Origin: Podarcis melisellensis
Taxonomy: Eukaryota
DNA length: 64,000 nucleotides
NCBI GenBank assembly: GCA_964234715.1
Contig: OZ174284.1
Direction: 5' to 3' (one strand)
Each line of letters opens with the position of its first letter. Position 1 is the first letter of the stretch. Made by a program: the position numbers and the translations under genes. The notes beneath the pieces are model-generated. The model was not told the origin of the DNA. It saw only the letters and a program-made list of their open reading frames with translations, and did no database searches. This document shows positions 1 to 64,000 of the stretch, in pieces.

Positions 1-616
1 AAGCTCTTTAGGATCCCATGAATTTCTTTCTCTTGAGGCTCACAAAGCGCACTCTTCAATCACAGTTCTGTCTTTATTCATTGGCTAAAAAACACTTAAA
101 CACAGGAGCAGACAGCCTAGCACATTGCTAAGTAGGTTACCTGAACATCTTGCTTTATAAGTTTATTTCTAGGAGGGCTAGATTTTTTAAATGAAAGCTC
201 ATAGTCTGGGGTCCCTGCTGGCAGTGGGCCTGTTAAATTGGTACCCACTTGGCATGCCTTTCAATCTTCACTTGGAATTTTATGTGATTTATGGACTGCA
301 GGCTGTTAGAATAACTCATTATAATATAGTGTTGTTAGACTTCAGGAGAGAGAATTGAAGTTATCTGCCACTAATTATAGGAAATATGGTATGTGCTCAG
401 TACCAGTTGCGTGCCTGGGTGGAGACCCCTGCGCCGCTCCAGTTGACAGCCCGAGACCAATGTTTTGTATAGTTCATTTGTAACTGCTTAGCAATTTTCC
501 ATTGCTTTCTTTGGTTAAAAGATTTTTTAAAGGGAGCAAAAATAGTTAGGCATCCATTAGTAGTCTGAGTTTTGTCTGAGCTGCTTCTTAATATTGTTTT
601 TATATCTTCCAAACAG

Positions 617-703
617 GTTTTGAAAAGGCCAGAATATTTTGGGAAATTTGGTAAAATACACAAAGTTGTAATCAACAACAGCACATCATATGCAGGCTCA
701 CAG
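617..703 (+). CDS. CNOT4: CNOT4 internal coding exon (RRM, part); gene continues upstream of the window
   Basis: aaacag|GTTTTG...TCACAG|gtaaga; 87 nt, phase 0-0; VLKRPEYFGKFGKIHKVVINNSTSYAGSQ matches the NOT4 RRM signature. Confidence 0.97.
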
Positions 704-2001
704 GTAAGATACTGATTTCCCCTTGACCTAGGTAAAAGGTGGGTGTTTAGCTGGAGTTCCAACAGTTTCAGTTGCATATGGACAACTCATTTTTGACATC
801 CTTGGGTCAAAAACATTCCATACAGGAACATTTCGGCAGCTCTGTTTTTGTTTGCATGTACTAAAACCAGAGTCAGATTAATTCTACAACGTAGACTACC
901 CAGCAGTAAGGTGTAAACTGCCCCTGAATTAGAATGTAATTTCAGTTAAGTGTAGCCTATGAATGTATTCCCCTGCAAACATGTGTCCAGATCTTTTCAT
1001 TTGTTCTGTCTGGAATGTACCTTCCTTATTATTGCTGCTTTGTACACCCCTGTTCAGCAATGTAGTTGCATTCTAACTTGGAGCACCCCATGATTTACTA
1101 TATCTGTTTTGCTGGTGCAGAAGCTGATATACTCGAAATATGTTATAGTTTTTCACTAAATAGAAAGATTGTATTGACTTCTGGGTGTGCATTATACCTT
1201 GGTGAAGATTTTTAATTATACCCTAATCTGGTTGATACGCTATTGTCATACTAATGAAAAAATTAATTCCTATTTCAAAGTATATGTTACTTTTTCATTC
1301 AAGTTTGTAAGTAGGAAAGGAATATGTTACTTGGAATGCTTAAGTTTTTAGAAGTTGGCTTCAAAATGGGTAGAGGAGGAAAGAGCAGGCAAAAAGTTAA
1401 CATAATTGTAAAGAAAGAAGGGAATCCAAATGCATGGTAAGGATTTTGGAGTAAAGCTGTTGTAGCCTTGTTGCTATGAATATCAGTGTACAGAGTTGGG
1501 AAACCATCAATTCAAACCTAACTTCAGCAAGCCCAACCTTGTATGGTATATAGTTGCTTCATTCTACTGATTTTACTCATATGTTCTGAAGAAACGAACA
1601 TAGTTTCCTCACTCTGAAGCAAGGAACATAGTTTTTTAAAAAAAATTTAGGTTTTGCATTCCTGTTGTAGCAGACATTGCCTTAGAAGTATTCCTTTGTG
1701 TTTGTTTTATGGATAGGAGTGCCTCTTAAAATGGTGCTTGCCAGGTGGAGTATTTAGAAGTACTTCTATGACAAAATGTGTTTTAAATTTGCTGTCCGAT
1801 TAGTCACAGGCACTTCTGTAATCTGTTTAAACTGATTATTCAAATATTGCAGTCATAATTACTACTGCACTTTTGCAAATGAATCCTTTGCCGAGGGCTT
1901 CTTATGAATTAAGTACTTCAGAATTTGGTGAAGTTCAGTGCTGCATTATAGGATGACTAATAAACTGACCTATGCGCATACACTTTTTTTTAATTATCTA
2001 G

Positions 2002-2103
2002 GGTCCAAGTGCAAGTGCATATGTAACTTACATCCGGTCAGAAGATGCACTCAGAGCCATACAGTGTGTCAATAATGTGGTAGTAGATGGAAGAACACTT
2101 AAG
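2002..2103 (+). CDS. CNOT4: CNOT4 coding exon (RRM)
   Basis: tctag|GGTCCA...CTTAAG|gtaata; 102 nt; GPSASAYVTYIRSEDALRAIQCVNNVVVDGRTLK. Confidence 0.97.
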
Positions 2104-2144
2104 GTAATATGAATGTATGTGTTTGTAACTATATAAGAATAAGG

Positions 2145-2145
<1 letters not shown>

Positions 2146-2220
<75 letters not shown>
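2146..2220. repeat. compound (TG)n(AG)n microsatellite
   Basis: Directly visible in the short intron after the 2002-2103 exon. Confidence 0.95.
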
Positions 2221-2223
<3 letters not shown>

Positions 2224-2356
2224 GTAATGGCAAATGTCTATGAGTACATGTAACTGAGCACCATGATACCAGAAGATGGATTCTAAAACAGGCTTACTTC
2301 TAAAGTATATAGTTTGTTGTCCTTTATGTCTCGTTAATGTCTCGTTTCCCCCCCAG

Positions 2357-2482
2357 GCGTCTTTAGGTACCACAAAATATTGCAGTTACTTTTTGAAGAA
2401 TATGCAGTGTCCTAAACCAGACTGTATGTATCTACATGAATTAGGGGATGAAGCAGCCAGTTTTACAAAAGAAGAGATGCAG
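2357..2482 (+). CDS. CNOT4: CNOT4 coding exon (C3H1 zinc finger)
   Basis: cccag|GCGTCT...ATGCAG|gtatgt; 126 nt; ASLGTTKYCSYFLKNMQCPKPDCMYLHELGDEAASFTKEEMQ with C-x8-C-x4-C-x3-H. Confidence 0.97.
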
Positions 2483-3928
2483 GTATGTGTGTTGCAACCT
2501 ATAGCATGAAATATTACTCTAAATGCCTCATATTTCTGATCTGAGCCAGTAAACTACAGTTTCGATTTCAGAATGCGGTTTAGAGAATGCACGATTGAAG
2601 TATTTAAGGCAACACCTGAGGAGAGTGGGAAGCATGCATACATGCATCATTTTATCTGTATGCCACCTTTCCATAGTTCAAACAATGCTCCAGGGGGCTT
2701 CCAACGTGAAAACAATTACATAGTTACAAACATAACAAAAGTAGTCATAAACAGTAAATAAAACATACCAGGAAGTGCACAATCAAGTAAAACAATTTCA
2801 ACCTTAAATCATAATAAGATCTAAAAATAAAGATACAAAAATTAACATCAGCAAGAGCAACAATACCAACACACACACACTATTCTCCAACCTAAGGGTC
2901 TGTTCAGCAGCTTCAGCTTTTGTAACTGGCGTCAGCCAGGGCCCCAACTTCCCAGGCCAAGTGGAAAAGGCCTACAGTGCAGGAAGCAGGTCTTCCAGGT
3001 CTCACAGCCAAGATGGTCCCTGTTGACCATGGCAGCCTGACAGTTGTTCAGCCAGGATATTTATGTCCAAACTGGCTTGACTGTCTTCTGTGCTCCTTCT
3101 TTTTGAAATGGAGATAATGCCCAGGGCTGGATTGAGAGGAAATATAAAGACTTTGAAGCATTCTTGCTGCAGATTTGAAGTTCTATAAACTGATCTGAGA
3201 ATAAAAGGTAGCAGTTATGTATTATATAAATATAATATAATAGTAAATCTCCTACATTATCATCTAAAGGCGATGCACAATAAAAACAGCAAATTAAAAA
3301 CTCAAAAAACCCTACATTTAAAAGAAAACTGAAAGCAGTAAAAATTAGAAACTCATGACAGAGATTCATTTATCCATCTGGATAAATGCACAAAAATGTC
3401 TGCAATAGTTATCAAAAGTGCAGGTAGTGGGTGCTTGTTGTACCTCAACAGGAATGCTATTCTGCAGAACAAGGGCCAGAACTCCGAACTCAGATCAACC
3501 CCAGTAAGTATGGGCAGTGGTCAGGGATGATGGGAAATGTGCCCCCCCACGTTACCTCTCCTTCCTTTAACTTATCACTCTGCACCTTCTGAGCAGGTTA
3601 CCTAAGAAACTGAAATGGGCATTGTGGGGTACACCTATGAAATGTGATCATTACTATGATTTGTTCTGAGGTTACCTTTCAGTGAAATTAGAAAGGTCTT
3701 AACCAGCTTACAGTAAACTCCCTTAGGCAGCATTGAATTTACATTCTTTCAAAAGAGCCCAAAATGGTTGTCATAGTCTTGTGATTTGGTGGGACATGGA
3801 CTAGGCTAGCTTAAAATAACCAAGCTTCTCTTATTTGAACATGAGAAATGAAATTTTGATGTAAAGATTTCACTGCAAATTGCCAGGTTGACAGTTGCAT
3901 TATTTTATAACTTTTTTTTCTACCCCAG

Positions 3929-4062
3929 GCTGGTAAGCATCAAGAATATGAACAGAAGTTACTCCAGGAATTATACAAGTTAAACCCCAACTTCCTCCAG
4001 CTGTCTTCAAATGCAGTTGACAAGAACAAGAACAAAGTGACTTCACTACAGAGGTATGATGT
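3929..4062 (+). CDS. CNOT4: CNOT4 coding exon with two alternative donors (ends 4053 or 4062)
   Basis: cccag|GCTGGT; AGKHQEYEQKLLQELYKLNPNFLQLSSNAVDKNKNKVTSLQ; donors AG|gtatga (4053) and GT|gtaagt (4062), both phase 2. Confidence 0.95.
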
Positions 4063-6936
4063 GTAAGTAAAGGTTCTCTGTGTGTGCTCTTTAGTTTTCA
4101 TCAAACCTCCCCCTTTACCCCTCTTTCTAAGCACTCTGCTTCACTGCCTTACTGCTTAAGCCAGCACACTTGACATCTTACTTCCTTTGCATCATTATAC
4201 AGATGTATGCAGCATTTTCAAACAACTGTTTCAGCAGATGTTCCCATTAATGCATCATTTACAATTGTAAAATAGTATGGTTTGGTGTGAAATAGCAGGG
4301 CATGTCATTAAACTGGAAATACAAAATACAAGATTTACTCATTTTAAGTACAACACAACATTACTATGAATGTGTGAGTCCACCTTGCCTTTAGAAGGTG
4401 AGAATGCCACAAAGGACTCATCTGAAAGACAAAGTTAGTGTAAAATGTTCTGACTCATTGCAACTTAGTTGAGATTTTTGTTTCAATACGTTGGCTGCTA
4501 ATATGTAGGGTGCAGACTTTGACAGAGTAACATAGATTTATATGTCTGTTTAATGAAAGGTTGCTGAGGGTTTTTTGATTTAGCACCTATCTATTCCAAG
4601 TAACAATTTTAAGTGGTTGTCTATTTCTGGAAAAGCTTACATTACTTAATAACAGAAACGCCATTAATATTTAGAATATGACATAAGGTTTGTGCTTGCA
4701 AGATACTTCTTTAGTTTGAATGGTAGTCAGACTACTATTACCTCTGGTTTAACCTCTTGAACTATTAATAAGGGAAACCTAAATGAATGGGAAAATCTAT
4801 TTGTGACTGAACACCTGAACTTTGTGACCATGGCAAATGATTGGTGAACAAGAATTTGCACTCTTTAGATCCTTCTTAATGGGGATCCTTTTCCAATAAG
4901 ATTTCAAGAGCAGCCTTGCTCAGGATCCTAAGCAATTTTTCCAGTGTCAAATCTTAGCGGATCAGCATTGCCTCTTAAAGGAAAAGACAAATCTTGTATT
5001 AAGGAAAGTTGATACTTTGACTCTGGGCAGAACATCAGATCAGTTTTGTCATTTGCCAGCCTCTCATATGGATAATGATACCTTCTTACTCTCTTGGCTG
5101 TTGTATTAGTGTGAGCTTTGCGAGAGAAATACTGTTTCTTCAAGAGCATCAAAAGAAATAAACCAAACATGCAAGAGTCAAGTCATGTTTTCTCACAGTG
5201 TGTTCTGAGACCTGATGGAGTCACATCATAAGGCAAGAAGAAACAGCAAGAAGACAATGTATTTAGAAATGGCTACAAATTTGGCTCTGTCCAGTCTCTG
5301 CAGTAGGAATTTTTCAAGAACTTAATTACCATTCTTACAAAAAAGCCCAAGGTAGATTGGGTATGCATGACAAAGTAGAAATAAGCTTACTTCCTACTGG
5401 TTCATTCTGAATTGTCTGTGCTGTCTCAGCAGTCTTACATCTCCAGTGATTTATTTTATAAGATCCCAGTAAGCTGAAGAAACTGAATAAATGTTAGGTT
5501 CTTGCTATCCTCTTGTCATCTGTTTTGATGTTTTTTGCCACTCTTTGCTGTGAATCTAAGTTCTTAAGCATAGAGTTCAGCTTTGTTCCTGAAACAAGTG
5601 TCATCTAAGTGGCAAATAAGTTGGTTCTGCATTCAAAACAGAAAATGCATCTGCTGTATACTTCATGAAGATTTTCTGTCATGATTTCTTTATTACTATT
5701 TTTTCTGTTCAAACTAAACTTCCATTGGTCCAGAGAAAAGGCCGTGATTCCCACTGCTTTCTGATTTCATACAGTTCTTGTGGGCAGTAACTTGAAATGC
5801 TGACAGAAATAGCCAGTTTGTGAGTTCACTCATCAGTTACCAGCATTCAGATCTGGAAGAGACGTAGACAAGCAACTTTTATGTGGGTGTAAGCTTTAGA
5901 ACACGGTAGGCAAGCAGATAAGAATTACATGGCAGACTGATTTTCAACTTGATAAATGGAACTGACAGTGCCATATTTACCTTCTTGTAGTGTCTGCTTT
6001 ATGGAACCAATCCTGAAATGCATGGAAAGATGAGGAATCAATATAAAAATTGAAAATGCAATCAATTTTTGTTAGTTAGATCTGTGACGCTTGGTTTTAA
6101 AAAGCAGGGTGTGTCTGTTCCACATTCATTTTGAGAACTCATAAATTTATTGCATTTCAAGGAATGAATGGCACGACAAGATAAACATTTTGAAAAGAGC
6201 ACAGGTCTCTAAACATAATCATTATAAGTTACAGTTCTAAATATTCTTCATTCTTTTCTGGGATGATGATTTTAAAAATAGGGTGAAACTGAAGGACTAA
6301 TTAGGAGAAAGAAACATTTATAATTATGTTGATGATAAATATTAATATTTATTTGCATATACATACAAAACCCAGCAGGGAATGTCTGTTTAAAGATGCG
6401 ATTCCCTGCTTCAGTTTACCTTTATTCATCCTCTCAAATAATTTTACACACCAAAAGAACCTTATTTAGTGATCTATGCTTATATTAGCCTGAGTTTTGA
6501 AACTTTGGGAATCAATATTTGAAACGAGACAAATTGGGTAATTTAGAACTTACCAGCACCGGTACAGTGATATTTCAGAAGTGTATAATGCCGGTCACAT
6601 GGGGGAAATCCTCAAGGACAAAGCTTGGATATAGCATATGAAGGGTAGGGGTAACATTACTCATAAAACTGGAGAATGTTGGGATGAAAGAACAGTTTAA
6701 GGACCACATGTCTTGGTGGGATTCACCTAATTAAAAAACAACTATAAGTGTAAACTGCCTGCCTGGTGCAAGAAAACAGTTTCTTTCTACAGTCTTAATA
6801 GCAGACATTAAGTTTTCTGTTGAAGACCTCCATATTCCTCTGCACAGTATATGGCATGAGGAATAATTTTCCCAGTGTTTCACTATTAAGATTTTCTACA
6901 TAACTTGAACTCTCTTTTACTTTCACCTCTTTCCAG

Positions 6937-7092
6937 ACCCAACAGTAATAACAAAGATGCCTGGCCATCATTACAGAGTTCAAGTAAATCAGTCAACGGC
7001 TTAACTATGGAACACAGGAAAACGCCTCCTATTTTAGAAAATGGCACAGACTCAGAACACATGACTCCAGATGGTCCAGATTCAGATTTCGG
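6937..7092 (+). CDS. CNOT4: CNOT4 symmetric cassette exon (52 codons)
   Basis: Long polypyrimidine tract ctctttccag|A, donor GG|gtaatt; 156 nt, phase 2-2, open in the CNOT4 frame: PNSNNKDAWPSLQSSSKSVNGLTMEHRKTPPILENGTDSEHMTPDGPDSDFG. Confidence 0.85.
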
Positions 7093-9779
7093 GTAATTGT
7101 GCTGCCTTTTATACTTTAGTTAGCTTTCTTTCTCTCTCACTGATGTGGAGGGATGATTCTCCAGCCTCTGTCAAGAGAGCTGGTTTCAAGTTAAAATGGT
7201 TGGCCTGAACCACTAGGTGATGCCTAGGTGGGGGGACTGCACATTATTTTGCAATGGGCAGTTTGTTCAGGAGAAGTCTGTGTCTAGGCCAGAAGATGAT
7301 TTTTAAAGGTAAGGGTTGTGGAAAAGGCAAGGCATTTTGAAACAAGTTTCCTTCTGCGTCTGTGTTCTAGCAAACCACGTACCTCACTTCAGCAAACATT
7401 TTTTAATGTTCTTTAAGAGAAAAAGTTGCATAGTAGGAACTCTCATCTTTTAGGTAAGAGTCATTTAATTAATTGTCTTGAATACTCTGATCTCAGTTGG
7501 CAGATCGAAGCACATTATACTCTTCACCCAGGCATTTTGTTAAGCAAGTATGGCACTGGATTGAGATCCATCAGCTTTCCCCTCCCTTTAGACTACTAAG
7601 ACTACTTGAATTTGTGTTTAATACTGCAATATGTCCCTTGCATCATAAGCATCATTGTGGGGCTTTTAACAAGTTGGATTAAAAATGCAAGTTGCATAGC
7701 ACAGCATATTATGCTTTTGAATTGGGAATACTGATGTGTACTGTTGCAGTGTGGAAACTGCTTTCTTAGGCTCTAGTTTCCCACCTGTAATAGGTTGAGG
7801 TGCGGGAAAGTGGCCATATAAGTTGCCTGACTCCATTGTTTCTTGTTCTAGTGTTAATGAGGCACCAGAACACAGGAGGTTACTTCCATTATGCACCAGT
7901 AATGTATGAGCTGGGTCTAAGAAGCTTATTAGGAAATAGAGTAACTCACTGAATACCTTGTATTCTTGTTCTAACATTGACCTAATATTTCAGACTTCAT
8001 CACTAGAAATCATTGCAGACATCAGCACTTTTGGAAGTAGAATGTCAATAGAAGAGCTTTTCTATTTAGAAAAACATCCCATTACCTACTTTTGAAGCTG
8101 TCCTGCTGAGAAGAAAGTGATCTGCTTTAGGTATTCCATTGTGGATTACCATAGCACTATTGAAATGTTGTAGTAATGCTTTATATGAAGCTAAGCATCT
8201 CTTAGGCTCTTGTTTAGTTATGAGCCTGAAAAAATGATCTGAAAATGTTCTACACATCTGTAGTACTGGTTCAGCTGATCAGGATCTAAAAGTCCACACA
8301 ATGAATAGGACTTTCTCATCTTTCCCCACTACTGTCTCATCTTCCTCCACCACCATCCCACAACCACTCCTGAAGGTTAGAAAACATTTCAGAGCAAGAT
8401 TTAACATGGTACAAAAGGACTACAGTTGAAATAAAAAATTGGCAACCTTTCCTCCGTGAGTGGAAGAGCTTTTTACTCTTACCTTAAGAATCTTTTGGTT
8501 CCAGCCTTCGCCTGTGGCTAGTCTTATGCCTAAAATGGGCTGATTTGGTACTTTTGAAACCATATTCAGTGCTTCCTCTAAGTGGATCATAGGTCTAATC
8601 CAGATATCAAGATTTTCAGAGGCATGCTATCACAGACTTAACAGGAACTCAAGCCTATTTATTAGTAAAGGGGTTTTGAACATCTGGAAACTTCTATGAG
8701 ACAGCTGTGTTTCTGGCCGCAGGACTGAAAGACTGCAATATTTCTAATAATGAGAAAATAATTAAGAAATAATTAAGTTTTGTGTTTGAATAATTAATTT
8801 AAAAGTTTCAGTTCATTATGAGTGTTAAATAGTTTTACACAAAGAAAAAACAATCCGTTTCACCTAGTTTTACTCCATGCTTTGCTTAAAAATATATATA
8901 GTGTTAAGTAGGCTGAAACAATGTAATATATACATTTATATGTTTCCCTCTTTGCCTGTGGACTTAAGATAATTCAACAGATATTGAAAGAGTAGTGTTC
9001 TGCCAAAACCTCTAAAATGTAGGCTATAGCTGGAGTATAGTGGTTGTTTGATTTTTGAGTTTGTATGACTTAACAAACATAAATTCATTTTAGAATACTT
9101 TCTTGTGTTGACTTCCTGTTTCTGTAATTGATTCAGATGAGACTGTATATAGTCTTGGTTATCCAGTCCAATATCATCCACAGACACGTGAAAACAGACC
9201 TATGTCTATGTGCTTAGAATTAGACTTTATTGTAGGAAGAGTTTGGGAATGACCAGTATAGCTTTGACTAGATCACTAAATTCAGGGTCACACCTCACAA
9301 GTATCAATCTTAAAAGCAGGAAGTGATTCTGCTCATTTACACTCAATGGCTGAGATAAAATCAGCAAATGATTTACTTGCCTGCTTGACGCTCCCTCTTT
9401 TTTCTTTGTTACCTTTTAAAAGGTTAGGATTATGTTGTCATTCAGTTGCATAAGGGATTATGGTGTCTGCAGCCAGAGCACTTTACACAAAGTACTGGAG
9501 GCTGCAAAGTATACCATATGCAGGAGATTGGATAGAGCAAGTGTGGGAATATGCACTTGGGGCAAAACTAACAAGTTTGAGAAAAAAGGAGAGGAAATTG
9601 GTCTTGTTTTGTCAAATATTGTAATTAATTCGAATGTCTTTGCTTATCAATCTTATGTTTTAGGGTGTTTGAATTTTTTATGTTTAACTAGTGCAGAAAA
9701 AGAAAATATATATATTGTTTTATATATGACTATTTTAATAGATGCTCACTTGGTTGACATCTTAATTGAGCTATCCAGT

Positions 9780-10560
9780 TTGACCCCAAGATCTCCTTCC
9801 TGATCAGTCACAACCAGTTTGGACCCCATGAGTGTATATGTAAAGTTAGGGGTTTTTGCTCCACTATGCATCACTTTACACTTGCTCACATCAATCTACA
9901 TTTCCCATTTTAATGCCCATTCACCTAGTTTCAATATACCCTTTTGGATCTCCTTGCAATTTCTTTATGTTTTTAATACTCTGAACAACTTAGTGTCATC
10001 AGCAAACCAGGTTACTTCTGTACTAACTCCAGGTCATTTATGAACAAGTTAAAAAGCACTGGTTACAGTACTGATTTTTGCATTCCCTATAGAGGAACAA
10101 CCGTCTTATTTATTCCTGCTTTCTGTTACTTAACCAGTTGCTCATCCATAAGAGGACCTGTCTTCTTTTCCCATGACTGCTAAACTTGTTCTAGGTTCTT
10201 TTGGTGAGAGAATTTATCAAAAGCTTTTTGAGAGTCTCAAGTATGCTTGTTGACACCCTCAAAGAACTTTAATGGGTTGGTGAGACAGGACATACCCTTG
10301 TGGAAGCCATGCTGCTTTTGCTTCGGCCTGACTTGCTCTTCTGCATGTTTGGTAATTCAATTTTTAATAATTCTGCCCACCAGTTTTACTAGACTAGATG
10401 TTAAGTTAAGCTGCCTATAAAGTTCCAAGTCTTAGCTGGATTCTTTTTAAACAATAGGTGCTAGCTACATTGAGCAGTTTCCAGTCCTCTAGTATGGAGG
10501 CTGATTTTAGGGACAAATTACGTATTTATATTAGATCAGCAATTTCACATTTGAACCACT
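9780..10560 (-). mobile_element. degraded CR1 LINE fragment (reverse transcriptase region)
   Basis: Reverse complement carries decayed LFINDL and FADDT motifs (aggtcatttatgaacaag; gtgtcatcagcaaac); many indels; boundaries approximate. Confidence 0.75.
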
Positions 10561-11625
10561 GAGGAAGCTCCCTTGTGTAACCCAGATGCTTTGGTCATTG
10601 GCTGTGAGACGCTTTCAGTCTTAAAGTCACATAGCAGGCAGATATTTTCTGAATATTTGCATTTGTCCATCAGTTGATGTCCAGTGGCTTACTGCAACAC
10701 CTGCTGGATTTGTCAACAAGATAGTGACAGTATATTATTTTCCAGTTGAACTGCCATATCAACCAATTTATTTTCCAGCATCTTGGTTTCTTCTAGTGTC
10801 TCAAATGTTAGCCTTACTTAATACTGCAGGTTGTGCTAGCATACATTTGCAGCCTGAACCCAGCCAGTGCACCTTCCATCATGCATGCCTGGCCTGATCC
10901 CCTTCGCTCACTTAGCTTTTGACAGCACCTGATCTGGTATCTCTCCTTGTCCTGCTGTCACCATTCCTTCCTCAACTCATTCTTTTCATGGTTTTTGTAA
11001 TTGCTGATCTTATTCCAAGTTTTGTCTTGTCCTTTCCTGGCTCTTCCTGTTGCTCTGCTGTTCTGATTTTGGGTGAGTGGATGCCTGAGCGGCTGGAGCT
11101 TCAGTTTTGTCTCCTGTTGTGTTTAAGTGAGAGGTTGTGACAGCATTCCGATTGTCTTGAAACTGAAGCAGCACAAAGGAGAAGTGAGCTTTTCTGCTGT
11201 GGTGAATAATATTATTGGTTCATTCACTTTCTCTTTTACTTTTATTCCTTTTGCCTCTTCTCTTTCTTTAATGTCTCTCCTCTCTTTACAACTCATTGTA
11301 CTGAAATCTAAATTGGGGAGTCCTCTGCGCTCCATCAATCTCAAGTTGAGCACAAAGCTCTTATAAATAGATATGGTGCCTGCTTCATGGACACCAGTTT
11401 AATGTCGGGGGCTGATAGTAGGGGCAATAGACAAACTTTGATTGCTGTGAGGTTACACTGAGTAACAACGAACAAGCAGAATGTGCAAGATGGAGCTAAT
11501 CAGCTTGTTGTCAGTTATCTCCATGAACTAGGTTTTCTAAAATAACTTTTAAAATTAATTCCTACAGTTTCAGGCCATCAGGCTGTGTCTTATACATTTG
11601 CCTAATAGTTTTTCTTTCTCTCTAG

Positions 11626-11683
11626 CACTATCGACAAACCTTCAGATTCTCTCAGTATAGGAAACTGTGATAACTCGCAGCAG
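11626..11683 (+). CDS. CNOT4: CNOT4 coding exon (58 nt)
   Basis: ctctag|CACTAT...CAGCAG|gtaaga; phase 2-0; TIDKPSDSLSIGNCDNSQQ. Confidence 0.95.
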
Positions 11684-11946
11684 GTAAGATTTGAGAACCA
11701 ACACTTTTTAACTCTTGTTAACTGCATACCCTTATATTTGCAAAAGTACTATATTGTCTGTTGAAATATTTATTTGCCATAATCTTAAATATACCTTCCT
11801 GCCTATCAGCTGCATAAGAGGGTTGCTTGATTAAAACTTTATACTAGCTGTAAAAACACATGTTATTTGGAAATGACCAAATGGTTGTTAAAAGAAGAAA
11901 CTGTTTTTACTATACAATTGTAAAACTGTTTTCTTTTTCTTTTTAG

Positions 11947-12196
11947 ATATCAAATAGTGACACACCTTCACCCCCACCCGGCTTATCAAAATCCAATTCA
12001 GTTATCCCCATCAGTTCATCCAATCACAGTGCACGGTCTCCCTTTGAAGGGGCTATAACAGAGTCACAGTCTCTCTTCTCGGACAACTTCCGGCACCCCA
12101 ACCCTATTCCAAGTGGACTCCCTCCATTTCCCAGCTCCCCACAGACTTCAAATGACTGGCCAATGGCACCAGAGCCACAGAGCCTCTTCACATCAG
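11947..12196 (+). CDS. CNOT4: CNOT4 coding exon (Ser/Pro-rich region)
   Basis: ttttag|ATATCA...ACATCAG|gtatag; 250 nt, phase 0-1; ISNSDTPSPPPGLSK...DWPMAPEPQSLFTS. Confidence 0.96.
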
Positions 12197-12977
12197 GTAT
12201 AGTATTAGTTAGACAACCCATGCACGCAGTAGCTTGAAATAATATCTTCAGGCTCTTACATTTACTTATAGTTTAGCATGAACTTGACTGTGCTGCTCAG
12301 TACTACTCCAGTTTAAAGAACTTGTGAATATGTTACAATTATTATTTTGTGAAGTGCTTTACTTTTTTCATAGCTGGTGGAAATGTAGATTCAAAACAAA
12401 GATTCAAAATAAAGAAAACCTTACATAAATCATACTTTGTGCTTTGTATGCATATGGTCATTGATGCTAATGAGCAATGAGACCAATAAGAACATTTTGC
12501 TTAAAATTACAAGCAGTGAGACATTTTCATTAGTAACTGAACAGTGCTTCTCAATCAAGTTTCGTCATGTAGGATATCTTTTGTATTATCTAGCCTCTAG
12601 CAAGAAATATATGCAGTGGAAAGAGTGGCTTCTTACATTTAAAAGATGAAGAAGTGCTACTGTAATGTGTTGCAGAAGGTGGATGGGAAATTCATAGGGT
12701 TGGATCTTGAAAACCATGAGGTGCTTCTGCCAGATTTTTCAGCAACTTCCCTAGTAGGCCCACACAGCCTCCACCTCAATTTTCTAAAGGAGCTTGTTTC
12801 CTTCGGGAGGAGCTTTTCAGGTGAGACAGAAATGTGAAAATCCCAAGTAGAGGATCAGTTTAGAACTATAGGGAAGAAAAATGCAAAGATAAAGAAAGTT
12901 GCTTTCTTGGTAACTGTACACCACTAGAACATAAAGGATATTGTGAGCTTTAATCTAAAAACGAGTTGCCCCTAGAA

Positions 12978-13084
12978 GAGGATTTCCCAACCTGTTACTC
13001 TCCAGATATTTTGGACTACAACTCCAAGGACCAATGGGAATTATAATCCAAAACATCTGGAGAGTACCAGGCTAGGGAAAACTG
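12978..13084. mobile_element. palindromic hAT-type MITE
   Basis: Long inverted arms (ctctccagatattttggactacaactcc / ggaattataatccaaaacatctggagag); imperfect 8-bp flanks ccctagaa/ccatagga. Confidence 0.75.
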
Positions 13085-13197
13085 CCATAGGAATGAGAAT
13101 AACCAATTATTGGAAAGGGAAATCGGTCAGTATTTTAACTCATCTTAAGCTGGGAAAATGCAGCTTTGTCTTTAATAGCCTGTTTTAAATCCCACAG

Positions 13198-13695
13198 AAA
13201 CCATCCCAGTATCCTCGTCTACAGACTGGCAAGCGGCGTTTGGATTTGGTTCTTCCAAACAGCAAGAAGATGACTTGGGGTTTGATCCCTTTGATATCAC
13301 CCGCAAAGCCTTAGCAGACCTGATCGAGAAGGAACTGTCGGTCCAAGACCAACCCTCCCTCTCGCCCACGTCTCTCCAGAACCCTTCCCCACACACTACA
13401 AGCGCCAAAGGGTCAGGCTCTGGATTTCTGCATCCTGCTGCGCCCGCAAATGCCAACTCTCTCAATAGCACATTTTCAGTCTTGCCACAGAGGTTCCCGC
13501 AATTTCAACAGCATCGAGCAGTTTACAACTCCTTCAGTTTTCCAGGCCAAGCCGCTCGCTATCCTTGGATGGCCTTCCCACGCAATAACATCATGCACTT
13601 GAACCACACAGCAAATCCCCCTTCAAATAGTAATTTCTTGGACTTAAACCTCCCACCACAACACAGCACAGGTCTAGGAGGGATCCCTATAGCAG
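13198..13695 (+). CDS. CNOT4: CNOT4 coding exon containing the CAF40/CNOT9-binding motif
   Basis: cacag|AAACCA...TAGCAG|gtaagt; 498 nt, phase 1-1; ETIPVSSSTDWQAAFGFGSSKQQEDDLGFDPFDITRKALADLIEKELSV...GLGGIPIA. Confidence 0.97.
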
Positions 13696-14096
13696 GTAAG
13701 TGCGCTGAGAAAGCATCAGTGAGCCTTCTTCATGCCTTCAGCTTCTCTAAACCAGAGTAGCGAGAAGGGGTTGATGGTATTTGGTACTGGAATTGATAAT
13801 GTAACTATCATGATGGAAATGTGTTTTTATGCATTTTGGAAATGAAATGTTTAGCTTGGAATTTAGCCTTATAACGAGCTTTATAAGGAAAGTGGAGTAT
13901 CGTATGTCCAATCACCCTTATTTCAAAAGTGATTTTATGATTTACATTGACAGTCTTGATCATGCTGTGGAGTTGATCTTTATTTTAAATATATAGTTTA
14001 CTTAATTGCATAAGTAGATTACATTTTAACTTTTTTTAAAAAATGAATTCTTCAGTCCCGGTTCATGATGCTTGGCATGTATGGCAGGAAAAAGCT

Positions 14097-14365
14097 ATTT
14101 TTAATTTATTTTTTGAAGTTTTTGTATACTGCTTTCATACAATATATATCCTGGGGTCCTTGCACTTTCCAGAGTCAGCAGAATGTATAACTCGGTTACA
14201 GTGATTAAAATTCAGTTTCCTTTTCACTCAAATCTCTTTTTTAAAAATAATTTAAAATGCCTGAGAGAATAAAAATGCCCCAACCGGATGTCTGAAAAAC
14301 AACAATGTAGGCACCAGATGAACTTCACTGGGGAGGGAATTTATCAACCAGTGTGCTGCCAATGC
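14097..14365 (-). mobile_element. degraded L2-type LINE 3' fragment
   Basis: Reversed T-rich tail followed by an L2-like 3' segment (gtaggcaccagatgaacttcactggggagggaattt); approximate. Confidence 0.5.
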
Positions 14366-15318
14366 AATAGCTATATCTTTTCTCTCCATTGCCATTTGAA
14401 CTCTATCATCTTCAATTGTATCTGAAATCTTACATTGATGAGCCAGTAAATTTAAAATTGTGCGAAAAATATTCTTTATGATCCCGTATACGAAGCCATC
14501 TGACACCTATACCATTCACTTTAATCCCTTGCCCTTCATTTTTGTAACATTTCACTCCTGCTGGCATTATTGTTTCCCACTGGAAGAGTGTACTTCGTAG
14601 CTGACACACACAAGCCTTTGTGGCATAGCAAGCATCACTTCATGATAATACCTTTTGGAATTTTAGAGCAAACTTCAAGTAACCTGTTCCTTCCATCATA
14701 ACTTGCAGTGGTCTTCTCCTTGGGATGTTTTGGGTTTACATCTTTAAACAGTGTGGATAGTATTGTTCAGTAATAGCACCTTTTTATTTCTGTAAACTAG
14801 TTTTCCTGTGCTTTATTTTTCTTGGCTACTGTTACAGTTATTGTTTTTTTTCTATTCTCATTATGATTCACTTAAAACATTTATATACCATCCATTTCTT
14901 ACTGATAGTGACTGCTTATGTTAGTATTTTGGGAATCCAGAGGATTTGCAGCTTATCATAAAATCTGTAACATGGTCACAACACCTGTCTCTTCATTCTG
15001 GTTACAAAAGCATTTCTTCGGCACTTTAGTCTTAGCTTTGACTCTGGCTTAGATATATAGTTTGAACATGGAAAAAGCTAGTAATTATGTCAGGATATAA
15101 AAACATGCAGAGACGCATTTTAGATTCTCCATGTGACCCAGAAAAGATGTCCGCTAAGGACCCTCCCATTCATATTCCATTAGATACAAGGGGCCATCAC
15201 TGAACTTAACAATCAGCTGTGTTAGTGTGGAAGTGATGTTTGAATGTGTGAAGTCTCTGAACTCTGGCCTAGCCTGAAAAATCTATTTCCTGCTCTTCAG
15301 TAGAAGAGAACTCTAGAG

Positions 15319-15640
15319 CAGTGGTTCTCAAAGGGTGTGGCACATCACACTGGTGTGGCCAGAGAAGATGTCAAGGGTTGCAGGAAGATTCAAGGGCAAT
15401 CAAAGAAACACCTAACCATTTCAGTGTAGTATCGCGGTTTAGTATCATTCATTCATTCATTCATTCATTTATTTATTTATTTGCAGACTATGGATAGATA
15501 CCTTTTCAAAATCAAGCACTGCCAGGAGTTGCTTCTTTTTGTTCTCCAATTTATTTCTTATCAATAAAAAAAATCAGTGTGGCAAGAGCAAATTTTTATT
15601 TTGAAAGTTGTGGTCCTGAGAAAAAAGTTTGAGAGCAATG
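15319..15640. mobile_element. hAT (Charlie-like) non-autonomous DNA transposon
   Basis: TIRs cagtggttctcaaa ... tttgagagcaatg; left flank ctctagag is a typical hAT target; internal (TTCA)n. Confidence 0.65.
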
Positions 15641-16984
15641 ACTCAAAACCACCTTCTTAATACGTGGTATATTCTGAAGTAGAGTGTTGTAGTGTAGCTG
15701 AATGTTTCCCACCCCTTTGATTTAGTAAATATTATGCTACTTGTAAAATTTGTTTCTTTCACTCCCATGTTTTTCCTTGCAACAACTCTGTGGGCTGAGG
15801 AAGACTGGTTAAGTGAGCTTCACAGATGAGTAAGGATTTGAACCTACTGCAATGCTTTGACTACACTACACAAACTCTTTAGGAACTCTGAACACAACCT
15901 ACAGAAAAGTGTTTGCTAATTTACTTACTTAGATTCTTAGCCTGTGCTATTCAGAGGCTTGATTCAAAAATAGATCTTTGAAGCTCTTTATTGTAGTAGT
16001 GGTCATAGCTGCTTTAAGGATGCTAGAAGACTAAAACAATTCAACTAATATTATGAAATATAAAGCTTCTGAAGTAAGTTGTACCAGAGACAGGCAAGTT
16101 GGTTGTATGGCATAAAACCTTGTGCTGAAAAGCATTAATCTCTTTCTCAAAAAATGAAAAATGAAAAGCCTTTTATCAAAAAATGAAAAGCCTGGGATTT
16201 CCAATTAAGTGTAGTAATTGCTAACACAACTTGGAAGTTGGGTTAGGTTATGGATATTTTGATGTTGAAAACATTGTCTCTAATGAGCATTCTAGCAGCT
16301 TTCAATATCTTAACTTTCTGCGTATTGTATTAACCTTCCCCTTGACTCTCTTGAAGAAATGTCTTGGCTTTATAATGCATGTGTCTATTAGTTTTCCATT
16401 TATGCGCCCCATTTTAGGAGAAGACAGATGTCCTTAAATAATTATGTCATCTCTGACAGAGCTTCTACCTTTCTGAGGCATAATATGCATGAAATATTTT
16501 TTGCTTTGCCCTTCTCCTAAATTTTGCACCTTTCTTATTGGATGAAAAATCTTTCTTGGCTTTTAGTTTGGTCTTTGAGGTACTTACTTTAAAAACTAAA
16601 CTATATCTTTTATTTACAAATGGTGGACATCAGGCTTCACTGACTTAGCCATCAATGTGAGAAAGCTATCTTCAGATAGTTTAACAAATATTTTAGTAAT
16701 CATTGACTTCTTTTTAAATCATAGGAACAGTATTTCCCAGTGAAAATACTGTTTTCAGCAGTGCTAAACCTGATTACAAGGCCAAATACACTGAATATGT
16801 TATCTAAATTAAGTCATAATATAATTAAGAGTTGCAAGGGTTTTTATATTAGTGTGGGGATTTTACCTGCTAATTCAGGGTCAATATGCAGAAAGAAGGA
16901 ATTTTTTTGAATTTGCTGTTGAATTTTATATTGGCAAGTTGCATAGTATGTGCTAGTGGACTCTCAATGTTGTTACATTACATA

Positions 16985-18440
16985 TTCATTTTATTTATTT
17001 AAAATATTTATATACCACTCACATGCAAAATTTCAGTGCGGTGTACAAGAGGATCTACAAAAGAGATAAAATACAATTAACAGCAATACAGAATATTTGT
17101 AAAAATGACTGCCTCATCTTAAAAGTGTAAACCATTGAATAGGACTGGCAACACATAAAAATCTTCAAGAGATGTCTGAATCTTAGAAGTGAGGATGCCT
17201 GCCACATCTGCTGGAAGAGAATTCTCCAGTGGGGGACCAACAGCACTAGATACCCAACGTCTCATGAAAAGCAGTCGGACTATTGAAACATGGGGGACAA
17301 CTAACATCATTCCTCCAGATCTCAATGATCAAACTGGCATATAAGAACTCAGGCAGCCCTTAAAGTACTCAGAATCCAAGTTGTTCAGGGCCTTCTATAT
17401 TAATATGAGGCTTGAGCCTTGCCCTGTAACATGGGCAGCCAGAGCAGATATTTTAGCAGCAGTATTAGATGTTGCCCATCATCTCTTCACATCAACTATC
17501 TTAGGTGCTGTATTCTGCCCCAGCTGGAGCTTCTGGATCAATCCCAAGGGTGGCCCCACATAGAATGCATTTCAGTAATCTAGTCTTGAGTGCATGGTCT
17601 ATTATGGCCAGGTTATCCCCATCCAGATAGGACTGTAGCTGACCGGGTGAAGCTGGTAAAAAGCCCTCCAAGCAAAAAGGAAACCTAGACTTTGGTTGAC
17701 AAAGATGTATTCAGCTGTCCCTCCAATCTATGTGCCTGCTCCATCAAAGGGAAGAAGAATAAGAGGAGTTTGGATTTGATATCCCGCCTTTCACTCCCCT
17801 TCAGGAGTCTCAAAGCGGCTAACATTCTCCTTTCCCTTCCTCCCCCACAACAAACACTCTGTGAGGTGAGTGGGGCTGAGAGACTTCAGAGAAGTGTGAC
17901 TGGCCCAAGGTCACCCAGCAGCTGCATGTGGAGGAGCGGAGACACGGACCCGGTTCCCCAGATTACGAGTCTACCGCTCTTAACCACTACACCACGCTGG
18001 CTCTGAATGCAAACCCTGCCCTCCAGGGACAAAGCAGTGCCTGGTGGAATCCTATTGCATAAGTGCTAGGAGGCCAAAGTCGCTCTCCCCCCACTCCCCA
18101 GTTCATTTCTGGATTTGACCATGCAGGTAGGAACGAAACCATTGTGATATAATGCCTTTTGATACTCATCCTGCTCAATGGTGTCAAAGCCATGGAGAGA
18201 TCTAGTAAGAGTAATAAGGGTCACACTTCTCTGTCCTTCTCTTGATAAAGACCATAAATCAGGACAATTCAGTCTTAGAAGCAGGGGACACATTGAAGTG
18301 AATCCAGATAATCAGTATCATTCAGGAATACTTGGGAGTTGCTCTGCCACAACCTTTGGCACCACCTTCCCAGAAAATTAGCCCATTATGCTTCTAGGCT
18401 CTTCCAGTGTTATATCATCATTGACTTTTATGAAATGTGT
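16985..18440 (-). mobile_element. degraded L2 LINE (3' about 1.2 kb), interrupted by a SINE
   Basis: Reversed (TAAA)-like tail at about 16985 and L2-like reverse segments (ttcagggccttctatattaatatgaggcttgagccttgccctg); boundaries approximate. Confidence 0.65.
17751..18004 (-). mobile_element. tRNA-derived SINE, Squam3 type (lacertid-like, (CTT)n tail)
   Basis: Minus strand starts gagccagcgtggtgtagtggttaagagcggtagactcgtaatctgggg (A box TGGTGTAGTGG, degenerate B box); core ctgggtgaccttgggccagtcac; ends in CTT repeats; CpGs retained, so young. Confidence 0.88.
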
Positions 18441-21400
18441 GGACTGCTTCAGAAGATAATTAAATGTCATCAGTCTTGCAACTCAACCCTATGGAGCTCC
18501 TCATGTAGAATATGATGCGACTTCCTTCTTGTTCTTGAGTGCAGCTTTTCTTCCAAAGGAATGACTAAAGGAAGTATTGGGTGTTTTGTTTTGTCAGTTT
18601 GTATTATGTATATATATAAAACATAGTGTTTTATAGTTCTATATGTTTTTAAAAAAATATTCATATGTATAACACATTTGTACCCCGCTCTTCAGCCGTA
18701 AAAGCTCCCAGAGTAACAAGCAAGGCATTTGCTGCCCACAGGCTTACAATCCGAATGATACAACACAAAAGGAGAAAGAGGGAATGTGTTGAGCACTTTT
18801 TAGATGTCAAAGCAGCTGGCCCATGTATTTGGTCTCAATGTGTAACTCTTATGTTATTGTGAGCTTGCTTTACTACACTTCAGGGACCTTCAATGGAATA
18901 GCTTGCCTATTAACAGATTAGAAATGAACTTGGTTTCCAGTGACTGAAACTCAGCAATGTCCACTAGAGTCATTTTGTTTTTCTGGTTCATATTTTTCAA
19001 GCTTCTTTTCTGAGTTCTGACACTTGACTGGAAGCCTTCCTAGTTAACATCTGTTAATAGCCTGGTGGTCATGTTCCAACCTCAGTGTAAGCTACATATG
19101 TGCAGGGTTGGATGTTTGCAGAAAACATTGCAGCAGGTTATAGCCACAGTGCCATTGTAAGTCATGACCTCTGGTAATAGAGGGGATGCTGGCATATCGT
19201 TTGGACCTCCAAAGGTGAGCTGGGTCTGTCATGTATTGTCCAGTAAAGTATATGCGCTGGACCTTGCATTCATTTTACATTAGACTATTAATCTCTGTTA
19301 ATTAGTTCATTTCCTGTCAAGTTAACACAAGATTATTCTATTCAAAGACTTTAAGATGATTCACATTGCCATGCTTTGCATTTGCACCTTTAACATATTC
19401 TTAGGATCTGAATTTATTGCAAATATTAGATACTCCAGCAGGCTTTCTTGATTTCATTTCCATTGAGGGACCAAGTAGGTAGGGAGAAAGAAAGAACTCT
19501 GGTGAAGATGAGGCCCAAGTTCTTACAGAAATATATTTTATTTCCCTTTTTTTCTTATCTTCTGTCATCATTTCTGTCAAATTAAAATAAAAGTGAAAAT
19601 CTGATTATTGTGTTCAAAGAGTCTAAGTAAAATTAAAGCATTAAAATTCTGAGCTGAACAAGAAGAGGGCTTCCCTAGGCACATAGTTTTATCTTTAGTA
19701 TGATAGTTCATGAGGATCATCACCGTCATACCTGTTCATTTTATGACCTTTTGTGTTGATACCTTGTCATGCTCGCTCTTGTCTGTTTCTACCATTTCTC
19801 CATTGCCAGTATACTTAGCAAACATTTAATTTAATTATTGCTGTTATGGAAATTACTGTGCTCAAACAGATAGCTAGCCCACAAGAGGGCAATCAGTGAG
19901 GATCTTTTATTCTCACGACTTTCCTGTTTCCTCCCACAGAATGTTGATTTATTTGCTGGTATATATGTGTCCTTATCTTATGAATGTGGCAGTACCTGTC
20001 AAGAAAGTCCTGTCACTTTGGGGGCATTGTAGATCAAGAGCAATGCTTAAAAATTAAGATATTACAGCAGAGCTTTAGAATAGAACTAGCTAGTAAATCT
20101 AGTTACCAGCACATAGAGATGTTAATGGAGAGATCACTCATTTTACTCTGCTATATTTCTATCAAATGTAAGGTATAAAAATGGGAATTGATTACCTCCC
20201 AATAGTGAAAAAAGCAAAAGCTAAATTCTGTGTTCTATTCTTTATAGTCCATGTTCTGTTTATCTGACCTTATGAAAAGCGGAATCTGGATTCCAATCTT
20301 TGCTTACAGAGCGCAGTGCTCCGCTGCTCTACATAATGGCTTAATAATTGTTACTAAGCACACAGTAGTGTTTGGGCCACTTTATTGACACGTCCCTGAA
20401 GGCTTCGGTCATGATCCAGAGCTGCATGCACAATTGACTGACTTTCTAAGTTTCCCTTTCAAGTACCCCCCTTGCTTTACTTAAAAACCATTTCTGCAAA
20501 GTTTGGATGTACCGGTATTTGTAAGATCTCTCCAGCATTTCTCCAAGGTCCCATTTCAGTTGCTGTCATGCCAAAGCACGTAACTTGTTTCTAAACACAC
20601 TTAAAGTTTAAATGCTCTAACAGCATTTGTAGCACACAACATATGTGGTTGGGGTGTGTGTGTGTATATATATATATCCTGTCCATATTTGACTTGGATC
20701 ACAACCTTAATTTAGAATTTGCAGGGAATGTAATTCCACCCCCCGAAACTCATCCCTTTTTTTGAAACTCTTCAGTTTGAATCGTAATAAATGTAAAACA
20801 CAACATAAAAACAGAATGACATATTTAAGGGTATGTTCATTGGTTTACAGAGTAATTGTGATGATGCAACTAAACTGTGGCATGAGAAAATATTTATTTC
20901 TGCTCCAGTGCATTTTGGTTTTTTAAGTGAGATGCTTGGCTTTTCCTGTTCTCTAAGCTGCTTTTTTATATTAAGCAACCTGTATCATTTCCAAGTCTTC
21001 CAAGATACAGCAGTATCTCAGATTACTCATTTGAACTTCAGTATAACTAAATCCTAAACTAGAGATGGGCAGTCGATGGGCCACAGTTGCGTTTTGGACA
21101 GACTGCCCAATCCCAGGAAAGTATGTGTATATAAAGATATCTGCATTCAAGGCCTTTGCACTTTCCCCGGCATATCTTTTCAGACCTTGTTAATTGCTGC
21201 TGCTTATGCTGTATAAATACCAAATTCCATATGAGTTGACAGTTCATAGCTACTTCAATATTATTAGATGTCAACATTGCTGATATTAAGATTTATAAGG
21301 AGATAGTCTAACAAAGGAAAATTACAATGGCATGATTGCTTGCTCAAGCTCAAAAGTGAAGACACTTTCTATATGAATATGAAATGGCATCTTTATTTTG

Positions 21401-22629
21401 TCTTGATGATGCTTATGGGCTTTTAGGGGATTTTCCTGGGTTTCAGTTGTGTGACTCGGTTTCATAGAGAAATATATAGTAAGGAGGATTTCCTTATTTG
21501 ATAATCTTACCCAAAATGATGCTGAAATGTGAGTCTAAGAGAATTAACAGTATTTTGTGCATCACTCACTGAAAGAGAAGTGTACATCTGAATTCAGCTT
21601 TGGTCAGGTTAGTTCTAAGGGGCACCTAGGTTGTAGATCTGCTCTGTTGGGTGCTGGAGAAGTGTCCCACTATCCAGCTGCCTGACAAATTCTGAAGTAG
21701 AGAGCTAGAATATCAGATTTGGGGCTTTCTACAGCATGTACTTTACACTTTTGCGAAACTAAACTCAAACCCCATTTCAAAGGTCTGTTCATGTCAGTAC
21801 ATTCAGGTTGCTATAATACCATGGAGGAGTTTGGTTCCAGAGCCATGTAAGCTTTTATTGTGATGCTCTTACCTATTGGGATAGTTTCCTGTAACCCAGC
21901 ATCATGTTGTGTTTTATTCATCCTAGTTTAAAGTGAAAGGTGACACAGGTAAGCAGTATTGGACTGTTTAGCTATGTTACACTGTAGAGTAACTTACAGA
22001 ATTGAATTGTCTTTTTTATCATTTTAGGTGTCAAAATGCTTTTGTTATCTAATGAAGTTCTTACCAAATATAAAGCTCAAAGACTACCTGGGAACAGGTC
22101 CCAGAATTAAATGTCTACATTTACCACGAGAAGTGAAGGGCAAAACACTTCAAAAAGAGAGCCATGAAATGCAGAATAGCTATCCAAAAATGGTGATGGC
22201 TGCTTGCTACACGTACATAGCAGTAGAAAACAGGTGTTGTGTTTTCTACAATGTAACTTGTGGAGCAGCTTTCAGAATTTAGTACGAATGTACTTTACAT
22301 TAAAAGTCTCCTTTGTCTGCATAACTGCTGAGGGGGTTTATATTGCTAAGATACATTTTTTGTTTCGTTTGTAAAGATTGTTTTGTTTGAAAAGATTGCA
22401 CAAACTGCCAGTGCTGGACTTCCAGTGCCTTGTCCTTTTTTCCTATGTTGATGTATTTGAAAACCCCTATGAAGCTTTTTCAGTACATTAGTTGTCATTG
22501 AAATAGTAATATTGAAGGGAAATATTTTTAAATTATTCAGTTATTCCAGAAAAAAAAAACAACTTTAAAGCTCTCCCAGATGCAAAAACCAGAACCTATT
22601 AAACCCTTTTCTCTGTGTGAGCATACCAC

Positions 22630-22780
22630 TTTGCTCTATACTGCTGGTTTATCTCATTCAGTATTAGCAGCAGCATCTCTCCAGGGCAGTGTTTTCTCAG
22701 CTCTGCAGTCTGAGTTCCTTGAGATGTTGGGGATTGAACCTTCTGCATGCAAAGCAAGTCCTATACTACGGCCCCTGGCT
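22630..22780 (-). mobile_element. degraded tRNA-derived SINE (same class as 53285-53800)
   Basis: ggggattgaaccttctgcatgcaaagc is a reversed tRNA head with B box. Confidence 0.55.
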
Positions 22781-25535
22781 CTCCCTGGGCATGACAGAAT
22801 ACAAGGCCTTAATACTAGATTTTCCTTTCCTTTCCTTTGGACCAGTCACTTCCCGTTCATTGGTTCATAGTCTTAGTCCTACAAAATAACTGGCCATGCA
22901 AAACCTGCTTATTATCAAAGGAGTTTCCATGTACAGTATGGTATGTACCAAATTTAATGGTATGATGTGTTCTTGGTATGTTTAATAATGGTATATTCTT
23001 GGCGGAATAGTCAGCCCTGGGTGAAGACATCAGGTGTTAAACACCATCTAACCCCAGGATCATTGGGTGGAAGAGTGTTTGAAATGTAATTGTTTCTGGA
23101 ATGTTTTTAACTGAAACTACTCAGTGCACAGAGCAAGCATTGTAAAATTCAGTAGAACTTAAGCTCTAGAGGAGAAAACTAGTCGAGAGTAGGAGCCTAT
23201 GGACACATGATGTTCCTGATGGTTTAACCATGGCTAAACAAAAGAACTGTTCCTAGAATCACTTATCATGAGCTGCATTCCCCTCTTTGCAGGAATACTT
23301 ACTCAGCAGCAATAAAAGGTGGGGCTCAGTCATCCTCCAGAAGGTAGGAGACAAAGGAGAGCATGATCTCTTCATACCAATTGACTATGGTTAAACAACT
23401 GGAAAAGTTACATGTGCATTGTCAAGAAGTGTGGAACGAAGCATAACGCTGGCCATGAGTGTGAAATGAAAATTTTAGCCTCTGCAGAAATTGGCAGCTG
23501 GCCAGTTTACGTGGTGAATCTAGAGCCATCAGAGGTAGTATGCATAGGGAGTGTGAATGAACCAGAACCCTTTCGATCTTTTCACTGTGTGCCAGACTGG
23601 TGTACCCCTATATTTCTCATTTTTACAGAAGTCAGTTTGAATAAGGCATTGCTAACTAGTGTTAACTTCCACCAGTAGTAACAGCTTCTGTTGTGATGCC
23701 TCCTTTCCAAAGCTCTTGGGTTATTTTTATTTTATTATATTTTATTATTATTTATTAGATTTATATACCGTCTTTCATCAAAGGACCTCAGTGTGATTCA
23801 CAAGATAAAAATAGATGCTTTAAGAGATGACGATAATCATTTTAACTTGGAGGAATACTTTACAGCTGAATCTTAAAATAAGCTAAGGCTTATTGAGCGG
23901 TGTACACATTCTAACTTACTGCAGGTAGACCATGAGATCACAGCCCTTTTAGCATATATTTTTTTCATTTTATTTTTGAAAAAGACTTCTATATTCCCTC
24001 TGGCATTACACTGCACAGGTGAATTATAGGCTTCAGATAGCAGATGAGATGGTTAAGTGCCTTGAATATTTTATAAAAAGTTGGGCCTGGCATCAGCACA
24101 TGATGTGGTCAGTCAGATGCTGGAGCCCAAAGGGCCCCAGCTGAGTCCACTGCTGCTCTCGGCTGGGCAAAGTTATTCCGTTTTGCCATTCTGCACTGCT
24201 GAGGAGCTGGAGCAATGGCTATATACTGTCAGCGCTCTCAAAGTAGTATTGCTTCAGAATAATGCCATAACAGGAAAATGGGTGAGGAATTAAAATAGAC
24301 TTCAGCGCTCTCTGTAGTCACTCTACTTCTATCTGCACCAAGCAGCAAGGAAAAGTTCTTAACTAAGCAGGCTCATAATTCCCCTCATCCTTTGCTTTTC
24401 AGTGCTAAGGAGCTCTGAGCAGTTGCAGCAAAGGAGCCAGTTTAATTGCTTTCCCGTGCCCCTGATACTGTGTTGATTCCCAGTGATGCTATGTCAGGGA
24501 CTTTGGGAAGGGATTAAACAGACAGCTTCCTGACTTAACTGCAGTTGTTCATAACTCTTCTCACCACAGAGTGGAATGGAGGGAGAGGAATGCTTAAATG
24601 GCCCACCTGGCCTGTATAGGGACCCTTTAAAGATTTGCTTGCTCTGGTGGAGTGCCTAGCAGTCTAGAAGAACAAATGAGCTGTCTGTTTTGTGTCCCAT
24701 ATAGCAGCTCTCTGGAGCAATACCACATTGGGGTCGTAGAGAAATGCACAATAACAGCTTCACACTGCATACATGGTGCTCCTCTCTGAGCCACCACTGC
24801 TGTTGATGCCTCTGCTGCAACTCTGGACATCCCTGTCAATAAGTCCATCAAGGGTATGGCCATTGCAGGGGACACTATAGCCACTTCCCCTAGGTCCCCT
24901 TTATACATTTAGCTGGCTTTGGATGGAGTATAAATGTTGGTGATGGATTGTGATAAACCTGTGTCTGTCCTTCATTACCTCTGATTGTGCATGATGGGGG
25001 GGGGGGAGGTAAGATTCCCCCATGGAAAATTCATATGCCTTTTGGGTAGAAGGCTGCCTTAGAGCCCATCTCTCTGGCACCTAGTTTTGTGTGCAGAGAC
25101 TTTTTTTGCATGGAGGAGCAGTTGTTTCAGCAAGCTTATATCTGCTGTCTGAAATGTACAGTTGAGACACAGATTAGCCACCTAATTTGCTGTTTCTTAG
25201 AATTAAGTCTTAGGTGTTGCAGGATTACTGTGTCCCACCATCTGGCTTTGGTATAAAGCATCTGACAGTGAAGAGCTTCAAACTATCGAAACTATCAGCG
25301 AGAGTTTGATAGTTTGTCGTGTATTCAAAAGTCCTGAATGTGTGCTAGAGAAGGGTTTACTAAAGTCCATTCTCCTATGAATCTGTGTTTGAATTTATTT
25401 GAACTAGACTGCTCCAGTCTGCTGGATTTCGGTATGTCATAATGTATCACCTCATGTCTGGGTTTTCATCTCCATCTAGTGGTGGAAAAGCAGAATTGCT
25501 ACCTGTGAGATAAATATGAGTCTAGTATCTTAGAT

Positions 25536-25712
25536 CAGCTATCTTCAACCCTTTCAAACCCAGGATCTACTTTTAATTCAAACATGCATTTTGGGATCCA
25601 TTACTTCATTTTTTACCATATATTTGCATGATGGTTGTGCTTCTGTTGCAACCTACCTCGGATCAGTCCACAACTTACTGGTGTCTCCCAACACACCAGT
25701 TGAAGATCAGTG
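25536..25712. mobile_element. hAT-like MITE
   Basis: Imperfect TIRs cagctatcttcaac / gttgaagatcagtg. Confidence 0.5.
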
Positions 25713-27938
25713 TATTTGGATTAATGCTTCAGGATTGGGATTCTGTGCCAGTTCCAAGCTGCTGACAGCCTCACAAGGAGCATACATTTCTTTAAAAGAT
25801 GCTTTGACTAATATTTTGATCATGTGAAAAGTGAGACTATAGTTGAAAATGCTCTTTTGCAATATTTAGCTTTCCCCTATAAATTTCTGCCATAGTTCTT
25901 ATTTCTCCTTTTATTCACCACAGCTGAGGAACGAACAGGGAAGCTTTCCAAGTAAAATTGCTTGACTTGCATGTTGCCATATCGCTTAGCATCTTCTACT
26001 ATATTCAAATAAAAAGTGGGTTGTTTGTCTTATTTATTTATTTCTTGGGGGTAAAGAGCAGAATTTCCATTTAATGTGCAAGTTTAGGGGGTGGCCACTC
26101 AGAAAATAATTAACTTTCAGTAATGATTCTTCTGCTCACTTGGAGTAAGCCTTATTGAACATAGACTAATGAGAAAACATGAACAAGGTGAGGCTACATG
26201 GTAGTTAATATTGAAATATAAATATATTGGTGCAGATTATGTTTGAATGATGTTTATTAAAGATAGAATTAGTCAAAGGAAATTTAAGGATTCTATAAAT
26301 AGGATGGTATCAGATTAAGCCCTACTCAGACCCACTGAAATCAGTGGACTTAAGTTAGTCATATCCATGTCAGTCTACTCTGAGAATGACTTGGTTAAAT
26401 ATGGCCCATACACTTCAGTTGAAGAATGTCAATTTTATAACAATATAAAAAACACTGTTGCTAATCTTCATTTAATTAAATGCATCAGCTTAATCTCTTA
26501 ACTACTTGATCAATAACAGTTTGTTAAAACACGGGAAGCATTTACGTAGTTTTAAAATATTTCAATAATAAGATTTGATTTCACTTATTGTAGTTCAGGT
26601 ACTCATATTCATTTTCAAGATTGTACATTTCTTCCTTAAGCCTAATTTACAAGGAAACAAAACATTTGCCGTCTTTCATTTCTTTGTGTTTTCATTGATG
26701 CAAAAATGGATTTCATTCATTAAAGTATTTATCCTCTGTCTCTTCTATTTAAAGTAACTATAATTTAAATAAGCTAGCATCATAACCCATGGTTTGAAAT
26801 TGGGTGGTTTTGCAACTGACCATAGTTTGTGTTAAACCGGTATTCCTGGGTTCAGATGAATTAGGAATTTGTGACTAGTTAAAGGTAAATGTTTTCCAAG
26901 ACTTTTCTGGCTCATTCATGTCACAATAAACCATGTTGTTGTGATGTTAGAACACCACCATTTTGTGTGTCAACAGCTACTTTCTATTAGTAAACTTGTT
27001 CTGCGATCATATTAGCAAGGATTCCTTAATCCAGCCCATTGCCTTTTCTTATATTCATCACTTTATAGCAGATACATTTTTTGAAAGTTGGTGGTGCGCC
27101 TCTGCCTGAAATTCATGCGGTATTCCTGTAGCATAGATGACTTCTGAACAAATGACAAATTACAGAGATGCTGCTAGAAAAAACATTTTTGCTTAGCATT
27201 TGCAAAAGTGACAAAGTAGTATCACACCATGCATTTGTGGATTACACATTTCTCACATCACACCCATTTCATAAGAGTAAATACAAAATTGACAGTACTT
27301 TGTCCTGTTTAAAAGTTGAGCTGCCCTAAATAGCACCTATTATGTATTGTGGCTCAGATTCCATTCTGGTTTATAAAGGAATATAACTCCCCTCTTACTA
27401 AAATTTGAATACCCTCTTTCTCTTTACTTACCTCCGGAGAAGGGGAAGAACAAACACTGGGGGGCAGAGTTAATATTTAAGGACAATATTGCTTAAAGTC
27501 AAAGATAATCCAGTTAAATATTTTTTTTTAGTTCAGTACTTAGAATGCAGGTTAATAAAATATATTTGAATCATACCAAAGCCTCACTATGTATTTTTTG
27601 CCTTTTGCAATATTGAACTTGGCTGATAAACAAAAGCTATTCCATATAGGCAGTATGGCCTTTCCTTATGACAGTTTCTTAGTATTACACAGAACAGGTT
27701 AACAGAAGACAGTCCCACCATCCCTGACTGCTTGGCCGGTTTGAGTCCAACAATATGTGGAAGTCCCTCACCTTAATATCCTACTGACACCTGTATTCCA
27801 ACTGCATGTAGGTCTTTGTGGGAAGGAAGCCATGATAACACTATCTCTTGTGTAGTTGAGATTTCAAGGAGGACTGTGCCTGAGTTAGCCAATCCCAGAG
27901 TCAAGTACTTGAGCGCAGGGCTATATGTACTCTTAAAT

Positions 27939-28041
27939 CAGGCATTCCCAAACTCAGCCCTCCAGCTGTTTTGGGACTACAACTCCCATCATCCCTAGCT
28001 ACAGTAACAGGACCAGTGGTCAGGGGGTTTGGGGAGGCCTG
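27939..28041. mobile_element. hAT MITE with internal deletion and perfect 8-bp TSD
   Basis: TSD tcttaaat at 27931-27938 and 28042-28049; ends caggcattcccaaac...gtttggggaggcctg; core ggactacaactcccatcatccc shared with the 12978 element. Confidence 0.88.
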
Positions 28042-31000
28042 TCTTAAATACTTAAGAAGAAAAAAGTTGCTGAACTAGAGTAACCCTTTCTGAATTCTAC
28101 AACCTCTATTATGCATTTTCCTATCACCTTGTTTCGTTTCTATCATTTATCTACTCCTAACCATGGAGGAGAGGCCAGGACCAGCGAGGAGCCCTCAAGC
28201 CCCCATTCTACCTCACTAGAAATATTATGCAGCCATATTGTCACCCTGGGCTCCTTTGTGAAGAGGTGTAGAAAAAAAGAAATTAAACATAATACTATAT
28301 TTGGCTTCTGAGCTTTCACAAGTCATTTATCACATATGCTTCAACCCTTGCGGTAAAAACAAAGAAGCCAAGGTTCTCAGTAAGCTAAATTCTGAGCCTG
28401 AAACCATATTCCCGTGTAGCAATTAATGTTTCTGCTGAATTAATGTGGTTAAGGTTAGCAGGGGAAGGACAAAGGAAATTCATGCTCCAGAAGGAAAGGA
28501 TGAAGCGGGGAGACAGAACCTGCCTGCCCACTCCTTATTTAGTTAATGGTAGATAGCAAACTGGGAGTATTATATCTACACCAGATACCTAGTTGAGTGC
28601 ACAGTGCACCTCTCAAAGCCTAGAGACTGCTTCTTTGAGCACTTGTCAGTATTTGAGAAGTATTTGTCAGTAGTTGAGGACAACCTTACTGCTTTTGTTT
28701 AGCCCTGAAGTGATAAGTAGTGTAGACCACCTGTTTCACGCAACAGTTCCTGTGCAGTGGTAGCTGAGAGGTCACAATTTTTGTGCTTACTCTTACACAC
28801 TGATACTAAGCTAAAATAGCTTTCATTGGTTTACTAACAACAAATATGGAGCAACCCAAATTATTTCACTCTCTGAGATGGGTGCTGTTTGCCTTTCAGT
28901 GCTTGGTAGTCCACTTCTTCTTTCCCATGACTTGAACAGCCTCCAGGGTAACTTCTTGGTTAAATATTGTCCCCGTTTAAATAAATTACTGTCCATGCAG
29001 TAATTTGCTCCTCCGCCTATGGCAGACCATTTTCACTTATTTTGCAATTGATTTGACTCCAAACTGTGGTCATTTTCACAAAGGGTATCCATCTACCCCA
29101 CGTCACCCTTCGGGTTTTGCTTTTAAAGTTTGCTTCTTGAGGAAGGGCAGTTATATACCCTTGGTTTGTGATTTGAAGGCTGCAATAGTTGTAACTTCAA
29201 TGGGTGGTGAGTGATAAACATTGCTCCTCTTGCTTGTTTGCTCTTTTCCCCATTTCTCTCTTGACTCCCATTTCAGATCAGCTCTTAACTGTATATCTGG
29301 AAAGGCCTTCATGAGCATGTGCTCATCGGTACATAGTTAGACCCCCCTAAAAAGGAATATAGACAGTTTTCTTGTCAGACATAGCTTGGGTAAATGCTCT
29401 TAATAGTGGGCCTTTTTACAGATATAGATTGAAATCAGTCTAATGATTCTTGAGGATTTTCAATCAGTTATAGAAAGGCTGTATACTCTGTCCAAATGCT
29501 GTTCACAAGAGAAGAAAGGTGACTCTGGATTACTAGTTCTAGAAAGTATTGTCAAGTAATTAATCCTTACTTTGTATTCCCCCCCCAAAAAATCTGTCTT
29601 ACCAAAGATGAGGATTTGTCACTTTAAGTATCCAAACAAATATGACAACTTAAAAACAGTTGCAGCATTTATTTTATTTTCAAATTCTGGTTTGGATCCA
29701 GACTTGGCTAATGCCTGCAAGACCCACTACCTAAGCAGAGTCCCACTCATGAGACATTTCCTCTAGTGGAAGAGGGGGAGATGACTTTTCAGTTGCCTGC
29801 TTCCCCTTCAGCTGCTTGTGTCCTCCAAAAAACAAAAAAAACCCCACCTGCTCCATGTGGTTGGAGAACCCTCCAGAACAGCATGGGGGGGGTGCTGGAG
29901 CCTTCAGGCCAAAGGGGAATCACCAGCAGATGAAACCCATCTCAGTCACTTGTAGGTTTTTAAACATAGAACTGAAATAACATACCTACAGAGATCAGCA
30001 GAACAAGAAAGCTCAAATAAATTGGGAATTAATGGTAGTTGAACAATAGATGACCATCTTAGGCTCTGTATGGAAATTCACAGATCAAAGGATCATATTT
30101 CTCCTTGCAAAAAATTTTCAACATTCTGTTTTTCTAAATACACGTGTCATGTCCAGCTTAACTTTTTTGTTGATTAAACCTTTTATAGAATTTGGATGTG
30201 TAATCAACATTTTTTAAAAACATAATTTTATAATGGGAATAAGCTGCTGTGTCCTAGGATTCATGTAGTCAAGCATTCTTTTGTTAACAGTGTCTACCTA
30301 GTTACCTCTGAATCTAATGCTTCCGGGATCTAATACTCAGAGGGTACTGCCACCGGACATCAAAGTGCCATTTAGTTATCACAACTAGCAACTGTTGATA
30401 GGCCTATTCTCCATAAACTTTGCCTGGTCCTTTGTAAATGTGAACTAGTCATATCTTCCGGTTATGAATTCTCTAAGACTTGAAGTCTTAGTTGTGTGTT
30501 TGACTGGAGTTCAAAGAATGCCATACAAATATTCCTAATATTTCTAATATTAGTAGAGGAACGATTTAGTACTGGTCATTTCTCTTCCCTTAGAGAGACT
30601 GAAGCCAGTAGTCATGTATATGAGTGTGGTTCTTTAGTGTGTCATTCATAACTTCAGAGCAGGTTGGAATTCATCTGAAAAGACTTAGGGATTTCCTTTT
30701 TCTTCAGAGTCTCTGTGCTAAAACAGGTTCTCCCTACCTCTGACAAAATACAAGTGATGTATAAAGTTTGCACAATTCTCTAACCCTGTTCAGATTCTGT
30801 AGCATTGTCTTGCATCTTCTTCAGTAGGAAGCTGTTAGAACTTCTTTGGTAAATCTAAAGAGATCTTGTCATTGGACAATGGGAGCTTTCATCTGAAGAT
30901 GTTGTGTTTTTTCTTGCTAGTAATGAAAATCAGTGTGTTTTAACCATTGTGGTTTCAACCCTGATTTTCATGGGGAAGGACTAAGGTTTTTCTCCATCAC

Positions 31001-31208
31001 ATGCTTAAGTAATAGTGCGTACTGTGGCAGCCCAACATTCAAGCTTCATCTTGATTTATCATCATTGCCCCATTCTCTTGATAGGGAATCAGTGTTAAAT
31101 GCTTAGAGAACCACCATCTTTCACTAAAAACAGCATCTGTTTCTAACTTCAGCTTTTTATTTTCTATCTTTCATTTTCTTTTTTCTTTTTTGTTGATAAA
31201 TCTCCCAG

Positions 31209-31421
31209 ACAACAACAGTTCTGTAGAGAGTTTAAATATGAAGGAATGGCAGGACGGGCTAAGGGCACTTCTACCGAACATTAACATCAACTTTGGTGGA
31301 CTGCCCAATGCTACTTCCCCCTCCAACGCCAACCACAGTGTACCAACATCCAACACTGCCACCACCGACAGCCTGAATTGGGACAGCCCTGGCAGCTGGA
31401 TGGACCCCGCAATCATCACAG
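31209..31421 (+). CDS. CNOT4: CNOT4 symmetric cassette exon (71 codons)
   Basis: tcccag|ACAACA...ATCACAG|gtaaca; 213 nt, phase 1-1; DNNSSVESLNMKEWQDGLRALLPNININFGG...WMDPAIIT. Confidence 0.95.
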
Positions 31422-32127
31422 GTAACAATTTCTCGCTCCTTCAGCTCCACTGAGAATTACCAAGTGCATATTTTGCACAAATTAATCAATGCCTTTTTTC
31501 GAAAGAAAGAAAGAAAGAAAAAGCAACTCTATGCGGTGGTCTCTTCCAGCTTCCATCCACCAAACTTTCTAGAGGTTCAAGCATCTTTTTTTGGGGGGAA
31601 ACCAGGCATTAGCCCCCTCCATCCCAATATCCGTTGCATGTTCAGCGTCTTCCCAATACATCTTTAGACTTTAGTAGGTTGCCCTGTGATCTAATGGCTT
31701 GCCAGTTCTGTGCAATGAAATTCCTTAGGCACTGATACATTAACTGGACTCTTTTTCATTAAAAAGGAACATACTCCACTTGTTTATAAAGCTCTCTTAT
31801 AAGGCTATTTGTGTTTCCCTTTTAAAGGCTAAAGCATGATTTGGAAAAAGGTAGAGGAGCATATGGTATCTGGTAGAGCTAGATTGTGAATAAATCTCTG
31901 GACGAATGTTGTAGAAAGTGTGAAAAGTTCTCCAAGGGGCAAATGTTTCTTGTGAAAGCTCAACTACTGTTTTGTCTGGAACACTGTTATAACAGTCCTT
32001 TGTACCAACTAATAATGTTTTCTTACCATTGCCATTGGTTAGGTTTAAGCTGACCTACTTCACATTTGAAGTTCTTGCTTGCTCTGACTTAACCTCTTTC
32101 TCCTCCTATGTTTTCTCTTCTTCCTAG

Positions 32128-32429
32128 GTATCCCAGCCTCCGCTGGAAACAGTTTAGACACCCTTCAAGACGACAATCCACCTCACTGGCTAAAATCTCT
32201 TCAGGCTCTCACAGAGATGGATGGCCCCAGTGCTGCCCCGACACAGACCCCCCACAGTAACCCCTTCAGCACACAGATTCCTCTGCACAGAGCCAGTTGG
32301 AATCCTTACTCCCCACCTTCAAACCCCGCCAGTTTTCACTCTCCTCCCCCAGGCTTCCAGACAGCTTTCAGACCCCCCAGTAAAACCCCCACAGATCTAC
32401 TACAGAGCTCAGCGCTGGATCGTCATTAG
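32128..32429 (+). CDS. CNOT4: CNOT4 terminal coding exon
   Basis: ttcctag|GTATCC; GIPASAGNSLDTLQDDNPPHWLKSLQALTEMDGP...DLLQSSALDRH, stop TAG at 32427-32429. Confidence 0.96.
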
Positions 32430-33431
32430 GAAAAGTTCAAAAACATTAGAAATGCAGGAATTGCCCCACCCAGACTTCCTACACCCACTCATGGTCCCTC
32501 CTCCACATCTTTCTTTCTGAAGAATCCAGTTCCTGATCAAAACTCTTCCCCACCAGCCTCCAAATGCAATGCAATCACAGGGTCATAACCATATCTCTTT
32601 ATTTTATTTTAAGATTCTGCTAAGCCAGTGTTTGAAATACACTGATGAAATTTCTTTAAACACACAAAGAAAAAAGAGAGAGAGAAATCAAAAGTGCATA
32701 AAAAGGAAAATATTATTTTCATAAATCTTTTGCACGGAATTACTTTAGCCTAGCAGAAAATGTCAAGTAGGGGGAAATAATATAAAATTCAGAATCAAAT
32801 GCAGCGATGTAAAAGCAGTTTAATATAAATGAGAGATTCAAGGTATAGGGAAAAAACCAGTGGCCTGGCATTTATTTTGCATTCTGTGTGTCAGTATGCA
32901 GGGAGATAGCCCCCCACCCTCTGTTTGGGAGGGTGGGACAGTATTGTCAGTAAGATTTGTCATGAAGTGGGTTGAAGGACAGTCTGCCTGTTGAAATAAA
33001 CTGACATGTTGCCTTGTTCCTAAGAAGTGGTTTAACAGAGGGATATTTTAAAATTTTGGCTTTAGATTTCAAGTAAACGTAATGTTTTAAAAATATTCAC
33101 AGATTTAATACCTAGCATATACATGATATAATTATAAGCAGCTGAAACACGAGTGATATTTACTTCAGTCTTTCTGTCTCCTTGTCAGTCTCTCTTTCTT
33201 TTTTTTCTTTCCTTTTTTTTTAAAAAATCACCTGATTAAGGCACTCTGGGATAGCACTGCATTGGGGCCACATGATCACCATCAGGAGCGCAACCTTTGA
33301 CGACCTCTGCCTGCAGCTTTTACTTAACCTTGTAGTTTCTGGACGTTTGTGCAGTATTGAAAGACAGGAAAAGAGAAACAGATAAAATTAAACATGGTTA
33401 TAACCTGACTCTAAAACTAAAAACAAGGAAA

Positions 33432-33525
33432 TGTACCTCTTTCTTCAGAATTAAAACTAAAATCTTAAATAAAACAGAAAACTTGATGACAGCTTTTTGT
33501 GAGTTCTCCTTCTTTGATTTTGTGC
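33432..33525 (+). terminator. CNOT4: CNOT4 polyadenylation signal region
   Basis: TGTA at 33432, ATTAAA 33450-33455, AATAAA 33468-33473, CA at about 33490, then U/GU-rich gctttttgtgagttctccttctttgattttgtg; a second AATAAA lies at 32995-33000. Confidence 0.75.
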
Positions 33526-36500
33526 TCATTTTTGTCAGTTCATGTGATGGGTTTGGCAGAAAACATGCTCTCTGTGCATGCCCCATTGGACTGTTGCCCT
33601 TTCTGCCCTAGTGCCAACGTTAGCTTTTCTGTGCCATATCTTGCCCAGCTTTACTGTATTTCCCTCAGTTAACACCCTGCTTTTTGGCAATGCTGTCTCC
33701 AGAGTTTTTAAATTTAGGGGAATTTCCAAAGCGGATTACAAAATTGTTTAGTGTATATTGCATATGGGGGCTTACATAGACCAAAAATACTTACTAGATA
33801 GACTATGTTCTGTATATTCCCACTTTTCGCACACTGCTGACTGTTGATTATTACATGGAACTGCACATATGCATTTAAAATACACTGAGAAATAGGGTTA
33901 ATATATCCAGGAGACAGTTCAATTTCTGGTTATTTGAGCTCAGAAAATCAGTGTGCCCTTTGTGCTGTAAACAATAAAATAATGCCTTTCACCACAGCAG
34001 CCTGGTTCAGACATAATCCTGGTCTGATAATGTAGGCTGCTTAAACCACAACTTCCAAACCAGGAAATTCTGTTTAAAGGGTTCTCTCCAAACCCAGAAA
34101 GCAGGATGGAAGGGGAAGGACTTGAAGGCAGCACAGGGAATCTATATAGCTTGTTTCAAGCCCAAATAAACCATGTTTTATGCTTCCAGTTTCACCCCAG
34201 GAGAAAGCAAGAGTGAAGCAGTTTTATGTATTGTTTTAATCCATAGATTCTAAAGTGAGATTGCATATGTGTCTGATAATCCTACATAAAAATATACATC
34301 TTGCATTTAGGCACCCACTTAATTCTCACTAAAGACTGAAATCTTACCTTGGAGTCAGCCCAGCCTTTCTGTTATGAGGAATATATTGTTTTATATCAGG
34401 ATGGCATGCCCCATAGTGCATAGTTAGAGCTCTATAGGCTACCTCTAGTTATGGCAAAGTTTAAAGTTGGTATGTACTCACCGTGTGCAAATAAGATTGG
34501 GAAAAGTTAACATTTAAAACCCAGGCATTTCTGTTGTTTACATTTTTAATTTTAATACACAATTTATATACAGGAGGTCTAACTTTTGTAATGACATTCA
34601 TTTTTATGAACATTTTTCTTGAATACAGTATTTTATCTCTGTGCATGTACAGGCCGCAAGTTGACGAAAGTCTGGTTCAAATCAGATTTTCAGCCACAAA
34701 ACACTTTGTGTGGACTTAAAACAAGCTGTTAGGCATTAGCATCTGATTCCATCTTCTATAATGGGGACAATTCTCAAAGTTCTCAGCCTGTTGTAAAGAC
34801 TACTGAGAATGTGTGAAGCATTTGGGCACTTAAAATTTGTGTGTGTGTGAATGTGCACATACAGTGTTTCCTATTCAAGCTTTGATCTATATCTATAAAA
34901 TTAGCAAATATACTGGATATTCAAAGCAAGTTTTCTTTACATGAATTCCAAAACATTTTATCCAGTATGGTCACTTGTGCTTGCAGCCATAGAGCCATTG
35001 AAGATGCTTAGAAAAAGCCATGTAATCTTAGCTTACTAATGAACTAGCACTGACAACAGAATTTAATAGAAAACCGAGTTTATATAAAATAATCCTTGCA
35101 TAATGAATGCATAAGCATTTGATACATACTGTGTATAACAACTTCCATGTTTGTTTAGCTGCAGTTGATTTACACACCAATTGACTTGCTTGGTATTACC
35201 AGAATTATTATTTTTTGGCCCCTGCTTTTGTTTATTGCTTTATGCATAAATTTAGGATGTACATCTTGTCCTCCGACTTTGATGCATATCTATATATATA
35301 GATTTGAAAGGAATGGATGACACCCGTTTTAGTTCTCCTGTTCAGTTTACATTCTCTTCCTAACAATTATAGAAAGATGGTGGTACATTCAGTAGATGAT
35401 GAATGGATTCTACATCACTCTGGAAAATATAGGTATTTAACCAAGTCCTACAATTCCACTTGTTGCTCGCAATGCATGGTTTGGTACGAGTTGTTTTCTG
35501 GGTCCAGGGATTAAAAAGTAACCAAGTAAAATGCGTTAACATAAATGATAAACATTCTATTGCATTAATATAATGTGAATTTCCGAATTTCAAGTTCTGT
35601 GTCTGAAAGGGTTGACATGCAGGGACCTATTCAGCTGCATCCTAGATAATTTTTGCTCCCTAAGGCAAATGCTTAGTCACTTTGTGTAGATGTGACTCCT
35701 CACAAAAGGTTGCTTCATGTGTTGTATATAGCTTGCATTCTGCAAATGTAGATAAGTTCCAAGTTGCTGTTGAAAATCGCCTTCTCCCCTGCCAGTTGAA
35801 GTGTGTGAAAGGAAGGCTCTCCACACGCCTGGATTCTCTCTGTGTTTAAACTTGCTCTGAGCTTGCCGCTAGTGAGGTGCTGTATTCTCCAGCAATAGGG
35901 ATGTCTTGGACTGTGTGTCTCAAATGCAATTTTTCTAACTGTAGCAAATGTACCCTGTCAGATCCATCATCTTGAATATAAATACGTTACCATTATTACC
36001 ATCTCTGGTTTTAAGTGATCTCTAGTTCAGGAGTGGGATGATTTTGGCCCTGAACTAAAACTCCATTTAGCCCCAGTAAGCACAACGCAGCAAACATTGA
36101 GCGTTGTCAGTGCAAGCCTTTGGCAGCCTCTCCCTACTGAGATTAGAAAGACACGCTCCTTACTGAACTTCAGGCATGTAACAAAGACTTTCTTTTTACA
36201 GCAGGCATCATAAGTGTTCAGGTTTTTGCTGGTTTGGGGGTGAGTTTGTTTTGTTTTGTGTATGGTTCATTTTCATGTGCACTGCTTAGGAATGCTAATG
36301 ATTAAGCAGTATATAAAGCCTCGGGGATGATGGGAGTTGTTGTTCACCAACATCTAGAGGGTGATAATGTCCCCACCCCTTCTTTAGCAGATGATCTCAA
36401 TAGGGACTTTCCTTGAGGATGTAGCAAGGCACCACGCTAATTCTTATACCAGTTACGTTTCTGCTTTTAGTGAAATGTCACTGGGCAACAGTCATTACTA

Positions 36501-37361
36501 CCACTTTCTCCCAGTTGTCCTTGGTGCAGCCTGAATCAATACATAGCAGAAACTAATCTGTCTGTACGTCTTTTCCTGTCCCCATCTTATGACTTTGGGC
36601 CATAACAATTTGCCCTACATTTTCTCCTCCCCACCCTGTCACCTTTTATTTAAAATTCCCGCCTGAATAAGAGATCTGGAGAACTTGAAATACTGCTTGT
36701 GAGTTTGATATTTTGGTTGATCCTAAATAAGGTAGCTTCAGTGTCTTTTGGTTTTGCCTCCAATAGACCAACACAGCTATCTGGTTTTGTGCAAATTTGT
36801 AGACACTCCTCCCTGGTTTCTTTTTATGATTTACTTGGCTAGTTAGGTTGTTTTGCTGAGGGTGGGGAGAGGAAATCAATGACATGCCCCATTTTATGGG
36901 AGTATGGAATTACAAGGTTTGGCAGCATTTTGGTATGTGCAGTTCCCTTGTAGCACCCTTGAGCCCCAGTTTTTACATTCATTTTTGGGAGGAGGAAGGC
37001 AGAAGATAAAGTACTAATCAGTCTCAGAGGTCCCTTGGTGGTGACAATTCTGTGGGGCAGCCCAGATGCTGATGCATATCTGCAGCAATGTTGTCAGGAT
37101 CCCTAGGAGTGGCCTCACTTGTATGTGCCAGGTGAGACAACATAATCACAGCATAATGTAAGTGACTATGAGAAGCCAGATATCAAGAGAAACTAGCAAC
37201 TGAGGCGTAATAATACCACTTAACCTGTTGCCGGTCACAAATCTGAACTTAGACACATCTTGTATTTGTCATATGGCTTGCAGTCACCTGTTTTACTAAA
37301 CCATGGAGTGGTATCAAGCTAAACAGGGCTGCTATAGACCACATAAATCCGGTCTCCAGTA

Positions 37362-37561
37362 CAGTTGTACCTTGGATCCCAAATGCCTTGCGAGTTCACT
37401 GTTTGGGCTCCCGAATGCCACAAACCTGGAAGTGAGTCTTCCAGTTTGTGAACGTTCTTTGGAACCCGAACGTCCGACGCAGCTTCCAATTGGCTGCAGG
37501 AGCCAATGTTTTCCAAACGGAGTTCCGGAACAGATTCCATTTGACTTCCAAGGTACCGCTG
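37362..37561. mobile_element. Tc1/pogo (Tigger-like) MITE
   Basis: TA|cagttgtaccttgga ... tccaaggtaccgctg|TA: TIRs plus TA target duplication. Confidence 0.85.
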
Positions 37562-37797
37562 TACATTTAGGGGGTACACAGGGGAAGGAGAAGAAGATGA
37601 ACTTCCATTGCCCAGTCAGACGTGCTTGGACTAGGAGAAGTATTTAGTTGCATACTGCCCCATGGTATTACTTCTCAATAAATCACTTTGTATAGGAATT
37701 CTGTAGATCTAGTCATGTATTCTGTGGAGAAATAACATTCGATCTGTTTCCTACTTCCTCAGTGAATAAGACTAGAGATGACATAAAAGGTTGTGGC

Positions 37798-37803
37798 TTT
37801 ATT
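37798..37803 (-). terminator. candidate poly(A) signal of the SUSD3-like gene
   Basis: First AATAAA I found on the - strand downstream of the stop at 38150 (about 350 nt). Confidence 0.4.
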
Positions 37804-38149
37804 CTGTCAAGTTGTCCACCTGGCTACAAAAGAAACACTTTACTAAATAATAGTACTATGAACCTATGCCTTGAAATAAAATAAATGTTAAAACTCATTT
37901 TCCTTTTTAGAGCTCCCACTGTTACGCGAATAGATGGTACATTTTCAGTAGTATGTTTCAATTTTGAACAAGCAGCCTATATCATAGGGTTGCATGCTTC
38001 AGATTATACATGTTTTCTCTATTGTGTTTTACATAAACTGACCTATAATGACAGGTTTCATAAATGGGCTATGTATGCCATAAAAGAGCAAGAAGTCAGT
38101 TCCCACAAACTTCCATGAGTGCATTGCTGTTGGTTCATTACAAAGCGAT

Positions 38150-38405
38150 TTATCTCGGATTCCAAAGTGCTGTCTTATTCAAAGGGTTCAGTCCTTCAGA
38201 TCTTCTGTAATAAACAGAAGGCAAGGCTTGGGGGAGATTGTGATGGCAAGGTTTCACATTCAAGGGGGCGTCTCCTGGTTTCTGAAGCAAATGAACAAAC
38301 ATCGAGGCAGATGGGGCAGTTCCTGGCTTCAGAACAACCTGCGGGAAGATGTGGATTTCGGAGCATAAGCTTTGCGGTGCCCATTTCTGCAGATTCTCCT
38401 GGCTC
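38150..38405 (-). CDS. SUSD3-like gene, exon 5 (terminal; cytoplasmic tail)
   Basis: Acceptor ttttactgtgttccatttctaatag|G; phase 2 joins exon 4 to give GFQ-R-SQENLQKWAPQ...ALWNPR, stop at 38152-38150. Confidence 0.75.
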
Positions 38406-38608
38406 CTATTAGAAATGGAACACAGTAAAAGAGATGGTGAGAGGTGTTGGGCAGTAATCAAAATCACTCTGAACAAAATGTTCTAAGACTAAAGGGCCAC
38501 TGGAACATAGTGATCATGCTTTTGTGACATTATGAATTTCACTCTCTCCAGTCTGTGAAAGTGTCATTTGCTGCTTAGAAGGACATTTGAATCACCTGCT
38601 GTGTGGAT

Positions 38609-38725
38609 CACAGAATTGTATAGTTGGAAGGGACCCTGCGGATCATCTAGTCCTGCGATGCAGGAATATGCATCTGTCTCATATGAGAATCGAACCTGCC
38701 AGCTTGGTGTTCTCAGCACTGTGCT
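38609..38725 (-). mobile_element. short tRNA-head / CR1-tail SINE
   Basis: CR1-like 3' end (agaattgtatagttggaagggacc) fused to a reversed B box (atcgaacc); followed by a palindromic MITE remnant to about 38830. Confidence 0.55.
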
Positions 38726-39711
38726 TTAGTCCTCCAGATGTTGGACTTCACCTTTCATCATCCCTCGCCCTTGGCTGTACCAGCTGCGGCTGGTGGGAGT
38801 TGGAGTCCTACAACATCTGGAAGGATCCCCTTACTCTCATCTGGCGAATCCCTCCTACATATTCAAAACCTTGGTTAAGACACAGAGAAGAGGATCAAGC
38901 CATGCCATATCCTAGATAGCTGCTTTTCCAGCTATGTAGCTCAAAAGAAGAAGTGCTTTTAGTATTGGGAGCTTGGCATGATTTAACTGATTTTATATAA
39001 TTTTAGCTGTGCCCCATTTGTTGATATTGTTGGTCTGTGTGCTGTGGGTAAACAGGGATCAACACTGTTCCCATAAGATTTCCTGGCTATTGTGCCAGGC
39101 ACTCTCAAAACCTCCTGAGAGCACCCTTCTGTATAATAGGTCCCTCGCAATACAGCTGAACAGTGAATAGGTGAAATTACAAGAAAAGTAGCCTTCTACA
39201 ATATTATTCTGAGGGTTATGATAACTGAAGAGCCCTCAGCAGTCATAGAAGGTTTAAGCCAATATGCTCCTCTTCATCTTCTGGGCAAGACTGAGACAGA
39301 ACTTGTCTATCTGTCTTTCTGTGTCTATATGCAAGGAAATATTTCTCTCTCTTTTTTTTAAACAACCCTGAAATGTTTAACAAATCTGGTTACAGTTTAG
39401 CATGCACTGAATTATGTCAAACATTAAAGAGTTGTTTCAGCTAGCAGTGCTCCAGCTGTGGACTAGTTACCAAACAACCCATCCTTTTAAGCAATGATTT
39501 CTTGGATAAGGCAAGAACAGTCACTTGGATTTAGATGGAAGAAGAATTTTCTTTGAGTTATACCAACCATGGTCTGGAGAAAAGAAAGTCAAAGGCATTA
39601 CTTGCTTCTGATAATTTGGAATAGAATTAAAGTAATAATATTCTCATTGATATCTCCCATGGAAGGATCTTAAATATTGGACAAAGACTAGGAAGAACAC
39701 CTACTTTCAAG

Positions 39712-39763
39712 ATAGAATCATAGAGTTGGAAGAGACCACAAGGGCCATCGAGTCCAACCTCCT
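39712..39763 (-). mobile_element. very short 5'-truncated CR1 3' end
   Basis: atagaatcatagagttggaagagaccacaagggccatcgagtccaacc, identical to the end of the 56094 CR1. Confidence 0.8.
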
Positions 39764-40461
39764 GATAATCCCATCACTTGATTCCTTCATGGTCAGTCTC
39801 TAGAATGAACAACTGCCGAAGATTGTTTTCTGAAATTTTAATTGGCACTTCTTTTCTACATCAATATGGTAATACAAGACAAGGTTTGAAAAACTTCAGC
39901 AGGTCAGATAGATTAAACTTGTCTACTTGAGAAAATACAGTAGAGACAGGCCTGGGCTGAGTGAAGGAGTCCTTAGTAGATCCAAGAGGGACTCTTATTA
40001 GGATTGTAATGCTTTGTAGTGGATAAAGGAAGGGGAGTGAGTACAGCATTAATTGGTGATAGTAGCTTTCAACATGCAGAGCAGTTTCACCAATGCAGTG
40101 TAAGCTTCTAGGCAAGATAGGGTAAACACTTGTATATTACATCCCACCCCCCACTAAAATGAAATGCACTCCCACAAAAGTCAGCCAATGTTTGCACGAA
40201 ATGTCCATGTGTGCACGCACACGCACACTCCAGCTCACCATACTAGGAAAGACTGGCTAGGCGACCTGTTTGCGCCCTGCTGTGTAGGGGCTGGATCCTG
40301 TTCTCCCTTCTTATGGTTCTTCATTCTTAAACCAGGTTGAGACCAGACAGCCCATCAGATGGTTCACTGCCAGCCCTCCAAATAGCCTGCTGTGCTCTGT
40401 AAGTGGAGCCCACGGCCATCCTAAGGGGAAGAATTGACTGCAGGGTAGAGGCATGGAATAC

Positions 40462-40644
40462 CTTTGGAATCCTTGGTTACTGCATCCTGCCAGAGCCCCA
40501 GGGTATGCGCAACTGTAGAGGGCAGAGGTGCGATATTGAAGCCTGCGATTCTGCTTCATTTTCCCAAAGCGAGTCCTGCTTTTCCCCATCTCCTGTTTAG
40601 CTGAGTTTCCTCTCCCAACTTTGAATTTCCTTCTCGGTCGTTGC
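40462..40644 (-). CDS. SUSD3-like gene, exon 4 (basic cytoplasmic segment)
   Basis: Acceptor attttctcatattccag|G, donor AG|gtattc; 183 nt, phase 2-2, open: QRPRRKFKVGRGNSAKQEMGKSRTRFGKMKQNRRLQYRTSALYSCAYPGALAGCSNQGFQ. Confidence 0.75.
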
Positions 40645-41620
40645 CTGGAATATGAGAAAATGTGCTACATTTGTCCTAGTTTATCAAGGTATTCACTACG
40701 TTTACAATGGCAACATATATTTCAGGACAGGAGAGGTTACTGGATCAGGCCAGTGGCCTGTTTAGTCCAGCATCCTGTCTTTCGGGTGCCTGTCCTGCAG
40801 ATTCTAGCCCTTTCCTTCAGTTGGATATCAATACCATCACTGAAATGTTCTTCTTGTTAAAATGTCCTTTCCAGAAGAGTGAATAAATGAAAACAAAAGG
40901 TTTCCTTCCCTTTGCTATGATGTAATCAAGCTTCAGAGTCTATTTAACAGCATTAAGCTCCTAAGAGGGGTTTTTGTGGTGGGACATTTAATTGGTTCTT
41001 TCAAAGTGGAGTTTCGTTTGGAAAATCCTGCTAGTCCGGTTCCCCCCCCCCCAAAAAAATGGATGCCTTCCCTCAGTAGTACACCTAAAAGAGAAAAGTC
41101 TATGTGGGTTATGAGGTATATCTTTATCGCTTCTACTAAACCAGAGGAGGCTTGGGCTGTTTTAACAATATGGCAATGTGTGCTGCAGAAGAAGGTCCCT
41201 GGGTGCCCTTTTTCAATACTACTTTAGCGTTTGCTTTCACAAAATGACTAGTAAGATTTTTCTGCCCCGTAGAATTTGAACACACACAGGCAAATGCAAA
41301 ACTACAATGCAGATGCCAAAAAAATTACAATTAATTAGAAAGAAGTGACAGATTGGTGGGTGTAAACAACAGAGTTGTTAAACAAACAAACAAACAAACA
41401 AACACCCCCACGTTTTCCCTTTAGGTGGGAAATGGCTTCCATCAGGCCTTGTTATGAGTTCTGTCAGTGAATGAGAAAGTATTTGGAGACCCCCAAATTA
41501 TGAAATGTAGTAAAAACACAAAAGCAGTCTTTAAATCTATACCATGTCTGACAGCAAGTAGTTGACGCTGTGTGCTTAGGCAACAGCATATTCCAGTCCT
41601 TCACTTTTACACCGTTTCTG

Positions 41621-41828
41621 TCATAGAATCGTAGAGTTGGAAGGGATTTCAAGAGTCATCAAACCCAACCCTCTGCAATGCAGGAATCTCAACTAATGCA
41701 TCCCTGACAGATGGCCATCCAACCTCTGCTTAAAACCTCCAATGAAAGTGAGTCCACCGTATTCTGAGGGAGTCTGTTTCACTGTTAAACAGCTCTTACT
41801 GCCAGAAAGTTCTTCCTGATGTTTAGTC
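41621..41828 (-). mobile_element. CR1 LINE 3' fragment
   Basis: tcatagaatcgtagagttggaaggg tail and acagctcttactgccagaaagttcttcctgatg, homologous to 56094-56300. Confidence 0.85.
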
Positions 41829-42302
41829 ATTCTGCATTCACGTATGTGTGTGGGGGGGATGACTTTCATACTCTCAATGTGGGGATTATAGTTTGGAGTG
41901 TGTGGCTTTTGGTTTACTCCTCTTGTGGTACAGGAAACAACAACATAAAGCCGATTTGTCTACCACCTGGCCCTGCCTTCACCTGCCTAGGGCCTACCTG
42001 CTGTTTTGGACCACATTTCCCATCAGCTCCTGCTAACCCATCTTCAAATTAGAGAAGGTTTTAGATTTGACCCCTTGGCCTGCAGATGGCAGCACTAGCT
42101 TAGTAATTTGCTCAGTAACTCAGAAGAAGTTTGATGCAGGAGAAATATACGATAAAATGCACCCCTCTCACGGTGTAACACTTTGCAATGCAAGAGAAAA
42201 AGTGATTGAGAGTAGCAATGGAACTACAACAGAATCTAGAATTTTCCCAGGCTTATGGTCATATTCAATACAGCACTAAAGTGAACATTCCCCCAGTGCA
42301 TA

Positions 42303-42543
42303 CACTGGTGGAGGAAGAGGGATGCGGGGGGAGCGTCACACCCCCGGTAGTGCAATCCCGGTGGGGTGCCATTGCTGCTCCCCTCCCACTGGGCACCACA
42401 CCCCCACAGACGGGACACCACACCCCCAGGATGTGCACCACGCCCCTGGGATGCGCGCCAGCCATGGCCCCGTCTGCTCTCCATGCCCCCGCCTGCTCTC
42501 CATGCCCCCCCCCCCCGCGCCAGAATATGAAGCTCCACCACTG
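42303..42543. mobile_element. GC-rich hAT/Tip100-like MITE
   Basis: TIRs cactggtggag / ctccaccactg; sharp GC-rich island; degenerate 8-bp flanks. Confidence 0.7.
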
Positions 42544-42642
42544 AGTCCAGGGTGTGTGCAGAGGAAAGAGATCGGGGAATCTTGTGCTAGTGCAGAAAAA
42601 AATATATTTGACTACTGCCCTTAGTGTTTTAAGGCTGCTGAA

Positions 42643-42742
42643 ATCATAGAATCATAGAATTGTGGAGTTGGAAGGGACCTCAAGGGTCATTTAGTACAAC
42701 CCCCTGGAATACAGGATTCTCAGCTAAAGCATCCATGACAGA
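42643..42742 (-). mobile_element. CR1 3' end fragment
   Basis: atcatagaatcatagaat octamer tail plus gagttggaagggacc. Confidence 0.8.
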
Positions 42743-43497
42743 AAATAGAGCACAACATTCTTGCCATGACACACACTCTCTCTCTGTATATATATCCTTT
42801 GCAAATACCTCATTCTACCAGAGATGTGATGGGTTTGGTTAATATGAGACCCTTCTCTGTGAGTACTACAAACAAACTACAGGGAGGAACCAGAGGTGTT
42901 ATATTGGCACAGTGACTGAGTCTATTAGAGCATACATGCATAGTATTCAGGAAAAGGGTAAGCACTTGAATGATATATTTTGATGGTTGTACATTTATAT
43001 AGCTGTCTCATAGGGAACATATAACCATCAAGGACTATGTATATTTTCTCAGAAGGAAGTCCTACTGTACTTAGTGGGATTTATTATGCCCATAAAGGTG
43101 GGATAGGAAGCCAAGAGCAGTGTGGTGCTGCTCTAATACTCCTAATCCATATGGCAAATCTTGCAAGGGATTGAGAAGAGCAAACATGTAGATTGTAGAG
43201 ACTCATTTTAAAACTGGGCTCCATTTCTTAACCAGCAGAGGGAGCTTCATTCTATACACACCATAATACGCTGGACAAATGCTTAAATAAATGTCCTGCC
43301 AAAAGCCTATTGCACTGGATCCAGCCTCGTTGGTTGCAGAAAGGGAACTTGCTTTTCACAGTCTACCCAAAACCCAAAGATACGTGTTCTTGGATGAGGG
43401 CCCAGCCCTGCCCCTTCCTCTCCCCAAGTCTGGAAAAAGTGTAGGAAGGGATGTGGGGCCCTTGCAACTGATCAAACTGCTTTGAATCACTGGAGTG

Positions 43498-43986
43498 CAT
43501 AGGCGCCGACTCCATGGGGCCTGAGGGGGCCCGAGCCCCCTCAAAAATTCGTTAGGGGGGGCTCCGCCCCCCCAATAATTTAAGAAAATTATTAGTTATA
43601 TTATGCTTTGTAAAATCACAAAATTATGTTGGTATTTTTTATTTTCCTTGTTTGACGATAGTTACCTTTTAAAATACATTCAGTAATGAGTTAAAACAAA
43701 GCCACTCCCGATCTAGAGAGGGGGTGGGGTTGTGGGCTCTCGACCCATCAACAATCTCGCGGGGATTCCCTCTAGCTCATTAATATTCACCGCCCACGGC
43801 GGCAGCCAATCGGCTGCCGCAAAGGGCGGGCGCTCACAGGTTCACTTAAGGTCGGGGCAGCCCGGGGGCTCGCCCCTTTCGTTCCCCCAGCAGCAGCGGT
43901 TTGGCGGTCTTGGGCCCCCCCAATATTTTTTATAAGTTGGTATGGGCCCCCGCCCCCCCAATATTTTTTATAAGTCGGCGCCCCTG
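43498..43986. mobile_element. young hAT/Tip100-like MITE with perfect 8-bp TSD
   Basis: TSD ctggagtg at 43490-43497 and 43987-43994; TIRs cataggcgccgact / agtcggcgcccctg; CpG-rich. Confidence 0.92.
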
Positions 43987-44553
43987 CTGGAGTGGTAAAA
44001 TAGCTCATGAAGCTGGACCTCAAAATGTAAGTGAGGGCTTGGCTCTGGAAACACCTGCTAGTTGGCTGCTGAATTCATCAGCCACCACCCTTGGGACTAC
44101 CTGCCACAAATATTATTTTTGCCGAATGGACTGTTTTTTGAACAAGCCAATCTGATCCCCAGACTTGCTCCCTTTCCTGAGCTCCTGTAGCTGCCAATGA
44201 TTACTCAACCAAGTTTCAGCCACCATCTTTCCTAATGTTCCCATGCATTCCTGCCATGCCATGCCATCGCATGTACATAATGCTTACCCAATTTAAGTAT
44301 GGAGCGCTTTCTTATGGGCACATGCCAACGGAACGGGTTAGCAGTGGATTCCCTCAGAAGCAACAATCAAAGGGTGCAAGGGCACAATTAATGGGGGAGA
44401 TATGGAAGAGGGGCCCCAGTCATTGGGAAAGGAGAGAACCATCTGTGCCAAATTTTGCTCATTTGAGAGAGGAAGGGAGTTAATTTTAATAAGCTATTGA
44501 GGATCAGGAGTTGGATGAATGAACCTAACCAGAGATATCCAAGTTAGCAATCA

Positions 44554-44556
<3 letters not shown>

Positions 44557-44599
<43 letters not shown>
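44557..44599. repeat. (TA)n microsatellite
   Basis: Directly visible. Confidence 0.95.
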
Positions 44600-44603
<4 letters not shown>

Positions 44604-44714
44604 ACACCTGCCCCTGACAAATTTGTGTTTTCCTACTTAGAGATACTGCAGGGCACAGATGAGGGGAAAATGGGTGGTGTAAGAATAGCTACTTTGCTGC
44701 TTTGGGGCAAAGTA

Positions 44715-44915
44715 CAGTGGTACCTCGGGTTACAGACGCTTCAGGTTACAGACTCCGCTAACTCAGATATAGTACCTCAGGTTAAGAACTTTGCTTCAGG
44801 ATGAGAACAGAAATTGCGCAGCGGCTGGAGGCCCCATTAGCTAAATTGGTACCTCAGGTTAAGGTTTCATAAGGACCTCCAGAACGAATTAAGTTCTTAA
44901 CCTGAGGTACCACTG
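44715..44915 (+). mobile_element. Tc1/pogo (Tigger-like) MITE, family copy 1
   Basis: TA|cagtggtacctcgggtta ... taacctgaggtaccactg|TA. Confidence 0.9.
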
Positions 44916-45446
44916 TACGATATTCTCACAGGATCTTGGCATGCACGTGGGGAAAGTTACTGACAGCATGCAACTTCCATAGCCACAGTTTCCAGAGCTA
45001 AAAGACTTCACACTGAAAACATAATCTTCCCAGCGCAGTCAGATGCTTAAGAAACAAACATGTCTCCCTCTCACTAATAGTCAATGTGGTGCCCTCAATA
45101 TGTTGTTGCACCCCAACTTCCCAACCAGTTGTCAGGGAGAGGATGGCAGGAACTACACGGACAATTCCTGCTCTCTATAGGTTGATAAAGTCTAATAAGA
45201 GAGTTGTACCTATTACCTGCCTAGAGATTTTTCAGTGGGCTCTAATAAAAACATTGCCAATCTGAATGGAAAGCAGACTGAGGGCTAAGCTGCACTCCTT
45301 TCTTTAATTTGTTTGGCTCAGTCTTGGATATCTGGCCATTCCTCATCGAACAGCCTTAGTGGTGGAGTCATTTCTCACGTGAGGGCCTAATCATGGTGGT
45401 GAATGGGCCTGACTGAGGTTACAGGCGGAATCTAGTCAATACTTAC

Positions 45447-45603
45447 CCTCCTCCGGTGTCACTGCTTTGTTCTTTTGCCCTCAACATCCTGTCTTGCAGA
45501 CAACAAACAGCGAAGGAGATTGACATGGTAACAATGATCACTCCACTGATGAGAGAGGCGATTACTGCCACCCGGAAACCTTTGTCCAGGGGCTTTGGGA
45601 TCA
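45447..45603 (-). CDS. SUSD3-like gene, exon 3 (transmembrane helix)
   Basis: Acceptor tttgtttttgtcaccttag|TG, donor GG|gtaagt; 157 nt, phase 1-2; VIPKPLDKGFRVAVIASLISGVIIVTMSISFAVCCLQDRMLRAKEQSSDTGG resembles the SUSD3 TM ([27 protein letters not shown], from recall). Confidence 0.9.
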
Positions 45604-45834
45604 CTAAGGTGACAAAAACAAAGCATGCTTGTTATGAGTCACTGTAAATGGCATTAACTGAAGGGCACCTGGAATATTGCCAGTTCACTCCTTAGTTTTT
45701 CCATTTAGAATCTTTATTTTTGAGGAGAGATTGATCTGAAAAGATGCATACTTTCTTGATCCACATTTGAACAGCGCAATATTCTGTTCATACAAAGCCC
45801 AGCAATTCAGAAATAAGTTTAACCAGTAGCTTAC

Positions 45835-46023
45835 CTTCACAGTGAGGTGGGGGGTGACTCCAGTAAAAGATGCTTCCTTCTAGCAAACAGGTCAGTTTTC
45901 GTTTGCCCACAAGCTGATAGCCTTCTTTGCACCAGTATGTGACCACTGAACCCAGGGAGCTGCCAGAGCCTTCTTCGGTATAATAAAACCCATAGCTTGG
46001 AGGGAGGAGAGCTGTGCACTGAG
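45835..46023 (-). CDS. SUSD3-like gene, exon 2 (sushi/CCP domain)
   Basis: Acceptor ccctgtgtctgttgcag|CT, donor G|gtaagc; 189 nt, phase 1-1 as typical for CCP modules; QCTALLPPSYGFYYTEEGSGSSLGSVVTYWCKEGYQLVGKRKLTCLLEGSIFYWSHPPPHCE has 4 Cys plus the conserved W. Confidence 0.93.
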
Positions 46024-46189
46024 CTGCAACAGACACAGGGAAACTAAATATGGGTTATCTGAAGAACACATCTGTATGAATCAATGGCATTGGCAGCTCA
46101 GGTCTGCAAATGAGGTTCTGCAAAGTGACTTGTGCAGCAGCAGCTTTTGTCTGCATGGGAGCTGCTGTAATGTGATGGCATCACAAGAG

Positions 46190-46425
46190 GGTGAATTGAT
46201 GGAGGATAAGGCTATCAGTGACTACTAGTCATGATGGCTACATGCCAGCACCAGGATCAGATGCAGCGTGCCTTGAATGCTGGTTGCTGGAGAACAACAG
46301 GGGGAGAGGGCTGTTGTCCTCTTGTGTATCTGATTGGCTGCTCTGGTAAACTTTATGCTGGGTTAGATAGGTTTTTGAATCAGACTCAGGAAAGTGGCTC
46401 TTATAACTTGGTGCTTCTCATGTTG
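46190..46425 (+). mobile_element. degraded CR1-related 3' fragment
   Basis: atggaggataaggctatcagtgactactagtcatgatggcta ... atgctgggttagatagg, resembling an older reptilian CR1 3' end; approximate. Confidence 0.5.
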
Positions 46426-48441
46426 AATTGTATGTATGAAAGAAGGGTACTCCATTAAAAAAGTGGGTGTTTTGTATTGTTCAGCTGTGCAAACTGTCCA
46501 TCCTATAATAAGCAAAGCCAGATGTGTTGAATTTGTGCATTCAATCTCTTCTCTCCATACACCACATTTTAAAGCAAGGGATGGAAATCAGGGCAGATGG
46601 TAAGGTCTGAAGTGTTCCCAGGAAAATGCTGGTTTTTCATTATTGTACTTGCTGCCTCTTGAGGGTAAGTATGGTTCAGTGCTCATAAGAGGGTTAGCAA
46701 ATTCCTTCAGGCTGGAAACTAAGCAGTAAGTACGGATTTGGCATCCAGTGTAACTGGGACAACACAGTTCCTGTGTCTACTCAGAAGTAAGTCTCACTAA
46801 GTTCAATAGAATTTGCTCCTAGGTAAGTGTGTGTAGAATTGCAGTCTAAAACAACGGAACTGGCTGGCTTTGAAAATGTAGTGGTAAACAGCTCACCTAA
46901 GGCTAAATGCTTAGTTTCTCAAACTGGCATCCTTTTGCTAGGCTACTTGTTTGTCTCTACTGAGAGGCCATGGTTAGTTTGGGAAAAAGGCATAGACAGC
47001 CAGATCTCTGCAGAGGACCAGAAGAAAATTTGGCAAAGCTATGCCATGAAGGTAAATTTGCCTAGAGTTCATCTCAGTCCACATTAAAATTAGTGCACCA
47101 GAAGCACCTGCCACTTCTAAGGCTTGTTTGTTTGTTTATTAAATTTGTTTACTGCCCCATTCTCATAGATCCCAGGGAGGCTCACAGCATAAACTTCCTT
47201 CACTTTGGAGTTGGAGAAAACTTGGACCTCAAAGTTTACACTACAGCTTGTTGTAGAGCAGTCTGATGGACTCAGGCATACAATATTAACAAAATAATAC
47301 AGATAATTTGTCTCCCAATCACAAGCCTTTTCAACCAGACATACCTCATAACAGTAACAGCAACACTGGAGGCAGCAGGATTCAATAGGGTTTAGGGCGG
47401 TTCTCCAGTGGCATAAGTGAAGTACCAGGACCGTGTGATCAATGGCTTCTCTAAATCAGGTATCTTTAACATGTAATGGTTTCCATTCATTGCATTCATT
47501 AACAACAATTCATCAATATAAATATACACCTCTCATCATTTTTGGACTGGACATGTTTCTACATTGTGCATTGATTTCATTCTAATGTGGACAACATATT
47601 CGTGCCTACTCCTTTATAGTTTTTATGCCATTCTATTATACTTTGCTGATCTTTAAAAATCCTCTAAAAACACTTCAATAAACAGTTTTTAAATAAATAA
47701 ACATACTATGTATAGTGCAAGGGAGAGAGAGGGACCTGTTCACCAATTCCCCACTAAGTGCCCCCTTTCCCTGCAATTGCCTTACAGAGAAAACAACTAA
47801 AATCACGAATCCTAAGTTTTCCTCCTAAGATAATGTTATCCCCTTGGTACCAGCTCTGCTCCTCCCAAAATGTTTGTCAAACTACCAATATCCCCACCCC
47901 CCAGGAGGGGAGAAGATGTAATGATGCACAGTATAAAAGAAATATTTTTGCTCAAAAAAGAGAAGGAAATTCAAAGAACATCTAGAACATATGTGGATCA
48001 AGATCTTAGTTGAAGATGCCATAGTGTGCTTCCTAGTGAATTTGCACCATGCTTACAAAACAACACACTTGTACTTGACATTTACTAGCACAGAATAATT
48101 GCCACCACATCCCTCAACATTTATATGCACTAAAGTAGGTTAAATTCTTCATACCACTTATATGTGTGCATTGAGTCTGAGAGAAAAAAATCCATAGCTT
48201 TGATCCTCAGTGACGCTTAAGAGTTAACGTTGTGGTTTTTGTAGCAGTTAATATGACCGAGTGGTTAAACCGGGATGCTAAGGGGCAAGTAATGAGTGAC
48301 CTAGTAATGAGCCCCTTGAGCGATGGTAGGAAGAATACCCTTTTGATAGCAAGTTGTGTGTATTAGACACACAAGATGTGACTTTTGGCTGAAGATCTGA
48401 GGACACAAACACACACTTAAACACAAGACGTTTCAGAGTAC

Positions 48442-48619
48442 CTGAAAGGTTGCCTTGAACAATGGTCCCATTTCCAGCATCTCTAAGAAATTTCTTTACA
48501 CCAGCTTCCTCTGCAGGGATGGTGGTCAAGGATTCCAGAGCTTCACTCAAGGTAAACTCTAGGCAACTCCAGGCTAGTAGGCAGAGGGCTGCATGTTCCT
48601 GGGATGGTTGCTTCTTCAT
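48442..48619 (-). CDS. SUSD3-like gene, exon 1 (ATG, putative signal peptide, N-glycosylated stalk)
   Basis: ATG 48619 (G at -3); MKKQPSQEHAALCLLAWSCLEFTLSEALESLTTIPAEEAGVKKFLRDAGNGTIVQGNLS; donor G|gtactc gives the phase 1 needed by the sushi exon; NGT and NLS sequons; donor is weak. Confidence 0.62.
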
Positions 48620-48821
48620 ATCTTGAGGCTTTGCTGTGGCATCCTGGAGTTCTCCCAAGAATATTGAATGTATGTGTGCATGTTTTCCCCTTCTTCACTC
48701 AAAATCTGACCTGGCAGCAGTAAGCTGGATTTGAGGTCTTTAAGCCTTGAGGAGGAAAGCCTGTTTGTTCCCCAGAGACCAGCTGCCATTTCACCAAATC
48801 TTACAAGACTGAAGGAACCTA

Positions 48822-49059
48822 CAATGGTACCTTGGGTTAAGTACTTAATTCGTTCCGGAGGTCCGTTCTTAACCTGAAACCGTTCTTAACCTGAAGCACC
48901 ACTTTAGCTAATAGGGCCTCCTGTTGCCACCGTGCTGCCGGAACACGATTTTTGTTCTCATCCTGAAGCAAAGTTCTTAACCCGAGGTAATATTTCTGGG
49001 TTAGCGGAGTCTGTAACCTGAAGTGTATGTAACCTGAAGCATATGTAACCTGAGGTACC
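48822..49059 (-). mobile_element. Tc1/pogo MITE, family copy 2 (one end lost in a microsatellite)
   Basis: Reverse complement of the 44715 and 50803 elements; TA at 48820-48821. Confidence 0.88.
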
Positions 49060-49060
49060 T

Positions 49061-49127
<67 letters not shown>

Positions 49128-49128
49128 A
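49061..49128. repeat. (C)n(CT)n(CA)n compound microsatellite
   Basis: Directly visible. Confidence 0.95.
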
Positions 49129-49730
49129 AATATCTCTTTGAATTGTCTTCCTCTGCCCTCACCATGCATGTACATTCATTTTTTCTTGCATGCTCCCCCC
49201 CCCCCAAAGATAAAATACAATGATGTCCTGTTCCAGTGTTGGCTCAGTGACCAGTTTCTCCTATGGGGAAACCAGGGCTAATAAAAGTAAAGATGAATAC
49301 AGTGTGCATGCAAAACATTTGGGAGGCCTCTTATACATGCTAAATAGTGCTGGTGCTCTTATTCAAGATAAATCATCTGTAATGACTTCTCTGCATATAA
49401 GGAGTGTTAATGCCATAACTATAATTACTTCACTGTGGATTGCAGGGAGGCAAATGGATGGCCTTTCTGCAAGTATTCACTTTGCTTCTTTCCTTTCTCT
49501 GTCAGTGTATCATGCACGGCCATTTGTTTGTTTGTTCTCTTGTGTTTTTGTTCATTCTCAAAAATTTCAATGAGCATAAATGCATGTGTGAGAGAGACAG
49601 AGAGAGAGAGAGGGATGCTCTTCTGACAAATAGCCAGGTTGCCATGCTAAGCATGTTTGGGTGTGTTAGAAACCAGCCAGGTGAAGAAGCCATTGCTATT
49701 GCATTCTGTTGCTCCACAGGGTAGGGCCTG

Positions 49731-49991
49731 AATCAGTGGGTTCAAATTGCAAGTGGATTTCAGCTTAGCATTAGGAAGAACTTCCTGGCAGCTCAAGCCT
49801 GTTTGACAGTGGGACAGACGGCCTCAGGATGCATTGGACTCTATTTTTGTTAGAGGTTTTAAAGTGAAGACTGGATGGGCCCCCTGACATTTCAGGGGTG
49901 CAGTAGCAATGAGTATCCTTCATCAGCCACAGGGGCGGGGGTTGGACTAGGTTACTCTCGAGGTCCCTTCCGATTCTACAATTCTATTATC
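49731..49991 (+). mobile_element. CR1 LINE 3' fragment
   Basis: cattaggaagaacttcctg ... gttggactag ... ggtcccttccgattctacaattctat. Confidence 0.75.
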
Positions 49992-50802
49992 TTCTTTTTC
50001 TAGGGCGCTTCCTTACATGCATAACATCTGGCTGTGATGGAGTGGAGCCTCCTGGCCTGTTCTAAGCTGTAGCTGGCTGCCACAATGAGCGTTCTGATGA
50101 CTTTGCTCCCCCATGATTCACAGAGGTGGGGCAGCAGAAGGAGAAGGAAATGAAGGGCACTATAAAAGCTGCTTCTTCCTCCACATAGCAGGGCAAAGTC
50201 TAATGTTGGATTCTCCCTGCCCTGAAGCTAATGGGAAGGATGACAAGCAGACAGTAGCAATTCCAGAAAGTTTTTGCTTAGAGTGAATCAAGGGTTTAGC
50301 ACTGGGATCTGTTTTCTTCTAGGACTGAGACACGGCACGGAAGTGTGTCTCTGAGTGTGTAGTTTGGTAAGGAGGCCTTGCTTGTTGGAGAGTGCAACTT
50401 TCAGGCAGGATTGACGACCGGTTTTTCTAATTTTTGAGATGAAGCATTGCTGTTTTCTAAGCCCCGTGGATCTGACGGTTTCTCTGCCAAGCCTTGCTTT
50501 GGTGCTCCCACTGGGTTTTCACTTTTGGCCATGGGGAGGAGGAGAAAATAGGCTGGACACTTAGAATTTGCTAAAAAAAAGAGGAAATGCACCACCTACA
50601 AAGAAGATAAAAGTGGACCCAAATTGCATGAAAATTATACATTCCAATAAGTATATACACATGCAAGATTAGAAACAATTAGTAATTCACATAGAAATCC
50701 AATGGTGGGGAAGTTCAGTCCACTGCTAAGTGCCAACTGTTGATGGGCTACTTCAAAGTCCCTGCAGGTGGAAAGAGAAAGCTCAGGAGGCACTTCAAAG
50801 TA

Positions 50803-51028
50803 CAGTGGTACCTTGGGTTACAAACACTTCGGGTTACAGACTCCGCTAACCCAGAAGTAGTACCTTGGGTTAAGAACTTTACCTCAGGATGAGAACAGAA
50901 ATCGCACGGTGACTGCACATCGGCAGTGGGAGGCCCCATTAGCTAAAGTGGTACCTCAGGTTAAGAACAGTTTCAGGTTAAGAACGGACCTCCAGAATGA
51001 ATTAAGTTCATAACCAGAGATACCACAG
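50803..51028 (+). mobile_element. Tc1/pogo MITE, family copy 3
   Basis: TA|cagtggtaccttgggtta ... taaccagagataccacag|TA. Confidence 0.9.
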
Positions 51029-52484
51029 TATATTGAATATTTAGGTCATGTCTGAACTGAGCCACAGAGTGAAGCCATTTTATACCCATAATAATCCCAC
51101 TTTAAACAAAAACAACAACAGCAACCTTGGACAGCCCACTTATTTCTTAATTTATAGTGCCAGAGACACAAACTATCTGAGCAAGATGAGTCAGCACTTG
51201 TGACCCCTGTGTAAATGTGGTTTTAAAAATCCCTCCCCCGTGTCTGCTGGGTGTTGCTCCCCGCCAGATGATGCCCCTGGCTGTAATCAGAATTTGGGAG
51301 TTTCACTCCCTTCTGTTGCCCAATCTATACAGAAGCTATGGCTTCAACCTGCCCGTCACGTGTGCTTGTTGAGCTTGCTGATACCTTGCTTTCTGAGGAT
51401 TAGTCAAATGTGAACACAACAAGGACCAAGGGAGAAGCAGTCAGAGATGTGAAGCAATGGCACACGAGGAAGTTGCTGTTTGGCACCTCACTGTACTAGG
51501 CGAGGCAAGTAAATACTGGCAGTGAAATGTCACCAAATCGTTTCACCAGCTGATGGCATCTCACTGCCTGCTAGGCTATGGGAGAAAAAGTCCCCTGGCA
51601 TTAAAGTTGCCAGAAAACAGAGCACATGTTTCAATTAAGGTCTGTGCTGCAAAGCCATGGCTGAGTTGCATCACATGTTCAGAGAGTATCAGCCCAGCTA
51701 ACATTGAGTGACTCCAGTTACTGTTTTAGGCTGTGAAGTTGTAGTATTTTAGGCTGAAAATGCTGATTGGATAATCAGCGTGCATTTCCACCCTTTTAGA
51801 AATATTTTAAAGCAGCCAAGAGAATACAAAGGCTTGTTATTTTGGAATTAAGACTCAAAAGGCTCATGCCTGGCAATCTGCTTTTAGATTCCTGTTTTAT
51901 CAGCTCTGAGCCTAGCAAAATGTGGCTCAGAGATGTGGGTTCAGTCGGGGCGATCTGGCCTTGTATACAAATCTTGGAATGGCAGTGGCAGTGGAGCTTT
52001 TATAGAGTCCTCCCACCTATCTTATGTAATTTAACTGAATGACAGTGCAAAAAATATGTGTATGGCTGGATTAGGAAAGTGAACTAGCGAGTTGAACAAT
52101 CACATTTGGATTAGTTTTAACCACAGATATTTTAAAACTATTTTAATCCATGTATATTTATTAGATGGCCTCGTCACAGAATAAAGAAAACGAAATGGAT
52201 GTATCTAATGAAGCAAACCTGGCCTCTTACATAACTTTCCCCAGTATACCTTCCCTTTCCTGCTAGCTAATGCTTCCCTCCCTATTTCCACATTTGACAT
52301 CACATATCTTTTTCTTGAAAGCCTATATTCCCTGTGCTCAGGTGTGAGAGCCGTTGCTTGTGTAGCCCTCAATGCCCAAGAGAGAAGCAGTCCCAAGATC
52401 AGAAGAAGAAGTAGAAACTTTAGGGGGAAAGTATAAGGAGGTGAGACCCCTTCAAACAACCCAGTCATGACTGAGCATGCTCAG

Positions 52485-52579
52485 TGGTTGTGGAATGCTC
52501 CCATGGTTGTGGAATGCTCCCATGGTTGTGGAATGCTCCCATGGTTGTGGAATGCTCCCATGGTTGTGGAATGCTCCCA
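52485..52579. repeat. minisatellite, 5 perfect copies of the 19-mer TGGTTGTGGAATGCTCCCA
   Basis: Units start at 52485, 52504, 52523, 52542, 52561. Confidence 0.97.
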
Positions 52580-53284
52580 TGTCTATTTGCAGGGTGAGGC
52601 AGGTGGAGAGAAGAGAGTTGGAGTATCATAGAAAAGGGAATAAATAGGTCATGAGTGGAATGCTGAACAGAAGCATTCCACCTGGCAAATTTTTGTTGCA
52701 GGTCCCACTCATCCTTTCCTAAAAGCTTATTTGGTCATTGCTGCTCTTCTTCCATTGTGCGGTGTCTTCGCTTATTGGTTACAATGCTATGCTTCATTAA
52801 CAGACTTTTTCCTGATTCTCCCCCAGTGGGTTATATTTAACTGAATGGACTGAAGTTAGTACTGGCCTTTAATTTCAAGAGGTCTACCCTGAGTAGAATT
52901 CACATTAGATCCAACCCAGCAGCTCTTTTCCCCTAGTGAGGCCGGGTGCCCTTTGCTCTTCAACACTCTTTCTGCAAGCTCTGCAGCTGTTTGGTGACAA
53001 GCATGGAGCACGCACAGTAAGAGACCTGTTCCTTCCTATAATGCTCACTTGTGCTCTTTTGTTTCTGGAAAGAGAGGGGGGAAAGGAGCATAGCTTTGTG
53101 GTGGAGCCAAGTGAGACCCAAGTGATTTTGGGCAATGCCTGGACTTGAGGAAGAACCCTGCTAGAGAGTGTCGTGGGAGCCTTTGGCAGAACACACCATC
53201 TTGAACCAGTACAGACTGGAAGCCAAACTAGACAAGACGGTAGATGAGAGAGGGAAGAGGCAGTGAAGGTGAAGATGCATTAAT

Positions 53285-53800
53285 GGAAGAGCTGTAGCCC
53301 GGTGGTAGAGCATTTGCCTTGCATGTAGAAGGTCCCAAGTTCAATCCCCTGGTGCTGGAGGAGACTCTTGAGAGTCCCATAGACTGCAAGAAGATCAAAC
53401 CTATCCATTCTTAAGGAAATCAGCCCTGGAAGGACAGATCCTGAAGCTGAGGCTCCCATACTTTGGCCACCTCATGAGAAGAGAAGACTCCCTGGAAAAG
53501 ACCCTCATGTTGGGAAAGATGGAGGGCACAAGGAGAAGCGGACGACAGAGGACGAGATGGTTGGACAGTGTTCTCAAAGCTACCAGCATGAGTTTGACCA
53601 AACTGCGGGAGGCAGTGGAAGACAGGAGTGCCTGGCGTGCTCTGGTCCATGGGGTCACAAAGAGTCGGACACCACTAAACGACTAAACAAGAACATCTCC
53701 AGGTAGGACTGTGAGAGACCCTCACCAGAAAGCCTGGAGTGTAGACAAAACTGAACAAGATGGACCAATGGGATGACTTGGTACAAGGCTTCCTATGTTT
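53285..53800 (+). mobile_element. tRNA-derived SINE with CR1-like tail (Squam2-like), split by BovB
   Basis: Head gctgtagcccggtggtagagcatttgccttgcatgtagaaggtcccaagttcaatcccctgg (A and B boxes) resumes as catctccaggtagg at 53694; tail gatggaccaatgg...cttcctatgtt. Confidence 0.8.
53350..53693 (+). mobile_element. BovB (RTE) LINE 3' end, 5'-truncated
   Basis: ORF MRREDSLEKTLMLGKMEGTRRSGRQRTRWLDSV...WRALVHGVTKSRT is the BovB ORF C-terminus; short CAA-like tail. Confidence 0.93.
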
Positions 53801-54982
53801 TTAAGAATAATTGGAGGATTTTTTAACCCTTTCCTGCCTGTGCTCTCTGTGAAAATGGGTCCTTCCCCTAGCTGGATTATTAGGGGAAGTGTACATTCAC
53901 ACCTACTTACATTGGTGTGAAACAGTTTCATATGTGCTGCTGCTTCCATTTGACCATTTCACTTTGCTGGTCCGTCCTGCTTTAGCTGAGCGCCTGCCTC
54001 CTAACTTGCATGGAATGTGTGACATGGGCAAGCCACAGAAAAATGTGGAGCAAGCTGCTTCCCTCTTTTATTGCAGGTTAAGTAGTATAGATATATCTTC
54101 CTCAGCCCATCCCATGTGTAAACAAGCCAGAATCTTCTTTAATCTTCCATAGTGTTTTCCCACCTCCCCTCTTCCTTTTGTCCCCTCCTTTGTTGTATCG
54201 GTGCCACCTACACCCACGTACAAATCGCCTGGTGTTGACATCCTGGCAGCTCTTCAATTTATTCTTGTGCTCCAGCCCAGAGCAGTTTCAATGACGCCAA
54301 AAAGCATAAGCCCTGGAGGAGAGCAGCTACCTCTGTGACTCGCATCTCAGCGGACCAAAGAACAGCTGGGCAGAGAACTGTCTGAAAAGCTCAGGTACCC
54401 TTTAACTCTTCATAGACGGATAGATAGATCATCCCAAGAGGAAATGCACAATCCTTCAGTCCCTGCTCCGAAGCTTTTCTGCCTGCTTGGCTGTCGTGAA
54501 CTGACAGGTAGTGGGAACAGGTAGCACTAAGACAGGACAAAAGAGCCCTTTGAGGAATCTGGCTCCTGTTGCTGTAGAGGTGCAGGTCAAGCTGCTAAGC
54601 TATTATGACAAACCCAGGATGATTGATAGCACCTTCTGGGGTCTGGCCTAACAGACAGAGGGACAAGTTAGCAACAAAGCTCAGTAGGAGAATAAAAGGA
54701 TTGGCGTTGCAGGTACTAAGTTAGAGTTGCCTTCTGCTTGCTTTTGTGGGTTTGCTACATTCCCTGAGTTTGATCAAAAGGATTTTGAGAGCTAGCTATG
54801 GAAATAGGCAGGTGGGAAAATAGGAATCCAAGGCAGTTTTACTTAAAACTAGGAATGGAGTGTAATGAATGTACCCCATAGCAGATAAACACAAAAGTAG
54901 CACAAAGTTAACATGATCAAGTGTAGCACATAACTAGCTTTTCAGATGCTATGAAGTGAACTTCTTTGACTGGACTTCAGAA

Positions 54983-55014
<32 letters not shown>

Positions 55015-55020
55015 CACACA
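54983..55020. repeat. (TG)n(CG)n(CA)n microsatellite
   Basis: Directly visible. Confidence 0.9.
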
Positions 55021-56093
55021 CAGTCAAACCAGAAAAGAACTATTTATATATCTGCATTAGCATCATGATACCTTTGAAGCACACTGTGGCAGCCCCCCTT
55101 TAGACTGCTAACTCACGAATTAGTGGTGGAAGTGGGGGTAACTCAGCAACAAGGTAAAATCTCCTTATGGACCAACTTGAATTAGCATAAGCAGGATTTC
55201 AGATTTCCTTATCCCTGGCTAATTCAGCGTATAGCATTACACAAGTCTGCATTTTTGTTTTCTAGGAACAGTTGGTCTGCTGATAGGTATATTAGGGGGA
55301 AAGCATTAAAAGTAATGAATTGCTGGTTTGTTTGTTTGGGGTTCTTTTATTTTAAAAAAAAGGCCTTCACCCTGCCCTCATTTGATTAATGGTATAGCCT
55401 GCCGAATTACATGCAATGTTGACATGAGATGGTCTGCTGATGTTCTTCCTAAGTGCCATGCACTTTACATGGTCAAACAACACCAAAGTAAAAAGGAACT
55501 CCAGCTAATTAAGCTTTCTTCACAAGCAGATGCTGGCAGGGTTGTGCTTTCATGACTCAGTCCACAGAGAAACACCAAAAAGTTTTGCACGTCGCACTGG
55601 TTAAATAATGCCCTTAAGACTTTAGCGATCCTTTTAAAAAAAGTATACCTTCTTGTTTTGGAATTTCAGATGCAAGAGTGCTTTGAAATATTTAGTGCTT
55701 CCTATTAAGTGCAGTGGGAAGGCAGGGAGCACTACATCATTTACTTTCTTTTGGATGAGAGAGTATTGGCAACTTTCTAATACAGTTCCATCATTTTGAG
55801 TCAAAGCTGCAAATTGAGTATGAGAAAATTAAACCTAGTGGCTTTTGTCTAAGACGTCCATTTTATTCTGAGATAGGACGCAGTATCTTAGAGGATAAAG
55901 TTTTTGCCTTCTATTCAGTAGACCTGGTTTCACAATTTTGGTCTAGTATTAATGACACATTAGATGATCCTGGAGAAACCACAATATACTCTGTTTCCCA
56001 TCTATAAAATGGGAAGAACAATAAAATAATGAGGCTGAGCAAGCGGTAATGAGGAAGAGCATAAGATAATAGCATATGAAGTGGTGTAAATAC

Positions 56094-57095
56094 CATAGAA
56101 TCATAGAGTTGGAAGAGACCACAAGGGCCATCGAGTCCAACCCCCTGCCAAGCAGGAAACACCATCAGAGCACTCCTGACATATGGTTGTCAAGCCTCTG
56201 CTTAAAGACCTCCAAAGAAGGAGACTCCACCACACTCCTTGGCAGCAAATTCCACTGTCGAACAGCTCTTACTGTCAGGAAGTTCTTCCTAATGTTTAGG
56301 TGGAATCTTCTTTCTTGTAGTTTGGATCCATTGCTCCGTGTCCGCTTCTCTGGAGCAGCAGAAAACAACCTTTCTCCCTCCTCTATGTGACATCCTTTTA
56401 TATATTTGAACATGGCTATCATATCACCCCTTAACCTCCTCTTCTCCAGGCTAAACATGCCCAGCTCCCTTAGCCGTTCCTCATAAGGCATTGTTTCCAG
56501 GCCTTTGACCATTTTGGTTGCCCTCCTCTGGACACGTTCCAGTTTGTCAGTGTCCTTCTTGAACTGTGGTGCCCAGAACTGGACACAGTACTCCAGGTGA
56601 GGTCTGACCAGAGCAGAATACAGTGGCACTATTACTTCCCTTGATCTAGATGCTATACTCCTATTGATGCAGCCCAGAATTGCATTGGCTTTTTTAGCTG
56701 CCGCGTCACACTTGGCTCATGTCAAGTTTGTGGTCAACCAAGACTCCTAGATCCTTTTCACACGTACTGCTCTCAAGCCAGGTGTCACCCATCTTGTATT
56801 TGTGCCTCTCATTTTTTTTTGCCCAAGTGCAATACATTTAAAATTCATCTTGTTTGTTTTGGCCCAGTTCTCTAATCTGTCAAGGTCGTTTTGAAGTGTG
56901 ATCCTGTCCTCTGGGGTGTTAGCCACCCCTCCCAGTTTGGTGTCATCTGCAAATTTGATCAGGATGCCCTTGAGTCCATCATCCAAGTCGTTGATAAAGA
57001 TGTTGAATAAGACTGGGCCCAAGACAGAACCCTGTGGCACCCCACTAGTCACTCTTCTCCAGGATGAAGAGGAACCATTGATGAGCACCCTTTGG
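56094..57095 (-). mobile_element. young CR1 LINE, 3' about 1 kb with RT C-terminus, frameshifted
   Basis: [22 protein letters not shown]...[10 protein letters not shown] and [19 protein letters not shown] in broken ORFs; (TTCTATGA) tail at 56094. Confidence 0.96.
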
Positions 57096-58428
57096 TGCTA
57101 CCAAAAGCAGTGAATGCACTGCTACTACTTTATTAAAGAAAATATAGTATAAAAAGACCCTGGGCAAACGTCTACAAATGCACCATTCAGGTAGCCAGAA
57201 ATTTAAGGAAACTGCAGCAACTATTTTATATATTTTATATTTTATATCATGCTATTTTTAATCTATTCTTTTTATAAATATCCTATAACAGTTCCAATAG
57301 GTTTTTTTACCTACTTGATCATCTATTGTGATGCTTAGCTCTTTCATTCATTTTCCTATTCCTTTTGTGACCTTTAATTTTCTCTAGAGTTAAATTCCAT
57401 ATGACTAAAGAATCTGTTCTATTCCCTGGATTACTCACTCATCTCTCTATGTGGGGTGACCACAACTTCACACAGGTGCAAAGTTATCAGTGCATGATTG
57501 ATTTATGCAATAATATTTAACTTTGGCCTTGTTGCTGGCAATAACTAACCTACCTCACAAGGTGTTTGTTCAGATATAATGTAAATGAAGTGGAAGATAA
57601 AAATGCAAGGAACTTTCTGTGTGTGTATTTGTCCATCTCTTCTTCCTAGTACTGAAGATCCTGTTTCTTTTTAGAGCTACAGTGCATCAGACTGATTTAA
57701 AATCAAATCAATTCCAGAGTGACTTAAGAACTCTTTGTTTGCATGTAACAGTTGATTTTGAATCTAATGTTGGGTGCACACAAATAAACAACATTTTCTT
57801 GGAAGGAAAAGGCAGTCTGCCATGTTTGTGTCTCTCAAGTGAATTACCTTTTATTCCTCTGCAAGAGAATTAATCTAGAGAAGCTGCAAAACTCAAATCT
57901 AGTTTATGACAGCCAGCCATGAAGTCTGAATCTGATGGGCCAGAGGCAGGTGGGGTGGCTGTGAAAGGGCTGGAAGAGTCAAGCAAGAACAGTAGAGGGT
58001 CAACAACAGAAGGTGTAGGCTGAAGATTTATTGTAATTAAAGCATACAAATTTTATAAACAGATATATAAACAGATTTTATATAGGTATAGTTTTAATTC
58101 TGTTAAAGTTTAACTGTACTAAATTTTTCAAAATGTTTATAGCCAGTCTTTGTTTTTAGCTGTAAGCTGCCTTAAGTTCCAACAGGGAAAAAGGCAGGGT
58201 ATAAATAAATATATAATAATATATATCAGATTGGACAGATGAGTTGGACTTGTAACAAAATGTTATTTGTGTGGAGTGCTCTTCTTCAGGTTTCTAGCTA
58301 CTTCATTCTATTCCCTGCCACCCCCCACTGCTGTTTCTTCCTCTCTAATAGTCATTCTGCATTCCATGCAAGCTGAGCATGCTCACTCCTCATGGGGCTG
58401 TTTTAGGGATCCTTCCCCTGTTAAATTT

Positions 58429-58430
<2 letters not shown>

Positions 58431-58489
<59 letters not shown>
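58431..58489. repeat. (AAT)n microsatellite
   Basis: About 19 units, directly visible. Confidence 0.95.
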
Positions 58490-59759
58490 GTATTTCTGTA
58501 AATCTTGCGACCCCCAAGGCTGCTGACATCTTCCTCTTGTGTGTGAATGGTGCCATTTGAATGACATGGCACTGATTTCAGAACACATGGAAACACTTTG
58601 GACCAGAGAGACTAGGAAGGCCATGTTAAAGTTCAACCTAATACTTAGCACATATTTGAAGCTGGGCAAGCCTTGTGAAAATCCAATATAGTTATTAGAT
58701 GAGCACCAGAGCATTATTTTTAGGCAGAGAGAGAGAGTTGGTTGGAAATGTCATCCACACATACAAAACAAAGTATGGTATTAACTTGGCCAGTGCTCAC
58801 ACCTGTGACTGATGTAATAATCTAAAATAGGTTAAAGCTAAAAACTTAATTGTTGCAGGCTGATCCAAATAATGCCCACGTATAATGATGTCACCAAGCT
58901 AAGGTCTATTTCTCCTTCAGGTGCTGCAAATTATGTCATGTCTTTTCTATCTGAGCTGGGTAATTTTCCTAGAACATTCATAGTTTTAGCCGACCAATAT
59001 TAGGGGCGAGAGTGGAAGGGCATAGCTAACTCTGTTGAGATGGCTTTATAGTTGAGAAGCTCCTAATGGAAAAGGGTTCAAATAGTGGGAAAATACAAAT
59101 GACCTGGCATCAAAAGGCAACCAAATAAGGGGCAATTCACTGGAGACTGTTTCTGTGGAATTGGCAAGGATTTGGAGACATTTTCCTCCTGGTGACAGAC
59201 AACTCATCAGGTAAGTCTGACTCTGGTGAGCCATCATGGTGAGAGGAATAAGAAAACAGGATAAAGGCACTAAAGACCACTCTGAAGAGGCAGTGGAGAT
59301 AGGAGTGTAAAACATGGAGTCACTGCTGTGGACGTTATCAAGTTGAGGCAGAATTAACTTCCCAGTTTCAGATGACTATGCCACAGCCCAAATTCAATGT
59401 CCTCCAGGCATCTATAGAAACGAAATTCTGTTGATGAAAAGAGCAAAGGCAGCAATGTTAACATTCCTTTTTTTCTTTTGTAGGTGGCAATATTTTATTG
59501 TAGTCATTGGGCATTTCTTCCCCTAGTATTTCCTCTTTCATCCTTAACTTGATTTTCTGTCTGTGTGGGAAGGGATAAATACTGGCCATTAGTCGATGGA
59601 AAGGAAGGGGATTCTATAGGTTGTGTAACTGGTTTGGGAGGGGTCATCCCATTACAGAAGTTCGACTTCATGCCTCCAGAAGGACACAAAGGTTAATGTG
59701 ATACTTTAATGTGATACTGATTAATGTGCTTTCAGGTTCAAACATGTTTGCAAGGCACT

Positions 59760-60231
59760 TAAGAAATCATGAGCGAAATATGAGAGATTAATTCAACCTC
59801 TGATGGCTTTACTATATTTGTTTGACCAAAGGGTGAGGAGCATGTTGCATAGGTGAGGGTGTTTTCGGTAGCAGTGAAGCTGGAAAGGAAAGGGTGATGT
59901 GGGAGAATTGATAGATGCCTCTCAAAGAAGTTCATTAGCCATAGCAGATGGGTAAGAGAGATAATAAGATCGCATAATGTCATATGGATTTGGTTTTCAT
60001 TTCTTGCACTGGTAAATAGAGGTGGGGAGTGCATCTATCAAAAATTGAATAATAAGCTATTTTGAGAGGTCTAGAAATTAGTTAATAGCCTGGTCCAGGT
60101 GGCACTGAGTATCTGAACTTGCTCTCTGTATGTTATATAGACAAATGGAAATGGAAAAAAACTCTATACCAGTTATTGCTTGGTTTTGTTATTTTTAAAA
60201 TTGAAAATCCAAATAAAATATCTTTTAAATA
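59760..60231 (+). mobile_element. possible degraded L1-clade LINE 3' end
   Basis: Fragments IQPLMALLYLFD and WIWFSFLALV recall the L1 ORF2 C-terminus; ends in a T-rich stretch, AATAAA and an A/T tail. Confidence 0.4.
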
Positions 60232-60312
60232 TCAACCTCTGATGGCTTTACTATATTTGTTTGACCAAAGGGTGAGGAGCATGTTGCATAGGTGAGGCTG
60301 TTTTCGGTAGCA
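59793..60312 (+). repeat. 81-bp direct repeat (59793-59873 and 60232-60312), 1 mismatch
   Basis: tcaacctctgatggc...ttttcggtagca occurs twice, 439 bp apart; mismatch g59859/c60298. Confidence 0.95.
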
Positions 60313-60789
60313 CTCTGACTTCCTGATTCATCTGTCTGGAATAGAATCTGCAATTAACACCAGTCTTGGCCTGGCAAACTACAGAGGAGAATCTTTTAAA
60401 TTCTAAAATGAACTTCTGGTTCTTCTTCATGTTCTTATCTGATTGTTATTCAGGTTGTCATTATCATCTTGTCTTGGTCATTAAGTTTATTCACCTTACT
60501 GGAATAATCATAATGATTTGTCCTGTTCACTGTTTGCACAAGAAATGTTATCTTTGTTATCATTAGTAATGATCTGCTTTTTGTCGTAATTGTGATCATT
60601 ATGCTACAACATTGTCTGTAAACATCATTAAACTTTAACTTTTTTTGTGACCTATTGGGAAACTAGATTGACTGAGTGTTTAGAGACACACATATAAGCC
60701 AGGAAAACAGGGAAGCTGTCAGAGGCCTGAAGCCTCACATCTAACTGAAATTCATTTGTGACCATGTTGTTGGAATATCTCTCTCTCTC

Positions 60790-61465
60790 TCAACAATAGA
60801 GTGCGCCTCTGGGGTGAAGTAAACTGCTGTGTTAGCAGCACTGAAGTGACCTCCTCGGGGCACAAGCCTGGGGGTCCTGGGCTGCCCAGTTGACAACACC
60901 CCTCCGCTTAGCCCAAAGAAAGCAGAGTGATATGTTTGGCACCAGCTTGGCTGCAGGAATTGCTATAAGGAGGCATACAGGGCACCATCCAACTGTCTTA
61001 TGGAACTGTACTCCAGATTTTTGTAGGGTTTACTCCTTAGCCTTTTCTTCTGCCAAAGATATCCTGCAAGGCAGCAGAGATTTAAGATCAGAGTTTTCCT
61101 TCTCCTAGATGGCCTACCTTCCCAGGTTGATGAGCCCCATCTGCCCCACACTTCCTTCTATGGCATGTGAAGAAACCAGCTTCTTGACTATTGAACCCAC
61201 TCTTGGTCTCATCAGCTCAATCCACCAGAGCCTGTCTTCACATGCAGGGGAAATCCCTAACTCAGAGAGAGTTTCAGGCTCAGCGGCTACACTCACCTGG
61301 TTTAGCCAACCAGCTGAAGCCATTTTCCAGGGTATGGCCGCTGTTGCATGCAGACAGCTTCTAGGAGCCACGGGTAAGGGCTGAATGTAAGGTGGGGACC
61401 AAAAGTTTACAAACTACCCCAGAAGGAGCACAACATGTTCCCCACCAGAGGTACTACCGCTGCCC
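60790..61465 (-). mobile_element. RTE-related non-autonomous element / RTE 5' UTR-like repeat
   Basis: gagttttccttctcctagatggcctaccttcccaggttgatgagcccc resembles the reversed RTE-clade 5' region; family assignment and limits from recall only. Confidence 0.5.
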
Positions 61466-63849
61466 TGACACACAGTGACACTGGTTCTAAAACTGCTGTA
61501 CACTTGTTGTGTGTTAATGTTTGCAATGCTAGGCAGCAGCAAAATGTTTCTACAATTATTTCTGCCACCTGCATCCATGTGGTTTCTTCAGGCTTGAACC
61601 ACTTCTATAGAAATTATGTAATCATCTGTTCTATAGTTTGTTTTGTGTAATCTGTTGCCCCAGCAAAGTCCATTGTTAGCAAAGGCATGTCTATGACACC
61701 CATATTCTCCATCCATCTAGTAGCAGGCAAGGTCCTGCTTCCCCTAGAACCTAGTTAGCATACACACAAACTGGACAACTTCTCGATCAGACTTGCCAGG
61801 CGAACTCTTGTTACTTGAATATTAATTTGAGTCGTTTTGTCAATGGTCAACACCAAGGAGGTTTGCAAGCTGCTTTATTAAGATAGCAGCATCTACACTG
61901 TTGTAGTTCTTTTTAGGCTTGTTATATTTGAAAATCAATAAAATGCAGTTTTTAAAAACCTGGAAAGGGTAGAAATGATATCTTAATGCATGTCCAGACT
62001 GTTGGTAGACTGGATAATGAGCTTGTGTGGTTTTCAGAAGCTGTCACACTGTTCATTTACGCAAACAGGGCAGAAAATAATATCAGCAACAAAGGTTGGA
62101 GCATATGTTCTGAGGTAGCCATTGGTGGAGTTTGCAACCCGTCTGGCTGGTTCTACTATCAATTACAGTAGTTGGTTAAAAGTGCTGGTGCAAAGTTATT
62201 GCAGTTCTTGTTGGGTTTCTGCCCCTAGGCAATACCCATTGCTTCATTCAGTTCTCATCATCTATGTCTTTCACATTGTTATTGGATGTTACAATAAACC
62301 ATGATTGATCACCAGGGTGGGGAATTTTTTCCTGGCTTTGCAGGCCCGATCCTTCCTTTTGTCCCCACCTCCGTGGGCCAACTTTGACAGGTGGTTGTCC
62401 TCCCCACCTGTCAAAGTCCTTGCATCGTGCTTTCCAAGTGCCCAACTGTCAGTAGGTTGCTGGCTGCTTGGGAATTGTAGCACAAGGGGCTTTGCCATCC
62501 CTGTGTTTGGCGCTTATCAAGCACTGGCAGATTAGCTATGGCAGCAAAGCTGTTTTCTGCAAGGATTGACTTTGTGATCGAATTATCCATGGGGAAATTG
62601 GTTGCATAGCCAACATAGTCGTGTCTCATATATGCTTTCAGGCATGGGGCAGGTGGGTGTGGCTTTCAAAAATTACCTGGGCTAAATCGAACCCATGCCA
62701 GGCCAAATTTGGCCCATGGGTTGGAGGTTTCTCACCCCTGTTTATAATGAAAGGAGCAAGGCAGCCCCACACCCACCACCTTGCATATTGGCCCCCTCCT
62801 CTCCTCTCCCCAGTCCTGTGGCAGTATAGCTGGCCAAGCATACCATAGCCGTGTGATTTTATTTGGCAGTCTTTGGCTATTGGATTGTTAGTTAAATATT
62901 GAAACTTCATTCAGACCTAATATTTTGACCCTAATGCTCAAGGAATCTGTGGTACCGAGTGTGTGCCATGGTTCTACAAGGCCACAGGAAAATGAAGCAA
63001 GTTGTGTTACTGAGTACGGAACTCTGTTTCCTATGAATCTTTGAGAATCTTTTGTTTTCTTGGAGAAGATTAGCTTCCAATCCTCAGAGCTGCAGAGAGA
63101 CAATTGAAAGTGTTTGGATAATCCTGACTGAAATCTCAGAAGTATGAAAGAGATAGCTGAGTAAGATTTTCAGTCCATCTTGAAAACAGCATGTGGTATC
63201 TTAGGAAGTAGGGCACATTGTTCCAGTGCCTTGCTTCTTGTTGTTTTGATGCACCAAGAAAATGGTTACCTTACCACTAAAATTTGTCACTGAAGGCTAA
63301 GTTTCAGCATGAAGCACAGTGAGTGTGAGGAGTCGCATCTCTCTTAAGCTGGTTACCTCTTCTGCATGCTCAACCGGAGTCTGAGATAGCGTGCCAGGGT
63401 TTTCTGAGTAACTATTGCAATAAGTCAGACAGCTCACCTTTCCCCGGTTTGGATTACTGAAAGAATAATTGGTGACCAATCGTGATGGGAATGTTCTCAA
63501 GCAAACTGTTCTAACAAAAAATCGCATTGTGGAATTCTATGTTGTTTTTAATTGCCTAATTGGCTACACTTCCCACATTCCTAATAACAGATGGATGTTA
63601 TGGCGGGGGTGGTGGGGGTGGTAGAGCCTTTTATTACCAAGCAACATAAGAGGAGAGCCCTGCTGGAACAGACCAAACACCCATCCCTAATCTCCTCTTT
63701 TGCTACACCTTTTACTTCCTTGCCATCAGAACCCAACTGCATTCTAAAACTGATCCGTAATCTAACATTTAAAACATGTATATTGGCTTCCCACTATCAA
63801 GCCTTCAAGGTAGGCTCATTATCATTAGACGATTAAAAACTATATGGAT

Positions 63850-63903
63850 GTATATGTGTGTGTGTGTGTGTGTGTGTACATGCATGTATATATGTATGTA
63901 TAT
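63850..63903. repeat. (TG)n/(TATG)n microsatellite
   Basis: Directly visible. Confidence 0.9.
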
Positions 63904-64000
63904 TTCTTGTTGTGGGTAGTATCTTGGGATCCTGTATCTGTGGGGATAGAACGTATGAGAGCAGACTTGCCTGAACTGGTTCCTTTGTCAAGGTAATGGC

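Follow-up and report, generated by a model that had tools for sequence, protein, structure and literature searches.

A 64,000-nucleotide stretch of the Podarcis melisellensis genome (contig OZ174284.1 of assembly GCA_964234715.1), hereafter the window, carries on its minus strand an intact, selectively maintained protein-coding gene of five exons and 320 codons. This gene is very probably the lacertid orthologue of an ancient vertebrate gene that is sister to SUSD3, a reading that takes in the mechanism proposed for its product below. Each of the five exons has a match in annotated orthologues and shows purifying selection, which places the gene model far beyond chance.

Gene model and selective constraint

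Exon-by-exon reading and translation of the window give junctions that are free of stop codons (Table 1), and when each exon was re-read the coordinates, GT/AG ends, phases (1,1,2,2) and 320-aa frame put forward in the first-pass annotation were found to be exact. In all cases the acceptor AG lies behind a pyrimidine-rich tract, the donors are all GT (gtac, gtaa, gtaa and gtat), and the codons split at the four junctions are GCT (A), GTG (V), GGG (G) and AGG (R).

Table 1. Coordinates of the SUSD3-like gene within the window.
Feature	Position	Strand	Description
Exon 1	48619-48442	(-)	178 nt; ATG 48619-48617; ends in phase 1
Exon 2	46023-45835	(-)	189 nt; one complete sushi/CCP domain; phase 1-1
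Exon 3	45603-45447	(-)	157 nt; stalk, membrane span and start of tail; ends in phase 2
Exon 4	40644-40462	(-)	183 nt; basic cytoplasmic segment ending in conserved motif YPGALAGCSNQGFQ
Exon 5	38405-38150	(-)	256 nt; C-terminal cytoplasmic tail; stop TAA 38152-38150
Candidate polyadenylation signal	37798-37803	(-)	first AATAAA past the stop, 347 nt from it; pattern match only

Exon 1 encodes a short N-terminal stretch that contains two N-glycosylation sequons (NGT and NLS) and opens with a probable signal peptide, MKKQPSQEHAALCLLAWSCLEFTLSEA, which is presumably cleaved off; the exon is 96.6% identical to residues 19-77 of the P. muralis orthologue P0157. In the P. muralis model, translation begins 18 codons earlier, at an ATG where the window reads ATA. 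The start adopted here agrees with the one conserved among the orthologues of Anolis, Caretta, Alligator and ostrich, and an in-frame TGA is present 5' of its ATG with no further ATG between the two. Exon 2 matches the Pfam Sushi profile PF00084 (E 4.5e-10) over profile positions 1-56 of 56, and has an identity of 98% with P0157, compared with 54% for the fish orthologue and 34-39% for true SUSD3; exons 1, 3, 4 and 5 gave no Pfam match reaching the gathering score. In exon 3, a short stalk (IPKPLDKGF) leads into the membrane span RVAVIASLISGVIIVTMSISFAV, which is followed by a CC next to the membrane and by the first part of a basic cytoplasmic tail, the span region reading ...VAVIASLISGVIIVTMSISFAVCCL. 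The Pfam result and the exon 3 alignment confirm the original description of a single sushi domain and a SUSD3-like span with CC.

The remainder of the tail is encoded by exons 4 and 5, which are 98 and 96% identical to P0157, respectively. The motif that closes exon 4 is common to turtle and sturgeon (sturgeon E 4e-5). Exactly this exon is missing from Lacerta agilis isoform X2 (P0167) and, because skipping 183 nt preserves the frame, exon 4 can serve as a cassette exon. Exon 5 contains the conserved motifs RSQENL, LCSEIHIFPQVVL, PSAS and YYRR, and matches the tail of the sturgeon orthologue (E 6e-9).

Selection is purifying throughout the coding sequence, in each of the five exons. The dN/dS ratio is 0.16 against Anolis and 0.32 against P. 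muralis, with values of 0.17-0.30 for single exons and a pN/pS of 0.17 for exon 5 against Anolis, none of which is near 1. Between the window species and P. muralis the exons differ by only 2.2%, whereas the flanking non-coding DNA differs by about 4-16% (blastn identity of 84-96% for the non-coding blocks around the exons). Indirect support for expression comes from the RefSeq models, the isoform in Lacerta and a single fish contig that is spliced (P0227; 297 residues, 2009-base contig).

Orthologues, phylogeny and gene neighbourhood

The model corresponds to the RefSeq "uncharacterized protein LOC144328981" of P. muralis, with 94-98% identity per exon, and the same gene is represented by LOC134299592 in Anolis, by 'sushi domain-containing protein 3-like' in birds and geckos, and by zgc:162331 in teleosts. 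Annotated orthologues extend to other lizards, geckos, turtles, alligator and many birds, as well as to coelacanth and ray-finned fish. Full-length orthologues with identical exon junctions include P0157 and those of Anolis, Caretta, Alligator, ostrich and pigeon, and in an exon-wise search all five exons match all six sauropsid members of the group. At least five names are in use in RefSeq and UniProt for this one orthologue group ('SUSD3', 'SUSD3-like', zgc:162331, 'uncharacterized LOC' and 'stress response protein nst1'), the first being applied by annotators to members from Varanus, Acipenser and Chanos; no papers on the gene were found under its fish names. No mammal or amphibian orthologue was seen among the 120 listed of 155 hits, which are annotated proteins. 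The first-pass annotation had proposed a probable uncharacterised paralogue, retained in reptiles and lost in mammals. Membership of the SUSD3 family as a paralogue stands, as does the lack of any mammal in the subfamily among the 120 listed hits, but the gene model is already public in RefSeq/UniProt, unnamed or as a prediction, and the gene is also kept by birds, coelacanth and ray-finned fish.

Phylogenetic analysis was carried out on 43 proteins, with P0157 as a full-length proxy for the window protein. True SUSD3 proteins of mammals, Protopterus and Gymnothorax lie on one side of the tree (100/100), where the only two non-mammals are both long-branched and Protopterus is of odd composition, and Latimeria, ray-finned fish and sauropsids, P0157 among them, lie on the other (100/100), outside the true-SUSD3 clade. 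AU tests, whose groups were named after the first tree had been viewed, reject both mammals and sauropsids as one clade (delta lnL 91.5, p 1.9e-9) and the placement of the moray gene with other ray-finned fish genes (delta lnL 117, p 2.7e-68). As both subfamilies are found in ray-finned fish, they must have split before the ray-finned and lobe-finned lineages diverged. Galliform birds have both genes, at separate loci and, extrapolating from chicken and quail, this lizard would likewise possess SUSD3 in addition to the separate CNOT4-linked gene.

In the window, CNOT4 is on the plus strand and its last coding exon ends at 32429, giving the tail-to-tail placement claimed at the outset, and this arrangement was seen again in P. 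muralis, Anolis and quail. The fish orthologues adjoin SLC13-type and SSB-domain genes, the SLC13-type transporter being head-to-head with the orthologue in Betta and Anguilla; SLC13A4 and SSBP1 lie in the human 7q33-q34 region, as does CNOT4. True SUSD3 is flanked by CARD19, downstream, in the moray (L002), by NINJ1, WNK2 and FAM120A on GGA12 in chicken (PMC13560938, PMC11636908), and by FGD3 in human (PMC7446538). The FGD3/CARD19/NINJ1 neighbourhood is not present at the window locus, where the neighbour is CNOT4.

It could be proposed that the lizard gene is the SUSD3 orthologue itself, a single gene that moved beside CNOT4 in sauropsids, the mammal copy being fast-evolving. Exons 2 and 3 do resemble SUSD3 (39% and 54% identity, respectively), annotators have given that name to the Varanus, Acipenser and Chanos members, and no sauropsid true-SUSD3 sequence occurs among the 120 listed hits. 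However, the AU test rejects mammals and sauropsids as one clade; one teleost and one lungfish sequence join mammal SUSD3 while other teleosts join the sauropsid genes; the moray SUSD3 retains its CARD19 neighbour; chicken SUSD3 lies by NINJ1 on GGA12 but the quail CNOT4-linked gene is found on a 184-Mb chromosome; and the tails are unrelated. The single-gene reading is thus largely refuted by AU tests, clade, neighbours and tail, and is highly improbable; the original call of a SUSD3 paralogue rather than an orthologue is borne out by tree, AU tests and synteny.

It is similarly improbable that the gene encodes a complement regulator of the RCA type, with a sushi domain that binds C3b/C4b as in CD46, CD55 and CR1. 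Among solved structures, exon 2 is matched best by CCP modules of CR1, CR2, DAF, Crry and CD46, but these PDB scores add up, over many repeats, a similarity common to CCPs in general. To bind C3b or C4b, RCA regulators rely on three to four CCPs in tandem, and here the sole Sushi match is that in exon 2, short of three tandem modules. Furthermore, a whole-protein search puts SUSD3, not RCA, as the closest family, and the locus is not an RCA cluster.

A young, sauropsid-specific duplicate of SUSD3, as opposed to an ancient paralogue, might be suspected of a gene first spotted in a reptile and labelled 'SUSD3-like' by NCBI in its bird and gecko copies. This origin is hard to credit, since the ray-finned fish and coelacanth genes group with the lizard gene, not with SUSD3, and share its tail motifs, the fish copies adjoin SLC13-type and SSB-domain genes, and intron positions are shared; the shared introns also indicate that the gene is not a retrocopy. 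Least credible of all is a decaying or non-functional locus, whether chance ORF or recent pseudogene, to which the low overall confidence of the AF2 model could be held to point, but against which stand the intact frame and canonical splice sites, the dN/dS of 0.16 against Anolis across all exons, exons better conserved than the flanking non-coding DNA, and tail motifs kept from sturgeon to lizard.

Predicted product and significance

The product of the proposed SUSD3 sister gene would be a type I single-pass plasma-membrane glycoprotein from which the signal peptide is cleaved off, with one glycosylated CCP domain outside the cell that may act as a protein-recognition module, a membrane-adjacent CC that is a likely palmitoylation site, and a mostly disordered cytoplasmic tail of ~160 residues that would recruit partners via short motifs. 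The AF2 model for P. muralis LOC144328981 (mean pLDDT 54.6) has the membrane span as its only high-confidence helix (pLDDT 90-94), with the sushi domain beta-rich and the tail disordered. The motifs N-x-G-[FY]-Q-R-S-Q-E, [FY]-P-x-V-V-L and Y-Y-R are kept in the tail from sturgeon to lizard. By analogy with SUSD3, the protein probably functions at the cell surface, in adhesion or in cytoskeletal signalling, although its cytoplasmic partners would differ from those of SUSD3 because the tail differs.

It appears likely that the gene is an undescribed sister of SUSD3 that dates at least to the bony-vertebrate ancestor, has persisted for over 400 million years, with conserved tail motifs that set it apart, in ray-finned fish, coelacanth and all sauropsids, and was apparently lost in mammals and perhaps in amphibians; it may have arisen in the genome duplications early in vertebrate history. 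If this is true, it represents an unstudied cell-surface receptor or adaptor whose function mammals either dispense with or have handed to another protein, and much of the 'SUSD3' annotation in fish and reptiles refers to the wrong gene. Expression or GWAS results reported under 'SUSD3' in fish, birds and reptiles may concern either of the two genes. Together the two would be a clear instance of ancient paralogues of which mammals appear to retain one member only, and zebrafish or chicken would be suitable for tests of this conserved but unstudied membrane protein. As mammalian gene loss is common and the model is already public, the find is a modest one that tidies the record and leaves the field unchanged.

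Comparison with SUSD3 and complement regulators

In the broad sense the gene belongs to the SUSD3 family, having one PF00084 domain, the span signature and the five-exon layout. In SUSD3 (human 9q22.31) and in this gene alike, one sushi domain occupies a phase 1-1 exon of its own. The two genes also share intron positions and a layout of five coding exons in which exon 2 holds the CCP alone and exon 3 the span; moray true SUSD3 and the P. muralis, quail and fish orthologues have this layout too. The SUSD3-type stalk and span, GF[RK]VAVIAS...CCL, is present here too and is 64% identical (18/28 residues) to that of lungfish SUSD3; exon 3 matches true SUSD3 proteins in 11/11 cases at E < 1e-3, and the topology of the two proteins is probably the same. 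In contrast, exons 4 and 5 have no match below E 1e-3 in the same 11 proteins, exons 1, 4 and 5 are without detectable similarity to SUSD3, and the tail and its motifs differ, being particular to the CNOT4-linked subfamily. Clade, neighbourhood (CNOT4 versus FGD3/CARD19/NINJ1) and cytoplasmic tail all place the gene outside the true-SUSD3 orthologue group, and its exon and tail-motif matches, including NxG[FY]QRSQE and [FY]PxVVL common to the window protein and fish members, together with its tail-to-tail position with CNOT4, place it in the CNOT4-linked group. SUSD3 is present in mammals, whereas no mammal copy of this gene is found among the listed hits.

The RCA regulators CD46, CD55 and Crry are likewise type I or otherwise membrane-anchored proteins built from CCP modules, to which the CCP of exon 2 can be aligned. 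They possess several tandem CCPs and are encoded in the RCA cluster, whereas the protein described here combines one CCP with a SUSD3-type span and a long, unrelated tail.

Gene structure and surroundings in the window

All five exons that the first-pass annotation had proposed for the SUSD3-like gene are present in the window, and each translates in its own frame without a stop codon. The four donors are all GT and the four acceptors all AG, each acceptor being preceded by a pyrimidine-rich tract, and the phases (1,1,2,2), with junction-split codons GCT, GTG, GGG, and AGG, likewise agree with that annotation and yield 320 codons followed by TAA. An in-frame TGA lies 5′ of the start ATG at 48619 with no intervening ATG, an AATAAA is found 347 nt downstream of the stop codon, and the window contains no N runs.

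Coding exons of the SUSD3-like gene and of CNOT4 (window coordinates)
Feature	Position	Strand	Length	Remark
SUSD3-like exon 1	48619-48442	minus	178 nt	
SUSD3-like exon 2	46023-45835	minus	189 nt	
SUSD3-like exon 3	45603-45447	minus	157 nt	
SUSD3-like exon 4	40644-40462	minus	183 nt	
SUSD3-like exon 5	38405-38150	minus	256 nt	
CNOT4 coding exon	2276-2509	plus		
CNOT4 coding exon	13275-13760	plus		
CNOT4 coding exon	31190-31453	plus		
CNOT4 last coding exon	32217-32429	plus		ends ...LLQSSALDRH, stop

Exon 4 has phase 2-2, such that the reading frame is preserved if it is skipped. Because isoform X2 of Lacerta agilis (P0167) lacks precisely this exon, the comparison suggests a cassette exon, skipping of which would drop a basic segment and the YPGALAGCSNQGFQ motif. 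The start of the Podarcis muralis counterpart (P0157) is located 18 codons 5′ of that of the window gene, at an ATG that corresponds to ATA in the window. This single A/G difference (window 48671-48673; P. muralis locus 10001-10003) accounts for an 18-residue N-terminal extension in the RefSeq P. muralis model that is impossible in the species of the window, where an in-frame TGA also lies slightly upstream of the ATA; the ATG of the window gene is the conserved start among other sauropsid orthologues. Intron 2 measures ∼230 nt in the window (45604-45834) and ∼730 nt in P. muralis (13092-13823 of its locus), representing an indel of ∼500 bp between close relatives. A GC-rich piece of intron 3 (42200-42630), with overlapping 100-residue, Pro/Gly/His-rich ORFs on both strands, is probably a repeat or CpG-rich element, and this portion of the intron is also the one least conserved with P. 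muralis (84% identity).

The tail-to-tail arrangement with CNOT4 described in the first-pass annotation holds, with about 5.7 kb between the end of the CNOT4 coding sequence and the SUSD3-like stop codon, in which both 3′ UTRs converge, and is also found in P. muralis, Anolis, and king quail. On the far side of the CNOT4-linked gene, king quail carries an SLC23-type permease; tblastx of window 48701-64000 against the quail upstream region detected no exon of such a gene within 15 kb, and the only match between the two upstream regions was a shared CR1-type LINE repeat family. A CR1-type LINE fragment at window 56165-57088 (minus strand) carries two reverse transcriptase ORFs. Long simple repeats occur at 58340-58410 and 2100-2200, among them one trinucleotide run whose two strands read as poly-Asn and poly-Tyr, respectively, and the CNOT4 introns carry dinucleotide runs of the TC and CA type. 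In Betta and Anguilla, the gene of this subfamily is head-to-head with an SLC13-type transporter, and in bowfin it adjoins an SSB-domain gene. Human SLC13A4, SSBP1, and CNOT4 presumably all lie in 7q33-q34, which offers a lead.

Relatives and relationship to SUSD3

Searching with the exon 2 ORF yielded a single match, a P. muralis UniProt fragment of 127 residues (97% identity); from this fragment, partial models of gecko and turtle were reached that cover exons 1-3 and 3-5 with identical junctions. A profile (A2) built from these partial proteins and the window exon peptides gave 155 matches, of which 120 were listed. The top match, "uncharacterized protein LOC144328981 [Podarcis muralis]" (P0157, 338 residues), is 96.6, 98.4, 94.1, 98.3, and 96.4% identical to window exons 1-5, respectively, and served as the full-length proxy for the window gene, which was itself compared exon by exon. 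Among the matches listed are annotated full-length orthologues from Lacerta, Anolis, Varanus, Pogona, geckos, turtles, alligator, and about 30 birds, and further orthologues from sturgeon, bowfin, many teleosts, and coelacanth. Mammal SUSD3 proteins appear far lower (E 1e-25 to 1e-20), alongside lungfish and moray eel proteins, and the 120 listed matches include no mammal or amphibian member of the upper, CNOT4-linked group. The proposal of a paralogue retained in reptiles and lost from mammals thus stands for lizards, turtles, and alligator and for the absence from mammals among those matches, but the distribution is wider than reptiles, with birds, fish, and coelacanth also annotated.

The gene model is already in public databases and the gene is not new. 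The names in the group clash, namely "SUSD3," "SUSD3-like," zgc:162331, si:ch211-242e8.1, "uncharacterized LOC," and "stress response protein nst1" (proteins P0161, P0192, P0199, P0201, P0207, and P0229), and in Labeo rohita one gene carries two names. A literature search excluding supplementary files found no paper on the fish names zgc:162331 and si:ch211-242e8.1. To our knowledge, the status of the gene as an ancient sister of SUSD3 without a mammal copy is absent from the literature searched. A specialist would not find this surprising, but the gene is of interest to annotation and could be studied in zebrafish or chicken.

In a careful tree of 43 proteins, one branch (support 100/100) splits true SUSD3, comprising nine mammals, Protopterus, and Gymnothorax, from the remaining proteins, comprising Latimeria, 15 ray-finned fish, and 16 sauropsids. 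The identical split was obtained in a quick tree of 98 rows. Three clades by themselves are no proof of duplication. The tree is informative because a teleost and a lungfish group with mammal SUSD3 while other teleosts, another eel included, group with the sauropsid genes. AU tests, with groups defined after a first tree had been viewed, rejected both mammals and sauropsids as a single clade (delta lnL 91.5, p 1.9e-9) and a placement of the moray gene with those of the other ray-finned fish (delta lnL 117, p 2.7e-68); the two non-mammal true-SUSD3 rows in these analyses, Protopterus and Gymnothorax, are long branches.

The neighbours of true SUSD3 are distinct. In human, SUSD3 is the immediate neighbour of FGD3 at 9q22.31 (PMC7446538), and chicken SUSD3 lies at 6.84 Mb on GGA12 beside NINJ1, WNK2, and FAM120A (PMC13560938; PMC11636908). 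The CNOT4-linked gene of king quail lies on a 184-Mb chromosome, so that both genes are present in galliforms, each at its own locus. In the moray Gymnothorax javanicus, SUSD3 is followed by CARD19 on the same strand; two ORFs of this neighbour match a solved Bcl10-interacting CARD protein (E 4e-9 and 2e-8). The neighbour encodes 184 residues (23597-23926 and 26105-26350 of the moray locus, plus strand); it has no Pfam record and carries no name in the moray assembly, but its match to PDB 4dwn identifies it as CARD19/BinCARD. No neighbouring gene was found within the 10-kb flanks of a bat SUSD3 locus.

The trees with their AU tests, the synteny of the CNOT4-linked subfamily, the synteny of true SUSD3, and the exon-wise comparison agree that the window gene is a paralogue of SUSD3 and not its orthologue, bearing out the earlier suggestion of an ancient duplicate; we regard the identity and history of the gene reported here as very likely correct.

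Selection, expression, and encoded protein

Exon divergence between the window and P. muralis is 2.2%, and flanking non-coding DNA shows 84-96% identity block by block. The near-identity of the two loci fits a Podarcis-type lacertid, and their divergence marks the species of the window as related to, but distinct from, P. muralis. The dN/dS ratio, a check named in the first-pass annotation, is 0.32 for this pair (10 synonymous and 11 non-synonymous changes) and 0.16 against Anolis (dS 0.76, dN 0.12; all five exons within 0.17-0.30), in neither case near 1. Sturgeon and teleosts share with lizards the tail motifs N-x-G-[FY]-Q-R-S-Q-E-x-L, [FY]-P-x-V-V-L, and P-[ST]-A-[SP]. For one fish member, a Logan contig of 2009 bases carries a product of 297 residues, implying that the sequence derives from a spliced transcript.

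Exon 1 encodes a putative signal peptide-like segment at its start and two candidate N-x-[ST] sequons. Exon 2 is a single complete Sushi/CCP domain (PF00084, E 4.5e-10) whose nearest solved structures are ordinary CCP modules (CR1, CR2, DAF, and CD46); in a whole-library HMMER search, giant multi-sushi proteins took all 150 matches listed by their summed scores. Exon 3 encodes a short stalk followed by a hydrophobic span with a CC pair. Its Pfam matches to YkpC, BAMBI_C, and TMIE, all under the cut-off, were rejected as hydrophobic-helix likeness only, and an Atlas search for peptide look-alikes returned only low-scoring bacterial membrane peptides. No Pfam family was assigned to exons 1, 4, or 5. 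In the AF2 model of the P. muralis orthologue, whose mean pLDDT of 54.6 allows coarse statements only, the membrane span is the sole high-confidence helix (pLDDT 90-94), the CCP is beta-rich at moderate confidence, and the tail has no stable structure except one short helix.

The product would be a glycoprotein of the plasma membrane with type I topology, and its CCP may recognize an extracellular protein partner, with the CC pair as a putative lipid modification site and the conserved linear tail motifs recruiting cytoplasmic partners. According to work cited in PMC7446538, SUSD3 is connected with oestrogen-dependent proliferation, adhesion, and migration of MCF-7 cells. By analogy, our best guess is that the window protein has a related surface role; that this involves adhesion or signalling is a tentative suggestion, somewhat short of an even chance, and the tail, being unlike that of SUSD3, implies different partners.

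Comparison with SUSD3

Likeness to SUSD3 is limited to window exons 2 and 3, with best identities of 39 and 54%, respectively, whereas exons 1, 4, and 5 have no resemblance to it. Intron positions are nevertheless common to true SUSD3 and the CNOT4-linked subfamily, which rules out retroposition and indicates that the copy was made by DNA duplication.
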